Assembly (NCBI GenBank): GCA_040753015.1
Contig: JBFMHM010000003.1
Span: 83,463-147,462 of the forward strand
Direction of reading: 5' to 3'
Origin: Candidatus Omnitrophota bacterium
GTDB taxonomy: Bacteria; Omnitrophota; Gorgyraeia; Gygaellales; JBFMHM01
Length of the DNA: 64,000 nucleotides
Shown here: positions 1 to 64,000 of the stretch, one piece after another
Position numbering within the stretch: the stretch's first letter is position 1
Layout: the number at the start of each line of letters is the position of its first letter
Notes under the pieces: model-generated
Told to the model about the DNA's origin: nothing
What the model saw: only the letters and a program-made list of their open reading frames with translations
Databases searched by the model: none
Position numbers and translations under genes: made by a program

Positions 1-109
1 ATACTCCTATGGCCATGCTTGACTAAATATTTAGATAAATCAAGCACGCCTGTTTCAACACCTCCTATATTTAACTCTGGTACAACTTGTAATATATTCA
101 TAATTTTGA

Positions 110-2077
110 TTAAAATAATCTAGATATTGCTTCTTTTAAAACAGGCCCATTATCTAATACATTAATCTTTGACCTTTGGTAAAATATCGATTTAATTGTC
201 TTTCCTATATCTTGCGGATTAACAAAATTAACATAATTTTCTTTAACTAGGGATTCTAAAAATAACTCGTGCTTTGTCCTTTTAGTCATGTTTAGCCTTC
301 GGCAATCAAAAACAATTACATATTTTCCCGAAGATGCTGCCTCAGAAATCATAGATATCGAATCACTAGATACAACTATTATATCGCATAATCCAAGCAT
401 ACCACCCAAGGCTTCAGGAATATTATTTTCACAAGCAATAATCAATAATTTACAATTATCTTCATTCTCAAATTCATTTTTAATTATCGTATCTATATTC
501 TTGGGCGTCCTTCTTGAAGTAGTAATAAAAATTTGCGCGCTTAACTCCTTGCTGACAGCTTTAATCTGGCTAACTAAATCTCTTATAATACACTCTTCTA
601 ATATTAAATCTTTCGTGTTGCCGCCCAACAAAATACCAATTTTAAATAACCCTCTGTCTTTATATCCAATCCTGCTGGCTAACATATCTTTCTGATTTTT
701 TAAATAATCTTTATCAATTAAATTTAATGCTCCTTGGGTAATAAAAATATTCTTATCTTGCTTTGGCCTGTCATGGCCGGGGATAATTGCGACATTAAAC
801 CTTTTATTAAAAATACCTGCACTCATCACTACTACTGAACGCGCATAATTTTCTTTAGTAATTATTAAATTAACTGCATGAGTACTCGCGCCGCAAGAAA
901 CAACGATATCACAAAAATTATTTGTTAATTCTAGGAAACAATTATTTTCTAATGTAAATTCGGTTAGTTTCATACAAGTAAAAATTTTACCAAAAATAAA
1001 AGTATATACGTTAAGTAAAAATTTTCTAAAATTGCTTCTAAATTTAACTGTAACAACTTTAATATTTAAATTAAACCCCTTACTTCTTTCATTAAATATG
1101 TTTTTAAATTCTTTCAAAAATGACTCTAATTGATGTAAATGCCCAGCTTTTCCATCGGTTAAAACTAAGATATTTTTATCTTGTGAGTATTTCCAACGTT
1201 TATGAAACCAGAAATATTCAGCCGGATGCTTTTTTACATATCCTTCCAAAATTTCATTTAATTTTTCAAGATTATAAAATACTGTTTCCTCCTGGGTATC
1301 TTTTTTCTCTAAGAAATAAGGCTTTAACATAGTTAGCTTTTGATAAGGCCCATTTTTACGAGCAATATATCCAGCAACTATTGGTGCATTAAATTTTAAA
1401 GCGAAACGTACCACGCCTGTCGGTGTTGGCGTAAGACGGCCAAAAAATTTAATAAACTTATCTTCTGTCCGGCCGCCCTGATCAATAACTAAACCAAACG
1501 CCTTATTCGATTTTAAAATTGACACTGCCTCACGCGAACCCATGCCTTTATAAACAACAAAACATTTTTTTTCACGACGAAGACTATCTAAATAATCACT
1601 AGCCATTTTAAATTTCTGTGGACGGGCTAAAATATAAAAATCAAAATTGCCTTTTTGAGGAATACCAATATGTAAGACTTCCCAGCTGCCAAAATGTGAA
1701 CCCATTAATACAACGCCTTTATCCTGATTTAAAAAATCCCTCACATAATCTAAACCCTCATCTTCTATATATTTATCAAGATAATTTTTGTCTATACGAG
1801 GCAGCATCAAGGCTTCGATAAAATTCATCCCCCAATTCAAATAAGTTTGCTTAAGTATCGTTTTAAGTTCCCTAGGGCTATATTCACAAGATAAGGCAAG
1901 TCGAATATTGCGATAGGCAGTTTTTTTTCTGTCTGTATTAAAAATAAATCCAAGCATCGCAACAGCCCTACCAATACCAAGAGATATTTTTAAAGGTAGA
2001 GAGCTAAAGAACCCACTTAATGCTCTAACCCAAATATACAGTAAATATTCTGCTAAATAATTTTGCTTCATCTTCAA
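110..2077 (-). CDS. Lipid A biosynthesis acyltransferase (LpxL/HtrB-like lysophospholipid acyltransferase domain) fused to a C-terminal ELM1/DUF1022-like domain
   Basis: N-terminal ~300 aa carry the LPLAT signature HFGSWE and typical LpxL length. C-terminal ~350 aa (LVLTDGKAGHLHQ...) resemble the ELM1/DUF1022 family that is often found beside lpxK/waaA. Lies directly next to lpxK and waaA. Confidence 0.6.
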   Translation of the reverse strand: MKMKQNYLAEYLLYIWVRALSGFFSSLPLKISLGIGRAVAMLGFIFNTDRKKTAYRNIRLALSCEYSPRELKTILKQTYLNWGMNFIEALMLPRIDKNYLDKYIEDEGLDYVRDFLNQDKGVVLMGSHFGSWEVLHIGIPQKGNFDFYILARPQKFKMASDYLDSLRREKKCFVVYKGMGSREAVSILKSNKAFGLVIDQGGRTEDKFIKFFGRLTPTPTGVVRFALKFNAPIVAGYIARKNGPYQKLTMLKPYFLEKKDTQEETVFYNLEKLNEILEGYVKKHPAEYFWFHKRWKYSQDKNILVLTDGKAGHLHQLESFLKEFKNIFNERSKGFNLNIKVVTVKFRSNFRKFLLNVYTFIFGKIFTCMKLTEFTLENNCFLELTNNFCDIVVSCGASTHAVNLIITKENYARSVVVMSAGIFNKRFNVAIIPGHDRPKQDKNIFITQGALNLIDKDYLKNQKDMLASRIGYKDRGLFKIGILLGGNTKDLILEECIIRDLVSQIKAVSKELSAQIFITTSRRTPKNIDTIIKNEFENEDNCKLLIIACENNIPEALGGMLGLCDIIVVSSDSISMISEAASSGKYVIVFDCRRLNMTKRTKHELFLESLVKENYVNFVNPQDIGKTIKSIFYQRSKINVLDNGPVLKEAISRLF

Positions 2078-3110
2078 TTTTTATCCTTAAAGGTAAAATA
2101 TAAATTTTAATTTGCGCATTATCAAATATTGATTTAAATTGTTCTAACCTAACCCAATCTTTTTCTGTAGTAAATATTATTTTATTATTCCTCATATTGC
2201 AAGATGCAACTATTTTATCTATATCGGCTTTCCTAAAAGAATAATGATCATAAAAATTAAATTCTAATATAATATCAAACCCGGAATTTAATAATATATT
2301 TTTAAAACTAAGGGGCGAGGCTATACTCGTAATAGTGCAAATCTTATTTTCTCTTATGATAGGCAAAATCAATTCATATGCAGCCTCAAAAATTAGCGCT
2401 TTTTTATTAAACTTATAAATAATTTTTTTTATATTATCAATATTTTCTTTTTTTATTAAATTTGATTTAGAAATAATTATAATATCTGCTCTAGCTATAG
2501 AGCTTAACGGCTCTCTTAATATACCTCTAGGTATAACCATAAAATTTCCAAAAGGATTAAGTGCATCAATAGCCAATATATTTAAATCTTTTCTAATTGA
2601 AAATTGCTGAAACCCATCATCTAATATAATTGTATCTACATTAAATTTATTCTTAGCGATTTCAGCACCTTTTTTTCTATCGCTATTAACTATAACCGGA
2701 ATATCAAGTTTTTGTTTTAATAAATATGGCTCATCCCCCATTATTTTATAATCTATTTTTGATTCTTGATTTTTTCCGCCTAAGGCGGATCTGCCTTTGG
2801 CAGAGATTTTTGATTTTCTTTTATATCCCCTTGTTAAAATAGCAGGCCTGCGGCCCTGATTAATCAGATAGCGTGCAATAAACTCGACGATCGGAGTTTT
2901 GCCTGTACCGCCCCAAGTAATATTACCCACACTTATAACTTTAAAAGGCAAAGTATATGTTTTAAAAATCTTCAATCTAAAACATAAAAGAACGATTCTT
3001 AACAATTCCGAATAAACCAAAGAAAGGCAAAAAAGATAAAATTTTATTAAACTTACAAAAATGCCTTTTTTATTATCAGTAATTATGGAATATAAATAAT
3101 CTTTCATCAT
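2025..3110 (-). CDS. lpxK: Tetraacyldisaccharide 4'-kinase
   Basis: P-loop GNITWGGTGKTP is characteristic of LpxK; ~360 aa; in a lipid A cluster. Contains a short in-frame GC-rich palindromic insert (SAKGRSALGGK). Confidence 0.8.
   Translation of the reverse strand: MMKDYLYSIITDNKKGIFVSLIKFYLFCLSLVYSELLRIVLLCFRLKIFKTYTLPFKVISVGNITWGGTGKTPIVEFIARYLINQGRRPAILTRGYKRKSKISAKGRSALGGKNQESKIDYKIMGDEPYLLKQKLDIPVIVNSDRKKGAEIAKNKFNVDTIILDDGFQQFSIRKDLNILAIDALNPFGNFMVIPRGILREPLSSIARADIIIISKSNLIKKENIDNIKKIIYKFNKKALIFEAAYELILPIIRENKICTITSIASPLSFKNILLNSGFDIILEFNFYDHYSFRKADIDKIVASCNMRNNKIIFTTEKDWVRLEQFKSIFDNAQIKIYILPLRIKIEDEAKLFSRIFTVYLG
2777..2807. repeat. GC-rich double-hairpin element, copy A (CCGCC-TAA-GGCGG then TCTGCC-TTT-GGCAGA), in frame inside lpxK
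   Basis: Seen directly. Encodes SAKGRSALGGK within LpxK. Flanked by TTGATTTT on both sides, a possible 8-bp target duplication. Confidence 0.6.
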
Positions 3111-3112
3111 TA

Positions 3113-4345
3113 CTACTGTTTAATGAATCCTTTAATTAACTCCAAATTAGCCTGGCTTGCGCCTCGATTATTTTTTAATAACTCTTTTGCCCTAATCCCT
3201 AGTTTTAATCTTTCATCAGTATCTTTGATTAATCTTCTTACTGCAAAATATAGCTCACTATAATCTCCCACAACAATTAAAGCATTGTTAGCTTTAAACA
3301 ATTCTACGATATCACGAAAATTGAAATAATGCCGGCCGATAATTATTGATTTCCCAAAAAATGCTGGTTCTAAAATATTTTGCCCCCCTCTTTTAACAAG
3401 ACTCGCACCAATATATACAATATCAGAAATTGAGTAAATAAGCGGCAAAATACCCAATACGTTAACTAAAAATACGCCGTTCCCAGAAATATCGTCTAAG
3501 GTTTTTACCTCTTTAACATAAAGTTTGAATTTAATAGAAATTAATCTCTTCAATTGGGCATTCCTTTCAATATGCCTAGGCGCAATTAATAAACGAAGAT
3601 TCGGAAATTCTTCTGCTAATTTCATAAAACAAGATAGTATACCAGATTCCTCCCCAAGATGGGTACTGCCACAAGTAAGCAGAATTTCATTATCAGCAAG
3701 CCTTCTCCTAATATTAGGATCTTTTTGCTGTATATCAAATTTCATATTCCCTATAACCTTAACTTTAGATATTTCTACTCCTAAAGAAATAAGCCTTGCC
3801 GCATCAGCTTGGGTTTGCATGGAAAACAAATGGATTCTATCCAGAATATTTTTAAATAAAAATTTACAAAAATGATACTTGTTATATGACCTATCTGAAA
3901 TTCTGCCGTTTATTATAACTATCGGAACTTTTCTTTTGTCTAATTGAATGATAAAATTTGGCCAAAATTCTGTCTCGACAATAATAACAAGCTTCGGATT
4001 TATCAATCTAATAAATCTAGACACAATAAAACTTAAATCAAATGGTAAATAAAATATATAATCAATACCTGGCAACCTTTCTGCTAACCTATTGCCTGTC
4101 GGAGTAACCGTCGAGATTACTAAAGAAAAATTGGGAAACTCATTTTTTAATCTCGGTATAAATTCTCTTAAACAATTCACCTCGCCAACGCTTACTGCAT
4201 GCAACCATATTGTTTTTTGGTTTTGTTTTCTTAACCCCAGGCCTAGCCGCTTTAAAAAATGCCTGCCGATTTTTTTCTTTAAAAAAGATAAAGACAAATA
4301 AAACACAAAACCAATTATAAAAATTAAATCATAAATTATAAGCAT
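3113..4345 (-). CDS. waaA: 3-deoxy-D-manno-octulosonic acid (Kdo) transferase
   Basis: N-terminal IWLHAVSVGEV motif of WaaA/KdtA; ~410 aa; sits between lpxK and the xerC-like gene. Confidence 0.8.
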   Translation of the reverse strand: MLIIYDLIFIIGFVFYLSLSFLKKKIGRHFLKRLGLGLRKQNQKTIWLHAVSVGEVNCLREFIPRLKNEFPNFSLVISTVTPTGNRLAERLPGIDYIFYLPFDLSFIVSRFIRLINPKLVIIVETEFWPNFIIQLDKRKVPIVIINGRISDRSYNKYHFCKFLFKNILDRIHLFSMQTQADAARLISLGVEISKVKVIGNMKFDIQQKDPNIRRRLADNEILLTCGSTHLGEESGILSCFMKLAEEFPNLRLLIAPRHIERNAQLKRLISIKFKLYVKEVKTLDDISGNGVFLVNVLGILPLIYSISDIVYIGASLVKRGGQNILEPAFFGKSIIIGRHYFNFRDIVELFKANNALIVVGDYSELYFAVRRLIKDTDERLKLGIRAKELLKNNRGASQANLELIKGFIKQ

Positions 4346-4346
4346 A

Positions 4347-5207
4347 TTATGCTCTCGGGTGAGCTTTTTCGTAAATCTTCTTCAATCTATCAGTGGTCAG
4401 GTGAGTATAAATTTGAGTTGTCGACAAATTGCTGTGCCCCAGTAATTCCTGGACTGAACGTAAATCTGCCCCTCTATTCAATAAATGTGTTGCAAAAGAA
4501 TGCCTTATGCTATGAGGAGAAAGCCCATTCTTTAAAGAAACCTTGTGAATATATTTTACAACAATACCTCTTATCCCGCGCAAGCTAATCCGCCGGCCAT
4601 TTTTATTTAAAAATACTGCCTGATTAGTATTATTTCTTCTATCTAAATATTTTTTAATTGCAAAGGTTGCCTTATCGCCAATTGGGACAAGCCTTTCTTT
4701 TTTGCCTTTACCCCTGACTTTTATCACAGACCCGATAAAATCAATATCTCTGTTATCCAAACCTGCAACTTCAGATATACGCATTCCTGTAGAATAAAAT
4801 GTTTCAAGTATTGCCCTATCACGCATAACTAAGATATCATTACCTTCGGGTGCTTGGACTAATCTTGTTGCTTCATCCTCGGTTAAAAACTGCGGTAGGT
4901 GTTTTTCTGATTTAGGGCTTAAGATACTCATTGCCGGATTATTTTTTAATATTCCGTCCTTAGTTAAAAATTTAAAGAAACTTCTAAGACATGACAACTT
5001 TCTTGAAATCGTGCGCTGTAATAAATTTTTGCTTTTAAGCAAGGCGAGGAACCTACGTATTGCTAAATAATCTATTTTCTGTATATCAATTTCCCCAAGA
5101 AAATTTTTAAATTCTTCAAGATCAATCTTATAATTTAAAAGCGTGTGTGCTGATGCACCCTTTTCTATTTCTAAATAGCGAATAAATTTTTCTATATACC
5201 TATCCAT
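4347..5207 (-). CDS. Tyrosine recombinase XerC/XerD family
   Basis: C-terminal catalytic region HSFATHLL...GHSNLSTTQIYTH with the R..H..R..Y arrangement; ~286 aa. Confidence 0.75.
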   Translation of the reverse strand: MDRYIEKFIRYLEIEKGASAHTLLNYKIDLEEFKNFLGEIDIQKIDYLAIRRFLALLKSKNLLQRTISRKLSCLRSFFKFLTKDGILKNNPAMSILSPKSEKHLPQFLTEDEATRLVQAPEGNDILVMRDRAILETFYSTGMRISEVAGLDNRDIDFIGSVIKVRGKGKKERLVPIGDKATFAIKKYLDRRNNTNQAVFLNKNGRRISLRGIRGIVVKYIHKVSLKNGLSPHSIRHSFATHLLNRGADLRSVQELLGHSNLSTTQIYTHLTTDRLKKIYEKAHPRA

Positions 5208-7182
5208 TATCTTTCAGTTGTTCTGGTAGGTTATTAGCTATATAATTACATTTAGGAAAATTACTGCAACCATAGAATACACCTCTGCGCGACCTACGCT
5301 CAACAAGCTCACCACCACATCCTTCATTAGGACATTTAACGCCCGTAGTAATACTTTTTGAGAACTTACATTTTGGAAAATCTGGGCAGCTTAAGAACCT
5401 GCCGCGCCTGCCCCATTTAACAATTAAATTTTTTCCACAATCAGGGCAAATTTCATTTGTCTGGACTACTTCTTTTTCAATCCCTTTATAGGCAGCATCA
5501 AGCGTATCCTTAAAAGGCGCGTAGAAATCACGAATCAATTTTACCCAATCAAGCTTACCTTCTTCAACCTCATCAAGATCATCCTCCATATGCGCCGTAA
5601 ATTTTACATCCATAATTTTTGGAAAATTCTCTACCAATAAATCAGATACCTTTATGCCGAGGTCTGTTGGTTGTAAATATCCTTTTAAACGGTTAACATA
5701 TTGCCTAAAAGTTAAAGTTTGAATAATTGGGGCATAAGTGCTAGGACGGCCAATACCATCTTCTTCTAATTTTTTGACTAGCGAGCCTTCGGAGAATCTA
5801 GCTGGTGGCTTTGTAAAATGCTGACTTGGTGTTAATTGCACTAAATTCAATTTTTCTTTTTTCGTTAATTCTGGTAATTTGTTCTTTGTTTCATCTTCTT
5901 CAATATCATAAGCAGCGGTAAAACCTTTAAACTTTATTTGCGATGCGCTTGCCTTAAACAAATATTTACCGGCAATAATTTCAATTGAATATAGTGAATA
6001 TACTGCGGGCTTCATTTGTGAAGCAATAAATCTCTTATAAATAAGTTCATATAGCTTAAATTGATCTTTATCTAAAATTTTCTCTAATTCTTCTAACGAT
6101 AAATCAAGCGCTGTTGGACGAATTGCCTCGTGCGCTTCTTGCGCTGACTTCTTTGCCCGATATATATTTGGTGATTCGGGCAAATATTCTTTGCCATATG
6201 TTTGGGAGATAAAATTTCTCACTGATGCAAGCGCTTGATCATTTACACGAGGAGAATCTGTTCTCATATAAGTAATCAAACCAAAAGCTCCCCTGCCTTC
6301 AATTTCAATGCCCTCATAAAGCTCTTGAGCCATCTTCATCGTTTTTGCCGCACTAAACCTTAGTTTATTGAAGGCATCTTGTTGCATAGTGCTTGTGATA
6401 AACGGCGCATAAGGGTTACGCTTCTTTTCACTTGCCACAACATCACTAACAACAAATTCTTGTTTTTTGATATCTTCAACTACTTCATCTGTAATTTGTT
6501 TACTATCAATCTCTACTTTTTTATTTTCGATCTTTTCCAATCTTGCTATAAAAGTTTTGCCTTTTTCATTTTTACCTTTACGCGTTTCTAATTCTGCTTC
6601 GATTTGCCAATATTCTTGTGACTTAAACGCTAATATCTCTTTTTCTCTTTCAACGATTAATCTTAAAGCAACTGATTGCACTCGCCCTGCACTTAAACCT
6701 CTGACTACTTTTTTCCATAAAAGCGGGCTTAAGAAATAACCCACAATTCTATCTAAGACACGGCGAGCTGTTTGTGCATTAACCATATCTGGATTTAATT
6801 TAAGCGGGTGTGCAATTGCTTCTTTAAAGGCATCTTTTGTAACCTCGTGAAAAATAAGCCTGAAGAATCTTTTTGACTTTCCGTCAAGATTTTGCATTAT
6901 ATGCCAACTAATTGCCTCACCTTCCCTATCAGGATCAGTTGCCAGATAAATAATATCATTATTTTTTACCTGTTTCTTAATCTCGGAAAAAATTTTTTTC
7001 TTTAAAGTGATTATCTTATATTCTGGCTTAAAATTATCTTCTAGATCAACACCCAAACTTGATTTTGGTAAATCGAATACATGGCCGCCTGAAGCAATAA
7101 TCTTATAATCCTTACCTAAAAATTTACCGATTGTTTTTGCCTTTGTTGGAGACTCAACTATAATCAATAATTTTTCGCTCAT
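5200..7182 (-). CDS. topA: DNA topoisomerase I
   Basis: TOPRIM N-terminus LLIIVESPTKAKTIGKFLG, ~660 aa, C-terminal Cys-rich zinc-ribbon repeats (CPDCG..., CPNEGCGG...). Confidence 0.85.
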   Translation of the reverse strand: MSEKLLIIVESPTKAKTIGKFLGKDYKIIASGGHVFDLPKSSLGVDLEDNFKPEYKIITLKKKIFSEIKKQVKNNDIIYLATDPDREGEAISWHIMQNLDGKSKRFFRLIFHEVTKDAFKEAIAHPLKLNPDMVNAQTARRVLDRIVGYFLSPLLWKKVVRGLSAGRVQSVALRLIVEREKEILAFKSQEYWQIEAELETRKGKNEKGKTFIARLEKIENKKVEIDSKQITDEVVEDIKKQEFVVSDVVASEKKRNPYAPFITSTMQQDAFNKLRFSAAKTMKMAQELYEGIEIEGRGAFGLITYMRTDSPRVNDQALASVRNFISQTYGKEYLPESPNIYRAKKSAQEAHEAIRPTALDLSLEELEKILDKDQFKLYELIYKRFIASQMKPAVYSLYSIEIIAGKYLFKASASQIKFKGFTAAYDIEEDETKNKLPELTKKEKLNLVQLTPSQHFTKPPARFSEGSLVKKLEEDGIGRPSTYAPIIQTLTFRQYVNRLKGYLQPTDLGIKVSDLLVENFPKIMDVKFTAHMEDDLDEVEEGKLDWVKLIRDFYAPFKDTLDAAYKGIEKEVVQTNEICPDCGKNLIVKWGRRGRFLSCPDFPKCKFSKSITTGVKCPNEGCGGELVERRSRRGVFYGCSNFPKCNYIANNLPEQLKDNG

Positions 7183-7898
7183 TTTCCCTCACAAATCAGT
7201 GTTTTATTTTTTATAAAAGGCGCAATCTCTTCTAATATGTCATTAACCGACGTGGTTAATTTTGCACCATCTTTTATCAACTCATTTGTACCAAAAGAAT
7301 TATCTGAATCTAATTTTCCCGGCAGACTAAACACTTCTCTACCCTGTTCAAGAGCACATCGCGCACTAATTAAAGCACCGCTATTTTTTGCTGCTTCCAC
7401 AACAACTACTCCCAACGAAAGCCCAGTGACAATACGATTTCGTTTAGGGAAATTCTCCCGGCGCGGCCCCATATCTAAAGGATACTCTGAAATTACTGCA
7501 CCGTTTTGAGAAATTTTTTCTACTAAGCCTTTATTTTCTGGCGGATAAACACTTAAAAGCCCGCTGCCTAAAACGGCAATCGTCCTGCCATTGGCTTTTA
7601 AAGCGCCTAAATGTGCTTTTGTATCTATTCCACGCGCAAGACCAGACACAACTGTTATTCCAAGATTTGCTAAATCAAACCCAAATTTTTCTGCCTGTAT
7701 TAGACCATAACTTGATGCAAGGCGCGAACCAACAATTGCAATTGATAAATTATCTTCTTCTCTTAACTCGCCCTTAACGTAAAGAGCTTTTGGTGGATCA
7801 AAAATTTTTTTTAAAATTTCCGGATAACCTGCATCTGAAATTGAAATAATCTTTATTTTGTGTTTTGCCGCTAATTCCAGTTCTTTTTTATCAATCAT
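7179..7898 (-). CDS. dprA: DNA processing protein DprA/Smf (short form)
   Basis: Rossmann-like DprA core motifs VVSGLARGIDTKAH and GTNELI; overlaps topA by 4 nt. Lacks an N-terminal SAM domain. Confidence 0.7.
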   Translation of the reverse strand: MIDKKELELAAKHKIKIISISDAGYPEILKKIFDPPKALYVKGELREEDNLSIAIVGSRLASSYGLIQAEKFGFDLANLGITVVSGLARGIDTKAHLGALKANGRTIAVLGSGLLSVYPPENKGLVEKISQNGAVISEYPLDMGPRRENFPKRNRIVTGLSLGVVVVEAAKNSGALISARCALEQGREVFSLPGKLDSDNSFGTNELIKDGAKLTTSVNDILEEIAPFIKNKTLICEGK

Positions 7899-8401
7899 TA
7901 AACTTTAAATAATTGAAGTATCTTGCCAGTTATATCTTCGACGGATAAACCTGTTGTATCAACAGCGTGATCGGCTAATTCGTAATATGGCTTGCGGATA
8001 TGCAGCAATTCTTTAATCTTTTCGAGAGGATTTGGCACTTTCAAAAGCGGACGGCTTTTGTCATCTTTAATTCTCTCGTAAATTTCTTCTGCTGGCGCAT
8101 TTAGGCAAATTACAATACCACTTTTTTTTAAGGTTTGGACATTTTCTTTATCTAAAAGTACCCCGCCGCCGCAAGAAACGACTAAATTATTTTTTTCTGA
8201 TATCTCTAAAACTAGCTGTTTTTCAATTTTTCTAAAAAAAGTTTCTCCGCCTTTTTCAAATATTTCATTGATCGAACAGCCTTCTTTTTTAACAATTTCT
8301 TCATCTAAATCTAAATATGGCCTGCTTAATTTGTGGCTCAGCATTTTAGCAACAGCCGTCTTACCCGTCCCCATAAAACCAACTAAATAGATATTCTTCA
8401 C
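7898..8401 (-). CDS. aroK: Shikimate kinase
   Basis: Walker A GFMGTGKT at the N-terminus; ~167 aa, typical AroK size and motifs. Confidence 0.8.
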   Translation of the reverse strand: MKNIYLVGFMGTGKTAVAKMLSHKLSRPYLDLDEEIVKKEGCSINEIFEKGGETFFRKIEKQLVLEISEKNNLVVSCGGGVLLDKENVQTLKKSGIVICLNAPAEEIYERIKDDKSRPLLKVPNPLEKIKELLHIRKPYYELADHAVDTTGLSVEDITGKILQLFKV

Positions 8402-8419
8402 GACTTCAATCGCTTATCT

Positions 8420-9436
8420 CTATATTTTATTTACAATTATTGAACAAGACTGACTATAAGCATCAGCATACTTAAGCGTAATCTCATAATTTCCAATAAC
8501 CTTTTTATCTGGCTGGCCACTAACACTTTTCATGTGTATTTCTTTTTGATCACCATTATAATTTATAACAAAATGCGCATCGCTAAAATCACCGGTATCG
8601 GAATGCGCCGTTAATGCCTTAAGAAATCGAATAGACATATTCGTTCCGGCAATTGACACTTTTTCTCCATAATTCATTTCAATAGGAATACCGAGGGCTC
8701 TTTTGACGTTAATAAGTTTAAATGACCTCATAAATCTTAAGGTCGCGTGCTTATCATCTCCCTCATCTTTAGGCACAACCGCTAAGACTCGATACAATCT
8801 GTCTTCGTGCAGTAATAATCTGATTCGCATAATATATTCGCCATGGGAAAATTTTGCTTCTCTGGCACTACAATCATTAATCACGATATCCTTATTATAC
8901 AGCAATTTATCTTCGCCGGAAGCCTCAAAAGATTTTATAATCGCATCATAAGTTTTAATTATACCAGCGCCCTCCGAAACAATATTATAACTGACAACGT
9001 AATAATTCTTATCGTTATTCAAACTAACCGAATTCTTATAAATAGTAAGGCTTCCCCATTCTAAAAACGGTTGGTTAACCACTTCTTTCTTGGGTTCCGC
9101 TGGAAAATCTATGCTATAATTAAACTCTTCAAAATCATATTTTTTCCAAATGAATTTTTCTTCAGCCAACGCAGATGCGCAGAGAAAAAACTTTAGAATC
9201 CCGAATATAACCAAAACAAAGCCCAAAAATTTTAATAATTTTCTCCATTTATTATGCCATACTCTCCTTTTATCTTCATTTCTTTTAAAATAAGCAATTT
9301 TATTGAATCCGAGTAAAATCGCAAAAACACCTATACCTATAGCGATACTTGAAACAGATAAACAACCAATAAAATCACGCATCATCGAATTAACGAGTGA
9401 ATTAATCGCTATCCCTAAACTATCTGCGAATCTCAT
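8420..9436 (-). CDS. Hypothetical membrane-anchored protein
   Basis: Long ORF with two predicted TM segments near the N-terminus; no recognisable domain. Confidence 0.4.
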   Translation of the reverse strand: MRFADSLGIAINSLVNSMMRDFIGCLSVSSIAIGIGVFAILLGFNKIAYFKRNEDKRRVWHNKWRKLLKFLGFVLVIFGILKFFLCASALAEEKFIWKKYDFEEFNYSIDFPAEPKKEVVNQPFLEWGSLTIYKNSVSLNNDKNYYVVSYNIVSEGAGIIKTYDAIIKSFEASGEDKLLYNKDIVINDCSAREAKFSHGEYIMRIRLLLHEDRLYRVLAVVPKDEGDDKHATLRFMRSFKLINVKRALGIPIEMNYGEKVSIAGTNMSIRFLKALTAHSDTGDFSDAHFVINYNGDQKEIHMKSVSGQPDKKVIGNYEITLKYADAYSQSCSIIVNKI

Positions 9437-9492
9437 TTTCTTAACCTCCTGCGATTTACGGCCTTCGCCTATCTCGATTATTTACCGCCTAA

Positions 9493-10095
9493 TCAAATAT
9501 CAATTAATTGCAGCTCAATAAAATCTTTATTAGCGCCATATCCGCTTCGATAACTTATCAGCCCTTTATCCTTCTCCCATGTAAACGATTCATAATATCC
9601 CGTAGAAACTTGATTATTGTATGAGCGATATTCTCGTTTGTGCCCATTTATTTCTAGACAAGAATGAAATCCGGGTTCATTTTTGCTTAAAGTATCTTTT
9701 ATCTCCTTATCTTGACAAACAATTAAACTATAATTTGGCGCTTCTCCACCTGCTTTCAACCTATCGAGATTTTTTTCAGTCGGCTCTATTTTATATATTT
9801 TATCTGGTTGCACGTAAAAATAGCCCAACCTCAAACGTTCCTCTGGGATGCCTTCAATACGGTCAAGTTTCAATTCATATAATTTACCATATTTAAGTTT
9901 AGCCGCTTCATTAATGTTTAATTTTACATCTTTTTCAACAATACAATCAAATAAAAATTTCCCCTTATAATTCAAATTTGAAATATTGTTTTTTAAAAAA
10001 AATGGATTCCCTGTAATTTCTGCATTAGCAATATTTGTTGAAGCGCAATGGATTAACAGTATAAAATAAAAAATAAAGCAAACAATTTTTTTCAT
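9493..10095 (-). CDS. Hypothetical secreted protein
   Basis: N-terminal signal-peptide-like segment MKKIVCFIFYFILLIHCAS; no recognised domain. Confidence 0.4.
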   Translation of the reverse strand: MKKIVCFIFYFILLIHCASTNIANAEITGNPFFLKNNISNLNYKGKFLFDCIVEKDVKLNINEAAKLKYGKLYELKLDRIEGIPEERLRLGYFYVQPDKIYKIEPTEKNLDRLKAGGEAPNYSLIVCQDKEIKDTLSKNEPGFHSCLEINGHKREYRSYNNQVSTGYYESFTWEKDKGLISYRSGYGANKDFIELQLIDI

Positions 10096-10188
10096 TAATT
10101 ACGTCCCCGTGGTCATAACTCCAAACATATGTTTTTCGCCATAACTTAAGCAATTCTAACATAATAGGCATAAGGAATCAAACAAAAA

Positions 10189-10223
10189 GCCGCCAGTAAT
10201 ACAGTGTTCCAATGCTAGCGGCT
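10189..10223 (-). terminator. Putative rho-independent terminator downstream of the CARDB protein gene
   Basis: Imperfect GC stem (GCCGCCAG / CTAGCGGC) flanked by an A-run on one side and a T-run on the other; on the minus strand the hairpin is followed by TTTTTGTTTG. Confidence 0.35.
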
Positions 10224-10247
10224 TTTTTGCTAATAATATATAAATAA

Positions 10248-11126
10248 TTATTTTTTATTACCCTTCTTCTTTAGATTATTATTTTGAAACAATTTTTTTG
10301 GCGGAAGAGGCGCAACAACACTAACCTGTTTCACGCTTTCCCATACTCCCTCACAATCTGTCTTAGGAATAGGATGGCCCATTTCATCATAAATTTCATG
10401 TATAATCCCCCGTACGGCATACGAAGCACCAAGTTGTTCAAATTGATAAGGTGTTCTAAGCTGTAATTCTCCTGTCTGCCCTGGCCTTATATTATTAATC
10501 ATGCCGCGCTCAAGAGAAATTCCTCCAACAGAGATCTCTGCTAAAACACTCACATTGATATCGCTTTCGTTAACAACCTTAAAATCTATCGCATATGATT
10601 GGCCAAAAACAGGCCTATCCGTTGATGCCGACTGATAATTCTTTCTGATATTCACATCCCCGGCTCTAATTTGGCAACGTTCAAAGCTCCTAACAATGAC
10701 GAATTGTCGCATTCTATTATTTGACTTATTATCTTCGTTTAGATGATTATTTGGATCTAAAACTATTTCTACTTCGTGTTTGCCTATCTCTCCAAAACCC
10801 CGAGATAAATTAAAACGCAGTTCTTTTTTTTCGTTCGAAGGTATACCACCCCTCAACATCTTAGACTCTACAAGTCTTCCATTATCATATAATGTAATAG
10901 GCGGCTCTGCCCACTGAGCATCAGCACCATTATTTTTAACTTCTATAACAACATCTACCGGAACCCCAATTTTACAATATTTCAAACTCTCTCCAGCCCC
11001 ATTTTCAACCACTACCTTTACCGACATAACACTCAAGTCATTATTAACCGCACTTACATCGCAACACCAAAACAAAGAAACAACTAACAAGACCAAAAAA
11101 AATGTAGCTCTACGCATATCCATCAC
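10248..11126 (-). CDS. Secreted CARDB-domain protein
   Basis: Signal peptide. CARDB-like pattern VKNNGADAQ...LYDNGRLV...HEVEIVLDPNNHLNEDNKSNN. Confidence 0.45.
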   Translation of the reverse strand: MMDMRRATFFLVLLVVSLFWCCDVSAVNNDLSVMSVKVVVENGAGESLKYCKIGVPVDVVIEVKNNGADAQWAEPPITLYDNGRLVESKMLRGGIPSNEKKELRFNLSRGFGEIGKHEVEIVLDPNNHLNEDNKSNNRMRQFVIVRSFERCQIRAGDVNIRKNYQSASTDRPVFGQSYAIDFKVVNESDINVSVLAEISVGGISLERGMINNIRPGQTGELQLRTPYQFEQLGASYAVRGIIHEIYDEMGHPIPKTDCEGVWESVKQVSVVAPLPPKKLFQNNNLKKKGNKK

Positions 11127-11193
11127 TCCTCCTTTTCTATAATAGGTTTTAATAAATTTTTTTATCTTTACTATCTAACATCGATAATAATCT

Positions 11194-12279
11194 TTAGAAG
11201 AATAGATCTAAATAACATTTTTTATAATCCAAATAATTATTTTTTATCTTTTTTAAAGAATCACGGCCGAATTTATCTAATACCGCTTTTGATAATTCAA
11301 ATGCGAGCATTGCCTCGGCAATCACGCCAGCAGCATATACTGCACAAGTATCAGTACGTTGAATAGTAGCAAGTTTTGCTTTTTTCGTTTTGATATCAAC
11401 TGAAGCAAGAGGTTTTCCTAATGTTGTAATTGGTTTCATGCAACAACGAATAATTAAATTTTCGCCATTCGTCATCCCGCCTTCGAAACCACCTGCATTG
11501 TTAGTATTCCGATAGTAGCCTCTTTGTTTAGAATGAAAAATTGCATCGTGAGATCTTGAACCCGTCTCTTTTGCATAGCCAAACCCAAGCCCAAACTCAA
11601 CTCCCTTAATCCCAGGTATTGACATAAAACTTGCGGCGATACAAGCGTCGAGCTTACGGTCATATTGCACATATGAACCTAAACCACAAGGAACATTTCT
11701 TGCTTCTACTTCGAAAATTCCGCCTAAGGTATCTTTAAGCTTAATAGCGGCCTCTATCTTTTTTTTCATAACTTCTTCAACGGTTGCCCCGCCGATCTCA
11801 ATAACTTTACTCGTAATTGAGATTTTAAACTCGCCTAGAAATGTTTTGCATATTGCACCAACTCCAACTCTAGCCGCGGTCTCTCTTGCTGAAGCACGTT
11901 CAAGCACAGCACGAATATCAGAAAATCCATATTTTAAAATACCCGCTAAATCTGCATGCCCTGGCCGAGGATTTGTAATAGTAGGCAAACTATCAATACT
12001 AAAATCCTTATTTTTTATTAAAAGTGCGATCGGGCTAGCGATTGTAATGCCATGGTATAATCCTGATAAAATTTCAATTTTGTCATTTTCAATCCCCATA
12101 CGTGGCCCACGGCCAAAACCAGTTTGCCGGCGCGTAAGCTCTTTATCAATAAAATCCTTATTAATTTTTAATCCAGCGGGTATACCCTCTAAAATTGCAA
12201 TTAATGATTTACCGTGGGATTCACCAGCAGTCAAAAACCTAAGCATACCTACCTCTTTTCTTCTTCTTTGTTCTAGCAA
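11194..12279 (-). CDS. aroC: Chorismate synthase
   Basis: N-terminal LRFLTAGESHGKSL signature of chorismate synthase; ~360 aa. Confidence 0.85.
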   Translation of the reverse strand: MLEQRRRKEVGMLRFLTAGESHGKSLIAILEGIPAGLKINKDFIDKELTRRQTGFGRGPRMGIENDKIEILSGLYHGITIASPIALLIKNKDFSIDSLPTITNPRPGHADLAGILKYGFSDIRAVLERASARETAARVGVGAICKTFLGEFKISITSKVIEIGGATVEEVMKKKIEAAIKLKDTLGGIFEVEARNVPCGLGSYVQYDRKLDACIAASFMSIPGIKGVEFGLGFGYAKETGSRSHDAIFHSKQRGYYRNTNNAGGFEGGMTNGENLIIRCCMKPITTLGKPLASVDIKTKKAKLATIQRTDTCAVYAAGVIAEAMLAFELSKAVLDKFGRDSLKKIKNNYLDYKKCYLDLFF

Positions 12280-12946
12280 ACACTTTTGGCTTAGAAACTT
12301 TATTATAAAATTCCCTGATAATAGTTAAAACTTCCTTAGGATCATCTACAATATTAAAAAGGTTCAAATCATGCCTATCAATACAACATTCTTTGACCAT
12401 TATATCTTCTAACCAATTCTTTAAACCATTCCAATAATTACTACCAACTAAAATAACAGGAAATTTATTAATTCTTTCTGTCTGAATTAAGGTTAACGCT
12501 TCAAATAGTTCATCTAGAGTCCCAAAACCGCCTGGTAAGATTATAAATGCCTTTGCATATTTAACAAACATTACTTTACGACAGAAAAAATAACGAAAAT
12601 CTAGTAATGTTTTAACAAAGGAGTTCGCTTTCTGTTCATGAGGAATTTGAATATTTAAACCTATGGACTTGCCATTCGCGCGAACAGCGCCTTTATTCGC
12701 CGCTTCCATAATTCCTGGGCCACCGCCGGTAATAACCGCATAACCCTCTTTTGATAAAAGATAGGATATACTTTCTGCCATCTGATAATATTTATTCCCT
12801 GGGCGGGTTCTCGCAGAACCAAATATTGATACAGCTTCGCCAACTCTTGACAATGTTTCAAAACCATCAACAAACTCTGACATTATCCTAAATACGCGCC
12901 AAGGATCTTCTGTAGTAAAATCTTCATTTTTCATCGCATTTTCCAT
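12239..12946 (-). CDS. LOG family protein (cytokinin riboside 5'-monophosphate phosphoribohydrolase-like, TIGR00730)
   Basis: GGGPGIMEAANKGA and PGGFGTLDELFE motifs typical of LOG/lysine-decarboxylase-like Rossmann proteins. Confidence 0.7.
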   Translation of the reverse strand: MENAMKNEDFTTEDPWRVFRIMSEFVDGFETLSRVGEAVSIFGSARTRPGNKYYQMAESISYLLSKEGYAVITGGGPGIMEAANKGAVRANGKSIGLNIQIPHEQKANSFVKTLLDFRYFFCRKVMFVKYAKAFIILPGGFGTLDELFEALTLIQTERINKFPVILVGSNYWNGLKNWLEDIMVKECCIDRHDLNLFNIVDDPKEVLTIIREFYNKVSKPKVFARTKKKKRGRYA

Positions 12947-14241
12947 TTCACACCTATAACCTTTTTAAATATTTCATCTACATTTCTTAAATAATAATCT
13001 AAATTAAAGCAATTTTCTATTTCCTGTTTAGAGATATATTTCATTATTTGCCTATCTTTCAAAAGTTCATTTTTAAAATCTAATGATTCATGCCAACTTT
13101 TTAATGCAATCCTTTGGACTAAATCATAAGCTTTAGGCCGGATCATGCCATTATTCATAAGCGTAACCAAAACTTTTTGCGAAAAAATCAGGCCATGCGT
13201 TTTATTAAGATTAACCAACATATTATTTGGGTAAACAATTAAACCATTTATCACATAGATAAATTTATTAAGCATGTAATCTAAAAGAATAGTTGCATCA
13301 GGAAAACTTACCCTTTCAACTGACGAATGGCTAATATCGCGCTCGTGCCAAAGGTTAATATTTTCTAAAGATGCCTGGGCATAACCTCGCATAAGACGAC
13401 TCATCCCGCATATTCTTTCGCAAATTACAGGATTGCGTTTATGCGGCATTGCCGATGATCCTTTTTGGCCACGGCTAAACGGTTCTTCAACTTCCAAAAC
13501 CTCAGTTCTCTGCAGATGACGAATCTCAAACGCACATCTTTCTAAGCTTGAGGCAATCAATGCAAGCGTATTCAAAAAATTTGCGTGAACATCGCGAAGA
13601 ATTATTTGAGTAGAAATTTTTGCCGGGCGTAATCCTAACTTTTTACAGACATAATCTTCAACTAAAGGCGAAATATTAGAAAATGTACCCACTGCACCGG
13701 ATATTTTACCTACGGAAACTTCATCTCTTATTTTTTTTAGTCTTCCTAAACTGCGAAGTAATTCATCATACATCAAAAGCAGCTTCAACCCAAATGTAGT
13801 TGGTTCAGCATGTATGCCATGAGTACGGCCAATACAAACCATATCTTTATATAAACAAGCTTTTTTCTTTATGATTACAAGAAGTTTCTCTAAATCATTA
13901 ATTAAAATACCGCTGGATTTTTTTAATTGAATACTTAATGCTGTATCAAGAATATCTGAAGAGGTAACTCCTTTATGAATATATTTGGCAAGCGGGCCTA
14001 AGCTTTCTGAAATATTTAATACAAAAGCAACAACATCATGATTAGTTTTGTCTTCAATTTTTCTAATTTTCTCTACATTAATCTTAGCAAGCTTACGAAT
14101 TTTTTCTGCTGCGCTTTTAGAAACTTCGCCAAGCTTGCTTTGAGCCTCAACAATACAAAGCTCAACTTCAAGCATAATCTTAAATCTGGACTCATCTGTC
14201 CAAATTTTGGACATTTCTGGTAAACTATAACGCTCAATCAT
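12931..14241 (-). CDS. purB: Adenylosuccinate lyase
   Basis: N-terminal MIERYSLPEMSKIW and fumarate-lyase family signature; ~436 aa. Confidence 0.85.
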   Translation of the reverse strand: MIERYSLPEMSKIWTDESRFKIMLEVELCIVEAQSKLGEVSKSAAEKIRKLAKINVEKIRKIEDKTNHDVVAFVLNISESLGPLAKYIHKGVTSSDILDTALSIQLKKSSGILINDLEKLLVIIKKKACLYKDMVCIGRTHGIHAEPTTFGLKLLLMYDELLRSLGRLKKIRDEVSVGKISGAVGTFSNISPLVEDYVCKKLGLRPAKISTQIILRDVHANFLNTLALIASSLERCAFEIRHLQRTEVLEVEEPFSRGQKGSSAMPHKRNPVICERICGMSRLMRGYAQASLENINLWHERDISHSSVERVSFPDATILLDYMLNKFIYVINGLIVYPNNMLVNLNKTHGLIFSQKVLVTLMNNGMIRPKAYDLVQRIALKSWHESLDFKNELLKDRQIMKYISKQEIENCFNLDYYLRNVDEIFKKVIGVKWKMR

Positions 14242-14270
14242 ATTTTAATCATAGCAAAAATAGCCAGCCC

Positions 14271-14306
14271 GGTCAACAAAAAACCCCGATTTTTTAGTCG
14301 GGGTTT
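14271..14306 (-). terminator. Rho-independent terminator following tRNA-fMet
   Basis: Perfect 9-bp stem AAACCCCGA/TCGGGGTTT immediately 3' of the tRNA on the minus strand, followed by TTTTGTTGAC. Confidence 0.45.
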
Positions 14307-14309
14307 ATA

Positions 14310-14386
14310 TGGTTGCGGGGGACAGATTTGAACTGTCGGCCTCAAGGTTATGAGCCTTGCGAGCTACCAGACTGCTCCACCCCGCG
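14310..14386 (-). tRNA. Initiator tRNA-fMet (anticodon CAT), CCA encoded
   Basis: The reverse complement reads CGCGGGGTGGAGCAGTCTGGTAGCTCGCAAGGCTCATAACCTTGAGG.CGACAGTTCAAATCTGTCCCCCGCAACCA. This is near-identical in its ends and arms to E. coli tRNA-fMet, and the 1:72 C/A mismatch is typical of initiators. Confidence 0.8.
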
Positions 14387-14439
14387 ATTAATCTAAAATA
14401 ACGATTTAATTATTATAGCCTAAAAAACTACTTTTGCAA

Positions 14440-16004
<1,565 letters not shown>

Positions 16005-16058
16005 TTATAAAATGAATTTGTTACAATAAAAAATTATTATACACGCAATAACATTTAA

Positions 16059-16074
16059 GTCAAATATATTTGAC
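16059..16074. promoter_or_regulatory. Perfect 16-bp palindrome GTCAAATATATTTGAC in the divergent eno/ftsH promoter region
   Basis: Seen directly; centred ~20 bp upstream of the ftsH-like start at 16089. Confidence 0.3.
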
Positions 16075-16088
16075 GCGGGCTTATTTTT

Positions 16089-17789
16089 ATGTTATTCTTC
16101 TCTATTATGACATGGAAGAAGTTCAAATTTCATTTTAAGCAAAACTGGGCAAAAGTAGCGCTAACAATTGGCTTAACTATATTGCTAATAAGCCTTATTA
16201 TTCTTATTGCAAAAGGTATGCGTTCTTGGAACGAAACCGAACCTTATGTGCGCGAAGCCCAGCTTGCCATGATACCCATACAGCTCTACCTACAATTAGT
16301 TATGGCCCTTATCTTTGGCATCGTATACACTTATATGTGGTATTGGCTGATGTTTAAACGCGGAGCTCAAAGCTTTACGCAAGCTGCAAAAAAATCTATT
16401 GCCGGAGCAAGTATCGGAATTAAATGGACTGATGTTATTGGTATGGATGAAGCAAAACAAGAAGCCCTAGAAGTTGTAAAATTAATTACTGACCGCGCAC
16501 AACTACAAAGAATTGGAGGCAAAATTTTAAAGGGCATTCTAATGATGGGGCCTCCCGGATGCGGAAAAACTTATCTTGCAAAAGCAATTGCAACCGAAGC
16601 AAAAATGCCATTTATTTCAATGTCCGGATCTGAATTTGTTGAAATGTTTGTAGGTGTAGGCGCAGGCCGCATCAGAAGTTTATTCAAGAAAGCCCGCCAA
16701 CTTGCTGAACTTGAAGGCGGTTGTATTATTTTTATCGATGAAATTGATGCCGTAGGAGCCCAACGCGCGGCTGATAGAGGTTTTGGCGGGCAAAGTGAAA
16801 CTAATACCACGTTGAATCAGTTGTTAGTGGAAATGGACGGCCTAAAAGAAAAAGATTTAAATATTGTCATCATCGGAGCAACAAACATGCCCGAGTATTT
16901 CCTTGATGCAGCGCTTCTTCGCCCAGGAAGGTTTGACAGAAAAATTTATGTTGATAAACCCAGCCTCGAGGATAGAGAAAAATTATTCGCTTATTATCTT
17001 AAGAATGTAAAATATGACGAAACAGATGTTAAAATTGACCGCCTAGCAAAAATATCTGTAGGAAACAGCCCTGCTGATATCGCAAACATCATCAGAGAAG
17101 CTGCGCTAATTGCTGTACGCAACAGTAAACCAGCAATAACAATGAAAGACATAGATGATGCGCGTGAACGAATTGCCCTTGGCATAAAACGCCGAATAAA
17201 AATAAGCGATAAACAAAAATTACAGACCGCCTATCATGAGGCAGGCCATGCTATAGTAACATATCTTTTAGTACCGACAAAAGATGTGTTTAAAATTACA
17301 ATTACGCCGCGTGGGCACACCGGAGGCGTTACTTGGGTGCCTGAAAAAGAAGAAATTTTAATCGAGGATCAAACGCAACTTCTAAACGATATTAGAATAT
17401 CTCTTGGCTCGTATGCAGCAGAAAAAATTAAGCTCGGGTTTACCACATCCGGTGTGGGAAGCGATTTTGCAAATGCCCTTTATACCGCGCATAATATGGT
17501 TTGGCGTATGGGTATGGGCAAATCTGGAATAATCGGTGATTTCCATGCCCTTGATTTTTATCGGCGTGTTGGCGGACAACCGCTAATGTCTGAGGAAATC
17601 AAAGCACAACTTGACAAAGACACGCAAGATATCATGCAAACATGCCTTAAAGAAGTATCTAGCCTCCTCAAACAAGAAGAACCTCTTCTAGACAGGCTTG
17701 CTAAAGAATTAATTACAAAAGAAGAACTCAATTATGATGAAATTGAAACTATCTTTAAGGAGTTTGGCAAAACTAGGCCTGCTGCTTAA
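16089..17789 (+). CDS. ATP-dependent zinc metalloprotease FtsH-like (AAA+ and peptidase M41), short N-terminal region
   Basis: Walker A GPPGCGKT, SRH region, and zinc site HEAGHA. Two N-terminal TMs with only a short intervening loop. Confidence 0.75.
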   Translation: MLFFSIMTWKKFKFHFKQNWAKVALTIGLTILLISLIILIAKGMRSWNETEPYVREAQLAMIPIQLYLQLVMALIFGIVYTYMWYWLMFKRGAQSFTQAAKKSIAGASIGIKWTDVIGMDEAKQEALEVVKLITDRAQLQRIGGKILKGILMMGPPGCGKTYLAKAIATEAKMPFISMSGSEFVEMFVGVGAGRIRSLFKKARQLAELEGGCIIFIDEIDAVGAQRAADRGFGGQSETNTTLNQLLVEMDGLKEKDLNIVIIGATNMPEYFLDAALLRPGRFDRKIYVDKPSLEDREKLFAYYLKNVKYDETDVKIDRLAKISVGNSPADIANIIREAALIAVRNSKPAITMKDIDDARERIALGIKRRIKISDKQKLQTAYHEAGHAIVTYLLVPTKDVFKITITPRGHTGGVTWVPEKEEILIEDQTQLLNDIRISLGSYAAEKIKLGFTTSGVGSDFANALYTAHNMVWRMGMGKSGIIGDFHALDFYRRVGGQPLMSEEIKAQLDKDTQDIMQTCLKEVSSLLKQEEPLLDRLAKELITKEELNYDEIETIFKEFGKTRPAA

Positions 17790-18630
17790 TCTTTTTTTTA
17801 TCCCCATATTTTTTCTCGGTTGCACAAACAATAAAAATATACCGCAATCAAAGACAGGCATTGACAAAATTATCGTAGATACCTGCAAACAAAAATATAA
17901 TATCGATGTTACAACGAGAATTTCTGGGCAAACGCTTTGGATTTATTTACCACTGGAAGATATCATAGAAAAGGCGCAAAAAGAGGAAAAATTTACCGAA
18001 CGATATTCCGCGGAAAAAATTGACACTGATTTTGCCGAAGAAACAATAAAAATAGATTATTTGATTAGAGATGTCCCGGAGACAGAAAAAACCCACCAGG
18101 TAAGCTACACAAAAGATGCTAAAGATAAAATTAATAGAGTTTGGAAAGTAATTCATAGCGCAATTTTCGATATCAAACACAGCTTTAATGAAGGAATGCA
18201 ATTTTTTTGTTTTGTAATTGCCGATATAAAAAATGGCTTTGAGGTAAAACAAGTTGCTTATGTGCCGGACTTAAAAAAAATATCTTACGGAATTATCTTA
18301 GGTAATGAATTTCAGCATCGTACCGTAACAGAGGACCTTAATATATCATTTGATATTACGGGCGATAAAACCGGAAAACACTTAGAATACCATGATATAA
18401 CCTTAAATGAATTCTTAAGCGGCCAAATTAAACAACGGATAAAACAAAAATTCCAACGCCCAGAAGTTGATAGAAATATTGATATTGACCAAGAGATAAT
18501 AAAAACAACAATTTACGTTTTAAAAGTTTATGACTTCAAAGATTTTTCAGAGGTTGAATTCAATAATTTACTCACCAATAAAAACTCTACCCTTGGCAAG
18601 ACACTTATTTGGAAGGATTTAGTTAGATAA
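17734..18630 (+). CDS. Hypothetical lipoprotein
   Basis: Lipobox-like FFLGC after a hydrophobic N-terminus. The 5' end overlaps ftsH by 56 nt, so the true start may be further downstream. Confidence 0.4.
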   Translation: MMKLKLSLRSLAKLGLLLNLFFIPIFFLGCTNNKNIPQSKTGIDKIIVDTCKQKYNIDVTTRISGQTLWIYLPLEDIIEKAQKEEKFTERYSAEKIDTDFAEETIKIDYLIRDVPETEKTHQVSYTKDAKDKINRVWKVIHSAIFDIKHSFNEGMQFFCFVIADIKNGFEVKQVAYVPDLKKISYGIILGNEFQHRTVTEDLNISFDITGDKTGKHLEYHDITLNEFLSGQIKQRIKQKFQRPEVDRNIDIDQEIIKTTIYVLKVYDFKDFSEVEFNNLLTNKNSTLGKTLIWKDLVR

Positions 18631-18648
18631 AATCTATTGAAAAAATAA

Positions 18649-19455
18649 TCAAAATTTGGGTTTAATGCTATATTTCTCTATAAGCAGCGGAATTGTTTGT
18701 TTGGCATTTACGATCAAATCTGCTTCGGTTTCTTCGAATAAAAATGGCCTAAGCGTTTCAGCTTGTTTTTTTAATTCATCATTAGAAAAATCCTCTATTC
18801 TTTTTATAATGCTATCTAAGGGGTTGGATTTAATCCCTAATGCCCTCAAAACATCAATATTAATTGGATACTTATTGGAAAGCATAAACATAATATCATA
18901 AATATGCCTTGCGCGATTTTTCTTATTTAAAGCATCTATTTTATCCGCAAATAACGCTCCTTTTTCCGTGCATATACAAGGATATAGCTCACCAAAGGCG
19001 GATATAAGTTGGGTGTCTGGCTTTATTTCCCATTTAGGATTATTGGTTTCTACTTTAATAATAATACCTGATTTTTGTGAATATTTAGATATAACATTAT
19101 ATGATTTTTCAATATCAGGAAAAATTAATTTTGAAACATAAATATTATCCCAATGGCCAAATTCCAGCGCTAATTTTATTCCAACGCGTTCTAATTCTAT
19201 TTTTATTTTTTTTAAAATACCCTCGAATAAAACTCTATCCATATTGCTTGCATTAAAATCCAAATCCTCAGAAAATCTCTTTAGATTATGCACCAGTCTT
19301 AAATAAGTTCCGCCGGTGAAAAAAAGCGATTTGGTTTGTTTGTATAATTCCTTTAATACTAGAACCTGTAAATACTCCCTCAAAATTCCTCTAACTTTAC
19401 TAGTAGGCATTTGTCTTACCTTGGCTTGCTCTATTAAAGAATCATAGGTTAGCAT
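18649..19455 (-). CDS. Nucleotidyltransferase AbiEii/AbiGii toxin family (DUF1814) of a type IV toxin-antitoxin system
   Basis: Hallmark motif GGTYLRLVHNLKRFSEDLDF; ~268 aa; overlaps the upstream AbiEi-like gene by 14 nt. Confidence 0.7.
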   Translation of the reverse strand: MLTYDSLIEQAKVRQMPTSKVRGILREYLQVLVLKELYKQTKSLFFTGGTYLRLVHNLKRFSEDLDFNASNMDRVLFEGILKKIKIELERVGIKLALEFGHWDNIYVSKLIFPDIEKSYNVISKYSQKSGIIIKVETNNPKWEIKPDTQLISAFGELYPCICTEKGALFADKIDALNKKNRARHIYDIMFMLSNKYPINIDVLRALGIKSNPLDSIIKRIEDFSNDELKKQAETLRPFLFEETEADLIVNAKQTIPLLIEKYSIKPKF

Positions 19456-20053
19456 AAATCAACTCCTTTAGGTTAAGCTTATAAATTTGCGCGTATTTAT
19501 CCAATTTTTTCTTCTTGAGATTGGAAATAATATCTCTATCAAGCCTCTCTTCTTCAAAATTAAATTTTTTATTGCGATAAGTTTTAAAATATAAATAATC
19601 CACTAATGCTTTTTCCGGTTCAGCAATAAAAATATCAAAGTTTCCCTGTTTTTCTACATAATAACCGCAAAATGCCTCTGGCTTAACTGTACGATAGGTA
19701 AAAAGGCCGTGTTTATTTTTAAATTTACGCGTAGATTTTGTAGTAACAGAAGTTACACTCATAGCAACTTCGGAAATAATACTATAATTAGATAGAGCTG
19801 TCTCTAGAGACACATAAGATGGCGCATACAATCTATTTGCAATATAAAAATCCGGAATATTGAAATCTCTGGGGTAGCTTAATTCGTAACACTCTTTCTT
19901 TAAAGCAGTTAACCAGCCCTTCTCTTTCCATCTAGAAATCATTTTCTTAAGATTGATTTTATTTTCTTTGGGAAAAAATGCTAAAGTATCTTTAAAAGAA
20001 AAAAGGTAATATTTATTTTGCTCCAATTTTCCGTATAAATCATGGAATTTCAT
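19442..20053 (-). CDS. AbiEi-like antitoxin / transcriptional regulator (COG5340 family)
   Basis: YVSLETALSNYSIISE and IAEPEKALVDYLY motifs typical of AbiEi; directly upstream of, and overlapping, the AbiEii gene. Confidence 0.55.
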   Translation of the reverse strand: MKFHDLYGKLEQNKYYLFSFKDTLAFFPKENKINLKKMISRWKEKGWLTALKKECYELSYPRDFNIPDFYIANRLYAPSYVSLETALSNYSIISEVAMSVTSVTTKSTRKFKNKHGLFTYRTVKPEAFCGYYVEKQGNFDIFIAEPEKALVDYLYFKTYRNKKFNFEEERLDRDIISNLKKKKLDKYAQIYKLNLKELIYANL

Positions 20054-20133
20054 TAAGTATACCTTTCTGTCTACCTACGGAAATAAGTATATAATACAAA
20101 TTTCCTTCTGTCAAGTTTATTTTCAAAAAAGTT

Positions 20134-23100
20134 TTACCCAACAATTGTAATCTGTATTTGCGACAAGTCAATACCGCCGGTTGTAACAGGCGCGGTTTTT
20201 GCGCCTTGTCCTTTAGACGATACAGATTGTGCTTTGGCTAATACTTCCATTTCTTCTAAAGTTGTATTTGGATCGCTCGCCTTAGCCGCAGCAAGGTCAT
20301 CGATAAGCGGCTTAAACACTAGCTCTAATATTTCTTTATAATCACCGGCAATATGCAGGCCTTCTAAGTTAACGCGTATTCCAGCTTTAATTTCATTTAA
20401 AGCGGCAATAAGTAAATCAAATGATTGCTCATCATAATATTTATCGCTAGTTAATATTCTAATTACTTGCTTTGCCCGCTCAGTAATAGGGGCATCTAAT
20501 AAATCCGAGCCATTTAATTTAGCGATAAGTTCTTGTTTTAAAGCGGGCGATAAAACCGCTGCGCTAAATTGGTGCTCGGTTAATTTAGGAGCTTTAGCGT
20601 TAGCGCGAATACGATCAATTGTTCTTTGTAATTCTAAAAGTGCAGCTGGGTCTATTTTAACAATAGCCGTCCTTATAACTGATTCCATATCATATGAATC
20701 ACCAAGAGCTTTAAAATATGGTAACTGTTTAATCAAGAATTCAACTGTAGCTGGATCAGCGATCCGACCAAGCGCATTAATAATGGCTTTCCACTCTTGA
20801 ATTTTATCATCATACGAGGTCTCTGCCGCATGTTTTCCCATAACATCTTGATATGCCTTGATAAGCGCTTCTACTATTACCGGATTTCTTTCTCGTCCAA
20901 ACAGACGAATTATAGCCATCCTTTTATTTACATCATTGCTTACTTGAAGGTCCCTAATAACGCGCGAAACGCGTATTGGCACGCCTAACGCTTCAAGAAA
21001 AGGAAATAAAATTTTATCACAATAAGCTTGGTCGGTCTTAGGCAATCGATTGATTAAATCTTTGCGCCAGTTTGCCCATTGCTCAATTTCCGGATTAAAA
21101 CAACATCTTACATATTCTAAAAAAGCTTTGGTAAAAACACTCTGCGTATCTTCATATAAGGGGCGGGTAAGATCACCGGATTTTAATCTTACATATATTG
21201 CTTGTTCAAAATCTTTAATTATTAGATCTATCACAACCTTATTGCCAGCCTGCGATAAAGCAACAATAATAGCTTCTAAATCTTTGTCTTTCTGTAAAAG
21301 CCGTTTTAATTTCGTATATTGCTTTTCAGTAAAGCTTTCCTGATGAGTATTTGCTATTTGTATAAGGCTTGCTAATACTTCGGGTTTATTTTCATCTTGC
21401 GGTAATTGTTGCCTACGAGTTGGGGCTTGCGCATATTCTACGCGCCCAAGTAATACACTGACCGCCTCTTCTGTACCAATCTTACCCAACTCTGTAATAG
21501 CATCTTTGCGTGTTTGGTCTGGGTCGGTTCTCATTGCAATAAGCACACGAAAGTCTGCTTTTAGTTTAGGCCAATTATAATCAGTAGTTTCAATGATTTG
21601 AGCACATCTTTTAACTGCTTGCTCTCTTTGGCCTTTAGTCAAATCTTCAGCAAGTAATACACCGGTTAGCTGGAATTCAAGCTCTGTATTATAACGGCTA
21701 TCTCTTTTGCAAAGTTCAGTGTGTATTGCAACCATTGTATCTATTGCTTCAATTGCCGGGCCAAGAAGAATACGCTCTGCTAATCTGCGTGAGCCTTGAT
21801 GACATAGCTGTTGATTATTAACCATAGCATCAAGTGTCTCTACTGCTTTATCTTGATCAATTTTAGTTAAAAGTAATGACAAGAATTCAATACATTGAAC
21901 CTCATCGGATAACTTATAACTAACTATAGCTAATCTAGGCTGGTTTTGGCCTAGCGTATTTATAAAAATAGCTATTACCTGAGGTTCTTGTACGGCTATA
22001 AGCTCTACCATAAGATCAAAGGCAACAACGCCTTTAGCTTTAGCAAAGCCTGATAATGCTTTAACAACATCTGCTGGCAAGCGGCCAAGTATACATATAT
22101 CCGAGACTCTTCTTAGTTCTCTTGCGTATACTTGCTGCGGTGAGTCACTATCTGTTGTTCTTGCTGTAGCTGCAACACTGGCTTGTTGTTTTAATTTTTG
22201 CAACTTATCATAACTTCTACTAAGTTCAGTTTGTATTGCTTCTATGTCATCGATACTCTTTTGAAAGCTTATAGTTTCTGTTTGGCCTTTAGTTACAGTT
22301 CCTTGCTGCCTTATTGCATCTACTAAAGCAATAAGACTATTTACAGTAGTAAGCCCGGCAATTTTATCTTCGGTTTCAAGATGAGTTCTGATAGCAGCAA
22401 TATATGGTTTATATATTCTTGTTTCCATCATATGGGCAAGCACATAACAAGATAATGGTAAATTAATAAGGACTTCTTCAGTAAGTGTTCCTTTATATTG
22501 AGCAAAGCAAAGCCTAGCTCTTGCAGAGTCTAAAAAGCTTAGCCAAGTTATTAGGCTTACCACATCATCAGAAGTCCTGGCAAAACTACCCATAAATACT
22601 AAAGTTGCTGTTTCTGTATCTAAGTAAGTGAGTAATTCTAATACAGCTGGTTGTATATCTGGCTGCCTTGTAAGATTAACTAACATTCTAACGGCTTGTT
22701 CTTTATTACAATTAGTGCTTATAAGCAGTGCTATTTGACTAAACGCTTCTTGTCTTTGGGAGTTAGTAAGACAAGTTGCTTCTTGAAGCAATGTTCTTAG
22801 CCTTTGAGCAAGCGGTAGGCTTGTAACAGGCCAGGCCTTGTTTCTTGGAGAGAACATATCCATAACTCGCTTAGCTATACCTAATTCTTGCGGCTTTTCT
22901 TCATCTTCTGATACTTGAGCTTCTGGAATAGCTAAAGCAGTTATTGTTGTTCTTGCTTCAACAACATAATCTTCAAATAAAATACCAGCTGCTTGTAATT
23001 GTAATTCTGACCGTCTTTCATCTGTTATTGCCTCTGTAACAACAGCTAATCCTGGCGTAGATAGTTCAACATTAGTTACAAATATTGGCCTGTTGGCAAT

Positions 23101-26100
23101 ATACCTTAAGTTCCATCCTAACCTATTTATGAAGTAGCCTGCTCTTTGAGCTTTAGTGCCGTTATCTGCAGTTTGCGTATCACTAACCTGCTCTAACGTT
23201 AGATTATCCCTTAAAGATACGAAGAAATCATCTTGAATATTGCCATTAGTAATAGTCTCATTAACAACATCAACCAAGTATTCAAATACTAATCTTAGTT
23301 CTTGTAAAGAAGAGCTTGTTAGATTATTAATAACGCCTCTTGATAACAAGGCTGTTTCGCTATCTATGTAAGCTAAGGCAGTTTCAAGTATTAGCCTTTG
23401 CTCTTGACTGCCAGCTTGAGCATGCCTAATCATGCGCCTAAAATCAAGTAAGGTATATGCTAAATGCCTGCGCCTCTGCTCTGAATAAGCTAGGCCTTTA
23501 GATAAGTCTAAGTCTTGAAGCATGGGGCTTATACCGCTAGTTGCAGCTGCAGCTAAGACTGGGAGGGTTTGTGGAGAAGCAGCAGGGATTTCTGCTGTTC
23601 TTACCACACCAGACTTTTGGCTTTGAGTGGTTTGTTTTAGAGTTAACAAGCCTTTTCTGGTTTTTTCGTATTCTACGGTTACTTCTATACCTAGGATATC
23701 TTTTAAGGCTTGGGCTAAGTCTGTTGAGTCAGAGGTTTGAAGTAGTGTTAGAAAGTTTATTTCTTTACCTGTTTTTTCTCTTAATTGTTTATCTATTTCG
23801 TTGATGACTTTTTGAAGGGCTTCATTAGGCGCTGCACCTCCTCTTCCAAATTCAATGCCTAGTAAGTCGCAAAGGTCTTCTTCTAATTGCTTGAGTTTAG
23901 CTTTTTTGGTTTTCTTTTCTGAATAAAGCTGGTTTAAGTTAATTCCTGCGTCCTTTACTATTTGCTCAAGGCTAATGCCTTTTTCTTCTAAGTAATCTAT
24001 TACCACATGGCCTGTCTCATGGCCTTGAATGAAGTTAAGTACTTGCTCTAATGTAGGTATATTGTTATTAAAGTATTGCCTGAAATCTTTTAAATGCTTT
24101 TTTAATAGGTTACGGTTTACAATGTATATTGTACGAATATACTTAGTTATTCCTTCTACTACCTTCATTACCCTTGTAAATAGGCCGTGTATACGGTTAC
24201 GTAACATTAATGTTCTGTAAAGAAGGCGAAAACCAATTTCATATTGCTCAACAATGTCTTCTATTTTTTCTTCGCCACAGCATCTTAATGTTACGCCGTT
24301 TACTGTAATTTCGCTAGCTAATCCAGTTCTTTTGCGAGCACTATGAAGCCTTGCCGCAATAGCAGGTATTTCTGAATTTAAACTAGCATCTTCGATATGA
24401 ATATTACCATAGGTTATAGTAGTTTTTAATCTCCAAATTATTATACCTCTAGAGCCACTGGCATCACGTTGAAAGCCAACCTGCTCTATCATCATTTCTA
24501 ATGTATCCAAAATATAAACAAGATTTTCGCGGCTGATACCAGGACATAAATTCTCAACTTTTTCCTTAAGTATTTCATATATTCTGGATATACCACCACG
24601 AACACCAATCATAACGTTATCTCCAAAAACAAGAGATAATACTTTTTTTGCAAATTGCACTGATTCAGACAAAGAACCAGAAACTATTGAAGAATCTCTT
24701 TTAGCCCATATAGAATGCCCTTTAGTAACAGAACTATCACCTATATATTCTAATCGGCTCTCCACAATAGCAATTATTCTATCAACCATATTCGTATCCA
24801 TATTAGGATAATATTGCAATATGGTATTCCTAATACTTTGAAATAAATCAATTTTATCTCCAGGCCATTCTATCATCATAGTTCGATGCGATCGCCCTTG
24901 AGTCGGATCTGTTAGCTGTGAATTAGTAAAAAGGCTGGCCAGTATTTGTTCTGCTAAAAGGCGGCATTTTTCTTCCATCTCCATAGCTGACAATACAGCT
25001 GTTTTTGAAATTCCACCTTCTTTTAAAACGGCTTCATTAATTATTCGAAGTTCACTGGGCATTTTTGTAGTATCTACCTTTACATCAGCAAGCCCTATAG
25101 CTGTTAATCGTTCTTCTAATGTAGAGGCATCTGTGGTAAGAAATGTGGTTAGGCTTTGTTTCAATTGTCCTTTTAGAATGCTATCGAGCTTTTCAAGCTC
25201 ATCTTCTAAGTCTTTTGGTATGGCTATTTGCCCTAAGGCAAAGGCTAAACCAAATATATCTGCAAGCCGTTCTTCTTCAGTTTCAGATATTTCAGTTAAA
25301 AGATTACCTTGTAATTTTAGATTATCAATAAGTGCATGAAAGGTTTCGTGGCCATCTAAAAACCTAAGTGCTTGTTCTAATGTAGGAACAAAACCAAATA
25401 TTGGCTCAAAATCAGATAAGTGTTCTTGCACGCTCTGTTTATTTACATAAATAACTTTGCCATCTAATGTACGAACATATAAACCATGAATTAATGCTCT
25501 TTGTTCTTCAAATTGTTTTGTTTCTGGATTCCAAGTTAAAACACCTTTACAATTCGTTTTTTGTATTTTAAAGGCTTTTACCACATCACCAGGAGCAACA
25601 ATTTCTGAAAGAGGCATTGTAACATTAACTCCCCCACTAACATAGCTTCTTCTAATATTAGCCTTTAGCTCTTCATTGTAGTTAGTTTTAGAGAGGTGGT
25701 ATTCTCCTTGTTTTACTGAGTCTAGGTATGCAGCAAAGATTTGTTGTGGGGTTACAGGTTCTTTTGAGATAAGACCGTTTAGGTTGTTGGTGTTAATGAT
25801 TGATGAAAAGGCGTTCTTCAGTTCGTCCGTTCGCTGGTTCGTCAGTTCTTCTAACTTTTCGCTTTGACTTTTCCCGCCTGAGGCGGGTCCGCCTTTGGCG
25901 GATACGTTTTCTTTGTACCACTTAGCTAGTATTATTGCATTGTAAATTTGTCTTAGTGACTCATAGCTAGGGTCATGGTTTACTTTATAGGTTAGGTTAG
26001 GTAGTATTAGTTCTTTTAGTTGAGCTTCACAGTAGGATTGTAACTCTTGGTTGTTATCAAACTCCCCCTTTATCCCCCTCTTTGGTAAAGAGGGGGTCTG

Positions 26101-26772
26101 GGGGAGTTGTAGATACTCACTTTCCAGTAACACTTTCAGTGTTGATTTGGTTATTACACAGCTACCTTTTCCGTCTTCGTATACTTCTGCTTTGTCTGGG
26201 ACTATCCAGACACGGAAGGTTGTGGGAATACTAAGGGTTCGTCTGTTCTTCAGTTCGCCAGTTCGTCGGTTAGATAATTGTTTTGCCTTGGCAAATACAC
26301 GTTCCCAATAGGTAGTTGCTCCTGTAGATAATCCGGGAAATAGGCTAAAGGCTGTGTCTTTCTTAAGCTTTAGGTCTAGGAGTAGTAGATGCTTACCCAT
26401 GTCTGTGTAGGATAGATTAGTTCCTGTGAGCCTGTTAGGTTGGTTTGGGTTAAGGTTAACCCAGAATTCAGAGTCGTCTATTGTTAGAGCTGTTAGAAAG
26501 TAGTTTATGTTGGTCTGTAGGTTGTTACGTTGGTCTAGGGAAAGAATGGTGCCTTTGGGGATGTTTAGGTTGAATTGGATACCTGTAGAGACGCACTGCA
26601 GTGCGTCTCTACCATTTAAATCAATGCCCAATAATGTTGGGTTTAATTGCCCTGATGATATTTGGGTTATGTTTTGAAAACCATAACATAAGTGGTTAAA
26701 ACAAAAAATCCCTGCTAATAATAAGATAAATATACGTTTCATAGTTAAATTCATGATTAAATCAAAAATCAA
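20134..26772 (-). CDS. Giant secreted multidomain protein (2212 aa): signal peptide, two tandem zincin-like HExxH modules, long HEAT/PBS-lyase-like C-terminal region
   Basis: Single uninterrupted ORF with a hydrophobic N-terminus. Two HExxH sites, GHETFHA at aa 474-480 (nt ~25330-25350) and GHETGHV at aa 917-923 (nt ~24001-24021). Each is preceded by the same PTLEQ(A/V)L.F..GHE context and followed by E-rich ...EERLADIFG / ...EEDLCDLLG segments resembling thermolysin NEAISDIFG. The C-terminal ~1200 aa are helical repeats such as NPVIVEALIKAY...ALGRIADPATVEFLIKQL. Confidence 0.7.
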   Translation of the reverse strand: MIFDLIMNLTMKRIFILLLAGIFCFNHLCYGFQNITQISSGQLNPTLLGIDLNGRDALQCVSTGIQFNLNIPKGTILSLDQRNNLQTNINYFLTALTIDDSEFWVNLNPNQPNRLTGTNLSYTDMGKHLLLLDLKLKKDTAFSLFPGLSTGATTYWERVFAKAKQLSNRRTGELKNRRTLSIPTTFRVWIVPDKAEVYEDGKGSCVITKSTLKVLLESEYLQLPQTPSLPKRGIKGEFDNNQELQSYCEAQLKELILPNLTYKVNHDPSYESLRQIYNAIILAKWYKENVSAKGGPASGGKSQSEKLEELTNQRTDELKNAFSSIINTNNLNGLISKEPVTPQQIFAAYLDSVKQGEYHLSKTNYNEELKANIRRSYVSGGVNVTMPLSEIVAPGDVVKAFKIQKTNCKGVLTWNPETKQFEEQRALIHGLYVRTLDGKVIYVNKQSVQEHLSDFEPIFGFVPTLEQALRFLDGHETFHALIDNLKLQGNLLTEISETEEERLADIFGLAFALGQIAIPKDLEDELEKLDSILKGQLKQSLTTFLTTDASTLEERLTAIGLADVKVDTTKMPSELRIINEAVLKEGGISKTAVLSAMEMEEKCRLLAEQILASLFTNSQLTDPTQGRSHRTMMIEWPGDKIDLFQSIRNTILQYYPNMDTNMVDRIIAIVESRLEYIGDSSVTKGHSIWAKRDSSIVSGSLSESVQFAKKVLSLVFGDNVMIGVRGGISRIYEILKEKVENLCPGISRENLVYILDTLEMMIEQVGFQRDASGSRGIIIWRLKTTITYGNIHIEDASLNSEIPAIAARLHSARKRTGLASEITVNGVTLRCCGEEKIEDIVEQYEIGFRLLYRTLMLRNRIHGLFTRVMKVVEGITKYIRTIYIVNRNLLKKHLKDFRQYFNNNIPTLEQVLNFIQGHETGHVVIDYLEEKGISLEQIVKDAGINLNQLYSEKKTKKAKLKQLEEDLCDLLGIEFGRGGAAPNEALQKVINEIDKQLREKTGKEINFLTLLQTSDSTDLAQALKDILGIEVTVEYEKTRKGLLTLKQTTQSQKSGVVRTAEIPAASPQTLPVLAAAATSGISPMLQDLDLSKGLAYSEQRRRHLAYTLLDFRRMIRHAQAGSQEQRLILETALAYIDSETALLSRGVINNLTSSSLQELRLVFEYLVDVVNETITNGNIQDDFFVSLRDNLTLEQVSDTQTADNGTKAQRAGYFINRLGWNLRYIANRPIFVTNVELSTPGLAVVTEAITDERRSELQLQAAGILFEDYVVEARTTITALAIPEAQVSEDEEKPQELGIAKRVMDMFSPRNKAWPVTSLPLAQRLRTLLQEATCLTNSQRQEAFSQIALLISTNCNKEQAVRMLVNLTRQPDIQPAVLELLTYLDTETATLVFMGSFARTSDDVVSLITWLSFLDSARARLCFAQYKGTLTEEVLINLPLSCYVLAHMMETRIYKPYIAAIRTHLETEDKIAGLTTVNSLIALVDAIRQQGTVTKGQTETISFQKSIDDIEAIQTELSRSYDKLQKLKQQASVAATARTTDSDSPQQVYARELRRVSDICILGRLPADVVKALSGFAKAKGVVAFDLMVELIAVQEPQVIAIFINTLGQNQPRLAIVSYKLSDEVQCIEFLSLLLTKIDQDKAVETLDAMVNNQQLCHQGSRRLAERILLGPAIEAIDTMVAIHTELCKRDSRYNTELEFQLTGVLLAEDLTKGQREQAVKRCAQIIETTDYNWPKLKADFRVLIAMRTDPDQTRKDAITELGKIGTEEAVSVLLGRVEYAQAPTRRQQLPQDENKPEVLASLIQIANTHQESFTEKQYTKLKRLLQKDKDLEAIIVALSQAGNKVVIDLIIKDFEQAIYVRLKSGDLTRPLYEDTQSVFTKAFLEYVRCCFNPEIEQWANWRKDLINRLPKTDQAYCDKILFPFLEALGVPIRVSRVIRDLQVSNDVNKRMAIIRLFGRERNPVIVEALIKAYQDVMGKHAAETSYDDKIQEWKAIINALGRIADPATVEFLIKQLPYFKALGDSYDMESVIRTAIVKIDPAALLELQRTIDRIRANAKAPKLTEHQFSAAVLSPALKQELIAKLNGSDLLDAPITERAKQVIRILTSDKYYDEQSFDLLIAALNEIKAGIRVNLEGLHIAGDYKEILELVFKPLIDDLAAAKASDPNTTLEEMEVLAKAQSVSSKGQGAKTAPVTTGGIDLSQIQITIVG
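25873..25902. repeat. GC-rich double-hairpin element, copy B (CCCGCC-TGA-GGCGGG then TCCGCC-TTT-GGCGGA), in frame inside the giant gene
   Basis: Seen directly. Encodes SAKGGPASGGKS at aa 291-302 of the giant protein. Same orientation and reading frame as copy A. Confidence 0.6.
26077..26099. repeat. Nested GC-rich hairpin CCCCCTCTTT-GGTA-AAGAGGGGG (outer ACTCCCCC...GGGGGAGT) in frame in the giant gene
   Basis: Seen directly; encodes PSLPKRGIKG; strongly GC-rich against a ~30% GC background. Confidence 0.5.
26585..26612. repeat. Perfect 28-bp palindrome GTAGAGACGCACTGCAGTGCGTCTCTAC in frame in the giant gene
   Basis: Seen directly; encodes GRDALQCVST near the signal peptide. Confidence 0.5.
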
Positions 26773-26885
26773 AATGCAAAAATCAAAATTACAAATTAAA
26801 ATTCAAAATTAGATTCAAATACCCTAAAATCTTTAATTTTTGATATGTCATTTTGATATTTGATTTTTAATATTTGATATATTCT
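26758..26885. promoter_or_regulatory. AT-rich iterated motif block upstream of the giant gene (AAAATCAAAAT repeats facing TTTGATAT/TTTGATTTT repeats)
   Basis: Seen directly: at least 5 AAATCAAAA-type units at 26758-26820 and at least 4 TTTGAT(A/T)T units at 26838-26880, reverse complements of each other. Lies in the ~365-bp region 5' of the giant ORF. Confidence 0.3.
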
Positions 26886-26954
26886 TATAGTATAAGTATG
26901 CACTATAGATAGGCTAATTTCAAGGGTTTTGGGGCGAAAAATGTAAGCGGTTAC

Positions 26955-26990
26955 AAATCAGGTATACCTCTTGGTGATTATACCTGATTT
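26955..26990. other. Perfect 12-bp inverted repeat AAATCAGGTATA ...12 nt... TATACCTGATTT (stem-loop)
   Basis: Seen directly, in the intergenic region between the leuA-3' duplicate and the giant gene; no flanking T-run. Confidence 0.3.
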
Positions 26991-27060
26991 GATCCCGAGT
27001 CATACGAGGGAACTATCATATAACCACTTTAAAATACTAGACTTAAGAATTACGCAGTAT

Positions 27061-27127
27061 ATTTATTTATTGCGTTTAGGTAGGCTTTAATTGAGGCTTC
27101 AATTACATCTGTTGAACTGCCGCGGCC
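27061..27127. repeat. Direct-repeat copy (~67 bp, ~90% identical) of the leuA 3'-terminal coding segment 28187..28253
   Basis: 27061-27115 is identical to 28187-28241 (55/55), then ~10/14 more bases match. This copy lies 10 bp beyond the yhcG-like stop, so the ~1.06-kb yhcG segment is bracketed by the repeats. Confidence 0.7.
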
Positions 27128-27137
27128 AATTTTAAGT

Positions 27138-28145
27138 TTATTTCACAATATTTAATTTTTTCGCCCAGTCTTTCGATGAGGGCAAATATTTTTTTAGCGT
27201 CTTTGGCAACGACTTATTTAAAGAATATGTCGAAACACCTATCGGTTTTTTAACATCCTTAAGGGCATATTCAACAACTGTACGGCTCTTACTTTTACAA
27301 ATAATAATTCCAATGGCCGGATTTTCTTCTTCAAGTTTATCCCGATCATTAAGCGCAGAAAGATAAAACTGCATCTTCCCAGCATACTCAGGTTTAAAAT
27401 CGCCGATCTTAAGCTCAATTGCAACTAAACATCTCAATTTTCTATGATACAAAAGAATATCCACGAAATATTCGCGGCCGTCAATCTCTATCCTATGTTG
27501 ATTGGTGATAAAACAAAAGTTTCCGCCTAATTCCAGCAGAAACCGCCTAACATTTACCATGAGTGCCCGCTCCAACTCATTCTCCAAATGCTCATCACCC
27601 AATTCCAAAAAATCAAATGTGTACTCATCCTTAACAGCGAGTTTTGCTTGATTTCGAATATTAACGGGCACTGTTTTGTCAAAGCTAGTCTGATTAAGAA
27701 GCGTTTTATCGTAAGACTGATTCTCGATTTGATGAATAAGAACATCTTTCGTCCACCCGAACTTCTTAGTCATGTTGATATAGAAAACGCGCGCTTCTTC
27801 TTTCTTGCACTGGCTCATAATAACCAGATGTTTCGCCCAACTAATTTCTCCAACCAATGGTTGGAGAATTAAGCTCCCTTGATATTCTCCATAAAACTGC
27901 CTCATATACCAAAGATTCTGCGACGAAAAACCCTTGATTCCCGGAAATTCCTTTTGTAAATCTTGAGCTAATGTTTCAACAATCGCCTTACCCCACCCAA
28001 ACTCTTTTTGCTTCTCAATAATCCTTCTCCCAATATCCCAATAAAGCGCAATAAGTTCTTTATTAACAACTTTTAATGCTTCATATTGCGAAGAGCGAAC
28101 TCGTTCTTTAATATCCTCAAGAAAAAACTTATAATCACTATTCAA
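27138..28145 (-). CDS. YhcG/DUF1016 family PD-(D/E)xK nuclease
   Basis: N-terminus (...YEALKVVNKELIALYWDIGRRIIEKQKEFGWGKAIVETLAQDLQKEFPGIKGFSSQNLWYMRQFY...) matches the conserved YhcG-N/DUF1016 pattern. The C-terminal region has a PD-(D/E)xK-like core (IGIIICK...). Confidence 0.65.
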   Translation of the reverse strand: MNSDYKFFLEDIKERVRSSQYEALKVVNKELIALYWDIGRRIIEKQKEFGWGKAIVETLAQDLQKEFPGIKGFSSQNLWYMRQFYGEYQGSLILQPLVGEISWAKHLVIMSQCKKEEARVFYINMTKKFGWTKDVLIHQIENQSYDKTLLNQTSFDKTVPVNIRNQAKLAVKDEYTFDFLELGDEHLENELERALMVNVRRFLLELGGNFCFITNQHRIEIDGREYFVDILLYHRKLRCLVAIELKIGDFKPEYAGKMQFYLSALNDRDKLEEENPAIGIIICKSKSRTVVEYALKDVKKPIGVSTYSLNKSLPKTLKKYLPSSKDWAKKLNIVK

Positions 28146-28175
28146 TTTTAGCTTCGTAATGTCCTCGCTTTTATG

Positions 28176-29681
28176 TTAAACGACTAATTTATTTATTGCG
28201 TTTAGGTAGGCTTTAATTGAGGCTTCAATTACATCTGTTGACGAGCCACGGCCAAAGATTTCTTTATTTTTTATAGTTAGTTTTAGCGTTACTTCCCCTT
28301 GAGCGTCTTTACCGTGAGTTACCGCAGAAATTTTATAGTCAGAAAGTTTTGGTGTTAATTTAGTAATTTTATCAATTGTTCTAAAACAGGCATCAACCGG
28401 ACCATCCCCCGAAGACTCTGCACAAACATTCTTTCCTTCAAATTTTAAAATAATTGCGCTTTTTGGTTTGATCTTATTACCTGAAGTTATTTCAAAACTT
28501 TGCAATTTATAGATTTCTTTAACTTTTTTTATTTCTTCATCTAAAATAATCAATAAATCATCATCAAAAATTTCTTTTTTCTTATCGGCAAGATCTTTAA
28601 ATTTTATAAAAGCCTCATCAATTTGTTTTTGGCTTAATTTAAATCCTAATTTTTCAAGGCGGCTAGTAAAGGCATGACGGCCAGAGTGTTTTCCAAGCAC
28701 AATTCCTTCAATAATAAAACCGACATCTTCAGGGTTAATTATTTCATATGTTGATGCCTCTTTTAATACACCGTCCTGGTGAATTCCTGACTCATGACGA
28801 AAAGCATTTCCACCAACAATTGCTTTATTCCGCGGAACCTCAAAACCCGTAAGTTTACTAACCAAGCGAGAAGTCTTGCAAATTTCTTTTGTATTGATCG
28901 TTGTATATAAATTTTTGAATATGTTTTTCTTTACCCACATCGCCATAACTATTTCTTCTAAGCTTGCGTTTCCTGCGCGCTCACCAATACCATTAATAGT
29001 ACATTCCACTTGGCGCGCCCCATTTAAAACTGCACTCAAACTATTTGCACTAGCAAGTCCTAAGTCATTATGACAATGCACAGAAATAACTACCCTATCA
29101 ATATTAGGCACATTATTTTTTATATCACGAATAAGTTCGCCAAAACCCTGCGGCTCAGTAAAACCAACGGTATCGGGAATATTTATCGTTTTTGCACCAA
29201 CATCAATTACAGCTTCTACGACTTTATACAAAAATTCTTTTTCTGTCCTTGCCGCATCTTCTGGAGAAAATTCAATATCGTTAATATATTTTTTCGCATA
29301 TTTTACACTCTCAACTGCCAGGCGCAAAATTTCATCTTTAGCCTTATTAAGCTTGAATTTTCTATGAATTGGGGATGTTGCTAAAAATACATGTATACGA
29401 GGACGCTTTGCTTTTTTAACAGCCTGATATGCCGCGTCTATATCTTTACGGGTTGCACGCGCTAAGCCGCACACGCCGCATTTTTTTATTTTCAAAGCAA
29501 CAGTCTCAACCGCCTTAAAATCTCCTGGGCTTGCAATAGGAAAACCTGCTTCAATAATATTAACCCCTAAGCGCTCTAACTGTAAAGCAACTTCAAGCTT
29601 TTCTTGAGGGTTTAATGCTGCGCCCGGCGCCTGTTCTCCATCACGCAGAGTCGTATCAAAAATAACTACTTTTTCATCCAT
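28176..29681 (-). CDS. leuA: 2-isopropylmalate synthase
   Basis: N-terminal [11 protein letters not shown] and HxH motifs (HCHNDLGLA); ~500 aa with the LeuA dimerisation/regulatory C-terminus. Confidence 0.85.
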
Positions 29682-30655
29682 GGCATCATATCACGCAGCT
29701 TACGGCCAGTCTCTTCTATCTTATGGCTATCGCCTTCAGTAATCAAACGGTTAAAGTTTGGACGGCCCGCTTCATTTTCTTTAATCCATTCCTTAGCAAA
29801 TTTGCCTTTTTGAATTTCTTTTAATATTTTCTTCATTTCTTTGCGCGTTTTATCTGTGATAATACGTGGACCGCGGGTCAAATCCCCATAACAAGCAGTA
29901 TTTGAAACACGCCTGCGCATTCCAGAGATACCATATTCTTGAATTAAATCCGTTATAAGTTTTAATTCATGTAAAACTTCAAAATAAGCAATCTCTGGTT
30001 GATAACCTGCTTCAATAAGTGTATCAAAACCAGCCTTGATTAATTCTGAAACACCACCGCAAAGAACTGCTTGCTCACCAAATAAATCTGTTTCGGTTTC
30101 TTCCTTAAAATTAGTTTCAATTACGCCAGCCTTTGTTGCACCAAGTGCTTTTGCATAGCTAAGAGCAATCTTTAAAGCATTGCCAGTTGCATCCTGATAA
30201 ATGGCAACTAATGATGGCACACCCTTTCCTTCTTCGTACATACGGCGCACTAAAGCTCCTGGGCCTTTGGGTGCAACCATAAACACATCTACATTTTTTG
30301 GCGGGCGAATTTGTTTAAAATGAATATTAAATCCATGAGAAAAACAAAGTGCTTTACCTTTTTTTAGATTTGGTTTAATTGCATCATTGTAAACTTTTGC
30401 CTGCACATGGTCTTGAGTTAAGATTTGAATGATATCAGCTTGTTTTGCCGCCTCTTCTGCTGAGACCGGCGCAAAACCATCGCGTATTGCGCTTTCAAAA
30501 TTTGGGGTTCCTTTTATTTCAGAAACAATAACATTAATTCCAGAATCTCTTAAACACAAACTTTGGCCTCTACCTTGAATACCGTAGCCAATAATTGCAA
30601 CTTTTTTATTTTTTAAAATATTTAGATCTGCGTCTTTATCATAATAAATCTTCAT
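29666..30655 (-). CDS. ilvC: Ketol-acid reductoisomerase
   Basis: [21 protein letters not shown] Rossmann motif and KARI fold; ~329 aa. Confidence 0.9.
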
Positions 30656-30706
30656 TATGCCTCCTCGTTATTTTTTTATTAACTACCTAATCTTTCTAGA
30701 ATCATC

Positions 30707-31264
30707 TTATGAATGGAATCCGATTATTCTTCTTTCTTTATCTGACGACGGTTCCAATAATTGTTTAATAGCCTGAAAAACTATTACAAACTGCTTATCG
30801 TACTTTCTCTCCATTTCTTCAATCTTACGTTTAAGACTCACATTAGTTAAAAGCATGCGTCTTAATTGCGCAAAGGCACGCATAATTTGAATATTAACCA
30901 TAATTGCGCGCTCGCTATTCAGTACACTTGAAAGCATCGCTACGCCTTCCTGTGTAAAAACATAGGGAAAATATCTTCTTCCTCCTCGCTTTGAGGTCGC
31001 ATTTTGCGACCTCAAAAAATCCGCTTCTTCTTCTGTAAGTTGGAACATAAAATCTTCTGGAAATCTCTTTTTATTCCTTGCTACCTGCTCATTAAGCCGT
31101 TTTGTCCTTACTTCATAAAGTACAGCTAAATCACTATCTAACATTACCCTTTTACCGCGAATAATTAAAATCTTTGTGGCTATCGCTTCCGTCGGAACTA
31201 AATTAGACATACCTATTTCCCCATCGATTTTTATTGTTCGTGGCCTGGTCCACTCATGACACAT
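30707..31264 (-). CDS. ORF6N-domain (KilA-N-like) protein
   Basis: IRGKRVMLDSDLAVLYEVRTKRLNEQVARNKKRFPEDFMFQLTEEE...RGGRRYFPYVFTQEGVAMLSSVLNSERA is a textbook ORF6N domain. The real start is probably the internal Met at ~31210. Confidence 0.65.
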   Translation of the reverse strand: MCHEWTRPRTIKIDGEIGMSNLVPTEAIATKILIIRGKRVMLDSDLAVLYEVRTKRLNEQVARNKKRFPEDFMFQLTEEEADFLRSQNATSKRGGRRYFPYVFTQEGVAMLSSVLNSERAIMVNIQIMRAFAQLRRMLLTNVSLKRKIEEMERKYDKQFVIVFQAIKQLLEPSSDKERRIIGFHS

Positions 31265-31731
31265 TCTTTACAATTAATGGCTTCTTGAAGGACATTTGTT
31301 ACTTCCTTACTGTTAATCATATATTTTCTTTTTCCTCCGGAATCCATTTTCAAATTAGTTGTTTGACCATTTTCTGATTTAATAGGCATAGTATCTCTAT
31401 ATTCTTGAACCATGGCTTTTACAAATTCTGGCGATAATTTGCATTCCATCTTACCACCACCTGGTAATTCTTGAATATAATGGCACCTATCTCCTTCCTT
31501 GCCAATTATCTCTCTTGTAAGCGTCTGCCCGCTGAAAGGATCCATAGTTTTACATTTAAAAGGCTCACCTTTTTCTAATTTATCTGGAAATTCTTTACAA
31601 TATTCTCCCGAAAGAAGCTTCATTTGTTCTTCACTTATAGATATTCCTTCTTGAGCTTCTGCAAAATAGAAACAAACAAGAAAAAGCAATATCACTATAT
31701 TTAAACAAATTATTTTTTTAAACATCTTCAT
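31231..31731 (-). CDS. Hypothetical secreted Cys-containing protein
   Basis: Signal peptide; 6 Cys including a C-terminal CKEC pair; no recognisable domain. Confidence 0.4.
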   Translation of the reverse strand: MKMFKKIICLNIVILLFLVCFYFAEAQEGISISEEQMKLLSGEYCKEFPDKLEKGEPFKCKTMDPFSGQTLTREIIGKEGDRCHYIQELPGGGKMECKLSPEFVKAMVQEYRDTMPIKSENGQTTNLKMDSGGKRKYMINSKEVTNVLQEAINCKECVMSGPGHEQ

Positions 31732-31746
31732 TCTCTTCCCCTTCCA

Positions 31747-32208
31747 TTAAGATTCCATCGCAATTTTGCCAGTTTTAACCAGCTCTATAACCTTAAAGTC
31801 GCCTATATCATTCATAAAATTTTTTATCTGATTTTCATCACCCATAATCTCAATTACAAAATAATCTTTTTTTGCCTCAATAATTTTTGCCGGGTATTTT
31901 ATAACAATATCTTTAATTTTATCTTTCGCTTCAATTTTAATTAATATTAGCTCGCGGGCAATATAATCTTTTCTTGTAAAATCCGTCACACTAATAACAT
32001 CAATTAATTTATTAAGCTGTTTTTTGATCTGTTCTAAAACTTTTTCATCTTCAGCATTAACCACAATTGTCATATAAGAAACTGCTTCGTCTTGAGTTTC
32101 GGAAACCGCTAACGATGAAATATTATAGCCGCGAGCGCTAAAAAGCCCAGCCACTCTAGCCAAAACGCCAAATTTATTTTCAACTAATACAGATATTGTG
32201 TGTTTCAT
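31747..32208 (-). CDS. ilvN: Acetolactate synthase small (regulatory) subunit
   Basis: ACT-domain N-terminus ISVLVENKFGVLARVAGLFSARGYNI; immediately downstream of ilvB. Confidence 0.8.
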   Translation of the reverse strand: MKHTISVLVENKFGVLARVAGLFSARGYNISSLAVSETQDEAVSYMTIVVNAEDEKVLEQIKKQLNKLIDVISVTDFTRKDYIARELILIKIEAKDKIKDIVIKYPAKIIEAKKDYFVIEIMGDENQIKNFMNDIGDFKVIELVKTGKIAMES

Positions 32209-32209
32209 T

Positions 32210-33883
32210 TTACGCTAATCCGCTAATCATTTTATTTATCGGCTCTCCTGCAGGTACCATTGGATAAACGTTTTCTTCTCTTTCAACACGGAAATCAATC
32301 ATTACCGGTTTATCCTTAATAGATAATGCTTTCTTGATTGCTTGTTTTACATCGGATTTTCTTGTAATTTTCATGCCGATTGCGCCAAAACTTTGTGCAA
32401 GCTTAACAAAATCCGGATTACACAATGGTGTCTGAGAATACCTTTTTTTATAAAAAAGCTCCTGCCATTGCCTAACCATACCTAAATAACAATTATTTAA
32501 AATTGCAATCTTTATTGGTAATTTATTAACAACTGCTGTCATCATCTCTTGAATATTCATCTGTATTGAGCCATCTCCGGCGATATTAAAGACGGTTTTT
32601 TTAGGACATCCTAATTGGGCACCAATTGCTGCAGGCATTCCATAACCCATCGTGCCCAAACCACCACTAGAAATAAATGTACGTGGTTTTGTATATTTAT
32701 ACCACTGAGCTGCCCACATTTGATGCTGGCCAACTTCAGTACAAATTATAGCATCACCATGAGTTTGGCGGTTAATTTCTTCGATGATAAATTGTGGTTT
32801 TATCCCATCAGTTTTTCTATATTTTAAGGGATGACGAGCCTTCCATTCACTAATAGTTTTTAGCCACTCTCTTGTATCGGGTTTTTTTGTTATGAATTCT
32901 ACTAATTCTCTTAAAACATTTTTTGCATCGCCAACTACAGGTATATCAACACGAATATTCTTGCTAATTGATGTAGGGTCAATATCAATATGAATTATTT
33001 TTGCATAAGGCGCAAATGTATCAGTGCGGCCTGTAACACGATCGTCGAAACGTGCACCAATCGCAATAATACAATCTGCCTCCATTATCGCATGATTTGC
33101 ATAAGCTGTACCATGCATACCTAACATCTTTAGAGAAAGCGGGTGTGTTTCATCAAAACCACCAAGCCCCATAAGCGTAGTCGTAACTGGGCTTTGAATT
33201 TTCTCTGCAAGTATTTTTAACTCTTTCTCCGCTTGCGATATAATAATCCCGCCGCCTGCATAAATTATAGGCTTTTTGGCTTTTTCAATTAATTTAGCCG
33301 CTTTTTTAATCTGCCCGGGATGGCCAAAATAATTCGGATTATAGCTTCTAATCGTTATTTTCTCTGGCCAGATAAATTCAGCTTCTTTAATTTGCACATC
33401 CGAGGGAATATCGACAAGCACAGGCCCAGGGCGCCCTGTCGAAGCAATATAAAATGCCTCACGAATAACTTGGGCTAGATCTTCGGTTCTTTTAACTAAA
33501 AAATTATGTTTAGTAATTGGCCGGGTAATACCTGTTAAATCTGCTTCTTGAAAAGCGTCATTACCAATTAAATTAGTTTTAACTTGGCCAGTAAATGCCA
33601 CCATAGGTATTGAATCCATATAGGCAGTTGCAATACCAGTAATAAGGTTAGTTGCGCCGGGCCCGCTAGTTGCAAGGCACACGCCAACTTTTCCAGTTGC
33701 CCGAGCATAACCATCAGCTGCGTGCGCTGCGCCTTGCTCATGACGCGTTAAAATAAATTTTAATTTGGCATCATAAAGTTTATCAAAAATAGGCAAAACC
33801 TGACCGCCAGGGTAGCCAAAAATTATTTCAACTCCCTCACGCTTTAAACACTCAATAAATATCTGTGCACCCGATAATTTCAT
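32210..33883 (-). CDS. ilvB: Acetolactate synthase large subunit
   Basis: ThDP-binding motifs ([11 protein letters not shown]), ~557 aa. Confidence 0.85.
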
Positions 33884-33938
33884 ATCTTATATTTTCCCAA
33901 TAACTACTTTTTATTTTTCTTTAAATAAATGAAAAAAA

Positions 33939-34787
33939 TTATTTGATTTTTAATAATTTATTATTCTGCGAATGCGCAAGATAATTCTGTTTACTAATTA
34001 CGCTCTTGCCAGTTTTATGCTCGAGTTCAATACGCGCATTTTTAGCGATCTTTCCGCCTTTTACAGCAGGAACTTTATTTTCTTCTAATCCATCAGCACC
34101 AATCGTTTCTGCAATTTGCCGAGTTGAAAGTTCAGCAAGAGCAGTAAAGATAAGCTCTGCTTCAGTCATATGATCGCGTAAATTTTCAGTTTTCAATTTT
34201 TTTAATTGTTTATGCTGTTTTATGGATAAATCACTCCATTCTTGATGAATAATATTAGTTAATATGGCATATTCATCCTGTTCTTTTACATCGTGATTTT
34301 TCCAATAATCAGTTAATTTATTTCTTGTTTCCTGGCCCATCATCCTTTGCTGAATCCACTTTTCGCTTCGCCCTAATTTTTGCCAATATTCCCGCGCACG
34401 ATTTAATGATTTTTCTGGATCGGAAATTTCTTGTATTCGTTCATGCCCAACTTTGGCAAGCCATAACTTAATAGGTTCGGCTTTTGGACTAGGCACAGAC
34501 TGAATTACGCGAAACAGGGTTTGAATATCTGCCAAATCCGTAAAACGCATTTTTCCATCTTCGGCCTTTAATTTCAAACGGTGACATTTTGTCACCGCTT
34601 CACTGCCCTCTTTACGAAGCCGCTGCGAAAGCTTATTCCAATATTTTCTCGCAGTTTGATAATCAAGTTGACCTGTTAAAACTTGAACAATATCAACCAC
34701 GGAAAAATACCATTTTTCTTGTTTCTCATCCCAAATTCTTCTAATTTTTCTGCCTTGAAAAATAGCAACTTTATTATCTTTTTTCAT
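33939..34787 (-). CDS. DinD-like DNA-damage-inducible protein with N-terminal Bro-N domain
   Basis: The N-terminus (IRRIWDEKQEKWYFSVVDIVQVL) has a Bro-N pattern. The C-terminal KQHKQLKKLKTENLRDHMTEAELIFTALAELSTRQ closely parallels the E. coli DinD conserved block. Start is 1 nt after the ilvD stop. Confidence 0.6.
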   Translation of the reverse strand: MKKDNKVAIFQGRKIRRIWDEKQEKWYFSVVDIVQVLTGQLDYQTARKYWNKLSQRLRKEGSEAVTKCHRLKLKAEDGKMRFTDLADIQTLFRVIQSVPSPKAEPIKLWLAKVGHERIQEISDPEKSLNRAREYWQKLGRSEKWIQQRMMGQETRNKLTDYWKNHDVKEQDEYAILTNIIHQEWSDLSIKQHKQLKKLKTENLRDHMTEAELIFTALAELSTRQIAETIGADGLEENKVPAVKGGKIAKNARIELEHKTGKSVISKQNYLAHSQNNKLLKIK

Positions 34788-34788
34788 A

Positions 34789-36441
34789 TTAAGCTAACAC
34801 TGCGCCTTTATCTGCAGAGCTTACTAATTTGGAATACCTAGTTAAATAACCTTTCTTAATCTTTGGCTCAATTGGTTTCCAATTTTCAAATCTTTTTTTG
34901 ATTTCTAAATCGCTTAGCTTAACTTCTATTTTTCGTTTTGGAATATTAATACTTATTATATCGCCATCTCTTAAAATTGCAATTGGCCCACCCGCGCTTG
35001 CCTCGGGAGAAACATGCCCGATACAAGGGCCTTTTGTACCACCGGAAAATCTACCGTCGGTAATAAGAGCAACAGAATCGGCTAAACCCATGCCAACAAT
35101 TGCCGCGGTTGGCGCAAGCATCTCACGCATACCTGGCCCGCCGCTTGGGCCTTCATAGCGGATTACAACTATATCACCGCTTTTAATCTTACCGCCTAAT
35201 ATTGCTTTCATTGCTTCTTCTTCTTGATTAAATACAGCCGCACGGCCGGTAAACTTCATCATTTTTGAGTTTACCGCAGCCTGTTTTACCACTGCTCCAT
35301 TTGGCGCAAGATTACCAAACAACACCGCAAGGCCGCCTTGTTTATGATATGCTTGCCCGAGAGACCTGATTACATCTTCGTCAAAAATTTTTGCCTCATC
35401 AGCAATTTCAAAAACTCTTTTACCAGATAAAGTTAATGTATTATTTAACATTGTCTTTAAGCGCTTTAATACCGCAGGAATTCCTCCGGAATATTCTAGA
35501 TCTTCCATAAAATGCGGGCCTGCTGGTTCTAAATTAGTAATATGTGGAGTATTTTTGCTAATATCATCAAAAGTTTTTAACTTTAAATTAACACCTGCCT
35601 CATTGGCAATTGCCATCAAATGCAAAACGGTGTTGCTAGAACCACCAAGCGCCATATCAACTACAATTGCATTATTTAAAGACTGCTCGTTGATTATATC
35701 TAATGGTTTAATATTTCTTTTGACTAATTCAACAATGCGTTCACCGCTGCCTAAAGCAATGCGCCGTTTTTTTGCAGAAATTGCAAGCGCTGTTGCGCAA
35801 CCCGGTAAAGACATACCTAAAGTTTCTGTAAGGCAAGCCATCGTATTTGCTGTGTATAAACCCTGACAAGAACCAGCACCTGGGCAGGCCTCTAACTCAA
35901 TACAAGATAATTCTTGTTCGCTGATTTCGCCTTTTTTTGCTCTGCCTAATGCCTCATAAGTATCGTGAACAAAAGCAAGTTTCTTTTTATCATAGCGGCC
36001 AGACAACATCGGCCCAGCAGTTAGAATTATTGCTGGGATATTTAACCGCGTAACACCCATAAGCATACCTGGAGTAATTTTATCACAATTAGTTAAACAA
36101 ATAATACCGTCTAACTGATGAGCGTTACAGACTGTTTCAATAGTATCGGCAACAATTTCGCGCAGTGCTAAGGGATAGCACATGCCTAAATGCCCCATAG
36201 CAATTCCATCGCAAATTCCCGGAACACCAAAGAAAAACGGTACTCCTCCACCATAACAAATTCCCCGCTCAATAAAACGCTCTAAATCACGCATGCCAAT
36301 ATGGCCGGGAATAAGGTCGGTAAAAGATGTAGCCACACCAATAAACGGCCTATCTAAATCTCTCTTGGATAATCCTGTTGCATGTAAAAGTGCACGGTGT
36401 GGAACACGCTCCAAACCCTTTTTAATTATATCTGAACGCAT
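34789..36441 (-). CDS. ilvD: Dihydroxy-acid dehydratase
   Basis: Full-length ILVD/EDD family with the Fe-S ligand Cys pattern (CPGAGSC), ~550 aa. Confidence 0.9.
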
Positions 36442-36457
36442 TAATTATCACCTTTCG

Positions 36458-37459
36458 TTATACCAACTCAAACTGTGATTGAGATATCTCTTGTTTATTT
36501 TCTTTTCTATAAAAAAGACTCGATTCTTTTTCTTCGTCAATTTCCTTTAACCTTCTATCTGCTATCTTCACATATTCACTATTTGCATCTATCCCAATAT
36601 ATTTCTTCCCTAATATTTTAGCCGCAACAGCCGTAGTCCCACTCCCAACAAAAGGATCTAAAATTATAGCATCCCTAGAGAAACTAGAAATCTTTATTAA
36701 ATATTCGCAAATGGCTAATGGTTTTACAGTCTTATGCGTATTATAACCCCCTTTTTCTTTTTTCGTCGGTTTTGGCAAAAGAAAAGTTTTATCTATAAGT
36801 TCATTGATGCCCTGTACCGTAAAAACATTTGCTGGATACATATTGTTACCAATTTTAACCCTAGTATTTAATAACCCTACTTGGTGCTCCAGGATATTAT
36901 TCAAATATGTCTTATCTACGGGTTTTTGAGCCAATGCTATAGGTTCGAAGCAAGATTTAATCTGTGGAGTCTTCCAACCACTCAATCTTTCTTTAATTTT
37001 ATTTCTTGTCTTAATATCTGTATCCATTTTTTCTATTAAATGATCAAGGCCCATTGCTTTTGCTTGATTCTGCGTATAAAGCCACATAAAAGCATCTCTT
37101 ATTTCAAACCCAGCGTCATCGATAGCCGATGCCATCCTATGATAAAGCCGCGGGCTAGAAAAAGAAAAGAAGAAACCCCCTGGCTTTAAAATTCTAAAAA
37201 TCTCTTTTGAAATTTCAAGATACCAAATATAGAATCTCTTGCCTTGCTCTCTATCAAATTTCATTCCCGCAGGTAAAGATTTTATAGTATATTGATTGCT
37301 GTCATCGGAAACCTGCTCATAACTCCAGTTATTATCCAACTTATCTAAAAAATATGGGGGATCGGTCAAAACAACATCAATAGAATCTGTTTCTAGTTTT
37401 AGTAATATTTCTATTGCATCGGCGCAAATGATCCTATTAATAAAATCTCTATTCTTCAT
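36458..37459 (-). CDS. DNA methyltransferase (N6-adenine/N4-cytosine, beta-class, DPPY motif)
   Basis: Motif IV VVLTDPPYF near the N-terminus and motif I DPFVGSGTTAVAA near the C-terminus, the circular permutation typical of beta-class amino-MTases. Confidence 0.75.
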   Translation of the reverse strand: MKNRDFINRIICADAIEILLKLETDSIDVVLTDPPYFLDKLDNNWSYEQVSDDSNQYTIKSLPAGMKFDREQGKRFYIWYLEISKEIFRILKPGGFFFSFSSPRLYHRMASAIDDAGFEIRDAFMWLYTQNQAKAMGLDHLIEKMDTDIKTRNKIKERLSGWKTPQIKSCFEPIALAQKPVDKTYLNNILEHQVGLLNTRVKIGNNMYPANVFTVQGINELIDKTFLLPKPTKKEKGGYNTHKTVKPLAICEYLIKISSFSRDAIILDPFVGSGTTAVAAKILGKKYIGIDANSEYVKIADRRLKEIDEEKESSLFYRKENKQEISQSQFELV

Positions 37460-37460
37460 T

Positions 37461-38200
37461 CTAAGTTATTTCGCTTGGATTCTGCCCTTTAAATTCATTA
37501 TACAGTATTCTATAAACTTTTTTACGAATATCTAAATCACAAGTTTTTATAACTTGTGGATTTGCTAACCTTATAACACGACCTTTGTTATCGTAAACCC
37601 ATCTATTCCTATCACCCCTATTGCATTTTTGACACTGCGGAATAATATTGCCAATAACTAAAGGCTTATTAGGTTCATATGCGCCTTTTGTAGAATAGTT
37701 TTCGTTGCCGGCCAATGAAAATGCGGCTTACTTTCTTGCGAACCACAAGTTGCACACCTAAGATTATATTTTTCTTTTATCTTCTTCCAATTCCCTGTAT
37801 CATTTATCCTATGGCCTCTTTTAAAAGAAGGATATGGTTCCTCCAAAGTATATAATTGATACGCGCCACGCTCTATGTTTAAAACAATGTTATCTCTTCC
37901 GCCAGAAACTATCCACCACCCACTTTGTGCACCTAAATGCCTTGCTTGTTGAACATCGTTCGTATTCGGATAATAACTTCTCACAAACTTAGTTAATTCT
38001 TCTTTACTTACTTTCCTTGTATTTGGATAATCATACGCCAAATAAACCAAGACAAGAGCATCTTTAGTGAAATTATTATTCTTATCATAGAGTTTAGGTA
38101 ATTTTACTCCAAATTTCCTTAAATATTTTTCATGAAACTCTTGTAGAGTTTTATAAATGCTCGCGATTGACTTTTTATTTAAAATTAGACTATCCAGCAT
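37461..38200 (-). pseudogene. Putative restriction endonuclease (Cys/His-rich, HNH-like) split by a frameshift into 180-aa and 84-aa ORFs
   Basis: Two ORFs in different frames overlap at 37658-37715. The upstream part ends ...RCATCGSQESKPHFHW...; the downstream part contains ...IIPQCQKCNRGDRNRW. Together this is a CxxC...H.H...CxxC arrangement directly upstream of the MTase. The 84-aa ORF needs a TTG start. Confidence 0.4.
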
Positions 38201-38221
38201 ATGATTATAGATATTCTATCC

Positions 38222-39565
38222 CTAATCTGCTCCCTCAGCATCTCTTTCCACTACTTCAGCCGGCCCCTTTCTCAATCTTGATATAACCCGCTTTACCTTA
38301 ATATATTTACTAACCAAATCTTTAGTATTAATCACATTTAATTTTTTAAAAAGAAAATCAAATTTTTCTTCAACTTCCCCAGCAATCTTATCACGTATCG
38401 CGCTATCTAAATTCATGATTTCTTTTTTAAACTGGCCAAAAGCTTTTTTACGTGTAGAATAATAAAATTGCTCGTCAGTTTGATCAGGTTTTCTTTCGCT
38501 ACTGCACGCCTCTTTTAGCCAAGCATAAATTTTATTCTTTAAATCAACTGGGAAATTAGGGCTGTCGAAAACCATATTCTGAAACTGGGTTGCCAAATGC
38601 ACCTCTAGTGTTCCAACTTCAGGAAATTTGCCAAATGCATCATCAGGCAAAGTTGAGGCGCCATGCTGCACAGCGCCACCTAAACCAAATTCTTCTCTTG
38701 AAATTTTAGAAAGTGTTTTTAAGGTATCGAAATCAAGTTTAACTTGAGCGATTGTCCCATCTGGTAACACTACGCCGCCATGAGATGTACCAGTTTGTAC
38801 GCTAATTTTTGAAATTCCAATACGCCCTTTTCTTAATCTTTCTTTATACCCATTCATAAATGCGCGCAGCTCTTCTGGTGTTGAGTTTGCCTTACCAACT
38901 TCACCAATCTCACCACCCACAGATACAGTTATACCTTTTGGTTCAATCTGACGGATAAATTGAGTAAGTTTTGCGCAAACTTCAAAATTTAACTCTTGCT
39001 CTTTTTCAATAGAACCCTTAGTTAAATCGACGAGTGTTGACGAATCAATATCAATATTATAGAATCCTGCATCAATAGCTTCTTGAATTAATTTTTTTAA
39101 CCCCTCGAGCTCATTCTCTGAATTTTCTTTATATTTTTTTGGATTAACCTGAGTATGGTCTGCCTGAATAAATACCGGGCCAGAATATTCTTCTCGCACA
39201 GCTGCACCTAAAATTACTGATACATACTCTAAAGGGCTCTGATCAGTATAACCCATCTCCGATTTTGCAATTTCAAAAATGAACGTACCGGAGTTATTGC
39301 GTTTAGCAACACGAAATATTGCCCTTGCTAAATCATAAGTTAGGCCTCTAAGGTTAATTGCTGGTACCGTAAATCCGCTAAATTCACCTCGGCCTGCGGC
39401 CATATATAAATCATTTATGGATGATGAATATACCCCCTGCTTATAGGCGATATCTTTAATTTTTTTACCAAGCCTTTCCTTTAACACAATATCACTAGAT
39501 GTAACTAAACTTATAACTAATTTATCCATATCTAACTTTGGCCTGCCTCTTACCATCTCTTTCAT
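38222..39565 (-). CDS. Class II ketose/fructose-bisphosphate aldolase (long form)
   Basis: ~447 aa with class II aldolase-like metal-binding His motifs (QADHTQV, SVQTGTSHGG, GGAVQHGAST); next to pfkA. Confidence 0.5.
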   Translation of the reverse strand: MKEMVRGRPKLDMDKLVISLVTSSDIVLKERLGKKIKDIAYKQGVYSSSINDLYMAAGRGEFSGFTVPAINLRGLTYDLARAIFRVAKRNNSGTFIFEIAKSEMGYTDQSPLEYVSVILGAAVREEYSGPVFIQADHTQVNPKKYKENSENELEGLKKLIQEAIDAGFYNIDIDSSTLVDLTKGSIEKEQELNFEVCAKLTQFIRQIEPKGITVSVGGEIGEVGKANSTPEELRAFMNGYKERLRKGRIGISKISVQTGTSHGGVVLPDGTIAQVKLDFDTLKTLSKISREEFGLGGAVQHGASTLPDDAFGKFPEVGTLEVHLATQFQNMVFDSPNFPVDLKNKIYAWLKEACSSERKPDQTDEQFYYSTRKKAFGQFKKEIMNLDSAIRDKIAGEVEEKFDFLFKKLNVINTKDLVSKYIKVKRVISRLRKGPAEVVERDAEGAD

Positions 39566-39569
39566 CTCC

Positions 39570-40544
39570 TTATCTTAATGTATCTAATAAACTATGATAC
39601 CTTGCTAATTTTATTTTTTTCTTTTTTATTGCGGTTTTAAAATCAACAAATATAATTTTTCCATCTTTTGTGCCAACTACTTTATTAAATTCACCTTGGC
39701 ATAAGCAATTTATTGCTGCATGGCTTAAAATTAAAGCTATCGTCCTGCTTAACGCCGTAGGCCTACCGCCGCGTTGAATGTGACCTAAAACAATCGCACG
39801 AGTCTCAAGGCCTGTAATATCATTAATTTTTTTCGCTATATCTTGTGCCTTTGCCGCACCCTCTGCTGTAATTATAATCCAGCTTATCTTTCCTCTAATA
39901 TTGCCTTCAACGATATTATCACAAATTTTATCAATATCAACTTTATGTTCTGGAATTATAGCATCTTCGCAGCCACCGGCTAAAGCGACTTCAAGCGCAA
40001 TAAAACCACAATCCCTACCCATAACCTCGACAACAAAAACCCTTTCCATAGAAGTTGCTGTATCCCGTATATTATCAATTGCCATAAGAGCAGTATTAAC
40101 AGCCGTGTCTGAACCAATCGTAATATCAATACCATTAACATCATTATCAATAGATGCAGGAATGCCAATAGAAGGAACTTTAAAATTTTTATAGAAAGAA
40201 TGTGCGGCTGTAAAACTACCATTTCCCCCAATAACCACTAAAGCATCAATAGAATGTTTTTTTATAACTTCGTACGCTCTTTTTTGACCATCTTTTGTGT
40301 GAAACTCTTTAGAACGAGCGGTCTTTAATATCGTGCCACCTTGATTAATAATCCCTGAAACAGAACGATGATTAAAGAATTTTAGATCCTCATTCATCAA
40401 CCCTGCCCAACCACGAAATACCCCCATTACTTCTATCTTACTAGATAAAGCACATCTAACAACTCCACGGATAGCCGCATTCATTCCTGGAGCATCCCCG
40501 CCAGTAGTTAGTACTGCAATACGTTTTATTTTTGATTTTTGCAT
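39570..40544 (-). CDS. pfkA: ATP-dependent 6-phosphofructokinase
   Basis: GGDAPGMNAA, VIGGNGS and VMGRDCGFIAL signatures. Confidence 0.85.
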   Translation of the reverse strand: MQKSKIKRIAVLTTGGDAPGMNAAIRGVVRCALSSKIEVMGVFRGWAGLMNEDLKFFNHRSVSGIINQGGTILKTARSKEFHTKDGQKRAYEVIKKHSIDALVVIGGNGSFTAAHSFYKNFKVPSIGIPASIDNDVNGIDITIGSDTAVNTALMAIDNIRDTATSMERVFVVEVMGRDCGFIALEVALAGGCEDAIIPEHKVDIDKICDNIVEGNIRGKISWIIITAEGAAKAQDIAKKINDITGLETRAIVLGHIQRGGRPTALSRTIALILSHAAINCLCQGEFNKVVGTKDGKIIFVDFKTAIKKKKIKLARYHSLLDTLR

Positions 40545-40560
40545 TTTGATTATTGATTTT

Positions 40561-41817
40561 CTATGTTCCCATTTCCCAGCTAGCCAAATATTTTTTTTGT
40601 TCGGCTGTTAAAACATCAATAGAAATACCTAGTGCTTTTAATTTAAGGCTTGCGATTTCTTCATCGATATCTTTTGGCACAGCATAAACCTTCTTTTCCA
40701 GTTTTTTATGATTTTTGGCAATAAATTCCGCTGACTTTGCCTGATTGGCAAATGACATATCCATAACACTAGCAGGATGCCCCTCGGCTGAAGCCAAATT
40801 TATTAACCTTCCTTCGCCAAGCAAATAAATTTTTCTTCCATCGGCTAGAATATATTCATCAACAAAATCACGTATTTGCCTTTTAGCTTTAGCTATTTTT
40901 TCAAGTGCTGGTATATCAATCTCAACATTAAAATGGCCTGAATTAGCTAATATTGCGCCATTTTTCATTACTTTAAAATGCTCTTCTCTAATTACATTAA
41001 TATCACCGGTTACCGTAACAAAAATATCACCAACTTTTGCTGCTTGTTTAAATGGCATTACTTCATAGCCATCCATATTTGCTTCAAGTGCTTTTAACGG
41101 GTCTATTTCGCAAACAATAACCTTGGCACCCATCCCTTTTGCGCGCATCGCAAGGCCTCTGCCACACCAACCATATCCAACTACAACAAAAGTTGACCCA
41201 CTCATTAAAATATTGGTTGCACGAAGTATACCATCAATTGTCGACTGTCCCGTGCCATAACGATTATCGAAAAAATGTTTTGTCTGGGCATCATTTACAG
41301 CGATAATTGGATAAGCTAGTTGTTTTTTTACCTCGAGCGCACGCAACCTTATCACGCCTGTAGTTGTTTCTTCTGTTCCACCAACAAGATGATTTAGTAA
41401 ATTTTTTCTCTCTTTATGCACAGTAGATACCAAATCTGCCCCATCATCCATAGTAATACAAGGTTTTATATCTAAGGCTGCATTTATATGATCATAATAA
41501 GTTTTATTATCTTCACCTTTAATTGCAAATACACTCATATCATAATCTTTCACTAAGGATGCGGCTACATCGTCTTGAGTTGACAACGGGTTTGATGCAC
41601 AAATGGTTAAATCTGCACCGCCTGCCTTTAAAGTTAAAGCAAGCACAGCGGTTTCTGTGGTAACATGCAAACAGCAAGCAACTTTATAACCATCTAGCGG
41701 CTTGCTCTTTTGAAACTGCTTACGAATCAAATTTAAAACCGGCATATTATTTGATGCCCATTCAATTCGCAATTTTCCCTTATTTGCTAACGATAGGTCT
41801 TTTATGTCGTAATTCAT
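40561..41817 (-). CDS. ahcY: Adenosylhomocysteinase
   Basis: SAHH family, ~418 aa, NAD-binding region [18 protein letters not shown]. Confidence 0.85.
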
Positions 41818-41818
41818 A

Positions 41819-42985
41819 TTATATCTTCCCTGCTTCTTTCTTTAAGGCAGCTGCCTTATCAGTTTTTTCCCAGCTAAATTCTTTTTCTTCCCTGCCAAAA
41901 TGCCCACCACAAGCAGTTTTTTGATAAATTGGCCTAAGCAAGTCTAATTCCTTGATTATGCCTTTCGGCGTTAAATCAAAATGTTTCCTGATTAATTTCT
42001 CAATTCTATCTTCAGGTAGCTTTGCTGTGCCAAATGTATCAACCATTACTGCCAAAGGATCAGCCCTGCCAATAACATATGCAAGCTGAATTAAGCATTT
42101 ATCAGCGAGCTTTGCTGCAACAATATTTTTTGCAACATAGCGGGCAACATATGCACCAGAACGGTCAACCTTTGTTGGGTCTTTACCAGAAAAAGCTCCA
42201 CCGCCATGAGGCACAACACCGCCATAAGTATCAACAACAATTTTTCTTCCGGTCATACCGGTATCTGACTGCGGCCCACCTACAACAAATTTTCCAGTTT
42301 CATTTACATAAAATTTTGTTTTTTTATCAATCCAATCGCCTAAAACCGGGCGGGCAATTACATCAACCAGCTCTTCACGCGCTTCTTTTGTAATTTTAAA
42401 ACCTGTGTTATCAAGAATTTTCTCTGTGTGTTGACAAGCTAAAACAACAGAATCAACTCTTGTTGGCTTGCCATCAACATACTCTACAGAAACCTGTGAT
42501 TTTCCGTCTGGACCAAGATACCTTAAAATCCCTTCTTTTCTAACTTTTGCCATTTTAATTATTAACTGATGCGCAAGGGTTATTGGAAGCGGCATTAAAT
42601 TATTTGTTTCATTGCAAGCAAACCCAAGCATTAACCCTTGATCACCTGCACCGCCAGTATCTACCCCTTGAGAAATATCTGAAGATTGTGTATGAATTGC
42701 ATTTATAATTGCAGCGGTCTCATAATTAAATCCATACACAGCATCAGTATAGCCAATATCTTTAATTACTTTTCGGCATAATTTATGCACATCAACAAAA
42801 CCTTTTGTTGTAATTTCACCACCAACAATCAATAAGCCCATCGTAACATATGTTTCGCAGGCAACACGGCCAAGTGGATCTTGTTTTAATATTTCATCTA
42901 AAACTGCATCTGAGACCTGATCGCACAATTTATCCGGATGCCCCTCTGCTACTGACTCTGATGTAATTAAACGCCTTTCTTTCAT
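41819..42985 (-). CDS. metK: S-adenosylmethionine synthetase
   Basis: [24 protein letters not shown]-terminus and GGGAFSGKD motif. Confidence 0.9.
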
Positions 42986-43728
42986 TTATTCCTCCCTATT
43001 AAAAAATTGTTGATTTCCTTATATGAATCAATATGTCCGATATCAAACCACTTTTTCTTAAAGATAAAACAGAAAACCTGATCTTCTTTATAAAGCCACT
43101 TAATAAAATTTCCTGATGCATCCCTAGAATGACCGCTTTCTGCAAATTCATTCAATAGACTCAACTTTTGTTTTGGAAAAAAATACAAACAGGTTGCTGC
43201 AAGAGTTGACTTAGGATTTTTTGGTTTCTCTTCAAAGTCAATAATTTTGTCTTTACTATCAACCTGCGCTATACCAAATCTATCTGCCATAACCTTATTT
43301 TTTATATCAAATGCACCAATAACCGGCTGCATTTTTTTTCTCTGGCAGAAATCTATAAACTTATTTAGAGGCTCTTCAAAGAAATTATCGCCACCCAAAA
43401 CTAGAATATCTTCATTAATTCGTGCTTTATCAATAACAAATAAAATATCCCCAACTGCACCAAGCCTATCTTCTGGCGAAGTTGTCCCATCATTAATTAT
43501 ATCAATTTTTTTACAAGCGCGATAAGATGCCTTCCAAGAACTAAAATCTTTAAAAAATTTATCATTAGTAATAATGATTATTTTATCAAGTTTTTTTGTT
43601 TTTTCGACTTTTTTAATTAAATAATTAATTAAAGGCTGACCGCCTACAGAAAGCAACGGCTTTGCAGTATCTTTTGTTAATGGATAAAGCCTTGTGCCAT
43701 AACCAGCTGCCAAAATTATCGCAATCAT
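42982..43728 (-). CDS. Sugar-phosphate nucleotidyltransferase (mannose-1-phosphate guanylyltransferase-like)
   Basis: NTP-transferase N-terminus [23 protein letters not shown]; adjacent to a PGI/PMI gene. Confidence 0.55.
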
Positions 43729-44786
43729 TCTTTAGCTAATTCGTTTTTTAAAAAATCAATACGCTTGACAGGGGTTGGATCAATCTTGTTTAAAATTGCA
43801 AGATACAATGATATAAAATCGCCAATATATATTAAGGAACAAATTCTTGAAAGAAGCGACTCACCTTCTGAATTTATTTCAATTACTTTATGCGCCTCAT
43901 AAGACAAAATTCTTTTTGTGATTTCTATTCTTTTTAATACTCTTTCGTGCATAGATGAATCCCTTAGAATCAAAACTACAAAATTTTTTATAATTTTCTT
44001 AGGATTTTCCCAGCCAACAATTTCATTATGATTCATCTCTGGTATTAGCGCACTAGAAGAAAGACTTTTAGCATTCTCGGCAAGCTGACCACGAAAACGT
44101 GTAACCACTGCATCAAAATGTTCGTTCGCTGAATAAATCACAGTAAAACGGCCAACCATATCTAAGGCAATTCTTTTTGCCAAGTTATCCCTATTTTTTA
44201 CTTCAGGTGATAATTCCTTTTTTAAATTTTCCAGAACAGTTATTGTTTGATCCAAATCTAATTTTTTATCGCTAGTTAACCCTAAAGCAACAAACACCCC
44301 TAAAAGCGTAAAAAAAGTTAAAGGGAATGCTCCCCTTGGCGGATAACCAGGCTTAACCGAAATAAATGAAAAACCATCATTAAGCGCATATTCTTTCAAT
44401 TTACCACCCGAAGCAATAACAATAATATTTTTAGTTTTCTGTTTAGCTATATTATAAGTACTAATTGTCTCTTCAGTATTCCCTGAATAACTAATAATAA
44501 AAACTAATGTTTCGCTATCCACAAATTTTGGAATCGTATAATCACGATCTACAACCATTGGCAGGCTAATTTTATCTAGTAAAAAAGACCTAATCAAATC
44601 TGCTCCCTGCGCTGAACCCCCAAGCCCGCAAAAAATTATATTTTTTATACTATGAATTGAAATATCATTCTTAAATTTCAACCCATTTTCATACCCTTCT
44701 TTACAGAGCCCTGGAAAATCAAGAATAATCCCAAGCATATTACTTTTATCTAATTTTTTTATTGTGGATAAATTTAATTTAATCAT
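43725..44786 (-). CDS. Bifunctional phosphoglucose/phosphomannose isomerase (SIS domain, PGI/PMI family)
   Basis: ~353 aa, SIS motif FCGLGGSAQGADLI; size and arrangement match the bifunctional PGI/PMI family. Confidence 0.5.
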   Translation of the reverse strand: MIKLNLSTIKKLDKSNMLGIILDFPGLCKEGYENGLKFKNDISIHSIKNIIFCGLGGSAQGADLIRSFLLDKISLPMVVDRDYTIPKFVDSETLVFIISYSGNTEETISTYNIAKQKTKNIIVIASGGKLKEYALNDGFSFISVKPGYPPRGAFPLTFFTLLGVFVALGLTSDKKLDLDQTITVLENLKKELSPEVKNRDNLAKRIALDMVGRFTVIYSANEHFDAVVTRFRGQLAENAKSLSSSALIPEMNHNEIVGWENPKKIIKNFVVLILRDSSMHERVLKRIEITKRILSYEAHKVIEINSEGESLLSRICSLIYIGDFISLYLAILNKIDPTPVKRIDFLKNELAKE

Positions 44787-46515
44787 TTTTTAATAATTCA
44801 TTTAATTTACGCCTGCAAAATTCTTCGACTTCTTTGCCGCTTGAAAATTCCATTGCTTGTTCTACAATACTTTTAGCTTCATCAATAGTTATACTTCTAA
44901 TTATTTCTTTTATTTCAGGAATCAAAGCTGAAGGGATACTAAATTCATCGAGCCCAAGGCCTAAAAGCAAAAAACTATATGCCGGTTCCGCTGCCATCTC
45001 GCCACACATCCCAACTTTGATATTAGCGGTATGCCCTGCTTGAATTATATTTTTTATCATCCTCAACATTGCTGGATGCGCGGGTTCATAAAGATAGGCG
45101 ACTTTTTCATTAGTACGATCAACGGCTAAAGAATATTGTATAAGATCATTTGTCCCGATACTAAAAAAATCCGCCTCTTTAGCTAAAATATCAGCTGTTA
45201 ATGCTGCTGAAGGAACCTCGATCATTACTCCCACTTCTATATCCTTATTAAAAGAAATATTTTTAGACTTAAGTTCTTTTTTAACTTCATCTAATAAAAT
45301 GTTAGCCTGCCTAAGTTCTTCGATCCCTGAAATCATAGGATACATAAGCTTCAAATTACCAAAACTAGAAGCGCGTAAAATAGCGCGGAGTTGTGTTTTA
45401 AAAATATCCGGGCGGGCTAAACAAAAACGGATTGCTCTCCAACCTAAAAATGGAGACATATCAACAGGTACTTTCAATTGGGAAATGAATTTATCCCCGC
45501 CTAAATCTAGCGTTCTGATAATTACAGGATATGGCCTCATGCTTTGCGCAACGTATTTATACGCTTCAAAATGCTCTTCTTCAGTCGGCAAACCATCCCT
45601 ATTCATATAGAAAAATTCTGTTCTATATAAACCAATTCCTTCTGCACCGTGATCACGAATTGTAGGAATCTCATCCGGTAATTCAATATTTGCAACAATA
45701 TTGACTTTCTTAGAATCTTTCGTTACCGCAGGAAGCTTTCTTAAACTTAAATATTTTTTGCTTAAAAAATCTAATTTTTTTTCTTCTTTTTTATAGCTGG
45801 AAATTGTTTTTTCATCAGGATTTATAACAACAACGCCGGTTACCCCATCTACAATTAGAATATCACCATTTTTTATTTCTGAAGTTGCCTTCTCTAGCCC
45901 AACAACAGCAGGTATTTCTAAAGATTTAGCCATAATTGCAGTATGGGATGTCTTTGTTCCAATATCCGTCACAAATGCACTAACATTTCTTTTGTGCATT
46001 GCAGCTGTATCTGACGGAGAAAGATCATGCGCAACTAAAATGACTTCTTCTTTTATCTCATCTAAGTTAAGTTTTTTCTCGCCTAATAAATTACGCAATA
46101 CTCTTTTTCCAATATCCTTAATATCACTCACTCGCTCCTTAAGATATTCATCTTCAATCTTAGAAAATACCTGAACATATTTCTGTAAAACTAAAGAAAA
46201 AATATAGGCAATATGGCGTTGCTCTTTTTTAAGGCGGGTAATCACTTCTTCGATAAGAGTCCTATCCTCCAAAACAAGCAAATGTGCATCAAAAATACGT
46301 GCGCTATCTGTACCCATATCTTTTGCAATTTTATTTTGCAGGTCTATAATTTCTTGGCGCGTTTTAATTAGCGCTTCTTCGAAAAGTTGAATTTGACTTG
46401 GTATATCTTGTTTCCTAATCTTATCCTGCGGTAGGAGTAATTCTTCTTTGCCTAAAAGAAATGCCTTACCAATATGTATACCGCTGGCAGCTGCAATACC
46501 TTTTATTTTCTTCAC
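44779..46515 (-). CDS. ptsI: Phosphoenolpyruvate-protein phosphotransferase (PTS Enzyme I)
   Basis: PEP-utilising enzyme His-domain (GTKTSHTAIMAKSLEIPAVVG) and TIM-barrel C-terminus; ~578 aa. Confidence 0.85.
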   Translation of the reverse strand: MKKIKGIAAASGIHIGKAFLLGKEELLLPQDKIRKQDIPSQIQLFEEALIKTRQEIIDLQNKIAKDMGTDSARIFDAHLLVLEDRTLIEEVITRLKKEQRHIAYIFSLVLQKYVQVFSKIEDEYLKERVSDIKDIGKRVLRNLLGEKKLNLDEIKEEVILVAHDLSPSDTAAMHKRNVSAFVTDIGTKTSHTAIMAKSLEIPAVVGLEKATSEIKNGDILIVDGVTGVVVINPDEKTISSYKKEEKKLDFLSKKYLSLRKLPAVTKDSKKVNIVANIELPDEIPTIRDHGAEGIGLYRTEFFYMNRDGLPTEEEHFEAYKYVAQSMRPYPVIIRTLDLGGDKFISQLKVPVDMSPFLGWRAIRFCLARPDIFKTQLRAILRASSFGNLKLMYPMISGIEELRQANILLDEVKKELKSKNISFNKDIEVGVMIEVPSAALTADILAKEADFFSIGTNDLIQYSLAVDRTNEKVAYLYEPAHPAMLRMIKNIIQAGHTANIKVGMCGEMAAEPAYSFLLLGLGLDEFSIPSALIPEIKEIIRSITIDEAKSIVEQAMEFSSGKEVEEFCRRKLNELLKND

Positions 46516-46784
46516 AATGCTTCCTCTTTAGTCACAAGTTCTTCCAACTCATTAATAGCACCCTCTGCATCACTACCCTGGGCAATAATAAGTATCTCGT
46601 GGCCTGATTCAACAGCAAGCATAAGAATACCCATAATTGACTTACCGTTAACCTTTTGATCGCCTTTTTCAACAATAATATTCGAATCATATTTATTTGC
46701 AATCTGGACGAATAACGCCGCAGGCCGCGCATGAAGCCCAAGTTTATTTTTTACAGTAACCTTTTTCTTTATAACTGGTGACAT
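46512..46784 (-). CDS. ptsH: Phosphocarrier protein HPr
   Basis: 90 aa, active-site GLHARPAA. Confidence 0.8.
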   Translation of the reverse strand: MSPVIKKKVTVKNKLGLHARPAALFVQIANKYDSNIIVEKGDQKVNGKSIMGILMLAVESGHEILIIAQGSDAEGAINELEELVTKEEAL

Positions 46785-48008
46785 TTAAGCCTTCTCTTCG
46801 ATCAGACTAATTATAATTCTTGCTAATTTTTTTGTATCATGACGAATAAAATCTTTGGTCGAAATAATATCATCGCTAATAAATTTATAACCTAAAGATT
46901 TAATTTTATTTATATCGGCCTCTACAGGAAAAGAATTATCCTTACTATATTTATCTAATAATTCTTTTGATATTAATTTTGTATTTAGAATACAATATCC
47001 AATTATTTTTGGATGACTATGCTCAATAATAGCTCTAATATGGTCTGATGCCTTATAATTTGCAGTCTCTCCAGCCTGAGTCATTGCATTACAAACATAA
47101 ATTTTTAATGCTTTCGATTCAATAATTGCTTGGCTAATATTCTTAACTAATAAATTAGGAATTATGCTTGTATATAGGCTTCCCGGCCCAAGTACAATTG
47201 CTTCTGCTTCCATTATCGCACGTAATGTTTCAGGAGGCGCGACAGGATTACTAGGCTTTAAACTTACTCTCTTAATAGGAGAATCCTTAAAACGAAAGTT
47301 ACTTTCCCCTTCTAGAAAAGAACCATCATAATACTCGGCAACTAAAGTAATTTTTTCTAAAGTTGACGGAATAACCTGACCCCTAATCGCTAGTACCTGA
47401 CTAGATTCCTTAATCGCCTTTTCAAAATCCCCAGTAACCTTTGTCATTGCTGTTAAAAATAAATTCCCAAAGCTGTGCCCCGAAAGCGCAGAGTCAGATT
47501 CAAAACGAAATTGAAATAAATCCTGCATCAATGATTCTCTATCAGCCAAAGCAACTAAGCAATTACGGATATCACCCGGAGGAAGAACATCGAATTCTTT
47601 TCTTAAACGCCCAGAAGAACCGCCGTCATCAGCCACAGTAACAATTGCAGTTATGTTTGAAGTATATTGTTTTAAACCATGCAGCATAGTTGAAAGGCCC
47701 GTTCCTCCACCAATTACAACAATCCTCGGACCGCGTTCTAAATGCCTTTTTTGATAAACAATATCTACTAAGTTATCTTTATGCGGCACAAACACTGTGA
47801 CAATTGACACAAAGGCTTTGCGCCCAGAAATAATTATCAAAAAACAGCCGAAAAGCAATGTAGCTATATTAATAAAAGAATTATTAAAATACTTGTATTC
47901 GGTAATTTGATTTACGATTGCGCCAACTACAATCAAAATACCTAAACCGGCTAACCCAATCCAACGTTTAACCCCCATACCAGGGTATAACCATTTCAGT
48001 ATACGCAT
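46785..48008 (-). CDS. YvcK/UPF0052 family gluconeogenesis-factor-like protein (CofD-like), N-terminal membrane segment
   Basis: GGGTGLSTMLHG P-loop-like motif and LPPGDIRNCLVALAD signature of the YvcK/CofD family. Confidence 0.65.
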   Translation of the reverse strand: MRILKWLYPGMGVKRWIGLAGLGILIVVGAIVNQITEYKYFNNSFINIATLLFGCFLIIISGRKAFVSIVTVFVPHKDNLVDIVYQKRHLERGPRIVVIGGGTGLSTMLHGLKQYTSNITAIVTVADDGGSSGRLRKEFDVLPPGDIRNCLVALADRESLMQDLFQFRFESDSALSGHSFGNLFLTAMTKVTGDFEKAIKESSQVLAIRGQVIPSTLEKITLVAEYYDGSFLEGESNFRFKDSPIKRVSLKPSNPVAPPETLRAIMEAEAIVLGPGSLYTSIIPNLLVKNISQAIIESKALKIYVCNAMTQAGETANYKASDHIRAIIEHSHPKIIGYCILNTKLISKELLDKYSKDNSFPVEADINKIKSLGYKFISDDIISTKDFIRHDTKKLARIIISLIEEKA

Positions 48009-48011
48009 ATA

Positions 48012-48482
48012 CTAAATCTTTTTTTCGTCTTCGGCGGATATAATCTTTAAAGCGGTTTTTACATCTTTTATTTGACGAAGGCTTTCGCGAAAATATTTAT
48101 CTTTTAAAAGCCTTGAAATCCTTGCGAGCGCTTTTAAATGTGGGCCAGCGCTTTCCTGAGGAGCAAGCAATAGAAAAAATATATAGGCAGGTTCTCCATC
48201 TAAAGAATCAAAATCTACGCCTTTTTGAGAAACGCCAAAAGCACCAATAAGTTTTTCAACACAATCCGCTTTAGCATGCGGTATAGCAACGCCTTGGCCG
48301 ATTGCAGTAGAACCAAGCTTCTCTCTATTCATTAGAAGCTCGGTAATCTTTACACGATATTTTTTATCAATTTCTCCGCTATTGATTAAAAGATCTACCA
48401 GTTCTTTAATTACTTCTTCTTTTTTTATACCTTTTATATCAACGCTTATTGCTTTTTTAGACAGAAAATCCATTATTTGCAT
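48012..48482 (-). CDS. ptsN: PTS EIIA-Ntr (PtsN)-like regulatory protein
   Basis: EIIA(Fru/Ntr) fold motif GVAIPHAK; ~156 aa; clustered with HPr and EI without any permease. Confidence 0.65.
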   Translation of the reverse strand: MQIMDFLSKKAISVDIKGIKKEEVIKELVDLLINSGEIDKKYRVKITELLMNREKLGSTAIGQGVAIPHAKADCVEKLIGAFGVSQKGVDFDSLDGEPAYIFFLLLAPQESAGPHLKALARISRLLKDKYFRESLRQIKDVKTALKIISAEDEKKI

Positions 48483-48504
48483 ACAAACTCCTCCTAAATA
48501 TAAG

Positions 48505-48577
48505 AGCGGGAGACGGGATTTGAACCCGCGACATCGACCTTGGCAAGGTCGCGCTCTACCAACTGAGCCACTCCCGC
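48505..48577 (-). tRNA. tRNA-Gly (anticodon GCC); CCA not encoded
   Basis: The reverse complement is GCGGGAGTGGCTCAGTTGGTAGAGCGCGACCTTGCCAAGGTCGATGTCGCGGGTTCAAATCCCGTCTCCCGCT, a canonical cloverleaf with anticodon loop TTGCCAA. Confidence 0.8.
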
Positions 48578-48667
48578 ATTAAAACAGATTAAAGAATTAA
48601 AATCTAAGAACTAAGAAAAAAACAATAGGTCTTATTTCTTAAATCTTAGCTCTTAGTTCTGGTTTAC

Positions 48668-48749
48668 TGGGCGGAAGAGGATTTGAACCTCCAAGGGTTA
48701 CCCCAGTAGCTCCTAAGGCTACCGCGTATGCCAATTCCGCCATCCGCCC
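48668..48749 (-). tRNA. tRNA-Leu (anticodon TAG), long variable arm; CCA not encoded
   Basis: The reverse complement is GGGCGGATGGCGGAATTGGCATACGCGGTAGCCTTAGGAGCTACTGGGGTAACCCTTGGAGGTTCAAATCCTCTTCCGCCCA. D-arm GGCGGAATTGG resembles bacterial tRNA-Leu; anticodon loop CTTAGGA. Confidence 0.75.
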
Positions 48750-48873
48750 CAATAAGGCAGATTAAAGATCAAAGAATTAAGAATTAAGAAAAACTAAAAA
48801 ATCACACTCAAAAATAAATTTTTGGTTTTGTTCTTTCTTAATTCTTACCTCTTACCTCTTAATTCTGATTTAA

Positions 48874-48946
48874 TGAGCCGCCCGCGATTCGAACGCGGCA
48901 CACCCACATTAAAAGTGTGGTGCTCTACCAAATGAGCTAGCGGCCC
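48874..48946 (-). tRNA. tRNA-Lys (anticodon TTT); CCA not encoded
   Basis: The reverse complement is GGGCCGCTAGCTCATTTGGTAGAGCACCACACTTTTAATGTGGGTGTGCCGCGTTCGAATCGCGGGCGGCTCA; anticodon loop CTTTTAA. Confidence 0.8.
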
Positions 48947-49006
48947 AAAATAACTAAATTTACATATTCTCACCTAAGCTAACTACTACACTAGACTAAC
49001 CAAATG

Positions 49007-49036
49007 TCCGCCAAAGGCGGATCAGCCTCTGGCTGA
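49007..49036. repeat. GC-rich double-hairpin element, copy C (TCCGCC-AAA-GGCGGA then TCAGCC-TCT-GGCTGA), intergenic between tRNA-Lys and frr, opposite orientation
   Basis: Seen directly. The flanking 12-mer AGCTAGCGGCCC (49037-49048) repeats the 5' end of tRNA-Lys (48935-48946). Confidence 0.55.
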
Positions 49037-49065
49037 AGCTAGCGGCCCGAAATATTTTAAAATAG

Positions 49066-49644
49066 CTATTGAATTAATTCTTTCTCTTTTTCTTTTAGAA
49101 TTAAATCAATTTTTTCTATATATCTATCGGTAATTTTCTGAATTTGCTCTTGTGATTTGAAACGATCATCTTCAGAAATAACTTTATCATTTTCTAATTT
49201 TTTAATCGCCTCATTAGCATCGCGACGAATTGTACGTAATGAAATCCTTCCTTCTTCTGCCATCTCCTTAACCATTTTTGCTAATTCTTGGCGCCTTTCT
49301 TTAGAAAGTTGAGGAAAACTTAAACGAATAATCTTGCCATCATTATTAGGAGTAACTCCTAAATTAGATTCAAGCATAACTTTCTCAATCTCCCCAATTG
49401 CTGAAGCATCCCAAGGTTGAATTACAAGTAGTGCTGCATCAGGCATAGAAATAGCAGCAAGCTGTTTCAAAAGTGTTGGGGTGCCGTAATAATTTATCCG
49501 CATGCCTTCAACTAGAGCAGGGTTTGCCCGGCCGGTTCTCACTTCTAAAAACTCTCTTTTAACTGATTCGATAACCTTATCCATCTTTACTTGAGTCTCG
49601 GTAACAATATCTTTTACTGTCATTTCATCACCTCTAATTAACAA
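49066..49644 (-). CDS. frr: Ribosome recycling factor
   Basis: ~185-aa RRF fold; conserved N-terminal block [52 protein letters not shown]. Confidence 0.85.
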
Positions 49645-50353
49645 CTGTCCCTAGCTTTTGGCCCATTATTACTTTTTTAATATTTCCTTCGACCTTTAAA
49701 TTAAAAACGATTATTGGAAGCTTATTATCCATACAAAGGCTAACAGCTGTTGCATCCATAACCTTAAGGCCCTTCTTTAATACATCTATATATTTTAGCG
49801 ACTTCAATAACTTTGCATCTTTATTACAAACTGGATCACTAGAATAAACACCATCTACTTTAGTCGCTTTCAATATCACATCAGCATTTATTTCCATCGC
49901 ACGAAGCGCTGCCGTTGTATCAGTTGTAAAATAAGGGTTACCGGTACCTGCAACAAATATAACAATGCGCCCTTTCTCGAGATGCCTTATTGCCCTCCTT
50001 CTAATATAGGGTTCGGCAATCCTATTCATATCGATTGCGGTTAAAACGCGTGTAGGCATATTCATTTTCTCAAAGACATTCTGCAAAGCAAGCCCATTTA
50101 TCACAGTTGCAAGCATACCCATATAGTCTGCAACTGCCCTGTCCATGCCAAATTTTAAAGATTTATCCTGGCCCCTGAATATATTACCACCGCCTAATAC
50201 TACAGCAATTTCAACCCCTAATTCTTTTACTTCTCTAACCTGACGAGCGATTGTTTCTAAAATATCTGGATCAATACCATGGCGCTCTTTACCTTGCAGA
50301 GCCTCACCGCTTACCTTTAAGACAACCCGCTTATATTTTGGTTTTTTTATCAT
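49634..50353 (-). CDS. pyrH: UMP kinase
   Basis: Amino-acid-kinase fold motifs [12 protein letters not shown] and [11 protein letters not shown]. Confidence 0.9.
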
Positions 50354-50889
50354 TATTCGCCAAGTTTAAACCTAGTAAATCTCTTGATAATGATGTTCTC
50401 TCCGAATTTAGCTATTAACGAATTACGGTAATCTTCTATTGTTAAAGATGGGTCCTTAATAAAAGGCTGGCGAAGTAAACAATTTTCTTTAATAAATAGC
50501 TCTTTGTCCTGTCCGGATAATTCTGATAGCTTATCTCCCGGAATATCTATATCAGATATGTACTTAGGATTAGTTGCCGCAATTTGCATTGCAACATCTC
50601 TAGAAAATTTGCAAAACTCTTCATTCCGCGCAACAAAATCCGTCTGAGAATTAACTTCAACTAAAACTCCAATCTTATTTCCTAAATGAATATAAGCCTC
50701 AATTCTGCCATCCGAAGCTTCCTTATTACTCTTTTTTGCTACAACCTCAAGGCCTTTCTTCCGTAAAAATTCTTTTGCTTTCTTTATATCTCCCTGACAG
50801 GATTCCAGCGCCTTCTTACAATCAGAAAACCCTGCAGAGGTATCTTCCCTTAATTGTTTTATTAAATCAGCTAATTCCATTCTTACCAC
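50353..50889 (-). CDS. tsf: Elongation factor Ts (short form)
   Basis: N-terminal UBA-like [38 protein letters not shown]; downstream of rpsB. Confidence 0.75.
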
Positions 50890-50894
50890 CTTTA

Positions 50895-51761
50895 TTATTT
50901 TTTAGACTCTTTAGCGGTTGTTTTTGCTTTTAATTTAACCTTTGTTCTTTTTTGCGGCTCTTCTTTTGAAGTTTTCTCCAAGACCTCTTCTACAACCTCA
51001 TTAACAATCTTTTCTTCATCTTTTGCCTTTAAAATAACGCCTTCAGACTCTTTTTTAGACTCAGCAAGATAAGAAAGAAAATCTTTTCTACCTTCAAGAA
51101 TACTATCGCTAATTAATGATGTGATTAATTTAATCGATTTTATAGCATCGTCATTGCCAGGAATAGGATAATTAACATCCTCGGGGTTACAATTTGTATC
51201 AATTAAAGCAACTATTGGTATATCTAAACGCTTCGCTTCTTTAATAGCTGTTTGTTCTTTTTTAGGATCAACGACAAAGATACATCCCGGTAAATTAGTC
51301 ATTTCCCTTATACCCCAAAGACTTTTTTTAAGACGAGAAAGCTCTTTTTCGATGCCTGCTTCTTCTTTCTTAGTAAATTTTTCAATTTCACCGCTTTCTT
51401 GCATCTCTTGTATTTCTTTTAATCTTTTAGTTCTTTTCTTTATAGTTTGAAAATTAGTCAGTAAACCACCTAGCCATCTCTCATTAACATAATACATGCC
51501 ACAACGCTCAGCTTCTTCTTTAATTATACTCTGGGCCTGTTTTTTAGTACCCACAAACATTATCATTTCACCTTTTTTTGCCATTTCTTTTAAGAAATCA
51601 CGCGCTTTGTTCAAGCAATCAACAGTTTTTTCCAAATCAATGATATAAACACCCATACGTTCACCAAAAATAAACTGTTTCATCTTTGGATTCCAACGTT
51701 TGGATTGATGGCCAAAATGTACACCTGCTTCTAAAAGTTGTTTAATAAGCTCGTTAACCAA
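50895..51761 (-). CDS. rpsB: 30S ribosomal protein S2 with a Lys/Glu-rich C-terminal extension
   Basis: LLEAGVHFGHQSKRWNPKM N-terminus. Appears to use a TTG start (51759-51761) preceded by AGGAGGG. Confidence 0.85.
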   Translation of the reverse strand: MVNELIKQLLEAGVHFGHQSKRWNPKMKQFIFGERMGVYIIDLEKTVDCLNKARDFLKEMAKKGEMIMFVGTKKQAQSIIKEEAERCGMYYVNERWLGGLLTNFQTIKKRTKRLKEIQEMQESGEIEKFTKKEEAGIEKELSRLKKSLWGIREMTNLPGCIFVVDPKKEQTAIKEAKRLDIPIVALIDTNCNPEDVNYPIPGNDDAIKSIKLITSLISDSILEGRKDFLSYLAESKKESEGVILKAKDEEKIVNEVVEEVLEKTSKEEPQKRTKVKLKAKTTAKESKK

Positions 51762-51778
51762 TTTTTATTCCCTCCTTA

Positions 51779-51872
51779 TAACCACAAAGATGCTAAATCA
51801 GTTAAACCGCTAAAAATTTAAACTAATAAATGGATTTTTCGCTTCTTGTGGTTTTTTTGCGCTTTAGCGGTT
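51779..51872 (-). promoter_or_regulatory. Candidate structured rpsB leader (interleaved inverted repeats able to form a pseudoknot)
   Basis: On the mRNA strand the order is AACCGCUAAA, AAACCACAAG, UUUAGCGGUU, CUUUGUGGUU, then SD and start. The two helices cross, so they form a pseudoknot or are mutually exclusive. Confidence 0.35.
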
Positions 51873-51935
51873 GCAATCCCATCACAGAATATTTTTAGAG
51901 TATATCATAAATTAATTTTCTTGCAAATATTTTTT

Positions 51936-53720
51936 CTATAGGCTCTGCATTTCGTATAGCCTGCTATAAAGACCTTGTTTCTGGATTAATTGTTGATGAT
52001 TACCGCGCTCAATAATTATCCCTCGCTCAAGCACAATAATCTGATCAGCGCTTACAACTGTAGAGAGCCTATGCGCAATGACAAATACGGTGCGCCCTTT
52101 CATTAAGATTGAGAGTGCCTCTTGAACAAGCCTTTCAGACTCACTGTCAAGCTGAGATGTTGCCTCGTCAAGAATTAAAATCGGCGGGTCCTTTAAAATT
52201 GCCCTTGCAATGGCAATACGCTGCCTCTCTCCTCCGGAAAGCTTAACCCCCCTATCACCAATAACTGTATCCAAACCCTGTGGTAAATTTTGAATAAAAT
52301 CATAGGCATTCGCCTTTTTTGCTGCCTCAATTATTTTTATTTCATCAATCTCAGGGTGGCCGTAAGAAATATTACCTTTAACTGAATCGTTGAAAAGTAT
52401 AGTTTCTTGAGTAACTATACCAATCTGCCTTCGCAAGGACTCTATCTTTACATCCTTTATGTCAATGTTATCAATAATAATCCTGCCTTTATAAGGATCA
52501 TAAAACCTTGGTATTAGATCAACAAGGGTGGATTTGCCAGCGCCTGACGGACCGACAATCGCAAGCACCTTCCCTACCCCAATATTAAAATTAATCTCCT
52601 TCAGGATATTTTCATCTTCATATTTAAACCAAACATTTTCAAACCTAATCTCATTATTTGGAATAGGTAAATTAACAGCACTGCCTGTATCCTTTATCTT
52701 TACATCTGCTTCCAGAACTTCAAAAATCCTAGTTCCAGCAGCAATCGCTCTTTGATTTATTGAATGCACATTAGCTAATTTCCTAAATGGCTTAATTAAC
52801 TGAAAAACAGAGGTCAGAAAAAAAGCAAATACACCAAAAGATAACTTATCCTGAATCACATCGCGCCCGGCAAAATAAAAAATGATTATGGCAAAGAATA
52901 CGCCAATAATTTCAGTAAGAGGCCCCAAGGCAAGCGTACGTTTAATTAATTTCATCATAATTTTGTAAAATTCTTTATTTTGCGTTTTAAACTTGGCGAC
53001 TTCATATTTTTCCATACAAAATGCTTTAACAATACGTGCTCCCGACACAGTCTCAAATAGAAGCGAATTGATATCAGCCATTTTTTCTTGCAACTGACGT
53101 GATACTTTCTTCAACAATCTGCCTATTTTAAACATTGGCCAAGCCATTAAACCCATCATTATTATTAAAAAAATCGCAAGCTTAAAATACATAAAAAAAA
53201 TAAGAAAAGTAAAAAGAATAATCTGGCAGATTTGATATATCAAATCTTTTACTCCATAGCTTACAGCATTTTCAACCTGCATTACATCATTAGTAATCCT
53301 TGAAACAATCTCACCGGTCCTTCTTGAAGTATAATATTCTAAAGATAGGTCTTGCAACTTAAAATATATATCGTTACGAATATCCTTTACTACACGTTGG
53401 CCGATATTAGACATAAAATAATCTTGAAAAAAATTAAAAAACCCTTTTAAGATAAAAAGCGCAGGAATCAAAAAAACTAGAATTCTTAAAAAATTATCTG
53501 GCTGTATTGAATTAATGTAACTAATCAAATTTTGGATAAATGGCGGTAGTTTTTCTGCAAAAATAATGCTTTTTTTAGTCATTATTTTGTCAGTAACCGG
53601 CACAATCATGCTTAATGTTATACCATCAAAGATTGTTGAAAATACTGTACAAATAAAAGCAAGGCCAAGTATGCCCGAATGTGGTTTTAAAAATTTCAGT
53701 AAACGAAAATAATCTTTCAT
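51936..53720 (-). CDS. ABC transporter permease/ATP-binding protein, MsbA-like lipid A exporter
   Basis: Six-TM N-terminal domain plus C-terminal ABC with Walker A GPSGAGKST, signature LSGGERQR and Walker B ILILDEATS. Adjacent to lpxB. Confidence 0.75.
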   Translation of the reverse strand: MKDYFRLLKFLKPHSGILGLAFICTVFSTIFDGITLSMIVPVTDKIMTKKSIIFAEKLPPFIQNLISYINSIQPDNFLRILVFLIPALFILKGFFNFFQDYFMSNIGQRVVKDIRNDIYFKLQDLSLEYYTSRRTGEIVSRITNDVMQVENAVSYGVKDLIYQICQIILFTFLIFFMYFKLAIFLIIMMGLMAWPMFKIGRLLKKVSRQLQEKMADINSLLFETVSGARIVKAFCMEKYEVAKFKTQNKEFYKIMMKLIKRTLALGPLTEIIGVFFAIIIFYFAGRDVIQDKLSFGVFAFFLTSVFQLIKPFRKLANVHSINQRAIAAGTRIFEVLEADVKIKDTGSAVNLPIPNNEIRFENVWFKYEDENILKEINFNIGVGKVLAIVGPSGAGKSTLVDLIPRFYDPYKGRIIIDNIDIKDVKIESLRRQIGIVTQETILFNDSVKGNISYGHPEIDEIKIIEAAKKANAYDFIQNLPQGLDTVIGDRGVKLSGGERQRIAIARAILKDPPILILDEATSQLDSESERLVQEALSILMKGRTVFVIAHRLSTVVSADQIIVLERGIIIERGNHQQLIQKQGLYSRLYEMQSL

Positions 53721-53744
53721 AATTCTAACATTATATCAGAGCCG

Positions 53745-54701
53745 TTGACTTTGGGCAAGGGATTTGCTAGTATAAATAATGTGAAAATTAAAGTCGCAGT
53801 TATAGGCATAGGTTATTTAGGTACGCGCCACGCCCAGATTTATTCTAAAATCCCTGGTGCAGAATTATCTTTTATATGCGATATTAATATAGAAAAAGCT
53901 GCAAATCTTGCAAAAGAACTAAATACGAAAGCAACATCTGATTTTAAGGAAATCATTAAGAATAAGGTAGATGCAGTAAGCGTGGTTGTTCCAACAAACC
54001 TACACTATAAAATTACGCAAGAACTGCTTCAAAATAAAATACACTGCCTAGTAGAAAAACCAATTACTCCCTGCCTAAAAGAAGCTCAAAAACTAATAAA
54101 TCTTGCTAAAAAAAATAATCTTATTTTAAGTGTTGGGCATGTTGAACGCTATAATAGCGCATTTGTTGCTGTTAAAAAAATTATAAAAGACCCGTGTTTC
54201 ATAGAATGCCATCGGCTAGCTCCTTTCTCTGGCAGATCCCTAGATATAAGCGTAATTCTTGATTTGATGATACATGATATTGATATAGCTTTGGGATTAA
54301 TAAAAAGCAGCGTTAAGAGTATTGATGCTATAGGAGTAAAAGTCTTAACAAACCATGAAGACATTGCAAATGCCAGAATTAAATTCAATAATGGATGTAT
54401 CTGTAATTTAACTGCAAGCCGCATTTCAGACGAAGTAATGCGTAAAATACGTATTTTTGAAAACGATACATATATATCTCTGGATTATGTAAAACAAGAA
54501 GCGTCTTATTACCATAAAGAAAACGGCCAGATTAAAAAAGAAAATCTACCTATAGAAAAAGAACCGCCGCTGGAAAGAGAATTAAAAGATTTCTTAAGCT
54601 GCATAACTGAGCAAAGAAACCCTCTCGTCTCTGGCGTCGAGGCGCGGCTTGCCCTTAAAACTGCTTTTGAAATAGAAAATAAAATTCGTAATGCAAAATA
54701 A
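53745..54701 (+). CDS. Gfo/Idh/MocA family NAD(P)-dependent oxidoreductase
   Basis: N-terminal Rossmann VAVIGIGYLGTRHA, EKP motif (VEKPIT) and C-terminal Gfo/Idh/MocA fold; 3' end overlaps lpxB by 11 nt. Confidence 0.7.
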   Translation: MTLGKGFASINNVKIKVAVIGIGYLGTRHAQIYSKIPGAELSFICDINIEKAANLAKELNTKATSDFKEIIKNKVDAVSVVVPTNLHYKITQELLQNKIHCLVEKPITPCLKEAQKLINLAKKNNLILSVGHVERYNSAFVAVKKIIKDPCFIECHRLAPFSGRSLDISVILDLMIHDIDIALGLIKSSVKSIDAIGVKVLTNHEDIANARIKFNNGCICNLTASRISDEVMRKIRIFENDTYISLDYVKQEASYYHKENGQIKKENLPIEKEPPLERELKDFLSCITEQRNPLVSGVEARLALKTAFEIENKIRNAK

Positions 54702-55806
54702 AAAAGTTTTTATTGTTGCTGGGGAGTTGTCTTCAGATACCTATGCTGCAAATCTTGTTAAAAGCATTAAATTAATAAATCCTGCTATTGATTTTTATGG
54801 CCTCGGCGGCAAAAAAATGTCTGACGTAGGCGTAAAAATATATCATAATCTTGTTGACTTAGCTGTCGTTGGTTTTTTTGAAGTACTAAAAAATTATCCA
54901 AAATTTAAAGCAATATTTAATGACACACTATCTATAATTGATATCTTAAAACCCGACTGTATTATTTTAATCGATTACCCTGGTTTTAACCTAAGACTTG
55001 CGAAAGAGATTAAAAAACGGAAGATAAAGATAATTTACTATATTTCTCCACAGGTTTGGGCATGGGGCAAGGGCCGCATAAAACTTATCAAAAAATACGT
55101 AGATAAAATACTAGTCATTTTTAAATTTGAAGAAGATTTTTATAAGAAATACGGTATCGATGCAACTTTCGTAGGCCATCCTCTGCTTGAATTTTTACCT
55201 AAATACATAAAACAGTCTTCTGAAAATAAAATTGCCGTTTTGCCTGGGTCGCGTATAAAAGAAATTAATTTTAATTTGCCAATCATGCTTAAAAGTATAA
55301 GATTGATCAAAGAACAACTCCCTCTCTACAAGTTTGTCTTAATTAAAACACCAACAGTAGCGCAAACTGAATTTGATAAATTTTTAAATAGGTTGGATAC
55401 TAATATTGAAATTGTAGAAAAAAATCATTACGAAGAATTCTCAAAGTGCAGTTTTGCCATCGTTGCGTCAGGCACAGCAACTGTAGAAACTGCAATCTTA
55501 GAAATACCGTTTGTTATTGTATATAGAATTAGTAATCTAACAGCATTTTTTTTAAAACACATGATTAAAATACCCTATATTGGCATGGTGAATATTTTAG
55601 CTGGCAAAAAAATTATTGAAGAATTCCTACAAGAAAAAGCAATCCCAGAAAAAATTGCCGACTATACAATTAATATATTAAATAATCCTGTAGAAATTAT
55701 AAAAATAAAATATGCCCTTAAGAATATTAAGGGCATATTACAATATTCACCTAATACATCCGCATCAGAAACTGCGGCAAAAATTATCCTTCAACAAATA
55801 AGCTAA
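54691..55806 (+). CDS. lpxB: Lipid-A-disaccharide synthase
   Basis: N-terminal KVFIVAGELSSDTYAANL and GT-B fold (GT19), ~371 aa. Confidence 0.8.
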   Translation: MQNKKVFIVAGELSSDTYAANLVKSIKLINPAIDFYGLGGKKMSDVGVKIYHNLVDLAVVGFFEVLKNYPKFKAIFNDTLSIIDILKPDCIILIDYPGFNLRLAKEIKKRKIKIIYYISPQVWAWGKGRIKLIKKYVDKILVIFKFEEDFYKKYGIDATFVGHPLLEFLPKYIKQSSENKIAVLPGSRIKEINFNLPIMLKSIRLIKEQLPLYKFVLIKTPTVAQTEFDKFLNRLDTNIEIVEKNHYEEFSKCSFAIVASGTATVETAILEIPFVIVYRISNLTAFFLKHMIKIPYIGMVNILAGKKIIEEFLQEKAIPEKIADYTINILNNPVEIIKIKYALKNIKGILQYSPNTSASETAAKIILQQIS

Positions 55807-55807
55807 A

Positions 55808-56944
55808 TTATTTTATCTCAATATTACTTTTTGCAGAAAATTTGTTATTATCTTTATCTGATTCTGCCAATAAATTATCTCTATCTAAAAACACAGAGAG
55901 ATCACATCCGCCTTTATTCTTAAATTTATAACTAAATTCATAGGTCTTAGAACCGCCATTTGGCAAAATATCCTTTAAAGAAAAAGGGATTTTATCTCCG
56001 CAAATAGATACCTCTCCATCAAGCTTTTTTACAGCCATATTGCCTTGGTTTTTGACTTTTATACTTAATGTCGCGGTTATGCCATTTGTAATCTCTACAG
56101 TATCTTTATATTTTGACAACTCAATTGTTTTTTCAGGTAGTATAAGTTTTACGCTATCCAAACTTACATCTGTAAAATAAACTATAATTTCTTTTGTAAT
56201 AAAGCCATCATCTTTTCTTGTCTCTTTTAGCTCATTATCTGGGTCAACTATTGCTTCAATCACATGGCGCCCGCCTTGGTTAACTTCGAATCTATGATTG
56301 ACTTTAAAAACCTCTTTTTTATTTACATCTAAACTCTTAACTACTATATCTGAACCAATAGCCTTTCCATCAATTAATATTCTGTACTTAAATTCGCTGC
56401 TTGCGTCTTTGCCGTTATTGATTAATGTCAAATTAAATTCTCCGTCAACCGGCACGGTTAACTCTTTCTTATTATCTTTGGATATAAAATCAAATTTAAC
56501 AGGACGGATATTAACATTCCTGTTAACAATTAATTTTTTTTCGTTCGCGATAATTTCTTTCTTAAAAATGTCCGAATCTAATTTAACACGGCTAACATAT
56601 TCCCCCGGTTTATCAAATAAATAGTTAAAATCAAAAGCTCGCTGCCTGCCAGCACTTATGCCAACAACACCTTCAGAAACTTTTTTCCAATCTAGGCCAT
56701 TTTTTTCTTTTATTTCAATAATAAATTTTAAATTATTGATTGGATCTTTAGTATTATTTTTTATAGTTAATTTACCACTGGATTTTATATAAGTAAAAAT
56801 ATCCTTGAACCCATATGCAGGGATAAATTCCAAAGATTCTATTGTTATTGCATCTGATTTGTTATCTTGAGCCTGTGTAAAACCAATAAAACTGACGATA
56901 AATATAAAAATTAAAACAAATATAAACTTTCCTGTGCGCATCAT
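55808..56944 (-). CDS. Secreted protein with CARDB-like repeat domains
   Basis: Signal peptide; CARDB-like pattern TLINNGKDAS...IDGKAIGSDIVVKSL...GGRHVIEAIVDPDNELKETRKDDG. Confidence 0.4.
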   Translation of the reverse strand: MMRTGKFIFVLIFIFIVSFIGFTQAQDNKSDAITIESLEFIPAYGFKDIFTYIKSSGKLTIKNNTKDPINNLKFIIEIKEKNGLDWKKVSEGVVGISAGRQRAFDFNYLFDKPGEYVSRVKLDSDIFKKEIIANEKKLIVNRNVNIRPVKFDFISKDNKKELTVPVDGEFNLTLINNGKDASSEFKYRILIDGKAIGSDIVVKSLDVNKKEVFKVNHRFEVNQGGRHVIEAIVDPDNELKETRKDDGFITKEIIVYFTDVSLDSVKLILPEKTIELSKYKDTVEITNGITATLSIKVKNQGNMAVKKLDGEVSICGDKIPFSLKDILPNGGSKTYEFSYKFKNKGGCDLSVFLDRDNLLAESDKDNNKFSAKSNIEIK

Positions 56945-59152
56945 TTAATCTCCCTTCGTTAGATTTTTTGTTAACGAATCCCGCCAAGCATTATTAATTA
57001 CCTCTTTTGATAAATTAATAACTATTTTTGAATTAATTGAAACCTTAAAACTATTATTGCTCACTTTACCAATAATCTCAAGAGGTATTTCTGTTTTTCT
57101 TGCAATTTTTCTAATTTTTTCTATATTCTTCACATCACACGAAATAACTATCCTTGACTGCGACTCACCAAATAAAAGTGCATCAGGCCTTATTCTAGAA
57201 TAAAGTGAAATCTCGGCACCCAATAAACATTCTTTATTAGAAATACAGCTTTCAACAATTGCAATTGCAAGCCCGCCCTCAGAGCAATCATGAGCCGAAT
57301 TAACCAGGCCTTTTTCGATTAATTCTAGAACGGTTTTTTGCACACGTTTTTCCAAATCTAGATTAAGCCTTGGTACTCCTCCGGCGGTTTTTTTATGAAT
57401 AACCTTTAAGTATTCTGATGCGCCAAGCTCATCTAAAGTTTTTCCTAAAAGAATAACTGCATTATCTTTATTTTTAAAACCTTGAGTACAATGTTTATTT
57501 ATATCCTTAATTATGCCTATCATTCCAATGCCTGGCGTAGGATATATTGCACCCTTGGGTGATTCATTATAGAAAGATACATTGCCACTAACAACTGGGA
57601 TATTAAATGATTTACAAGCCTTAATAATTCCTTCAATGCAATTTTTAAAATGCCAATACCGATCGGGTTTTTCTGGATTACCAAAATTAAGGCAATCCGT
57701 AATCGCTGCTGGGTCTGCGCCAGAACAAACTAAATTACGAGCTGCTTCGGCAATTGCAATCTGCGCCCCTAATTTTGGGTTTAAAAAGCAATAGCGGCTA
57801 TTACAATCTGTAGTCGCAGAAATTGCTTTTTTGGTTCCTTTAATTCTTAATACTGCGGCATCACTCCCAGGCATAACAACTGTATTAGCTTGAACCATAT
57901 GATCATATTGTTCATAAACATACGCTTTATTGCAAATTGTAGGAGAAGATAATAACTCCAATAAAATTTGATTATAATCTTTAGGTATTTTTATTGCTTT
58001 ATAATTTAGTTTCTCTAATTTTTCTAAATACTTTGGCTTTTTATACGGCATATTATAAAGCGGAGCGTCTGCCAAATCCTTTGAAGGAACTTCACAAACA
58101 ATCTTGCCTTTATCGCGAATACGCACAATACCGTTATCGGTTACCTTTCCAATAACCGCGGCATTTAAATCCCACTTTGTAAAAATTTTCTCAATTTCTT
58201 TCTCTTTGCCAGCTTTAATACAAACGAGCATCCTTTCTTGAGACTCTGACATCATTACTTCCCAGGGCTCCATATTAGGCTCCCGCCGCGGAACTTTTTC
58301 TAATTCAACATCTATACCAACACCTCCGGCAAACGCCATTTCGCTGGTTGAACAAGTCAGGCCTGCCGCGCCCATATCTTTAATCCCAATAATATATCCT
58401 GTTTCAAGCGCTTCAAGGGTTGCCTCAATCAAGCATTTCTCCATAAAAGGATCTCCAATCTGTACTGTCGGGCGCTTCTCCTCTCCTTCCTTAAATTCAG
58501 CTGATGCTAAAACACTGCATCCGCCAATACCATCCCTGCCTGTAGTTGAACCAACATACATAATTGAGTTCCCTATTCCTTGCGCACGGGCACGTGCAAT
58601 TTTATCTTTTGAGCACACACCAATACACATTGCATTTACTAAACAATTTCCGGCATAGTTTTCATCAAAATAAACCTCACCACCCACGGTTGGCACACCA
58701 ACACAGTTACCGTAGTGCTGGATACCATCTATTACACCTTTTATAATGTAACGGTTTTGTGGATTGTCAGGCATACCAAAGCGAAGCGAATCAAGGCATG
58801 CAATTGGCCTGGCACCACTTGTAAAAATGTCACGGATTATTCCACCTACGCCAGTTGCAGCGCCTTGTTTTGGTTCAACTTGTGATGGATGATTATGCGA
58901 TTCCATCTTAAAAATAATTGCCAAATCATCAACAATAATCCCGCCGGCATCCTCACCAATTAAAGTCTTATACTTACCTTTTTTTGGAAGAAGCTTAAGA
59001 TAGCCACGTGAGCGCGGATAACCACAATGCTCAGACCATTCTACAGAAAACATTGCAAGCTCTGTAGGCGAAGGTTTCCTTCCAAGTAATTCTAAAATAT
59101 GCTTATATTCGCTATCACTTAAACCTAAACTTCGGTAAACTTCTTTTTTCAT
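56945..59152 (-). CDS. purL: Phosphoribosylformylglycinamidine synthase subunit PurL
   Basis: ~735-aa small-PurL with tandem AIRS domains; [14 protein letters not shown]-terminus. Confidence 0.9.
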
Positions 59153-59844
59153 CTTTTATTAAACGTTTCTAATATTGATTTAAAAATTAATAATCCATCT
59201 GTTGAGCCTAGCTCGCTTTCAGAACTTCTCTCTGGATGAGGCATCATACCTAATACATTGCCGGCCCTATTAATAATCCCTGCGATATTATCTAATGCGC
59301 CATTTGGATTCGCGTATTTATTTATCAATCCATCTCTATCGCAATATTGAAAAATAATTTGATTATTATTATGTAATTCGCTTAAACCACTCTCATCAAT
59401 ATAATAGTTGCCTTCATTATGAGCAATAGGAATATTTAAAATTTGATTTTTATAACACTGATTAGTAAAAGAAGTTTTATCATTTCGTACTTTAAGGTAA
59501 ACATGTTTGCAAATAAAGTGCAGCCCAACATTTCTTAACATTGCCCCAGGAAGAAGCCCTGCTTCAAGCAGAATTTGAAAACCATTACAAATCCCAATTA
59601 CAAACCTACCACGATTTGCAAAATTAATTACTTCTTTCATAATTGGCGCAAAACGAGCGATTGCGCCAGTCCTTAAATAATCTCCATAGCTAAAACCACC
59701 TGGAATAATTAAGCAATCAAAATTATTAAGGTGTGTTTCTTTATGCCACACATATTCAACGGGTTGCTGTAAAACATCCTTTACGACATAAAAACAATCT
59801 TGATCACAATTTGAACCGGGAAAAACAATAACACCGAATTTCAT
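59149..59844 (-). CDS. purQ: Phosphoribosylformylglycinamidine synthase glutaminase subunit PurQ
   Basis: Class I GATase with [15 protein letters not shown]-terminus and catalytic GICNGFQ. Confidence 0.85.
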
Positions 59845-60093
59845 TTAGATTTCCTTAATTTGGAAAGAATATTCCTCTATGATAGGATTGACTAATAATT
59901 TTTTGCACATTTCATTGACTTTATTTTCTGCATATTTTTTATCTTTTAGATTAAGCTGTAATCTAACAAGTTTACCCATACGCAAATCATTAATACCCTG
60001 ATAACCTAAGCTTTCAATAGCATGCTTCACGGTTAACCCTTGGGGATCCGCTACTGTTTTCTTTAAACTAATATAAATTTCAACTTCGAACAT
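59845..60093 (-). CDS. purS: PurS subunit
   Basis: 82 aa, VADPQG motif; first gene of the purSQL arrangement. Confidence 0.75.
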   Translation of the reverse strand: MFEVEIYISLKKTVADPQGLTVKHAIESLGYQGINDLRMGKLVRLQLNLKDKKYAENKVNEMCKKLLVNPIIEEYSFQIKEI

Positions 60094-60095
60094 TG

Positions 60096-61508
60096 CTACT
60101 CCTTCTCTAAAACATCTTTAGAAATTCTCTTGCACGGTTTAACTGGATAACATCCATCAAAACAAGCAGTACAAAAATTTTCTTTGGGCAAAGGCATTGC
60201 CTTAAGCATTCCTTCTTTGGACAAATATTTTAAGCTATCCACGCCGATAAAATCACGAATCCATTCCACACTATGGCTTGATGCAATTAATTCTTTCTTC
60301 GTTGGAAAATCTATACCAAAGAAACAAGGGAATTTTAAAGGTGGGCAAGTTACGCCCATATGAATTTCTTTTGCCCCTGCCTCTCTTAAAGCGCGCACCC
60401 TGCCTTTTGAAGTTGTCCCGCGAACAATAGAATCTTCAACAATGACGATTTTTTTATCTTTGATTACGTCTTTAATAGGGTTAAGCTTTACCTTTACCCT
60501 AAAATTTCTAATTGCTTGGCTAGGTTGAATAAATGTCCTGCCCACATAATGATTTCTGATCATACCCATCTCAAATGGCATTGAAGACTTTTGCGCAAAA
60601 CCAACTGAAGCATAAACACCAGAATCAGGTATCGGAGTAATAAGATCGGCATTAACCTTCGGGAATTCTTGGGCCAATTGTTCGCCAAGAGATTTTCTTG
60701 CCAGGTACACATTATGATTTCCAAAAATATTACTGTCTGGGCGAGCAAAATAAATGAATTCAAAAATACAAAATGAATTTTTCTTTGCCGCAAACGGCTT
60801 AAGAGAAATCAACCCTTCTTTGTTAATAAAAACAATTTCGCCCGGATCAATATCCCTTAGATAAGTAGCCCCGATTAAATCTAACGCACAAGTTTCGCTT
60901 GCTAACACATAGGCCCCATCAACCTGGCCCAAACAAAGCGGCTTAAAACCTCCAGGATCTCTTGCGCCAATTAAACAATTATCAATCATTAATACTAGAG
61001 AATACGAGCCTGATAATTGTTTTAAGGCACCAACCACGCGGTCTTTTATTTCTTTATCTTTTGCCTTTGCAATCAAATGCACGACGATTTCCGAATCCAT
61101 TGTTGTTTGAAAAATAGAACCTTCTTTTTCTAATATTTTATGAAGTTGCACTGTGTTAACAAGATTGCCGTTATGAGCAACAGCAATAGGGGCGTTTTTG
61201 AAATTTACTAAAAATGGCTGGATATTTTTTACGGTGCTTGAGCCGGTTGTAGAATAACGATTGTGGCCAATAGCTAAATGGCCTTTTAGGCTTTTAATGT
61301 TGGCTTCACTAAATACCTCGCGGACTAAGCCTTGTGCTTTACAAGAAAAGATTTTCTTACCATCATAGCTTACAATGCCAGCGCTTTCTTCGCCACGATG
61401 TTGAAGGGCGTATAGGCCAAGGTATGCAAGGCGTGATGCATCCTTATGGCCATAAATACCAAAGACGCCGCAGGCCTCACGAGGAAATCTATGCTCAATC
61501 TCCATCAA
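60096..61508 (-). CDS. purF: Amidophosphoribosyltransferase
   Basis: N-terminal catalytic Cys (ACGVFGIYG), PRTase motif, C-terminal Cys cluster for Fe-S. Confidence 0.9.
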   Translation of the reverse strand: MMEIEHRFPREACGVFGIYGHKDASRLAYLGLYALQHRGEESAGIVSYDGKKIFSCKAQGLVREVFSEANIKSLKGHLAIGHNRYSTTGSSTVKNIQPFLVNFKNAPIAVAHNGNLVNTVQLHKILEKEGSIFQTTMDSEIVVHLIAKAKDKEIKDRVVGALKQLSGSYSLVLMIDNCLIGARDPGGFKPLCLGQVDGAYVLASETCALDLIGATYLRDIDPGEIVFINKEGLISLKPFAAKKNSFCIFEFIYFARPDSNIFGNHNVYLARKSLGEQLAQEFPKVNADLITPIPDSGVYASVGFAQKSSMPFEMGMIRNHYVGRTFIQPSQAIRNFRVKVKLNPIKDVIKDKKIVIVEDSIVRGTTSKGRVRALREAGAKEIHMGVTCPPLKFPCFFGIDFPTKKELIASSHSVEWIRDFIGVDSLKYLSKEGMLKAMPLPKENFCTACFDGCYPVKPCKRISKDVLEKE

Positions 61509-61623
61509 AATATATTCCTCTCGCCAAACTCTAGCGAGTGTTATACATAAGTTTATTTAAAATTTGGTTCTCTGCTGGTAAGCACTAACAAATTAATTAT
61601 ACTATGAAATTATGTTTTGTAAA

Positions 61624-63687
61624 TCAATAATCATCGCGGTAGCGAAAATATTCTTTCATCATTTCAAATAGTTTTTCATTTCGGGAAGTAGGGACAGGCC
61701 CCTGTGCCTGTCCGTTATTATTCGGATGGACACGGGGGTCCGCCCCTACATTTAAATATGCACTTTCAGTTGTAACAAATTTATTTAAGATGTCTCCTTC
61801 ATCCAGAAAACGCGAAACTTGTGTGAATACCGAACCAGCGCCATCAAAATAACTGCGCGGGCTTCGGTCAATTTGCGGCTTAATTAAAAATAAATTTTCT
61901 TTGGCGCGCGTTGCAGCAACATACAAAAGCCTGCGCTCCTCTTCTATAGCATCACTATCCTCCAAAGATAAATAGCTAGGAAGATGCCCTTCAGCAACAT
62001 AAATTAAAAAAACTGTATGCCATTCAAGGCCTTTTGCAGAATGAATTGTTGAAAGCGTAAGCCGCCCATCGCCTTTATCTTTTACGGCAGATTCAACAAT
62101 ATTTCTCTCTGGCGGCTCAAGCGCCATATCGGTCAAAAATTCCTCTAAGTTGTCGTAGCGAATAGAAATTCTCTCTAAAGAATCAAGGTCATTCAAACGC
62201 TTATTAAAATCATCGTATTTTTCTTTTAAAAGCGGTGAATAATAATCTAAAAATAATTTGATAAGATCAGAAGGTATTTGTTTATTTACCTCGATTTTTT
62301 TTAATATACTGATAAGCTTTATTAAATCCTGAAATTTTGCAGTTAACTTAGGGTCTATATTTAGGCCTTTTTTAAAGCCAATTATTTCATTAATAATATT
62401 TTGTGCAGTCTTTGTGCCAATGCCTCGCATAAGTAAAAGCACCCTGTGCCAACTTACTGCATCAAAAATATTATGAGTAATCCTTAAATAAGAGATTATG
62501 TCTTTTATGTGGCTAGCCTCAACGAACTTTTGCCCGCCATATTTTGTAAAAGGGATATTTCTTGAGGCAAGCTCTACTTCTAAATCATTAGAATGCCAGC
62601 CTGAGCGAAAAAGCACAGCAATATTAGAAAGCTCAACACCTTCTTCTCTTAATTCTAGAATTTTGTCAGCGACAAATTTTGACTGCGCATTTTCATCTTC
62701 GGCGTCAATATAAACCGGGACATTGCCTTCTTTTTTCTTCGTATAAAGATTTTTCTCAAATTTTTCCTGTGAAAAATTAATTATCTGGTTAGTTAAATTA
62801 AGAATGGGCTGGGTAGAACGGTAATTTTCTTCTAATGTTATAATCTTTGCGCCTTTAAAAATTTTTGGAAAATCCATTATATTTTTGAAGTCTGCACCGC
62901 GAAATGAATAAATACTCTGTGAATCATCGCCTACAACCATTACATTTTGATGCTCACTCGCCAAAAGGCAGACAATATGCGCCTGCAATTTATTTGTATC
63001 TTGGTACTCATCAACCATAATGTATTTATATTTATTAGATAATCTAACTCGAATATCATTATGGTCATTCAATAAATCTTTTAAACAAACTAGAAGATCA
63101 TCATAATCTAAAAGCGATTTTAATTGTTTATACTGCCTGTATTCATCGCGGATTTTTTTTATTTCCTCAGTCCATTCAATAAATTGTGGATATTCATCAT
63201 ACAAAATAACTCCAATATCGCAGTTTTTATTTACGCTTTTTGAAATAACATCATGTATTGTGTTTTTTCGTGGAAAGCGTTTTTCTTTTTTATTAAAACC
63301 TAACTCGGTTCTAATTAAATTAATCGCATCTTCGCTATCCGATTGATCAAGAATTGTAAAATTATTATTCAGCTTTAAAACAGCGGCATATTTTCGCAAA
63401 ATCATATTGGCAAAAGAATGGAAGGTGCCACCGGATACCTTATTACAACGTTCATCTAAAAGAATAGCTGCGCGCCGAAGCATTTCATGGGCGGCTTTTC
63501 TTGTAAAGGTAAGCAGAAGGACTTCTTCTGGTTTAATCCCTTTTTCAACAAGGTGTGCAACTCGATAAACTAAAACGCGCGTCTTGCCGCTTCCAGCACC
63601 GGCAATTACTAAATGCGGCCCTTCAATTGATTCAACCGCCGCAAGCTGCGCAGCATTAAGCTCTTTTTTATAATCAATTCTCTGCAT
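61624..63687 (-). CDS. ATP-dependent DNA helicase, UvrD/PcrA/Rep family
   Basis: Walker A AGAGSGKTRVL and SF1 motifs (DEYQDTN, TIHSAKGLEW). Confidence 0.85.
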   Translation of the reverse strand: MQRIDYKKELNAAQLAAVESIEGPHLVIAGAGSGKTRVLVYRVAHLVEKGIKPEEVLLLTFTRKAAHEMLRRAAILLDERCNKVSGGTFHSFANMILRKYAAVLKLNNNFTILDQSDSEDAINLIRTELGFNKKEKRFPRKNTIHDVISKSVNKNCDIGVILYDEYPQFIEWTEEIKKIRDEYRQYKQLKSLLDYDDLLVCLKDLLNDHNDIRVRLSNKYKYIMVDEYQDTNKLQAHIVCLLASEHQNVMVVGDDSQSIYSFRGADFKNIMDFPKIFKGAKIITLEENYRSTQPILNLTNQIINFSQEKFEKNLYTKKKEGNVPVYIDAEDENAQSKFVADKILELREEGVELSNIAVLFRSGWHSNDLEVELASRNIPFTKYGGQKFVEASHIKDIISYLRITHNIFDAVSWHRVLLLMRGIGTKTAQNIINEIIGFKKGLNIDPKLTAKFQDLIKLISILKKIEVNKQIPSDLIKLFLDYYSPLLKEKYDDFNKRLNDLDSLERISIRYDNLEEFLTDMALEPPERNIVESAVKDKGDGRLTLSTIHSAKGLEWHTVFLIYVAEGHLPSYLSLEDSDAIEEERRLLYVAATRAKENLFLIKPQIDRSPRSYFDGAGSVFTQVSRFLDEGDILNKFVTTESAYLNVGADPRVHPNNNGQAQGPVPTSRNEKLFEMMKEYFRYRDDY

Positions 63688-63690
63688 GAA

Positions 63691-64000
63691 TTAAAATTTC
63701 ACCTCTGGCGCTGCTTTTGCTGCGCTTTCCGCCTTAAAGTATTCGGTTGCGCGCTTATAACCAAACATATTAGCTACAACATTACCCGGGAAGCGCCTTA
63801 CCATTAAATTATAACCCATAACCGCATCGTTATAGCGCATACGCTCAACGGCAATTCTATTTTCTGTCCCCGCTAATTCATCCATAAGCTTTAAAAATGT
63901 ATTATCGGCTTTTAAGTTTGGATAATTCTCGGCAACTAAAAGCAATCGAGATAGCGCCGCATCAATTTGGCCTGCTGCCTTTACCTTTTCATCGACTGTA
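63691..64000 (-). CDS. LemA family protein (partial; N-terminus beyond the window end)
   Basis: C-terminal LemA block RMRYNDAVMGYNLMVRRFPGNVVANMFGYKRATEYF; the reading frame runs off the window. Confidence 0.55.
   Translation of the reverse strand, partial: TVDEKVKAAGQIDAALSRLLLVAENYPNLKADNTFLKLMDELAGTENRIAVERMRYNDAVMGYNLMVRRFPGNVVANMFGYKRATEYFKAESAAKAAPEVKF

What the first reader, a model, noticed from the sequence alone, without database searches (positions are those of the whole stretch)
30707..34787. Phage-type ORF6N (KilA-N) and DinD/Bro-N proteins, plus a Cys-rich secreted protein, wedged inside the ilv operon
Between ilvC and ilvN sit an ORF6N-domain gene (30707-31264) and a small secreted Cys-rich gene (31231-31731). 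Between ilvB and ilvD sits a DinD-like Bro-N protein (33939-34787) whose start codon is 1 nt from the ilvD stop. All are co-oriented and tightly packed, so they would be co-transcribed with branched-chain amino-acid biosynthesis. Bro-N and ORF6N domains are hallmark DNA-binding modules of phage antirepressors and DNA-damage-inducible proteins. Together with the YhcG insertion at leuA and the RM pair after ilvD, the leu/ilv operon hosts five separate accessory insertions.
Basis: partly seen in the sequence, partly recalled or inferred. Interest (0 to 1): 0.6.

Follow-up and report, generated by a model that had tools for sequence, protein, structure and literature searches.

The report
Operon-embedded defence-candidate genes with internal palindromes
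Four or five foreign single genes, three from families listed as candidate anti-phage genes, were slipped precisely between the amino-acid-biosynthesis genes of one Omnitrophota lineage, and those three families all carry a conserved perfect DNA palindrome inside their coding sequence that I could not find described in the tools and literature available here.

Summary
ORF6N (Pfam 1.5e-34) and Bro-N (1.3e-7, above cut-off) genes and a secreted Cys-containing gene sit co-oriented and tightly packed between ilvD/ilvB and ilvN/ilvC. The Bro-N ATG is 1 nt after the ilvD stop.

Corrections: the ORF6N start is 31210, not 31264, so it does not overlap the Cys-rich gene. "DinD-like" is only a distant relationship.

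None of 53 related Omnitrophota ilv loci carries any of these inserts. They are lineage-specific acquisitions, not an ancient arrangement.

The "phage antirepressor" reading is not supported. No phage, integrase or transposase domains turned up in the 36 of about 58 window ORFs that were scanned, the families are nearly absent from viral contigs, and homologues elsewhere are solitary chromosomal genes.

PADLOC assigns Bro-N/DinD-like to PDC-S13, ORF6N to PDC-S05 and YhcG to PDC-S02. These families were nominated as defence candidates because they nest inside RM, BREX and DISARM operons. Here they nest in a housekeeping array, next to a decayed type II RM and an AbiE pair.

New: each of the three families carries a position-conserved intragenic perfect palindrome with compensatory substitutions. 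In ORF6N it is read in two reading frames. All 14 DUF1016 genes examined have it, including E. coli K-12 yhcG. Its function is unknown.

The parts
33939..34787 (-). Bro-N / DinD-like gene (282 aa), PADLOC PDC-S13. Inserted between ilvD and ilvB. The ATG is 1 nt after the ilvD stop, and a 55-nt AT-rich spacer precedes ilvB.
   Evidence: Pfam Bro-N 1.3e-7, 32.6 bits against cut-off 25.6. PADLOC PDLC04920 9.2e-121 over the full length. PHROG 15286, unknown function. 100% identical to an NCBI Candidatus Omnitrophota MAG protein, with more than 8000 homologues, the listed best 120 at 70-80% identity and mostly Patescibacteria. Junction sequences. DNA similarity to homologues is confined to the ORF.
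34579..34597 (-). Intragenic palindrome of the Bro-N gene, CGGTGACA-AAA-TGTCACCG, over codons A-V-T-K-C-H-R.
   Evidence: Present at the same codons (V-T-x-C-H/N) in 8 of 8 family genes, with arms up to 12 bp. The synonymous third base of the Val codon covaries with the residue four codons on: GTG with CAC (His), GTT with AAC (Asn).
31231..31731 (-). Secreted Cys-containing protein (164-166 aa) of an uncharacterised ~120-aa domain family, inserted after ilvN.
   Evidence: No Pfam, NCBIfam, PADLOC or PHROG hit. 301 cluster representatives at E<=1e-3, often as the C-terminal domain of larger secreted proteins. Conserved Cys and motifs in alignment A1. AF2 pLDDT 84.7. No PDB fold match, best E 0.66. 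Absent from all related ilv loci.
30707..31210 (-). ORF6N gene (167 aa with the corrected start), PADLOC PDC-S05. Inserted before ilvC, with a 51-nt spacer and a strong ilvC SD.
   Evidence: Pfam ORF6N 1.5e-34. PADLOC PDLC04856 4.1e-57. Homologues 80-89% identical, many in Omnitrophota, NCBI length 167 aa. Solitary in other genomes. DNA similarity starts exactly at ATG 31210.
30990..31016 (-). Intragenic palindrome of the ORF6N gene, TTTGAGGTCGCA-AAA-TGCGACCTCAAA (12-bp arms), over codons F-L-R-S-Q-N-A-T-S-K.
   Evidence: As RNA it folds at -19.1 kcal/mol, z -4.3. All 60 unique ORF6N segments keep at least 10 of 13 pairs at this site. On the 40 distinct 35-nt rows of A5, 88.7% of cells pair against 64.8% shuffled and 27-44% slid, and 11 of 13 pairs change on both sides. 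Synonymous-recoding p<=0.001 for most. The same core GGTCACAAATTGTGACC is read in two reading frames.
27138..28145 (-). YhcG / DUF1016 PD-(D/E)XK nuclease gene, PADLOC PDC-S02, inserted at the 3' end of leuA.
   Evidence: Pfam YhcG_C 4.6e-60 and DUF1016_N 2.2e-45. PADLOC 2.2e-142. It is the compositional outlier of the region, with GC3 0.370 and CAI 0.60.
27846..27868 (-). Intragenic palindrome of the YhcG gene. On the coding strand it reads TTCTCCAACCA-T-TGGTTGGAGAA.
   Evidence: (I18). A perfect 9-15 bp-arm palindrome lies at the homologous site in 14 of 14 DUF1016 genes spanning 28-61% aa identity, including E. coli K-12 yhcG. 91.6% of cells pair against 64.8% shuffled, and 13 of 14 pairs change on both sides.
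28187..28269 (-). Direct repeat copy 1, inside the leuA 3' end (encodes ...[25 protein letters not shown]).
   Evidence: the repeat finder D1, alignment, comparison with relatives' LeuA C-termini.
27061..27143 (-). Direct repeat copy 2, just after the YhcG stop. It is a displaced pseudo-3' end of leuA ([26 protein letters not shown]). A 55-nt core is identical to copy 1, and the upstream part differs only by synonymous changes.
36458..37459 (-). Type II N6/N4 DNA methyltransferase, inserted between fba and ilvD.
   Evidence: Pfam N6_N4_Mtase 4.3e-33. PADLOC MTase_II 6.8e-47. Absent from relatives.
37461..38200 (-). Two overlapping ORFs (180 aa and 84 aa) that read as one frameshifted restriction-enzyme-like gene with a CxxC...CxxC / H-N motif.
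   Evidence: Sequence and translations. No family or PDB sequence match, even for the repaired fusion. The HNH reading is by eye only.
18649..20053 (-). AbiEii nucleotidyltransferase toxin (18649-19455) plus an upstream 203-aa partner (19442-20053). A further defence-type module about 7 kb downstream of YhcG.
   Evidence: Pfam AbiEii 8.9e-17. The partner has no Pfam hit.
28176..36441 (-). Host framework genes ilvD, ilvB, ilvN, ilvC and leuA, between which the inserts lie.
   Evidence: Pfam. Conserved order in 53 related loci.

Best explanation
The window comes from a Candidatus Omnitrophota genome.

Shown:
- Its conserved, tightly packed, co-directional housekeeping string (metK-ahcY-pfk-fba-ilvD-ilvB-ilvN-ilvC-leuA) has acquired 4-5 foreign single-gene inserts in this lineage only.
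- The inserts are bare ORFs. DNA similarity to homologues begins at the ATG and ends inside the ORF.
- No own promoter or terminator is evident.
- Three inserts belong to families that PADLOC catalogues as single-gene phage-defence candidates because they are recurrently nested inside type I RM, BREX and DISARM operons. These are Bro-N/DinD-like (PDC-S13), ORF6N (PDC-S05) and YhcG/DUF1016 (PDC-S02). A decayed type II RM and an AbiE pair lie alongside.
- Each of the three families carries a position-conserved perfect DNA palindrome inside its coding sequence, kept by compensatory substitutions.

Inferred:
- The inserts are expressed by read-through from the host array. For Bro-N this would be by stop-restart coupling (TAAtATG).
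- They are operon-embedding accessory genes, not prophage antirepressors.
- Their products are DNA-structure-binding or DNA-cutting proteins. Two have a KilA-N-type N-domain plus a helical C-domain. YhcG has a Holliday-junction-resolvase-like nuclease domain.
- They act against invading DNA or on damaged DNA.
- The palindrome is a cis element tied to this lifestyle. The most likely roles are a structure or dyad recognised by the gene's own product, giving context-independent self-control, or some other DNA-level signal.
For: Lineage-specific insertion:
- None of 53 loci with IlvB >=66% identical has any of the inserts. Junctions there are typically -4 to +70 nt.

Family identity:
-. E. coli DinD is itself PDC-S13.
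- PDC families were defined by embedding in defence operons (bioRxiv 10.1101/2024.01.29.577857).
- A PDC-S05 representative cut T7/T5 plating about 1000-fold (10.1101/2024.09.26.614923).

Embedding habit seen directly:
- YhcG homologues sit between cas3' and cas10d, between hsdM and hsdS, and between pglX and pglZ.
- One sits between traU and traW in Rickettsia (PMC4316617).

Horizontal spread:
- The Bro-N protein is 75-80% identical between Omnitrophota and Patescibacteria, above the best IlvB match of 76% within the phylum.
- Frequent Omnitrophota-Patescibacteria transfer has been published (PMC12455944).

ORF-only unit.

Palindromes:
-.
- Controls: 462 housekeeping genes give 0.046 per kb, scattered. 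15 other accessory genes have none.
- The YhcG nuclease domain is closest to junction resolvases (PMC1189080).
- The AF2 model of the Bro-N protein matches the DNA-break sensor DdrC by Foldseek, E 9e-5 to 2e-4.
Against: - No experiment shows defence for PDC-S13. The PDC-S02 representative tested gave no protection against T4, T5 or T7, and the protective PDC-S05 representative had a RhuM domain that this ORF6N protein lacks.
- The Cys-rich secreted protein has no defence or DNA link and may be an unrelated passenger.
- GC3 and CAI of Bro-N and the Cys-rich gene are indistinguishable from core genes, so direction and age of transfer are unknown.
- Promoter and terminator scans are uninformative, with counts equal to shuffles. 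Co-transcription is inferred from spacing only.
- The DdrC match rests on a mediocre model (pLDDT 64.6, TM 0.35-0.5) and has no sequence-profile support.
- In the palindromes, symmetry runs up to a single central base and G.T is not preferred over A.C (11 against 20). That fits a copying process such as template switching as well as it fits selection.
Confidence: 0.7

Rival explanations
1. Purely selfish operon-invading genes. The three families spread because they can insert as promoter-less ORFs between co-directional genes and ride host transcription. 'Guilt by embedding' then reflects their insertion habit, not a defence role. The intragenic palindrome would be the cis site for their mobility or maintenance.
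For: - Here they embed in a biosynthetic array, not a defence operon.
- Homologues embed in CRISPR, RM, BREX and tra operons alike.
- Cross-phylum conservation is very high and the conserved unit is ORF-only.
- YhcG is bracketed by an 83-nt duplication of the leuA 3' end with synonymous differences, which looks like attL/attR.
- YhcG lies directly after an integrase on two plasmids.
- PDC-S02 gave no protection in the one test on record.
Against: - The Bro-N and ORF6N junctions carry no recombinase, target duplication or terminal repeats.
- A palindrome in the middle of the ORF cannot be the cassette's recombination junction.
- Strong purifying selection on full-length proteins implies a protein function that benefits something.
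- A PDC-S05 member did protect.
Confidence: 0.2
2. One reading: remnants of a prophage or phage-derived antirepressor / DNA-damage-inducible regulators that now regulate, or are regulated with, branched-chain amino-acid biosynthesis.
For: - PHROG anti-repressor families match the ORF6N domain, best 1.3e-25.
- Bro-N and KilA-N modules are common in phage antirepressors (established knowledge, Iyer et al. 2002).
- The broader ORF6N family is present on viral contigs: 92 pattern hits.
Against: - No phage structural, integrase or repressor domains were found in the 36 of about 58 window ORFs that were Pfam-scanned. The remaining ORFs, at 1-10 kb and 53-64 kb, were not scanned.
- This ORF6N subfamily was not found in IMG/VR.
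- The DinD-like motif has 2 hits in 2.9 M viral contigs.
- The full-length Bro-N match is to a PHROG of unknown function.
- Inserts are separate single genes at four junctions, and relatives lack them.
- None of about 160 ilv loci carries these families, so there is no link to ilv regulation.
Confidence: 0.05
3. The palindromes are neutral. A quasi-palindrome that arose by chance in each family ancestor is kept perfect by intra- or inter-strand template switching (arm-to-arm copying), limited only by what the protein tolerates. They would have no function and no link to embedding.
For: - Symmetry extends to the base pairs flanking a single central nucleotide, where a hairpin cannot pair.
- Pairs are strictly Watson-Crick, with no G.T preference.
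- Arm sequences differ freely between members.
- Sporadic long perfect palindromes also occur in housekeeping genes, for example a 17-bp arm in one ilvB.
- Template-switch correction of quasi-palindromes is an established mutational process.
Against: - Palindromes are position-conserved across very deep divergence: 28% aa identity in DUF1016, two reading frames in ORF6N, and the shared V-T-x-C site of Bro-N and ORF6N.
- They occur in 3 of 3 embedded families. None of 15 other accessory genes has one, and there is no conserved site in 462 housekeeping genes.
- Palindromes are normally deletion-prone, so long persistence suggests selection.
Confidence: 0.35

Closest known systems
PADLOC phage-defence candidates PDC-S13, PDC-S05 and PDC-S02 (Payne et al. 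2024 preprint, 'guilt by embedding')
   Same: The three inserted proteins match these HMM sets over their full length, at E 9e-121, 4e-57 and 2e-142. They show the defining habit of being co-oriented single genes nested tightly between the genes of a multi-gene unit.
   Different: - The host unit here is a housekeeping biosynthetic/glycolytic array, not RM, BREX or DISARM.
- Defence activity is unproven for S13 and was negative for the one S02 tested.
- The protective S05 representative carried a RhuM domain that is absent here.
- The intragenic palindromes did not turn up in the full-text searches run here or in Rfam. The PDC preprint was searched only for family and domain names, not for palindromes.
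E. coli DinD (DNA-damage-inducible protein D, b3645)
   Same: Both fall under PADLOC PDC-S13. Both have a similar length and two-domain plan, with a KilA-N-type N-domain and a helical C-domain. The E. coli DinD C-terminal part matches the window protein's HMM at 2e-16.
   Different: - Pairwise similarity is marginal: 28% over 100 aa, E 0.009.
- The N-domains are different subtypes. E. coli DinD hits a PDC-S05-type model, the window protein hits Bro-N.
- There is no NCBIfam hit.
- E. coli dinD has its own SOS promoter (from memory) and no palindrome of at least 8 bp.
Deinococcus radiodurans DdrC (PDB 7qvb, 8u0g, 7udi)
   Same: It is the only significant PDB fold match of the Bro-N/DinD-like model: Foldseek E 9e-5 to 2e-4, probability 1.0, over about 250-266 columns. 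Both have a beta-hairpin plus winged-helix N-domain and a helical-bundle C-domain. Both families are linked to DNA damage.
   Different: There is no sequence or profile similarity. The model is mediocre (pLDDT 64.6) and TM is only 0.35-0.5. DdrC was described as having no known structural homologues (PMC9303277). This is a lead, not a membership.
Phage antirepressors with KilA-N / Bro-N / ORF6N N-domains (e.g. PHROG 4792)
   Same: They share the N-terminal DNA-binding fold. The ORF6N domain matches PHROG anti-repressor families.
   Different: There is no prophage context. The C-terminal halves differ. The full-length Bro-N protein matches a PHROG of unknown function. This subfamily is essentially absent from viral contigs.
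Integron gene cassettes / attC hairpins and free-standing homing-endonuclease genes
   Same: They are promoter-less single ORFs inserted precisely between genes. A palindromic element is associated with each gene. One family (YhcG) is a nuclease.
   Different: - The palindrome lies in the middle of the ORF, not at the cassette end.
- No integron integrase or attI was seen in the 36 of about 58 window ORFs that were scanned.
- Bro-N and ORF6N carry no recognisable nuclease domain.
- Homing does not create the 83-nt target duplication seen at YhcG.

Membership tests
Pfam ORF6N (PF10543) | Score above the curated gathering threshold across the domain | tested here: met
   118.6 bits against 27.8, profile positions 2-86 of 86.
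Pfam Bro-N (PF02498) | Score above the curated gathering threshold | tested here: met
   32.6 bits against 25.6, E 1.3e-7, profile 1-92 of 96. The margin is modest. Precomputed Pfam marks homologues as 'weak'.
E. coli DinD family | Full-length sequence homology to E. coli DinD | tested here: inconclusive
   BLASTP finds only the C-terminal 100 aa, 28% identity, E 0.009. There is no NCBIfam match. Both are in PADLOC PDC-S13 via different HMMs, and the E. coli DinD C-terminus hits the window's HMM at 2e-16.
E. coli DinD family | LexA/SOS-regulated expression and inhibition of RecA filaments | not testable with these tools
   No upstream intergenic region exists (1 nt after ilvD), so a LexA box is impossible at the usual place. 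Biochemistry was not addressable.
PADLOC PDC-S13 / PDC-S05 / PDC-S02 | Match to the family HMMs | tested here: met
   E 9.2e-121, 4.1e-57 and 2.2e-142.
PADLOC PDC-S13 / PDC-S05 / PDC-S02 | Nested between genes of a known defence system (the criterion used to nominate them) | tested here: not met
   Here they are nested between ilv/leu genes. Homologues of YhcG do meet it.
PADLOC PDC-S13 / PDC-S05 / PDC-S02 | Protection against phage | not testable with these tools
   Literature only. One S05 representative (RhuM type) protected, one S02 did not, and no data exist for S13.
Phage antirepressor / prophage gene | Location in a prophage or phage genome with repressor, integrase or structural genes | tested here: not met
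   No such genes among the 36 of about 58 window ORFs that were scanned. Viral-contig scans found 0 and 2 hits.
Type II restriction-modification system | Intact methyltransferase plus intact cognate endonuclease | tested here: not met
   The MTase is intact. The adjacent endonuclease-like reading frame is split into 180-aa and 84-aa ORFs by a frameshift near 37670-37700. A sequencing error cannot be excluded.
Integron cassette | attC at the 3' end of the ORF and an integron integrase/attI nearby | tested here: not met
   Palindromes lie mid-ORF. No integrase was seen in the scanned part of the window.
Known RNA families (Rfam 15) | Covariance-model match to the palindromic elements | tested here: not met
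   No match at E<=1 in 26500-38500.

The most novel reading that the evidence does not exclude
Three unrelated families of solitary, operon-embedding genes each carry a selected, position-conserved perfect DNA palindrome inside their own coding sequence. The families are DUF1016/YhcG, ORF6N and Bro-N/DinD-like, which PADLOC lists as PDC-S02, S05 and S13. The palindrome would be a cis element bound up with how these promoter-less genes live. One example is a cruciform or dyad recognised by the gene's own structure-specific DNA-binding or junction-resolvase-like product, giving context-independent self-control or sensing. If so, 'guilt by embedding' partly detects a class of self-contained embedded genes rather than defence as such.
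Probability: 0.4. Interest if true: 0.8.

Novelty: new variant of a known kind. Interest (0 to 1): 0.62.

Why it matters
- The case shows that families nominated as anti-phage candidates purely because they nest inside defence operons nest just as neatly inside a housekeeping biosynthetic array. That weakens the embedding criterion and points to a property of the genes themselves.
- It adds a concrete cis feature that I found no record of in Rfam or in the one full-text literature search run for it. The feature is a conserved intragenic palindrome, read in two frames in ORF6N and maintained through synonymous/non-synonymous compensation.
- The palindrome is also present in E. coli K-12 yhcG, so it can be tested at once by synonymous mutagenesis, expression assays, and binding or cleavage assays.
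- It links E. coli DinD-type proteins structurally, though tentatively, to Deinococcus DdrC, which was described as lacking known structural homologues.

Tried and rejected
- Exact-sequence lookup of the Bro-N protein's contig found nothing on record.
- NCBIfam gave nothing for any accessory protein.
- PDB sequence searches with the single protein and with the profile were uninformative.
- I looked for closer relatives with empty sites in genome and metagenome collections. The best IlvB match is only 76% identical, so no strain-level empty/filled comparison or exact insertion breakpoints were possible.
- I looked for flanking target duplications or terminal repeats around Bro-N and ORF6N, in the window and in six homologous loci. 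None was convincing.
- Shared DNA beyond the ORFs: none.
- Paralogues of the accessory genes in the window or in about 160 ilv loci: none.
- The hypothesis that the Cys-rich protein is homologous to the 167-aa insert of L005 was rejected.
- The Cys-rich protein as an orphan was rejected by the exhaustive HMMER search.
- A sense-RNA-specific structure for the ORF6N palindrome is not supported: A.C mismatches (20) are at least as common as G.T (11), and Rfam has no match.
- A repaired fusion of the split endonuclease had no PDB sequence match.
- Promoter and terminator scans do not differ from shuffles.

Full report
**1. Observation**

Pfam identifies the framework genes. In transcription order, with inserts in brackets, they are: metK, ahcY, pfk, class-II aldolase, [unk180, unk84, N6/N4 MTase], ilvD, [Bro-N], ilvB, ilvN, [Cys-rich], [ORF6N], ilvC, leuA, [YhcG/DUF1016].

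- ORF6N scores 118.6 bits against a cut-off of 27.8.
- Bro-N scores 32.6 bits against a cut-off of 25.6.
- The Bro-N ATG follows the ilvD TAA by one base. A 55-nt AT-rich spacer precedes ilvB.
- The ORF6N gene should start at 31210, not 31264. NCBI's identical protein is 167 aa, PADLOC alignments start at residue 19, and DNA similarity to homologues starts at that ATG. It therefore does not overlap the Cys-rich gene.
- Nearly all ORFs of the window are on the minus strand, so co-orientation alone says little.

**2. Organism and synteny**

The three proteins are 100% identical to proteins of an NCBI Candidatus Omnitrophota MAG with a 169.5-kb contig.

Scans with IlvB returned 160 loci. Of these, 53 have IlvB at least 66% identical and are essentially all Omnitrophota. 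Their shared order is metK-ahcY-pfk-fba-ilvD-ilvB-ilvN-ilvC-leuA-aroE-pilD-malQ, with junctions of about -4 to +70 nt.

No locus contains a homologue of Bro-N, ORF6N, the Cys-rich protein, YhcG, the MTase or the two unknown ORFs. These are lineage-specific insertions.

About 10% of junctions in other lineages hold different, unrelated inserts: DUF4139/4140, a response regulator, GAF-HD proteins, an MCP, T2SSE ATPases and DUF3352. The array is a generally permissive co-directional string rather than a classical ilv operon.

GC, GC3 and CAI of Bro-N and the Cys-rich gene match the core genes. YhcG is the outlier, with GC3 0.37 and CAI 0.60.

**3. What the inserts are**

PADLOC matches:

| Insert | PADLOC assignment | E-value |
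|---|---|---|
| YhcG | PDC-S02 | 2e-142 |
| ORF6N | PDC-S05 | 4e-57 |
| Bro-N protein | PDC-S13, full length | 9e-121 |
| MTase | type II MTase | 6.8e-47 |

PDC families were nominated because they are nested within BREX, DISARM, type I RM or Hma systems. What is known experimentally comes from one study:
- One PDC-S05 representative, of RhuM type, reduced T7/T5 plating about 1000-fold.
- One PDC-S02 representative did not protect.
- PDC-S13 is untested.

E. coli DinD is itself PDC-S13, and its C-terminal half weakly matches the window protein's HMM. Direct similarity is marginal and NCBIfam gives nothing.

Homologues of Bro-N and ORF6N in other genomes are solitary genes with varying housekeeping or accessory neighbours.

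Evidence against a phage origin:
- No close relative of this ORF6N gene was found in IMG/VR.
- A conserved DinD-like motif occurs in only 2 viral contigs.
- No phage, integrase or transposase domains appear in the 36 of about 58 ORFs of at least 100 aa that were Pfam-scanned, which cover roughly 10-54 kb. About 22 ORFs at 1-10 kb and 53-64 kb were not scanned, so the ends of the window are untested.

An AbiEii toxin with a partner lies at 18.6-20.1 kb. The two unknown ORFs next to the MTase read as one frameshifted endonuclease-like gene with CxxC...CxxC.

Within about 20 kb, five defence-type modules therefore interleave with core metabolism.

The Bro-N protein is 75-80% identical to thousands of Patescibacteria proteins. 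That exceeds the best within-phylum IlvB identity of 76% and indicates recent cross-phylum spread. It fits published frequent exchange between these phyla.

DNA similarity to homologues is confined to the ORFs.

**4. The Cys-rich protein**

The word-indexed search found only the protein itself. The exhaustive HMMER search found 301 cluster representatives sharing a ~120-aa domain, often at the C-terminus of larger secreted proteins that also carry fn3, TSP3, PsbP or WD40 parts.

Conserved cysteines and motifs are in alignment A1. The AF2 model is confident (pLDDT 84.7). No PDB fold match was found. I see no link to the neighbouring ORF6N gene other than adjacency.

**5. How YhcG got in**

YhcG is bracketed by an 83-nt direct repeat. 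One copy is the true 3' end of leuA. The other copy, just after the YhcG stop, encodes a displaced LeuA C-terminus.

The two copies share a 55-nt identical core. The upstream part differs only by synonymous changes. This looks like attL/attR of a 1.1-kb cassette that brought or displaced a leuA end.

No recombinase lies inside the cassette. On two plasmids, YhcG homologues directly follow an integrase. No comparable signature exists at the Bro-N or ORF6N junctions.

**6. Unexpected common feature: intragenic palindromes**

*In the window.* The 64-kb window has only 8 perfect inverted repeats with arms of at least 9 bp; shuffles give 3.7. Two of the eight lie inside ORF6N (30990-31016) and YhcG (27846-27868). 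The Bro-N gene has an 8-bp one (34579-34597).

*ORF6N.*
- I collected 60 unique gene segments from the window, L084-L086 and IMG/VR loci found by a motif scan.
- All keep at least 10 of 13 pairs at the same site, and about half have perfect 8-13 bp arms.
- Synonymous recoding gives p<=0.001 for most.
- Pair counting on the 40 distinct 35-nt rows of A5 gives 88.7% of cells paired, against 64.8% shuffled and 27-44% slid. Eleven of 13 pairs change on both sides. The covariation score is 0.578 against 0.162.
- The centre of each segment was chosen to maximise pairing, which inflates these figures somewhat.
- The same DNA core GGTCACAAATTGTGACC encodes S-Q-I-V-T in one subfamily and V-T-N-C-D in another. 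It is read in two different frames.

*Bro-N/DinD-like.*
- Eight of 8 genes have the palindrome at V-T-x-C-H/N.
- The synonymous third base of the Val codon tracks the residue four codons later: GTG with CAC (His) and GTT with AAC (Asn). In ORF6N the pairing is GTC with GAC (Asp).

*YhcG/DUF1016.*
- Fourteen of 14 genes have perfect 9-15 bp arms at the homologous 8-codon site. They come from Omnitrophota, cyanobacteria, proteobacteria, actinobacteria, viral contigs and E. coli K-12.
- The arm sequences are quite different from one another.
- 91.6% of cells pair, and 13 of 14 pairs change on both sides.

*Controls.*
- In 462 housekeeping genes (627 kb), such palindromes occur at 0.046 per kb and are scattered, not position-conserved.
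- Fifteen other accessory genes have none: RhuM, HsdM/S, Shedu, HepT, Cas3', AbiE, MTase, Fic, SocA, RadC and others.
- Rfam has no match, and a literature search returned nothing relevant.

**7. Reading the palindromes**

Pairs are strictly Watson-Crick. G.T is not favoured over A.C (11 against 20). In YhcG the symmetry runs up to a single central base, which hairpin energetics cannot explain. This argues for a DNA-level dyad rather than a sense-RNA hairpin.

It leaves two readings:
- **Selection for a structure or dyad recognised without fixed sequence.** This is attractive because the YhcG nuclease domain is closest to Holliday-junction resolvases. In addition, the AF2 model of the DinD-like protein, though mediocre at pLDDT 64.6, matches only the DNA-break sensor DdrC in the PDB. 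There is no sequence-profile support for that match.
- **Neutral maintenance by template-switch copying between arms.**

I put functional selection at about 0.4-0.55 and neutral maintenance at about 0.35. Occurrence in 3 of 3 embedded families and in none of the controls is the main argument for function.

**8. Mechanism, with status**

Shown:
- lineage-specific insertion;
- family identities;
- ORF-only conserved unit;
- tight junctions;
- the palindromes and their covariation.

Inferred:
- expression by read-through and stop-restart coupling;
- a role against invading or damaged DNA;
- self-recognition of the palindrome.

Not supported:
- prophage or antirepressor origin;
- any role in ilv regulation.

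**9. Verdict**

The finding is real, and the domain calls are right. The phage framing is wrong.

The better description is a dispersed set of operon-embedding defence-candidate genes in a housekeeping array. That is a new variant of a known kind. It comes with a palindrome feature that I could not find in Rfam or in the searched literature and that deserves follow-up.

Noticed in passing
window 27061-27143 and 28187-28269: An 83-nt direct repeat brackets the YhcG gene. One copy is the real leuA 3' end. The other is a displaced pseudo-C-terminus of LeuA with a 55-nt identical core and synonymous differences upstream. This is attL/attR-like, but there is no recombinase in the 1.1-kb unit.
   Followed up: partly
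window 37461-38200: The 180-aa and 84-aa ORFs next to the MTase overlap by 58 nt. They read as one endonuclease-like gene (CxxC...H...N...CxxC) broken by a frameshift near 37670-37700. This could be RM decay or an assembly error. The repaired fusion has no family or PDB sequence match.
   Followed up: partly
window 18649-20053: An AbiEii nucleotidyltransferase toxin gene with an overlapping upstream 203-aa partner, probably an AbiE type IV TA / abortive-infection pair. It lies downstream of the giant gene.
   Followed up: no
window 20134-26772, 26585-26612 and 26761-26878: A 2212-aa ORF with only a sub-threshold HEAT-repeat hit replaces the aroE-pilD-malQ genes that follow leuA in relatives. 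Its 5' part contains a perfect 28-nt palindrome, GTAGAGACGCACTG|CAGTGCGTCTCTAC. The 365-nt AT-rich region upstream has 40-nt imperfect inverted repeats.
   Followed up: no
window 31231-31731; proteins P0242-P0390; alignment A1: The Cys-rich protein defines an uncharacterised secreted ~120-aa domain family with about 300 clusters. Motifs include FPDKLE.C.P..C, HPFTGE, GKC.YIEEMPNGGKMEC and NPLQEA.N.G.CVISGY. It has no Pfam model. The AF2 model is confident, with no PDB fold match.
   Followed up: partly
model mb99f34ab1677 (window 33939-34787): The only significant PDB fold matches of the DinD-like protein are Deinococcus DdrC structures, at E about 1e-4. DdrC was published as having no structural homologues. 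The match rests on a model with pLDDT 64.6 and has no sequence-profile support.
   Followed up: partly
L278 7828-8955 (E. coli K-12 yhcG, b3220), nt 378-410 of the gene: The model-organism gene carries a 33-nt perfect palindrome, AAAGATTTGGCAGAC-GCT-GTCTGCCAAATCTTT. It lies at the site homologous to the window's YhcG palindrome, which makes the feature directly testable.
   Followed up: yes
L265 2989-4008; L266 2965-4005 and 5360-6391; L267 2977-4074: YhcG homologues on plasmids sit, with overlapping stops and starts, between cas3' and cas10d (Anabaena), hsdM and hsdS (Aeromonas, with RhuM between hsdS and hsdR), and pglX and pglZ (Methylomonas, next to Shedu). These are textbook cases of embedding.
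   Followed up: partly
L262 1501-2502: A 333-aa Bro-N/DinD-like homologue appears to contain the V-T-N-C motif and its palindrome twice: GGTGACAAATTGTCACC and GGTTACAAATTGTAACC. This suggests an internal duplication of the N-terminal segment.
   Followed up: no
L086 6001-6504 and 6707-7045: Two tandem ORF6N paralogues, 56% identical, each preceded by a 55-nt repeat. They carry different perfect palindromes at the same codon positions. The second copy looks truncated.
   Followed up: partly
L005, L017, L117, L092, L103, L019, L022, L098 (junctions of the ilv array): Other Omnitrophota carry different co-oriented inserts at the same junctions. A GAF-HD protein recurs between ilvB and ilvN, a T2SSE-type ATPase between ilvN and ilvC, and DUF4140/DUF4139 between ahcY and pfk.
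   Followed up: partly
L094 about 2954-2989 (nt 105-140 of the ilvB ORF, which starts near 2850); L088/L090 ilvD nt 516: Sporadic long perfect palindromes with 14-17 bp arms occur in single housekeeping genes of individual lineages and are not conserved. They are a useful baseline for how such palindromes arise.
   Followed up: no
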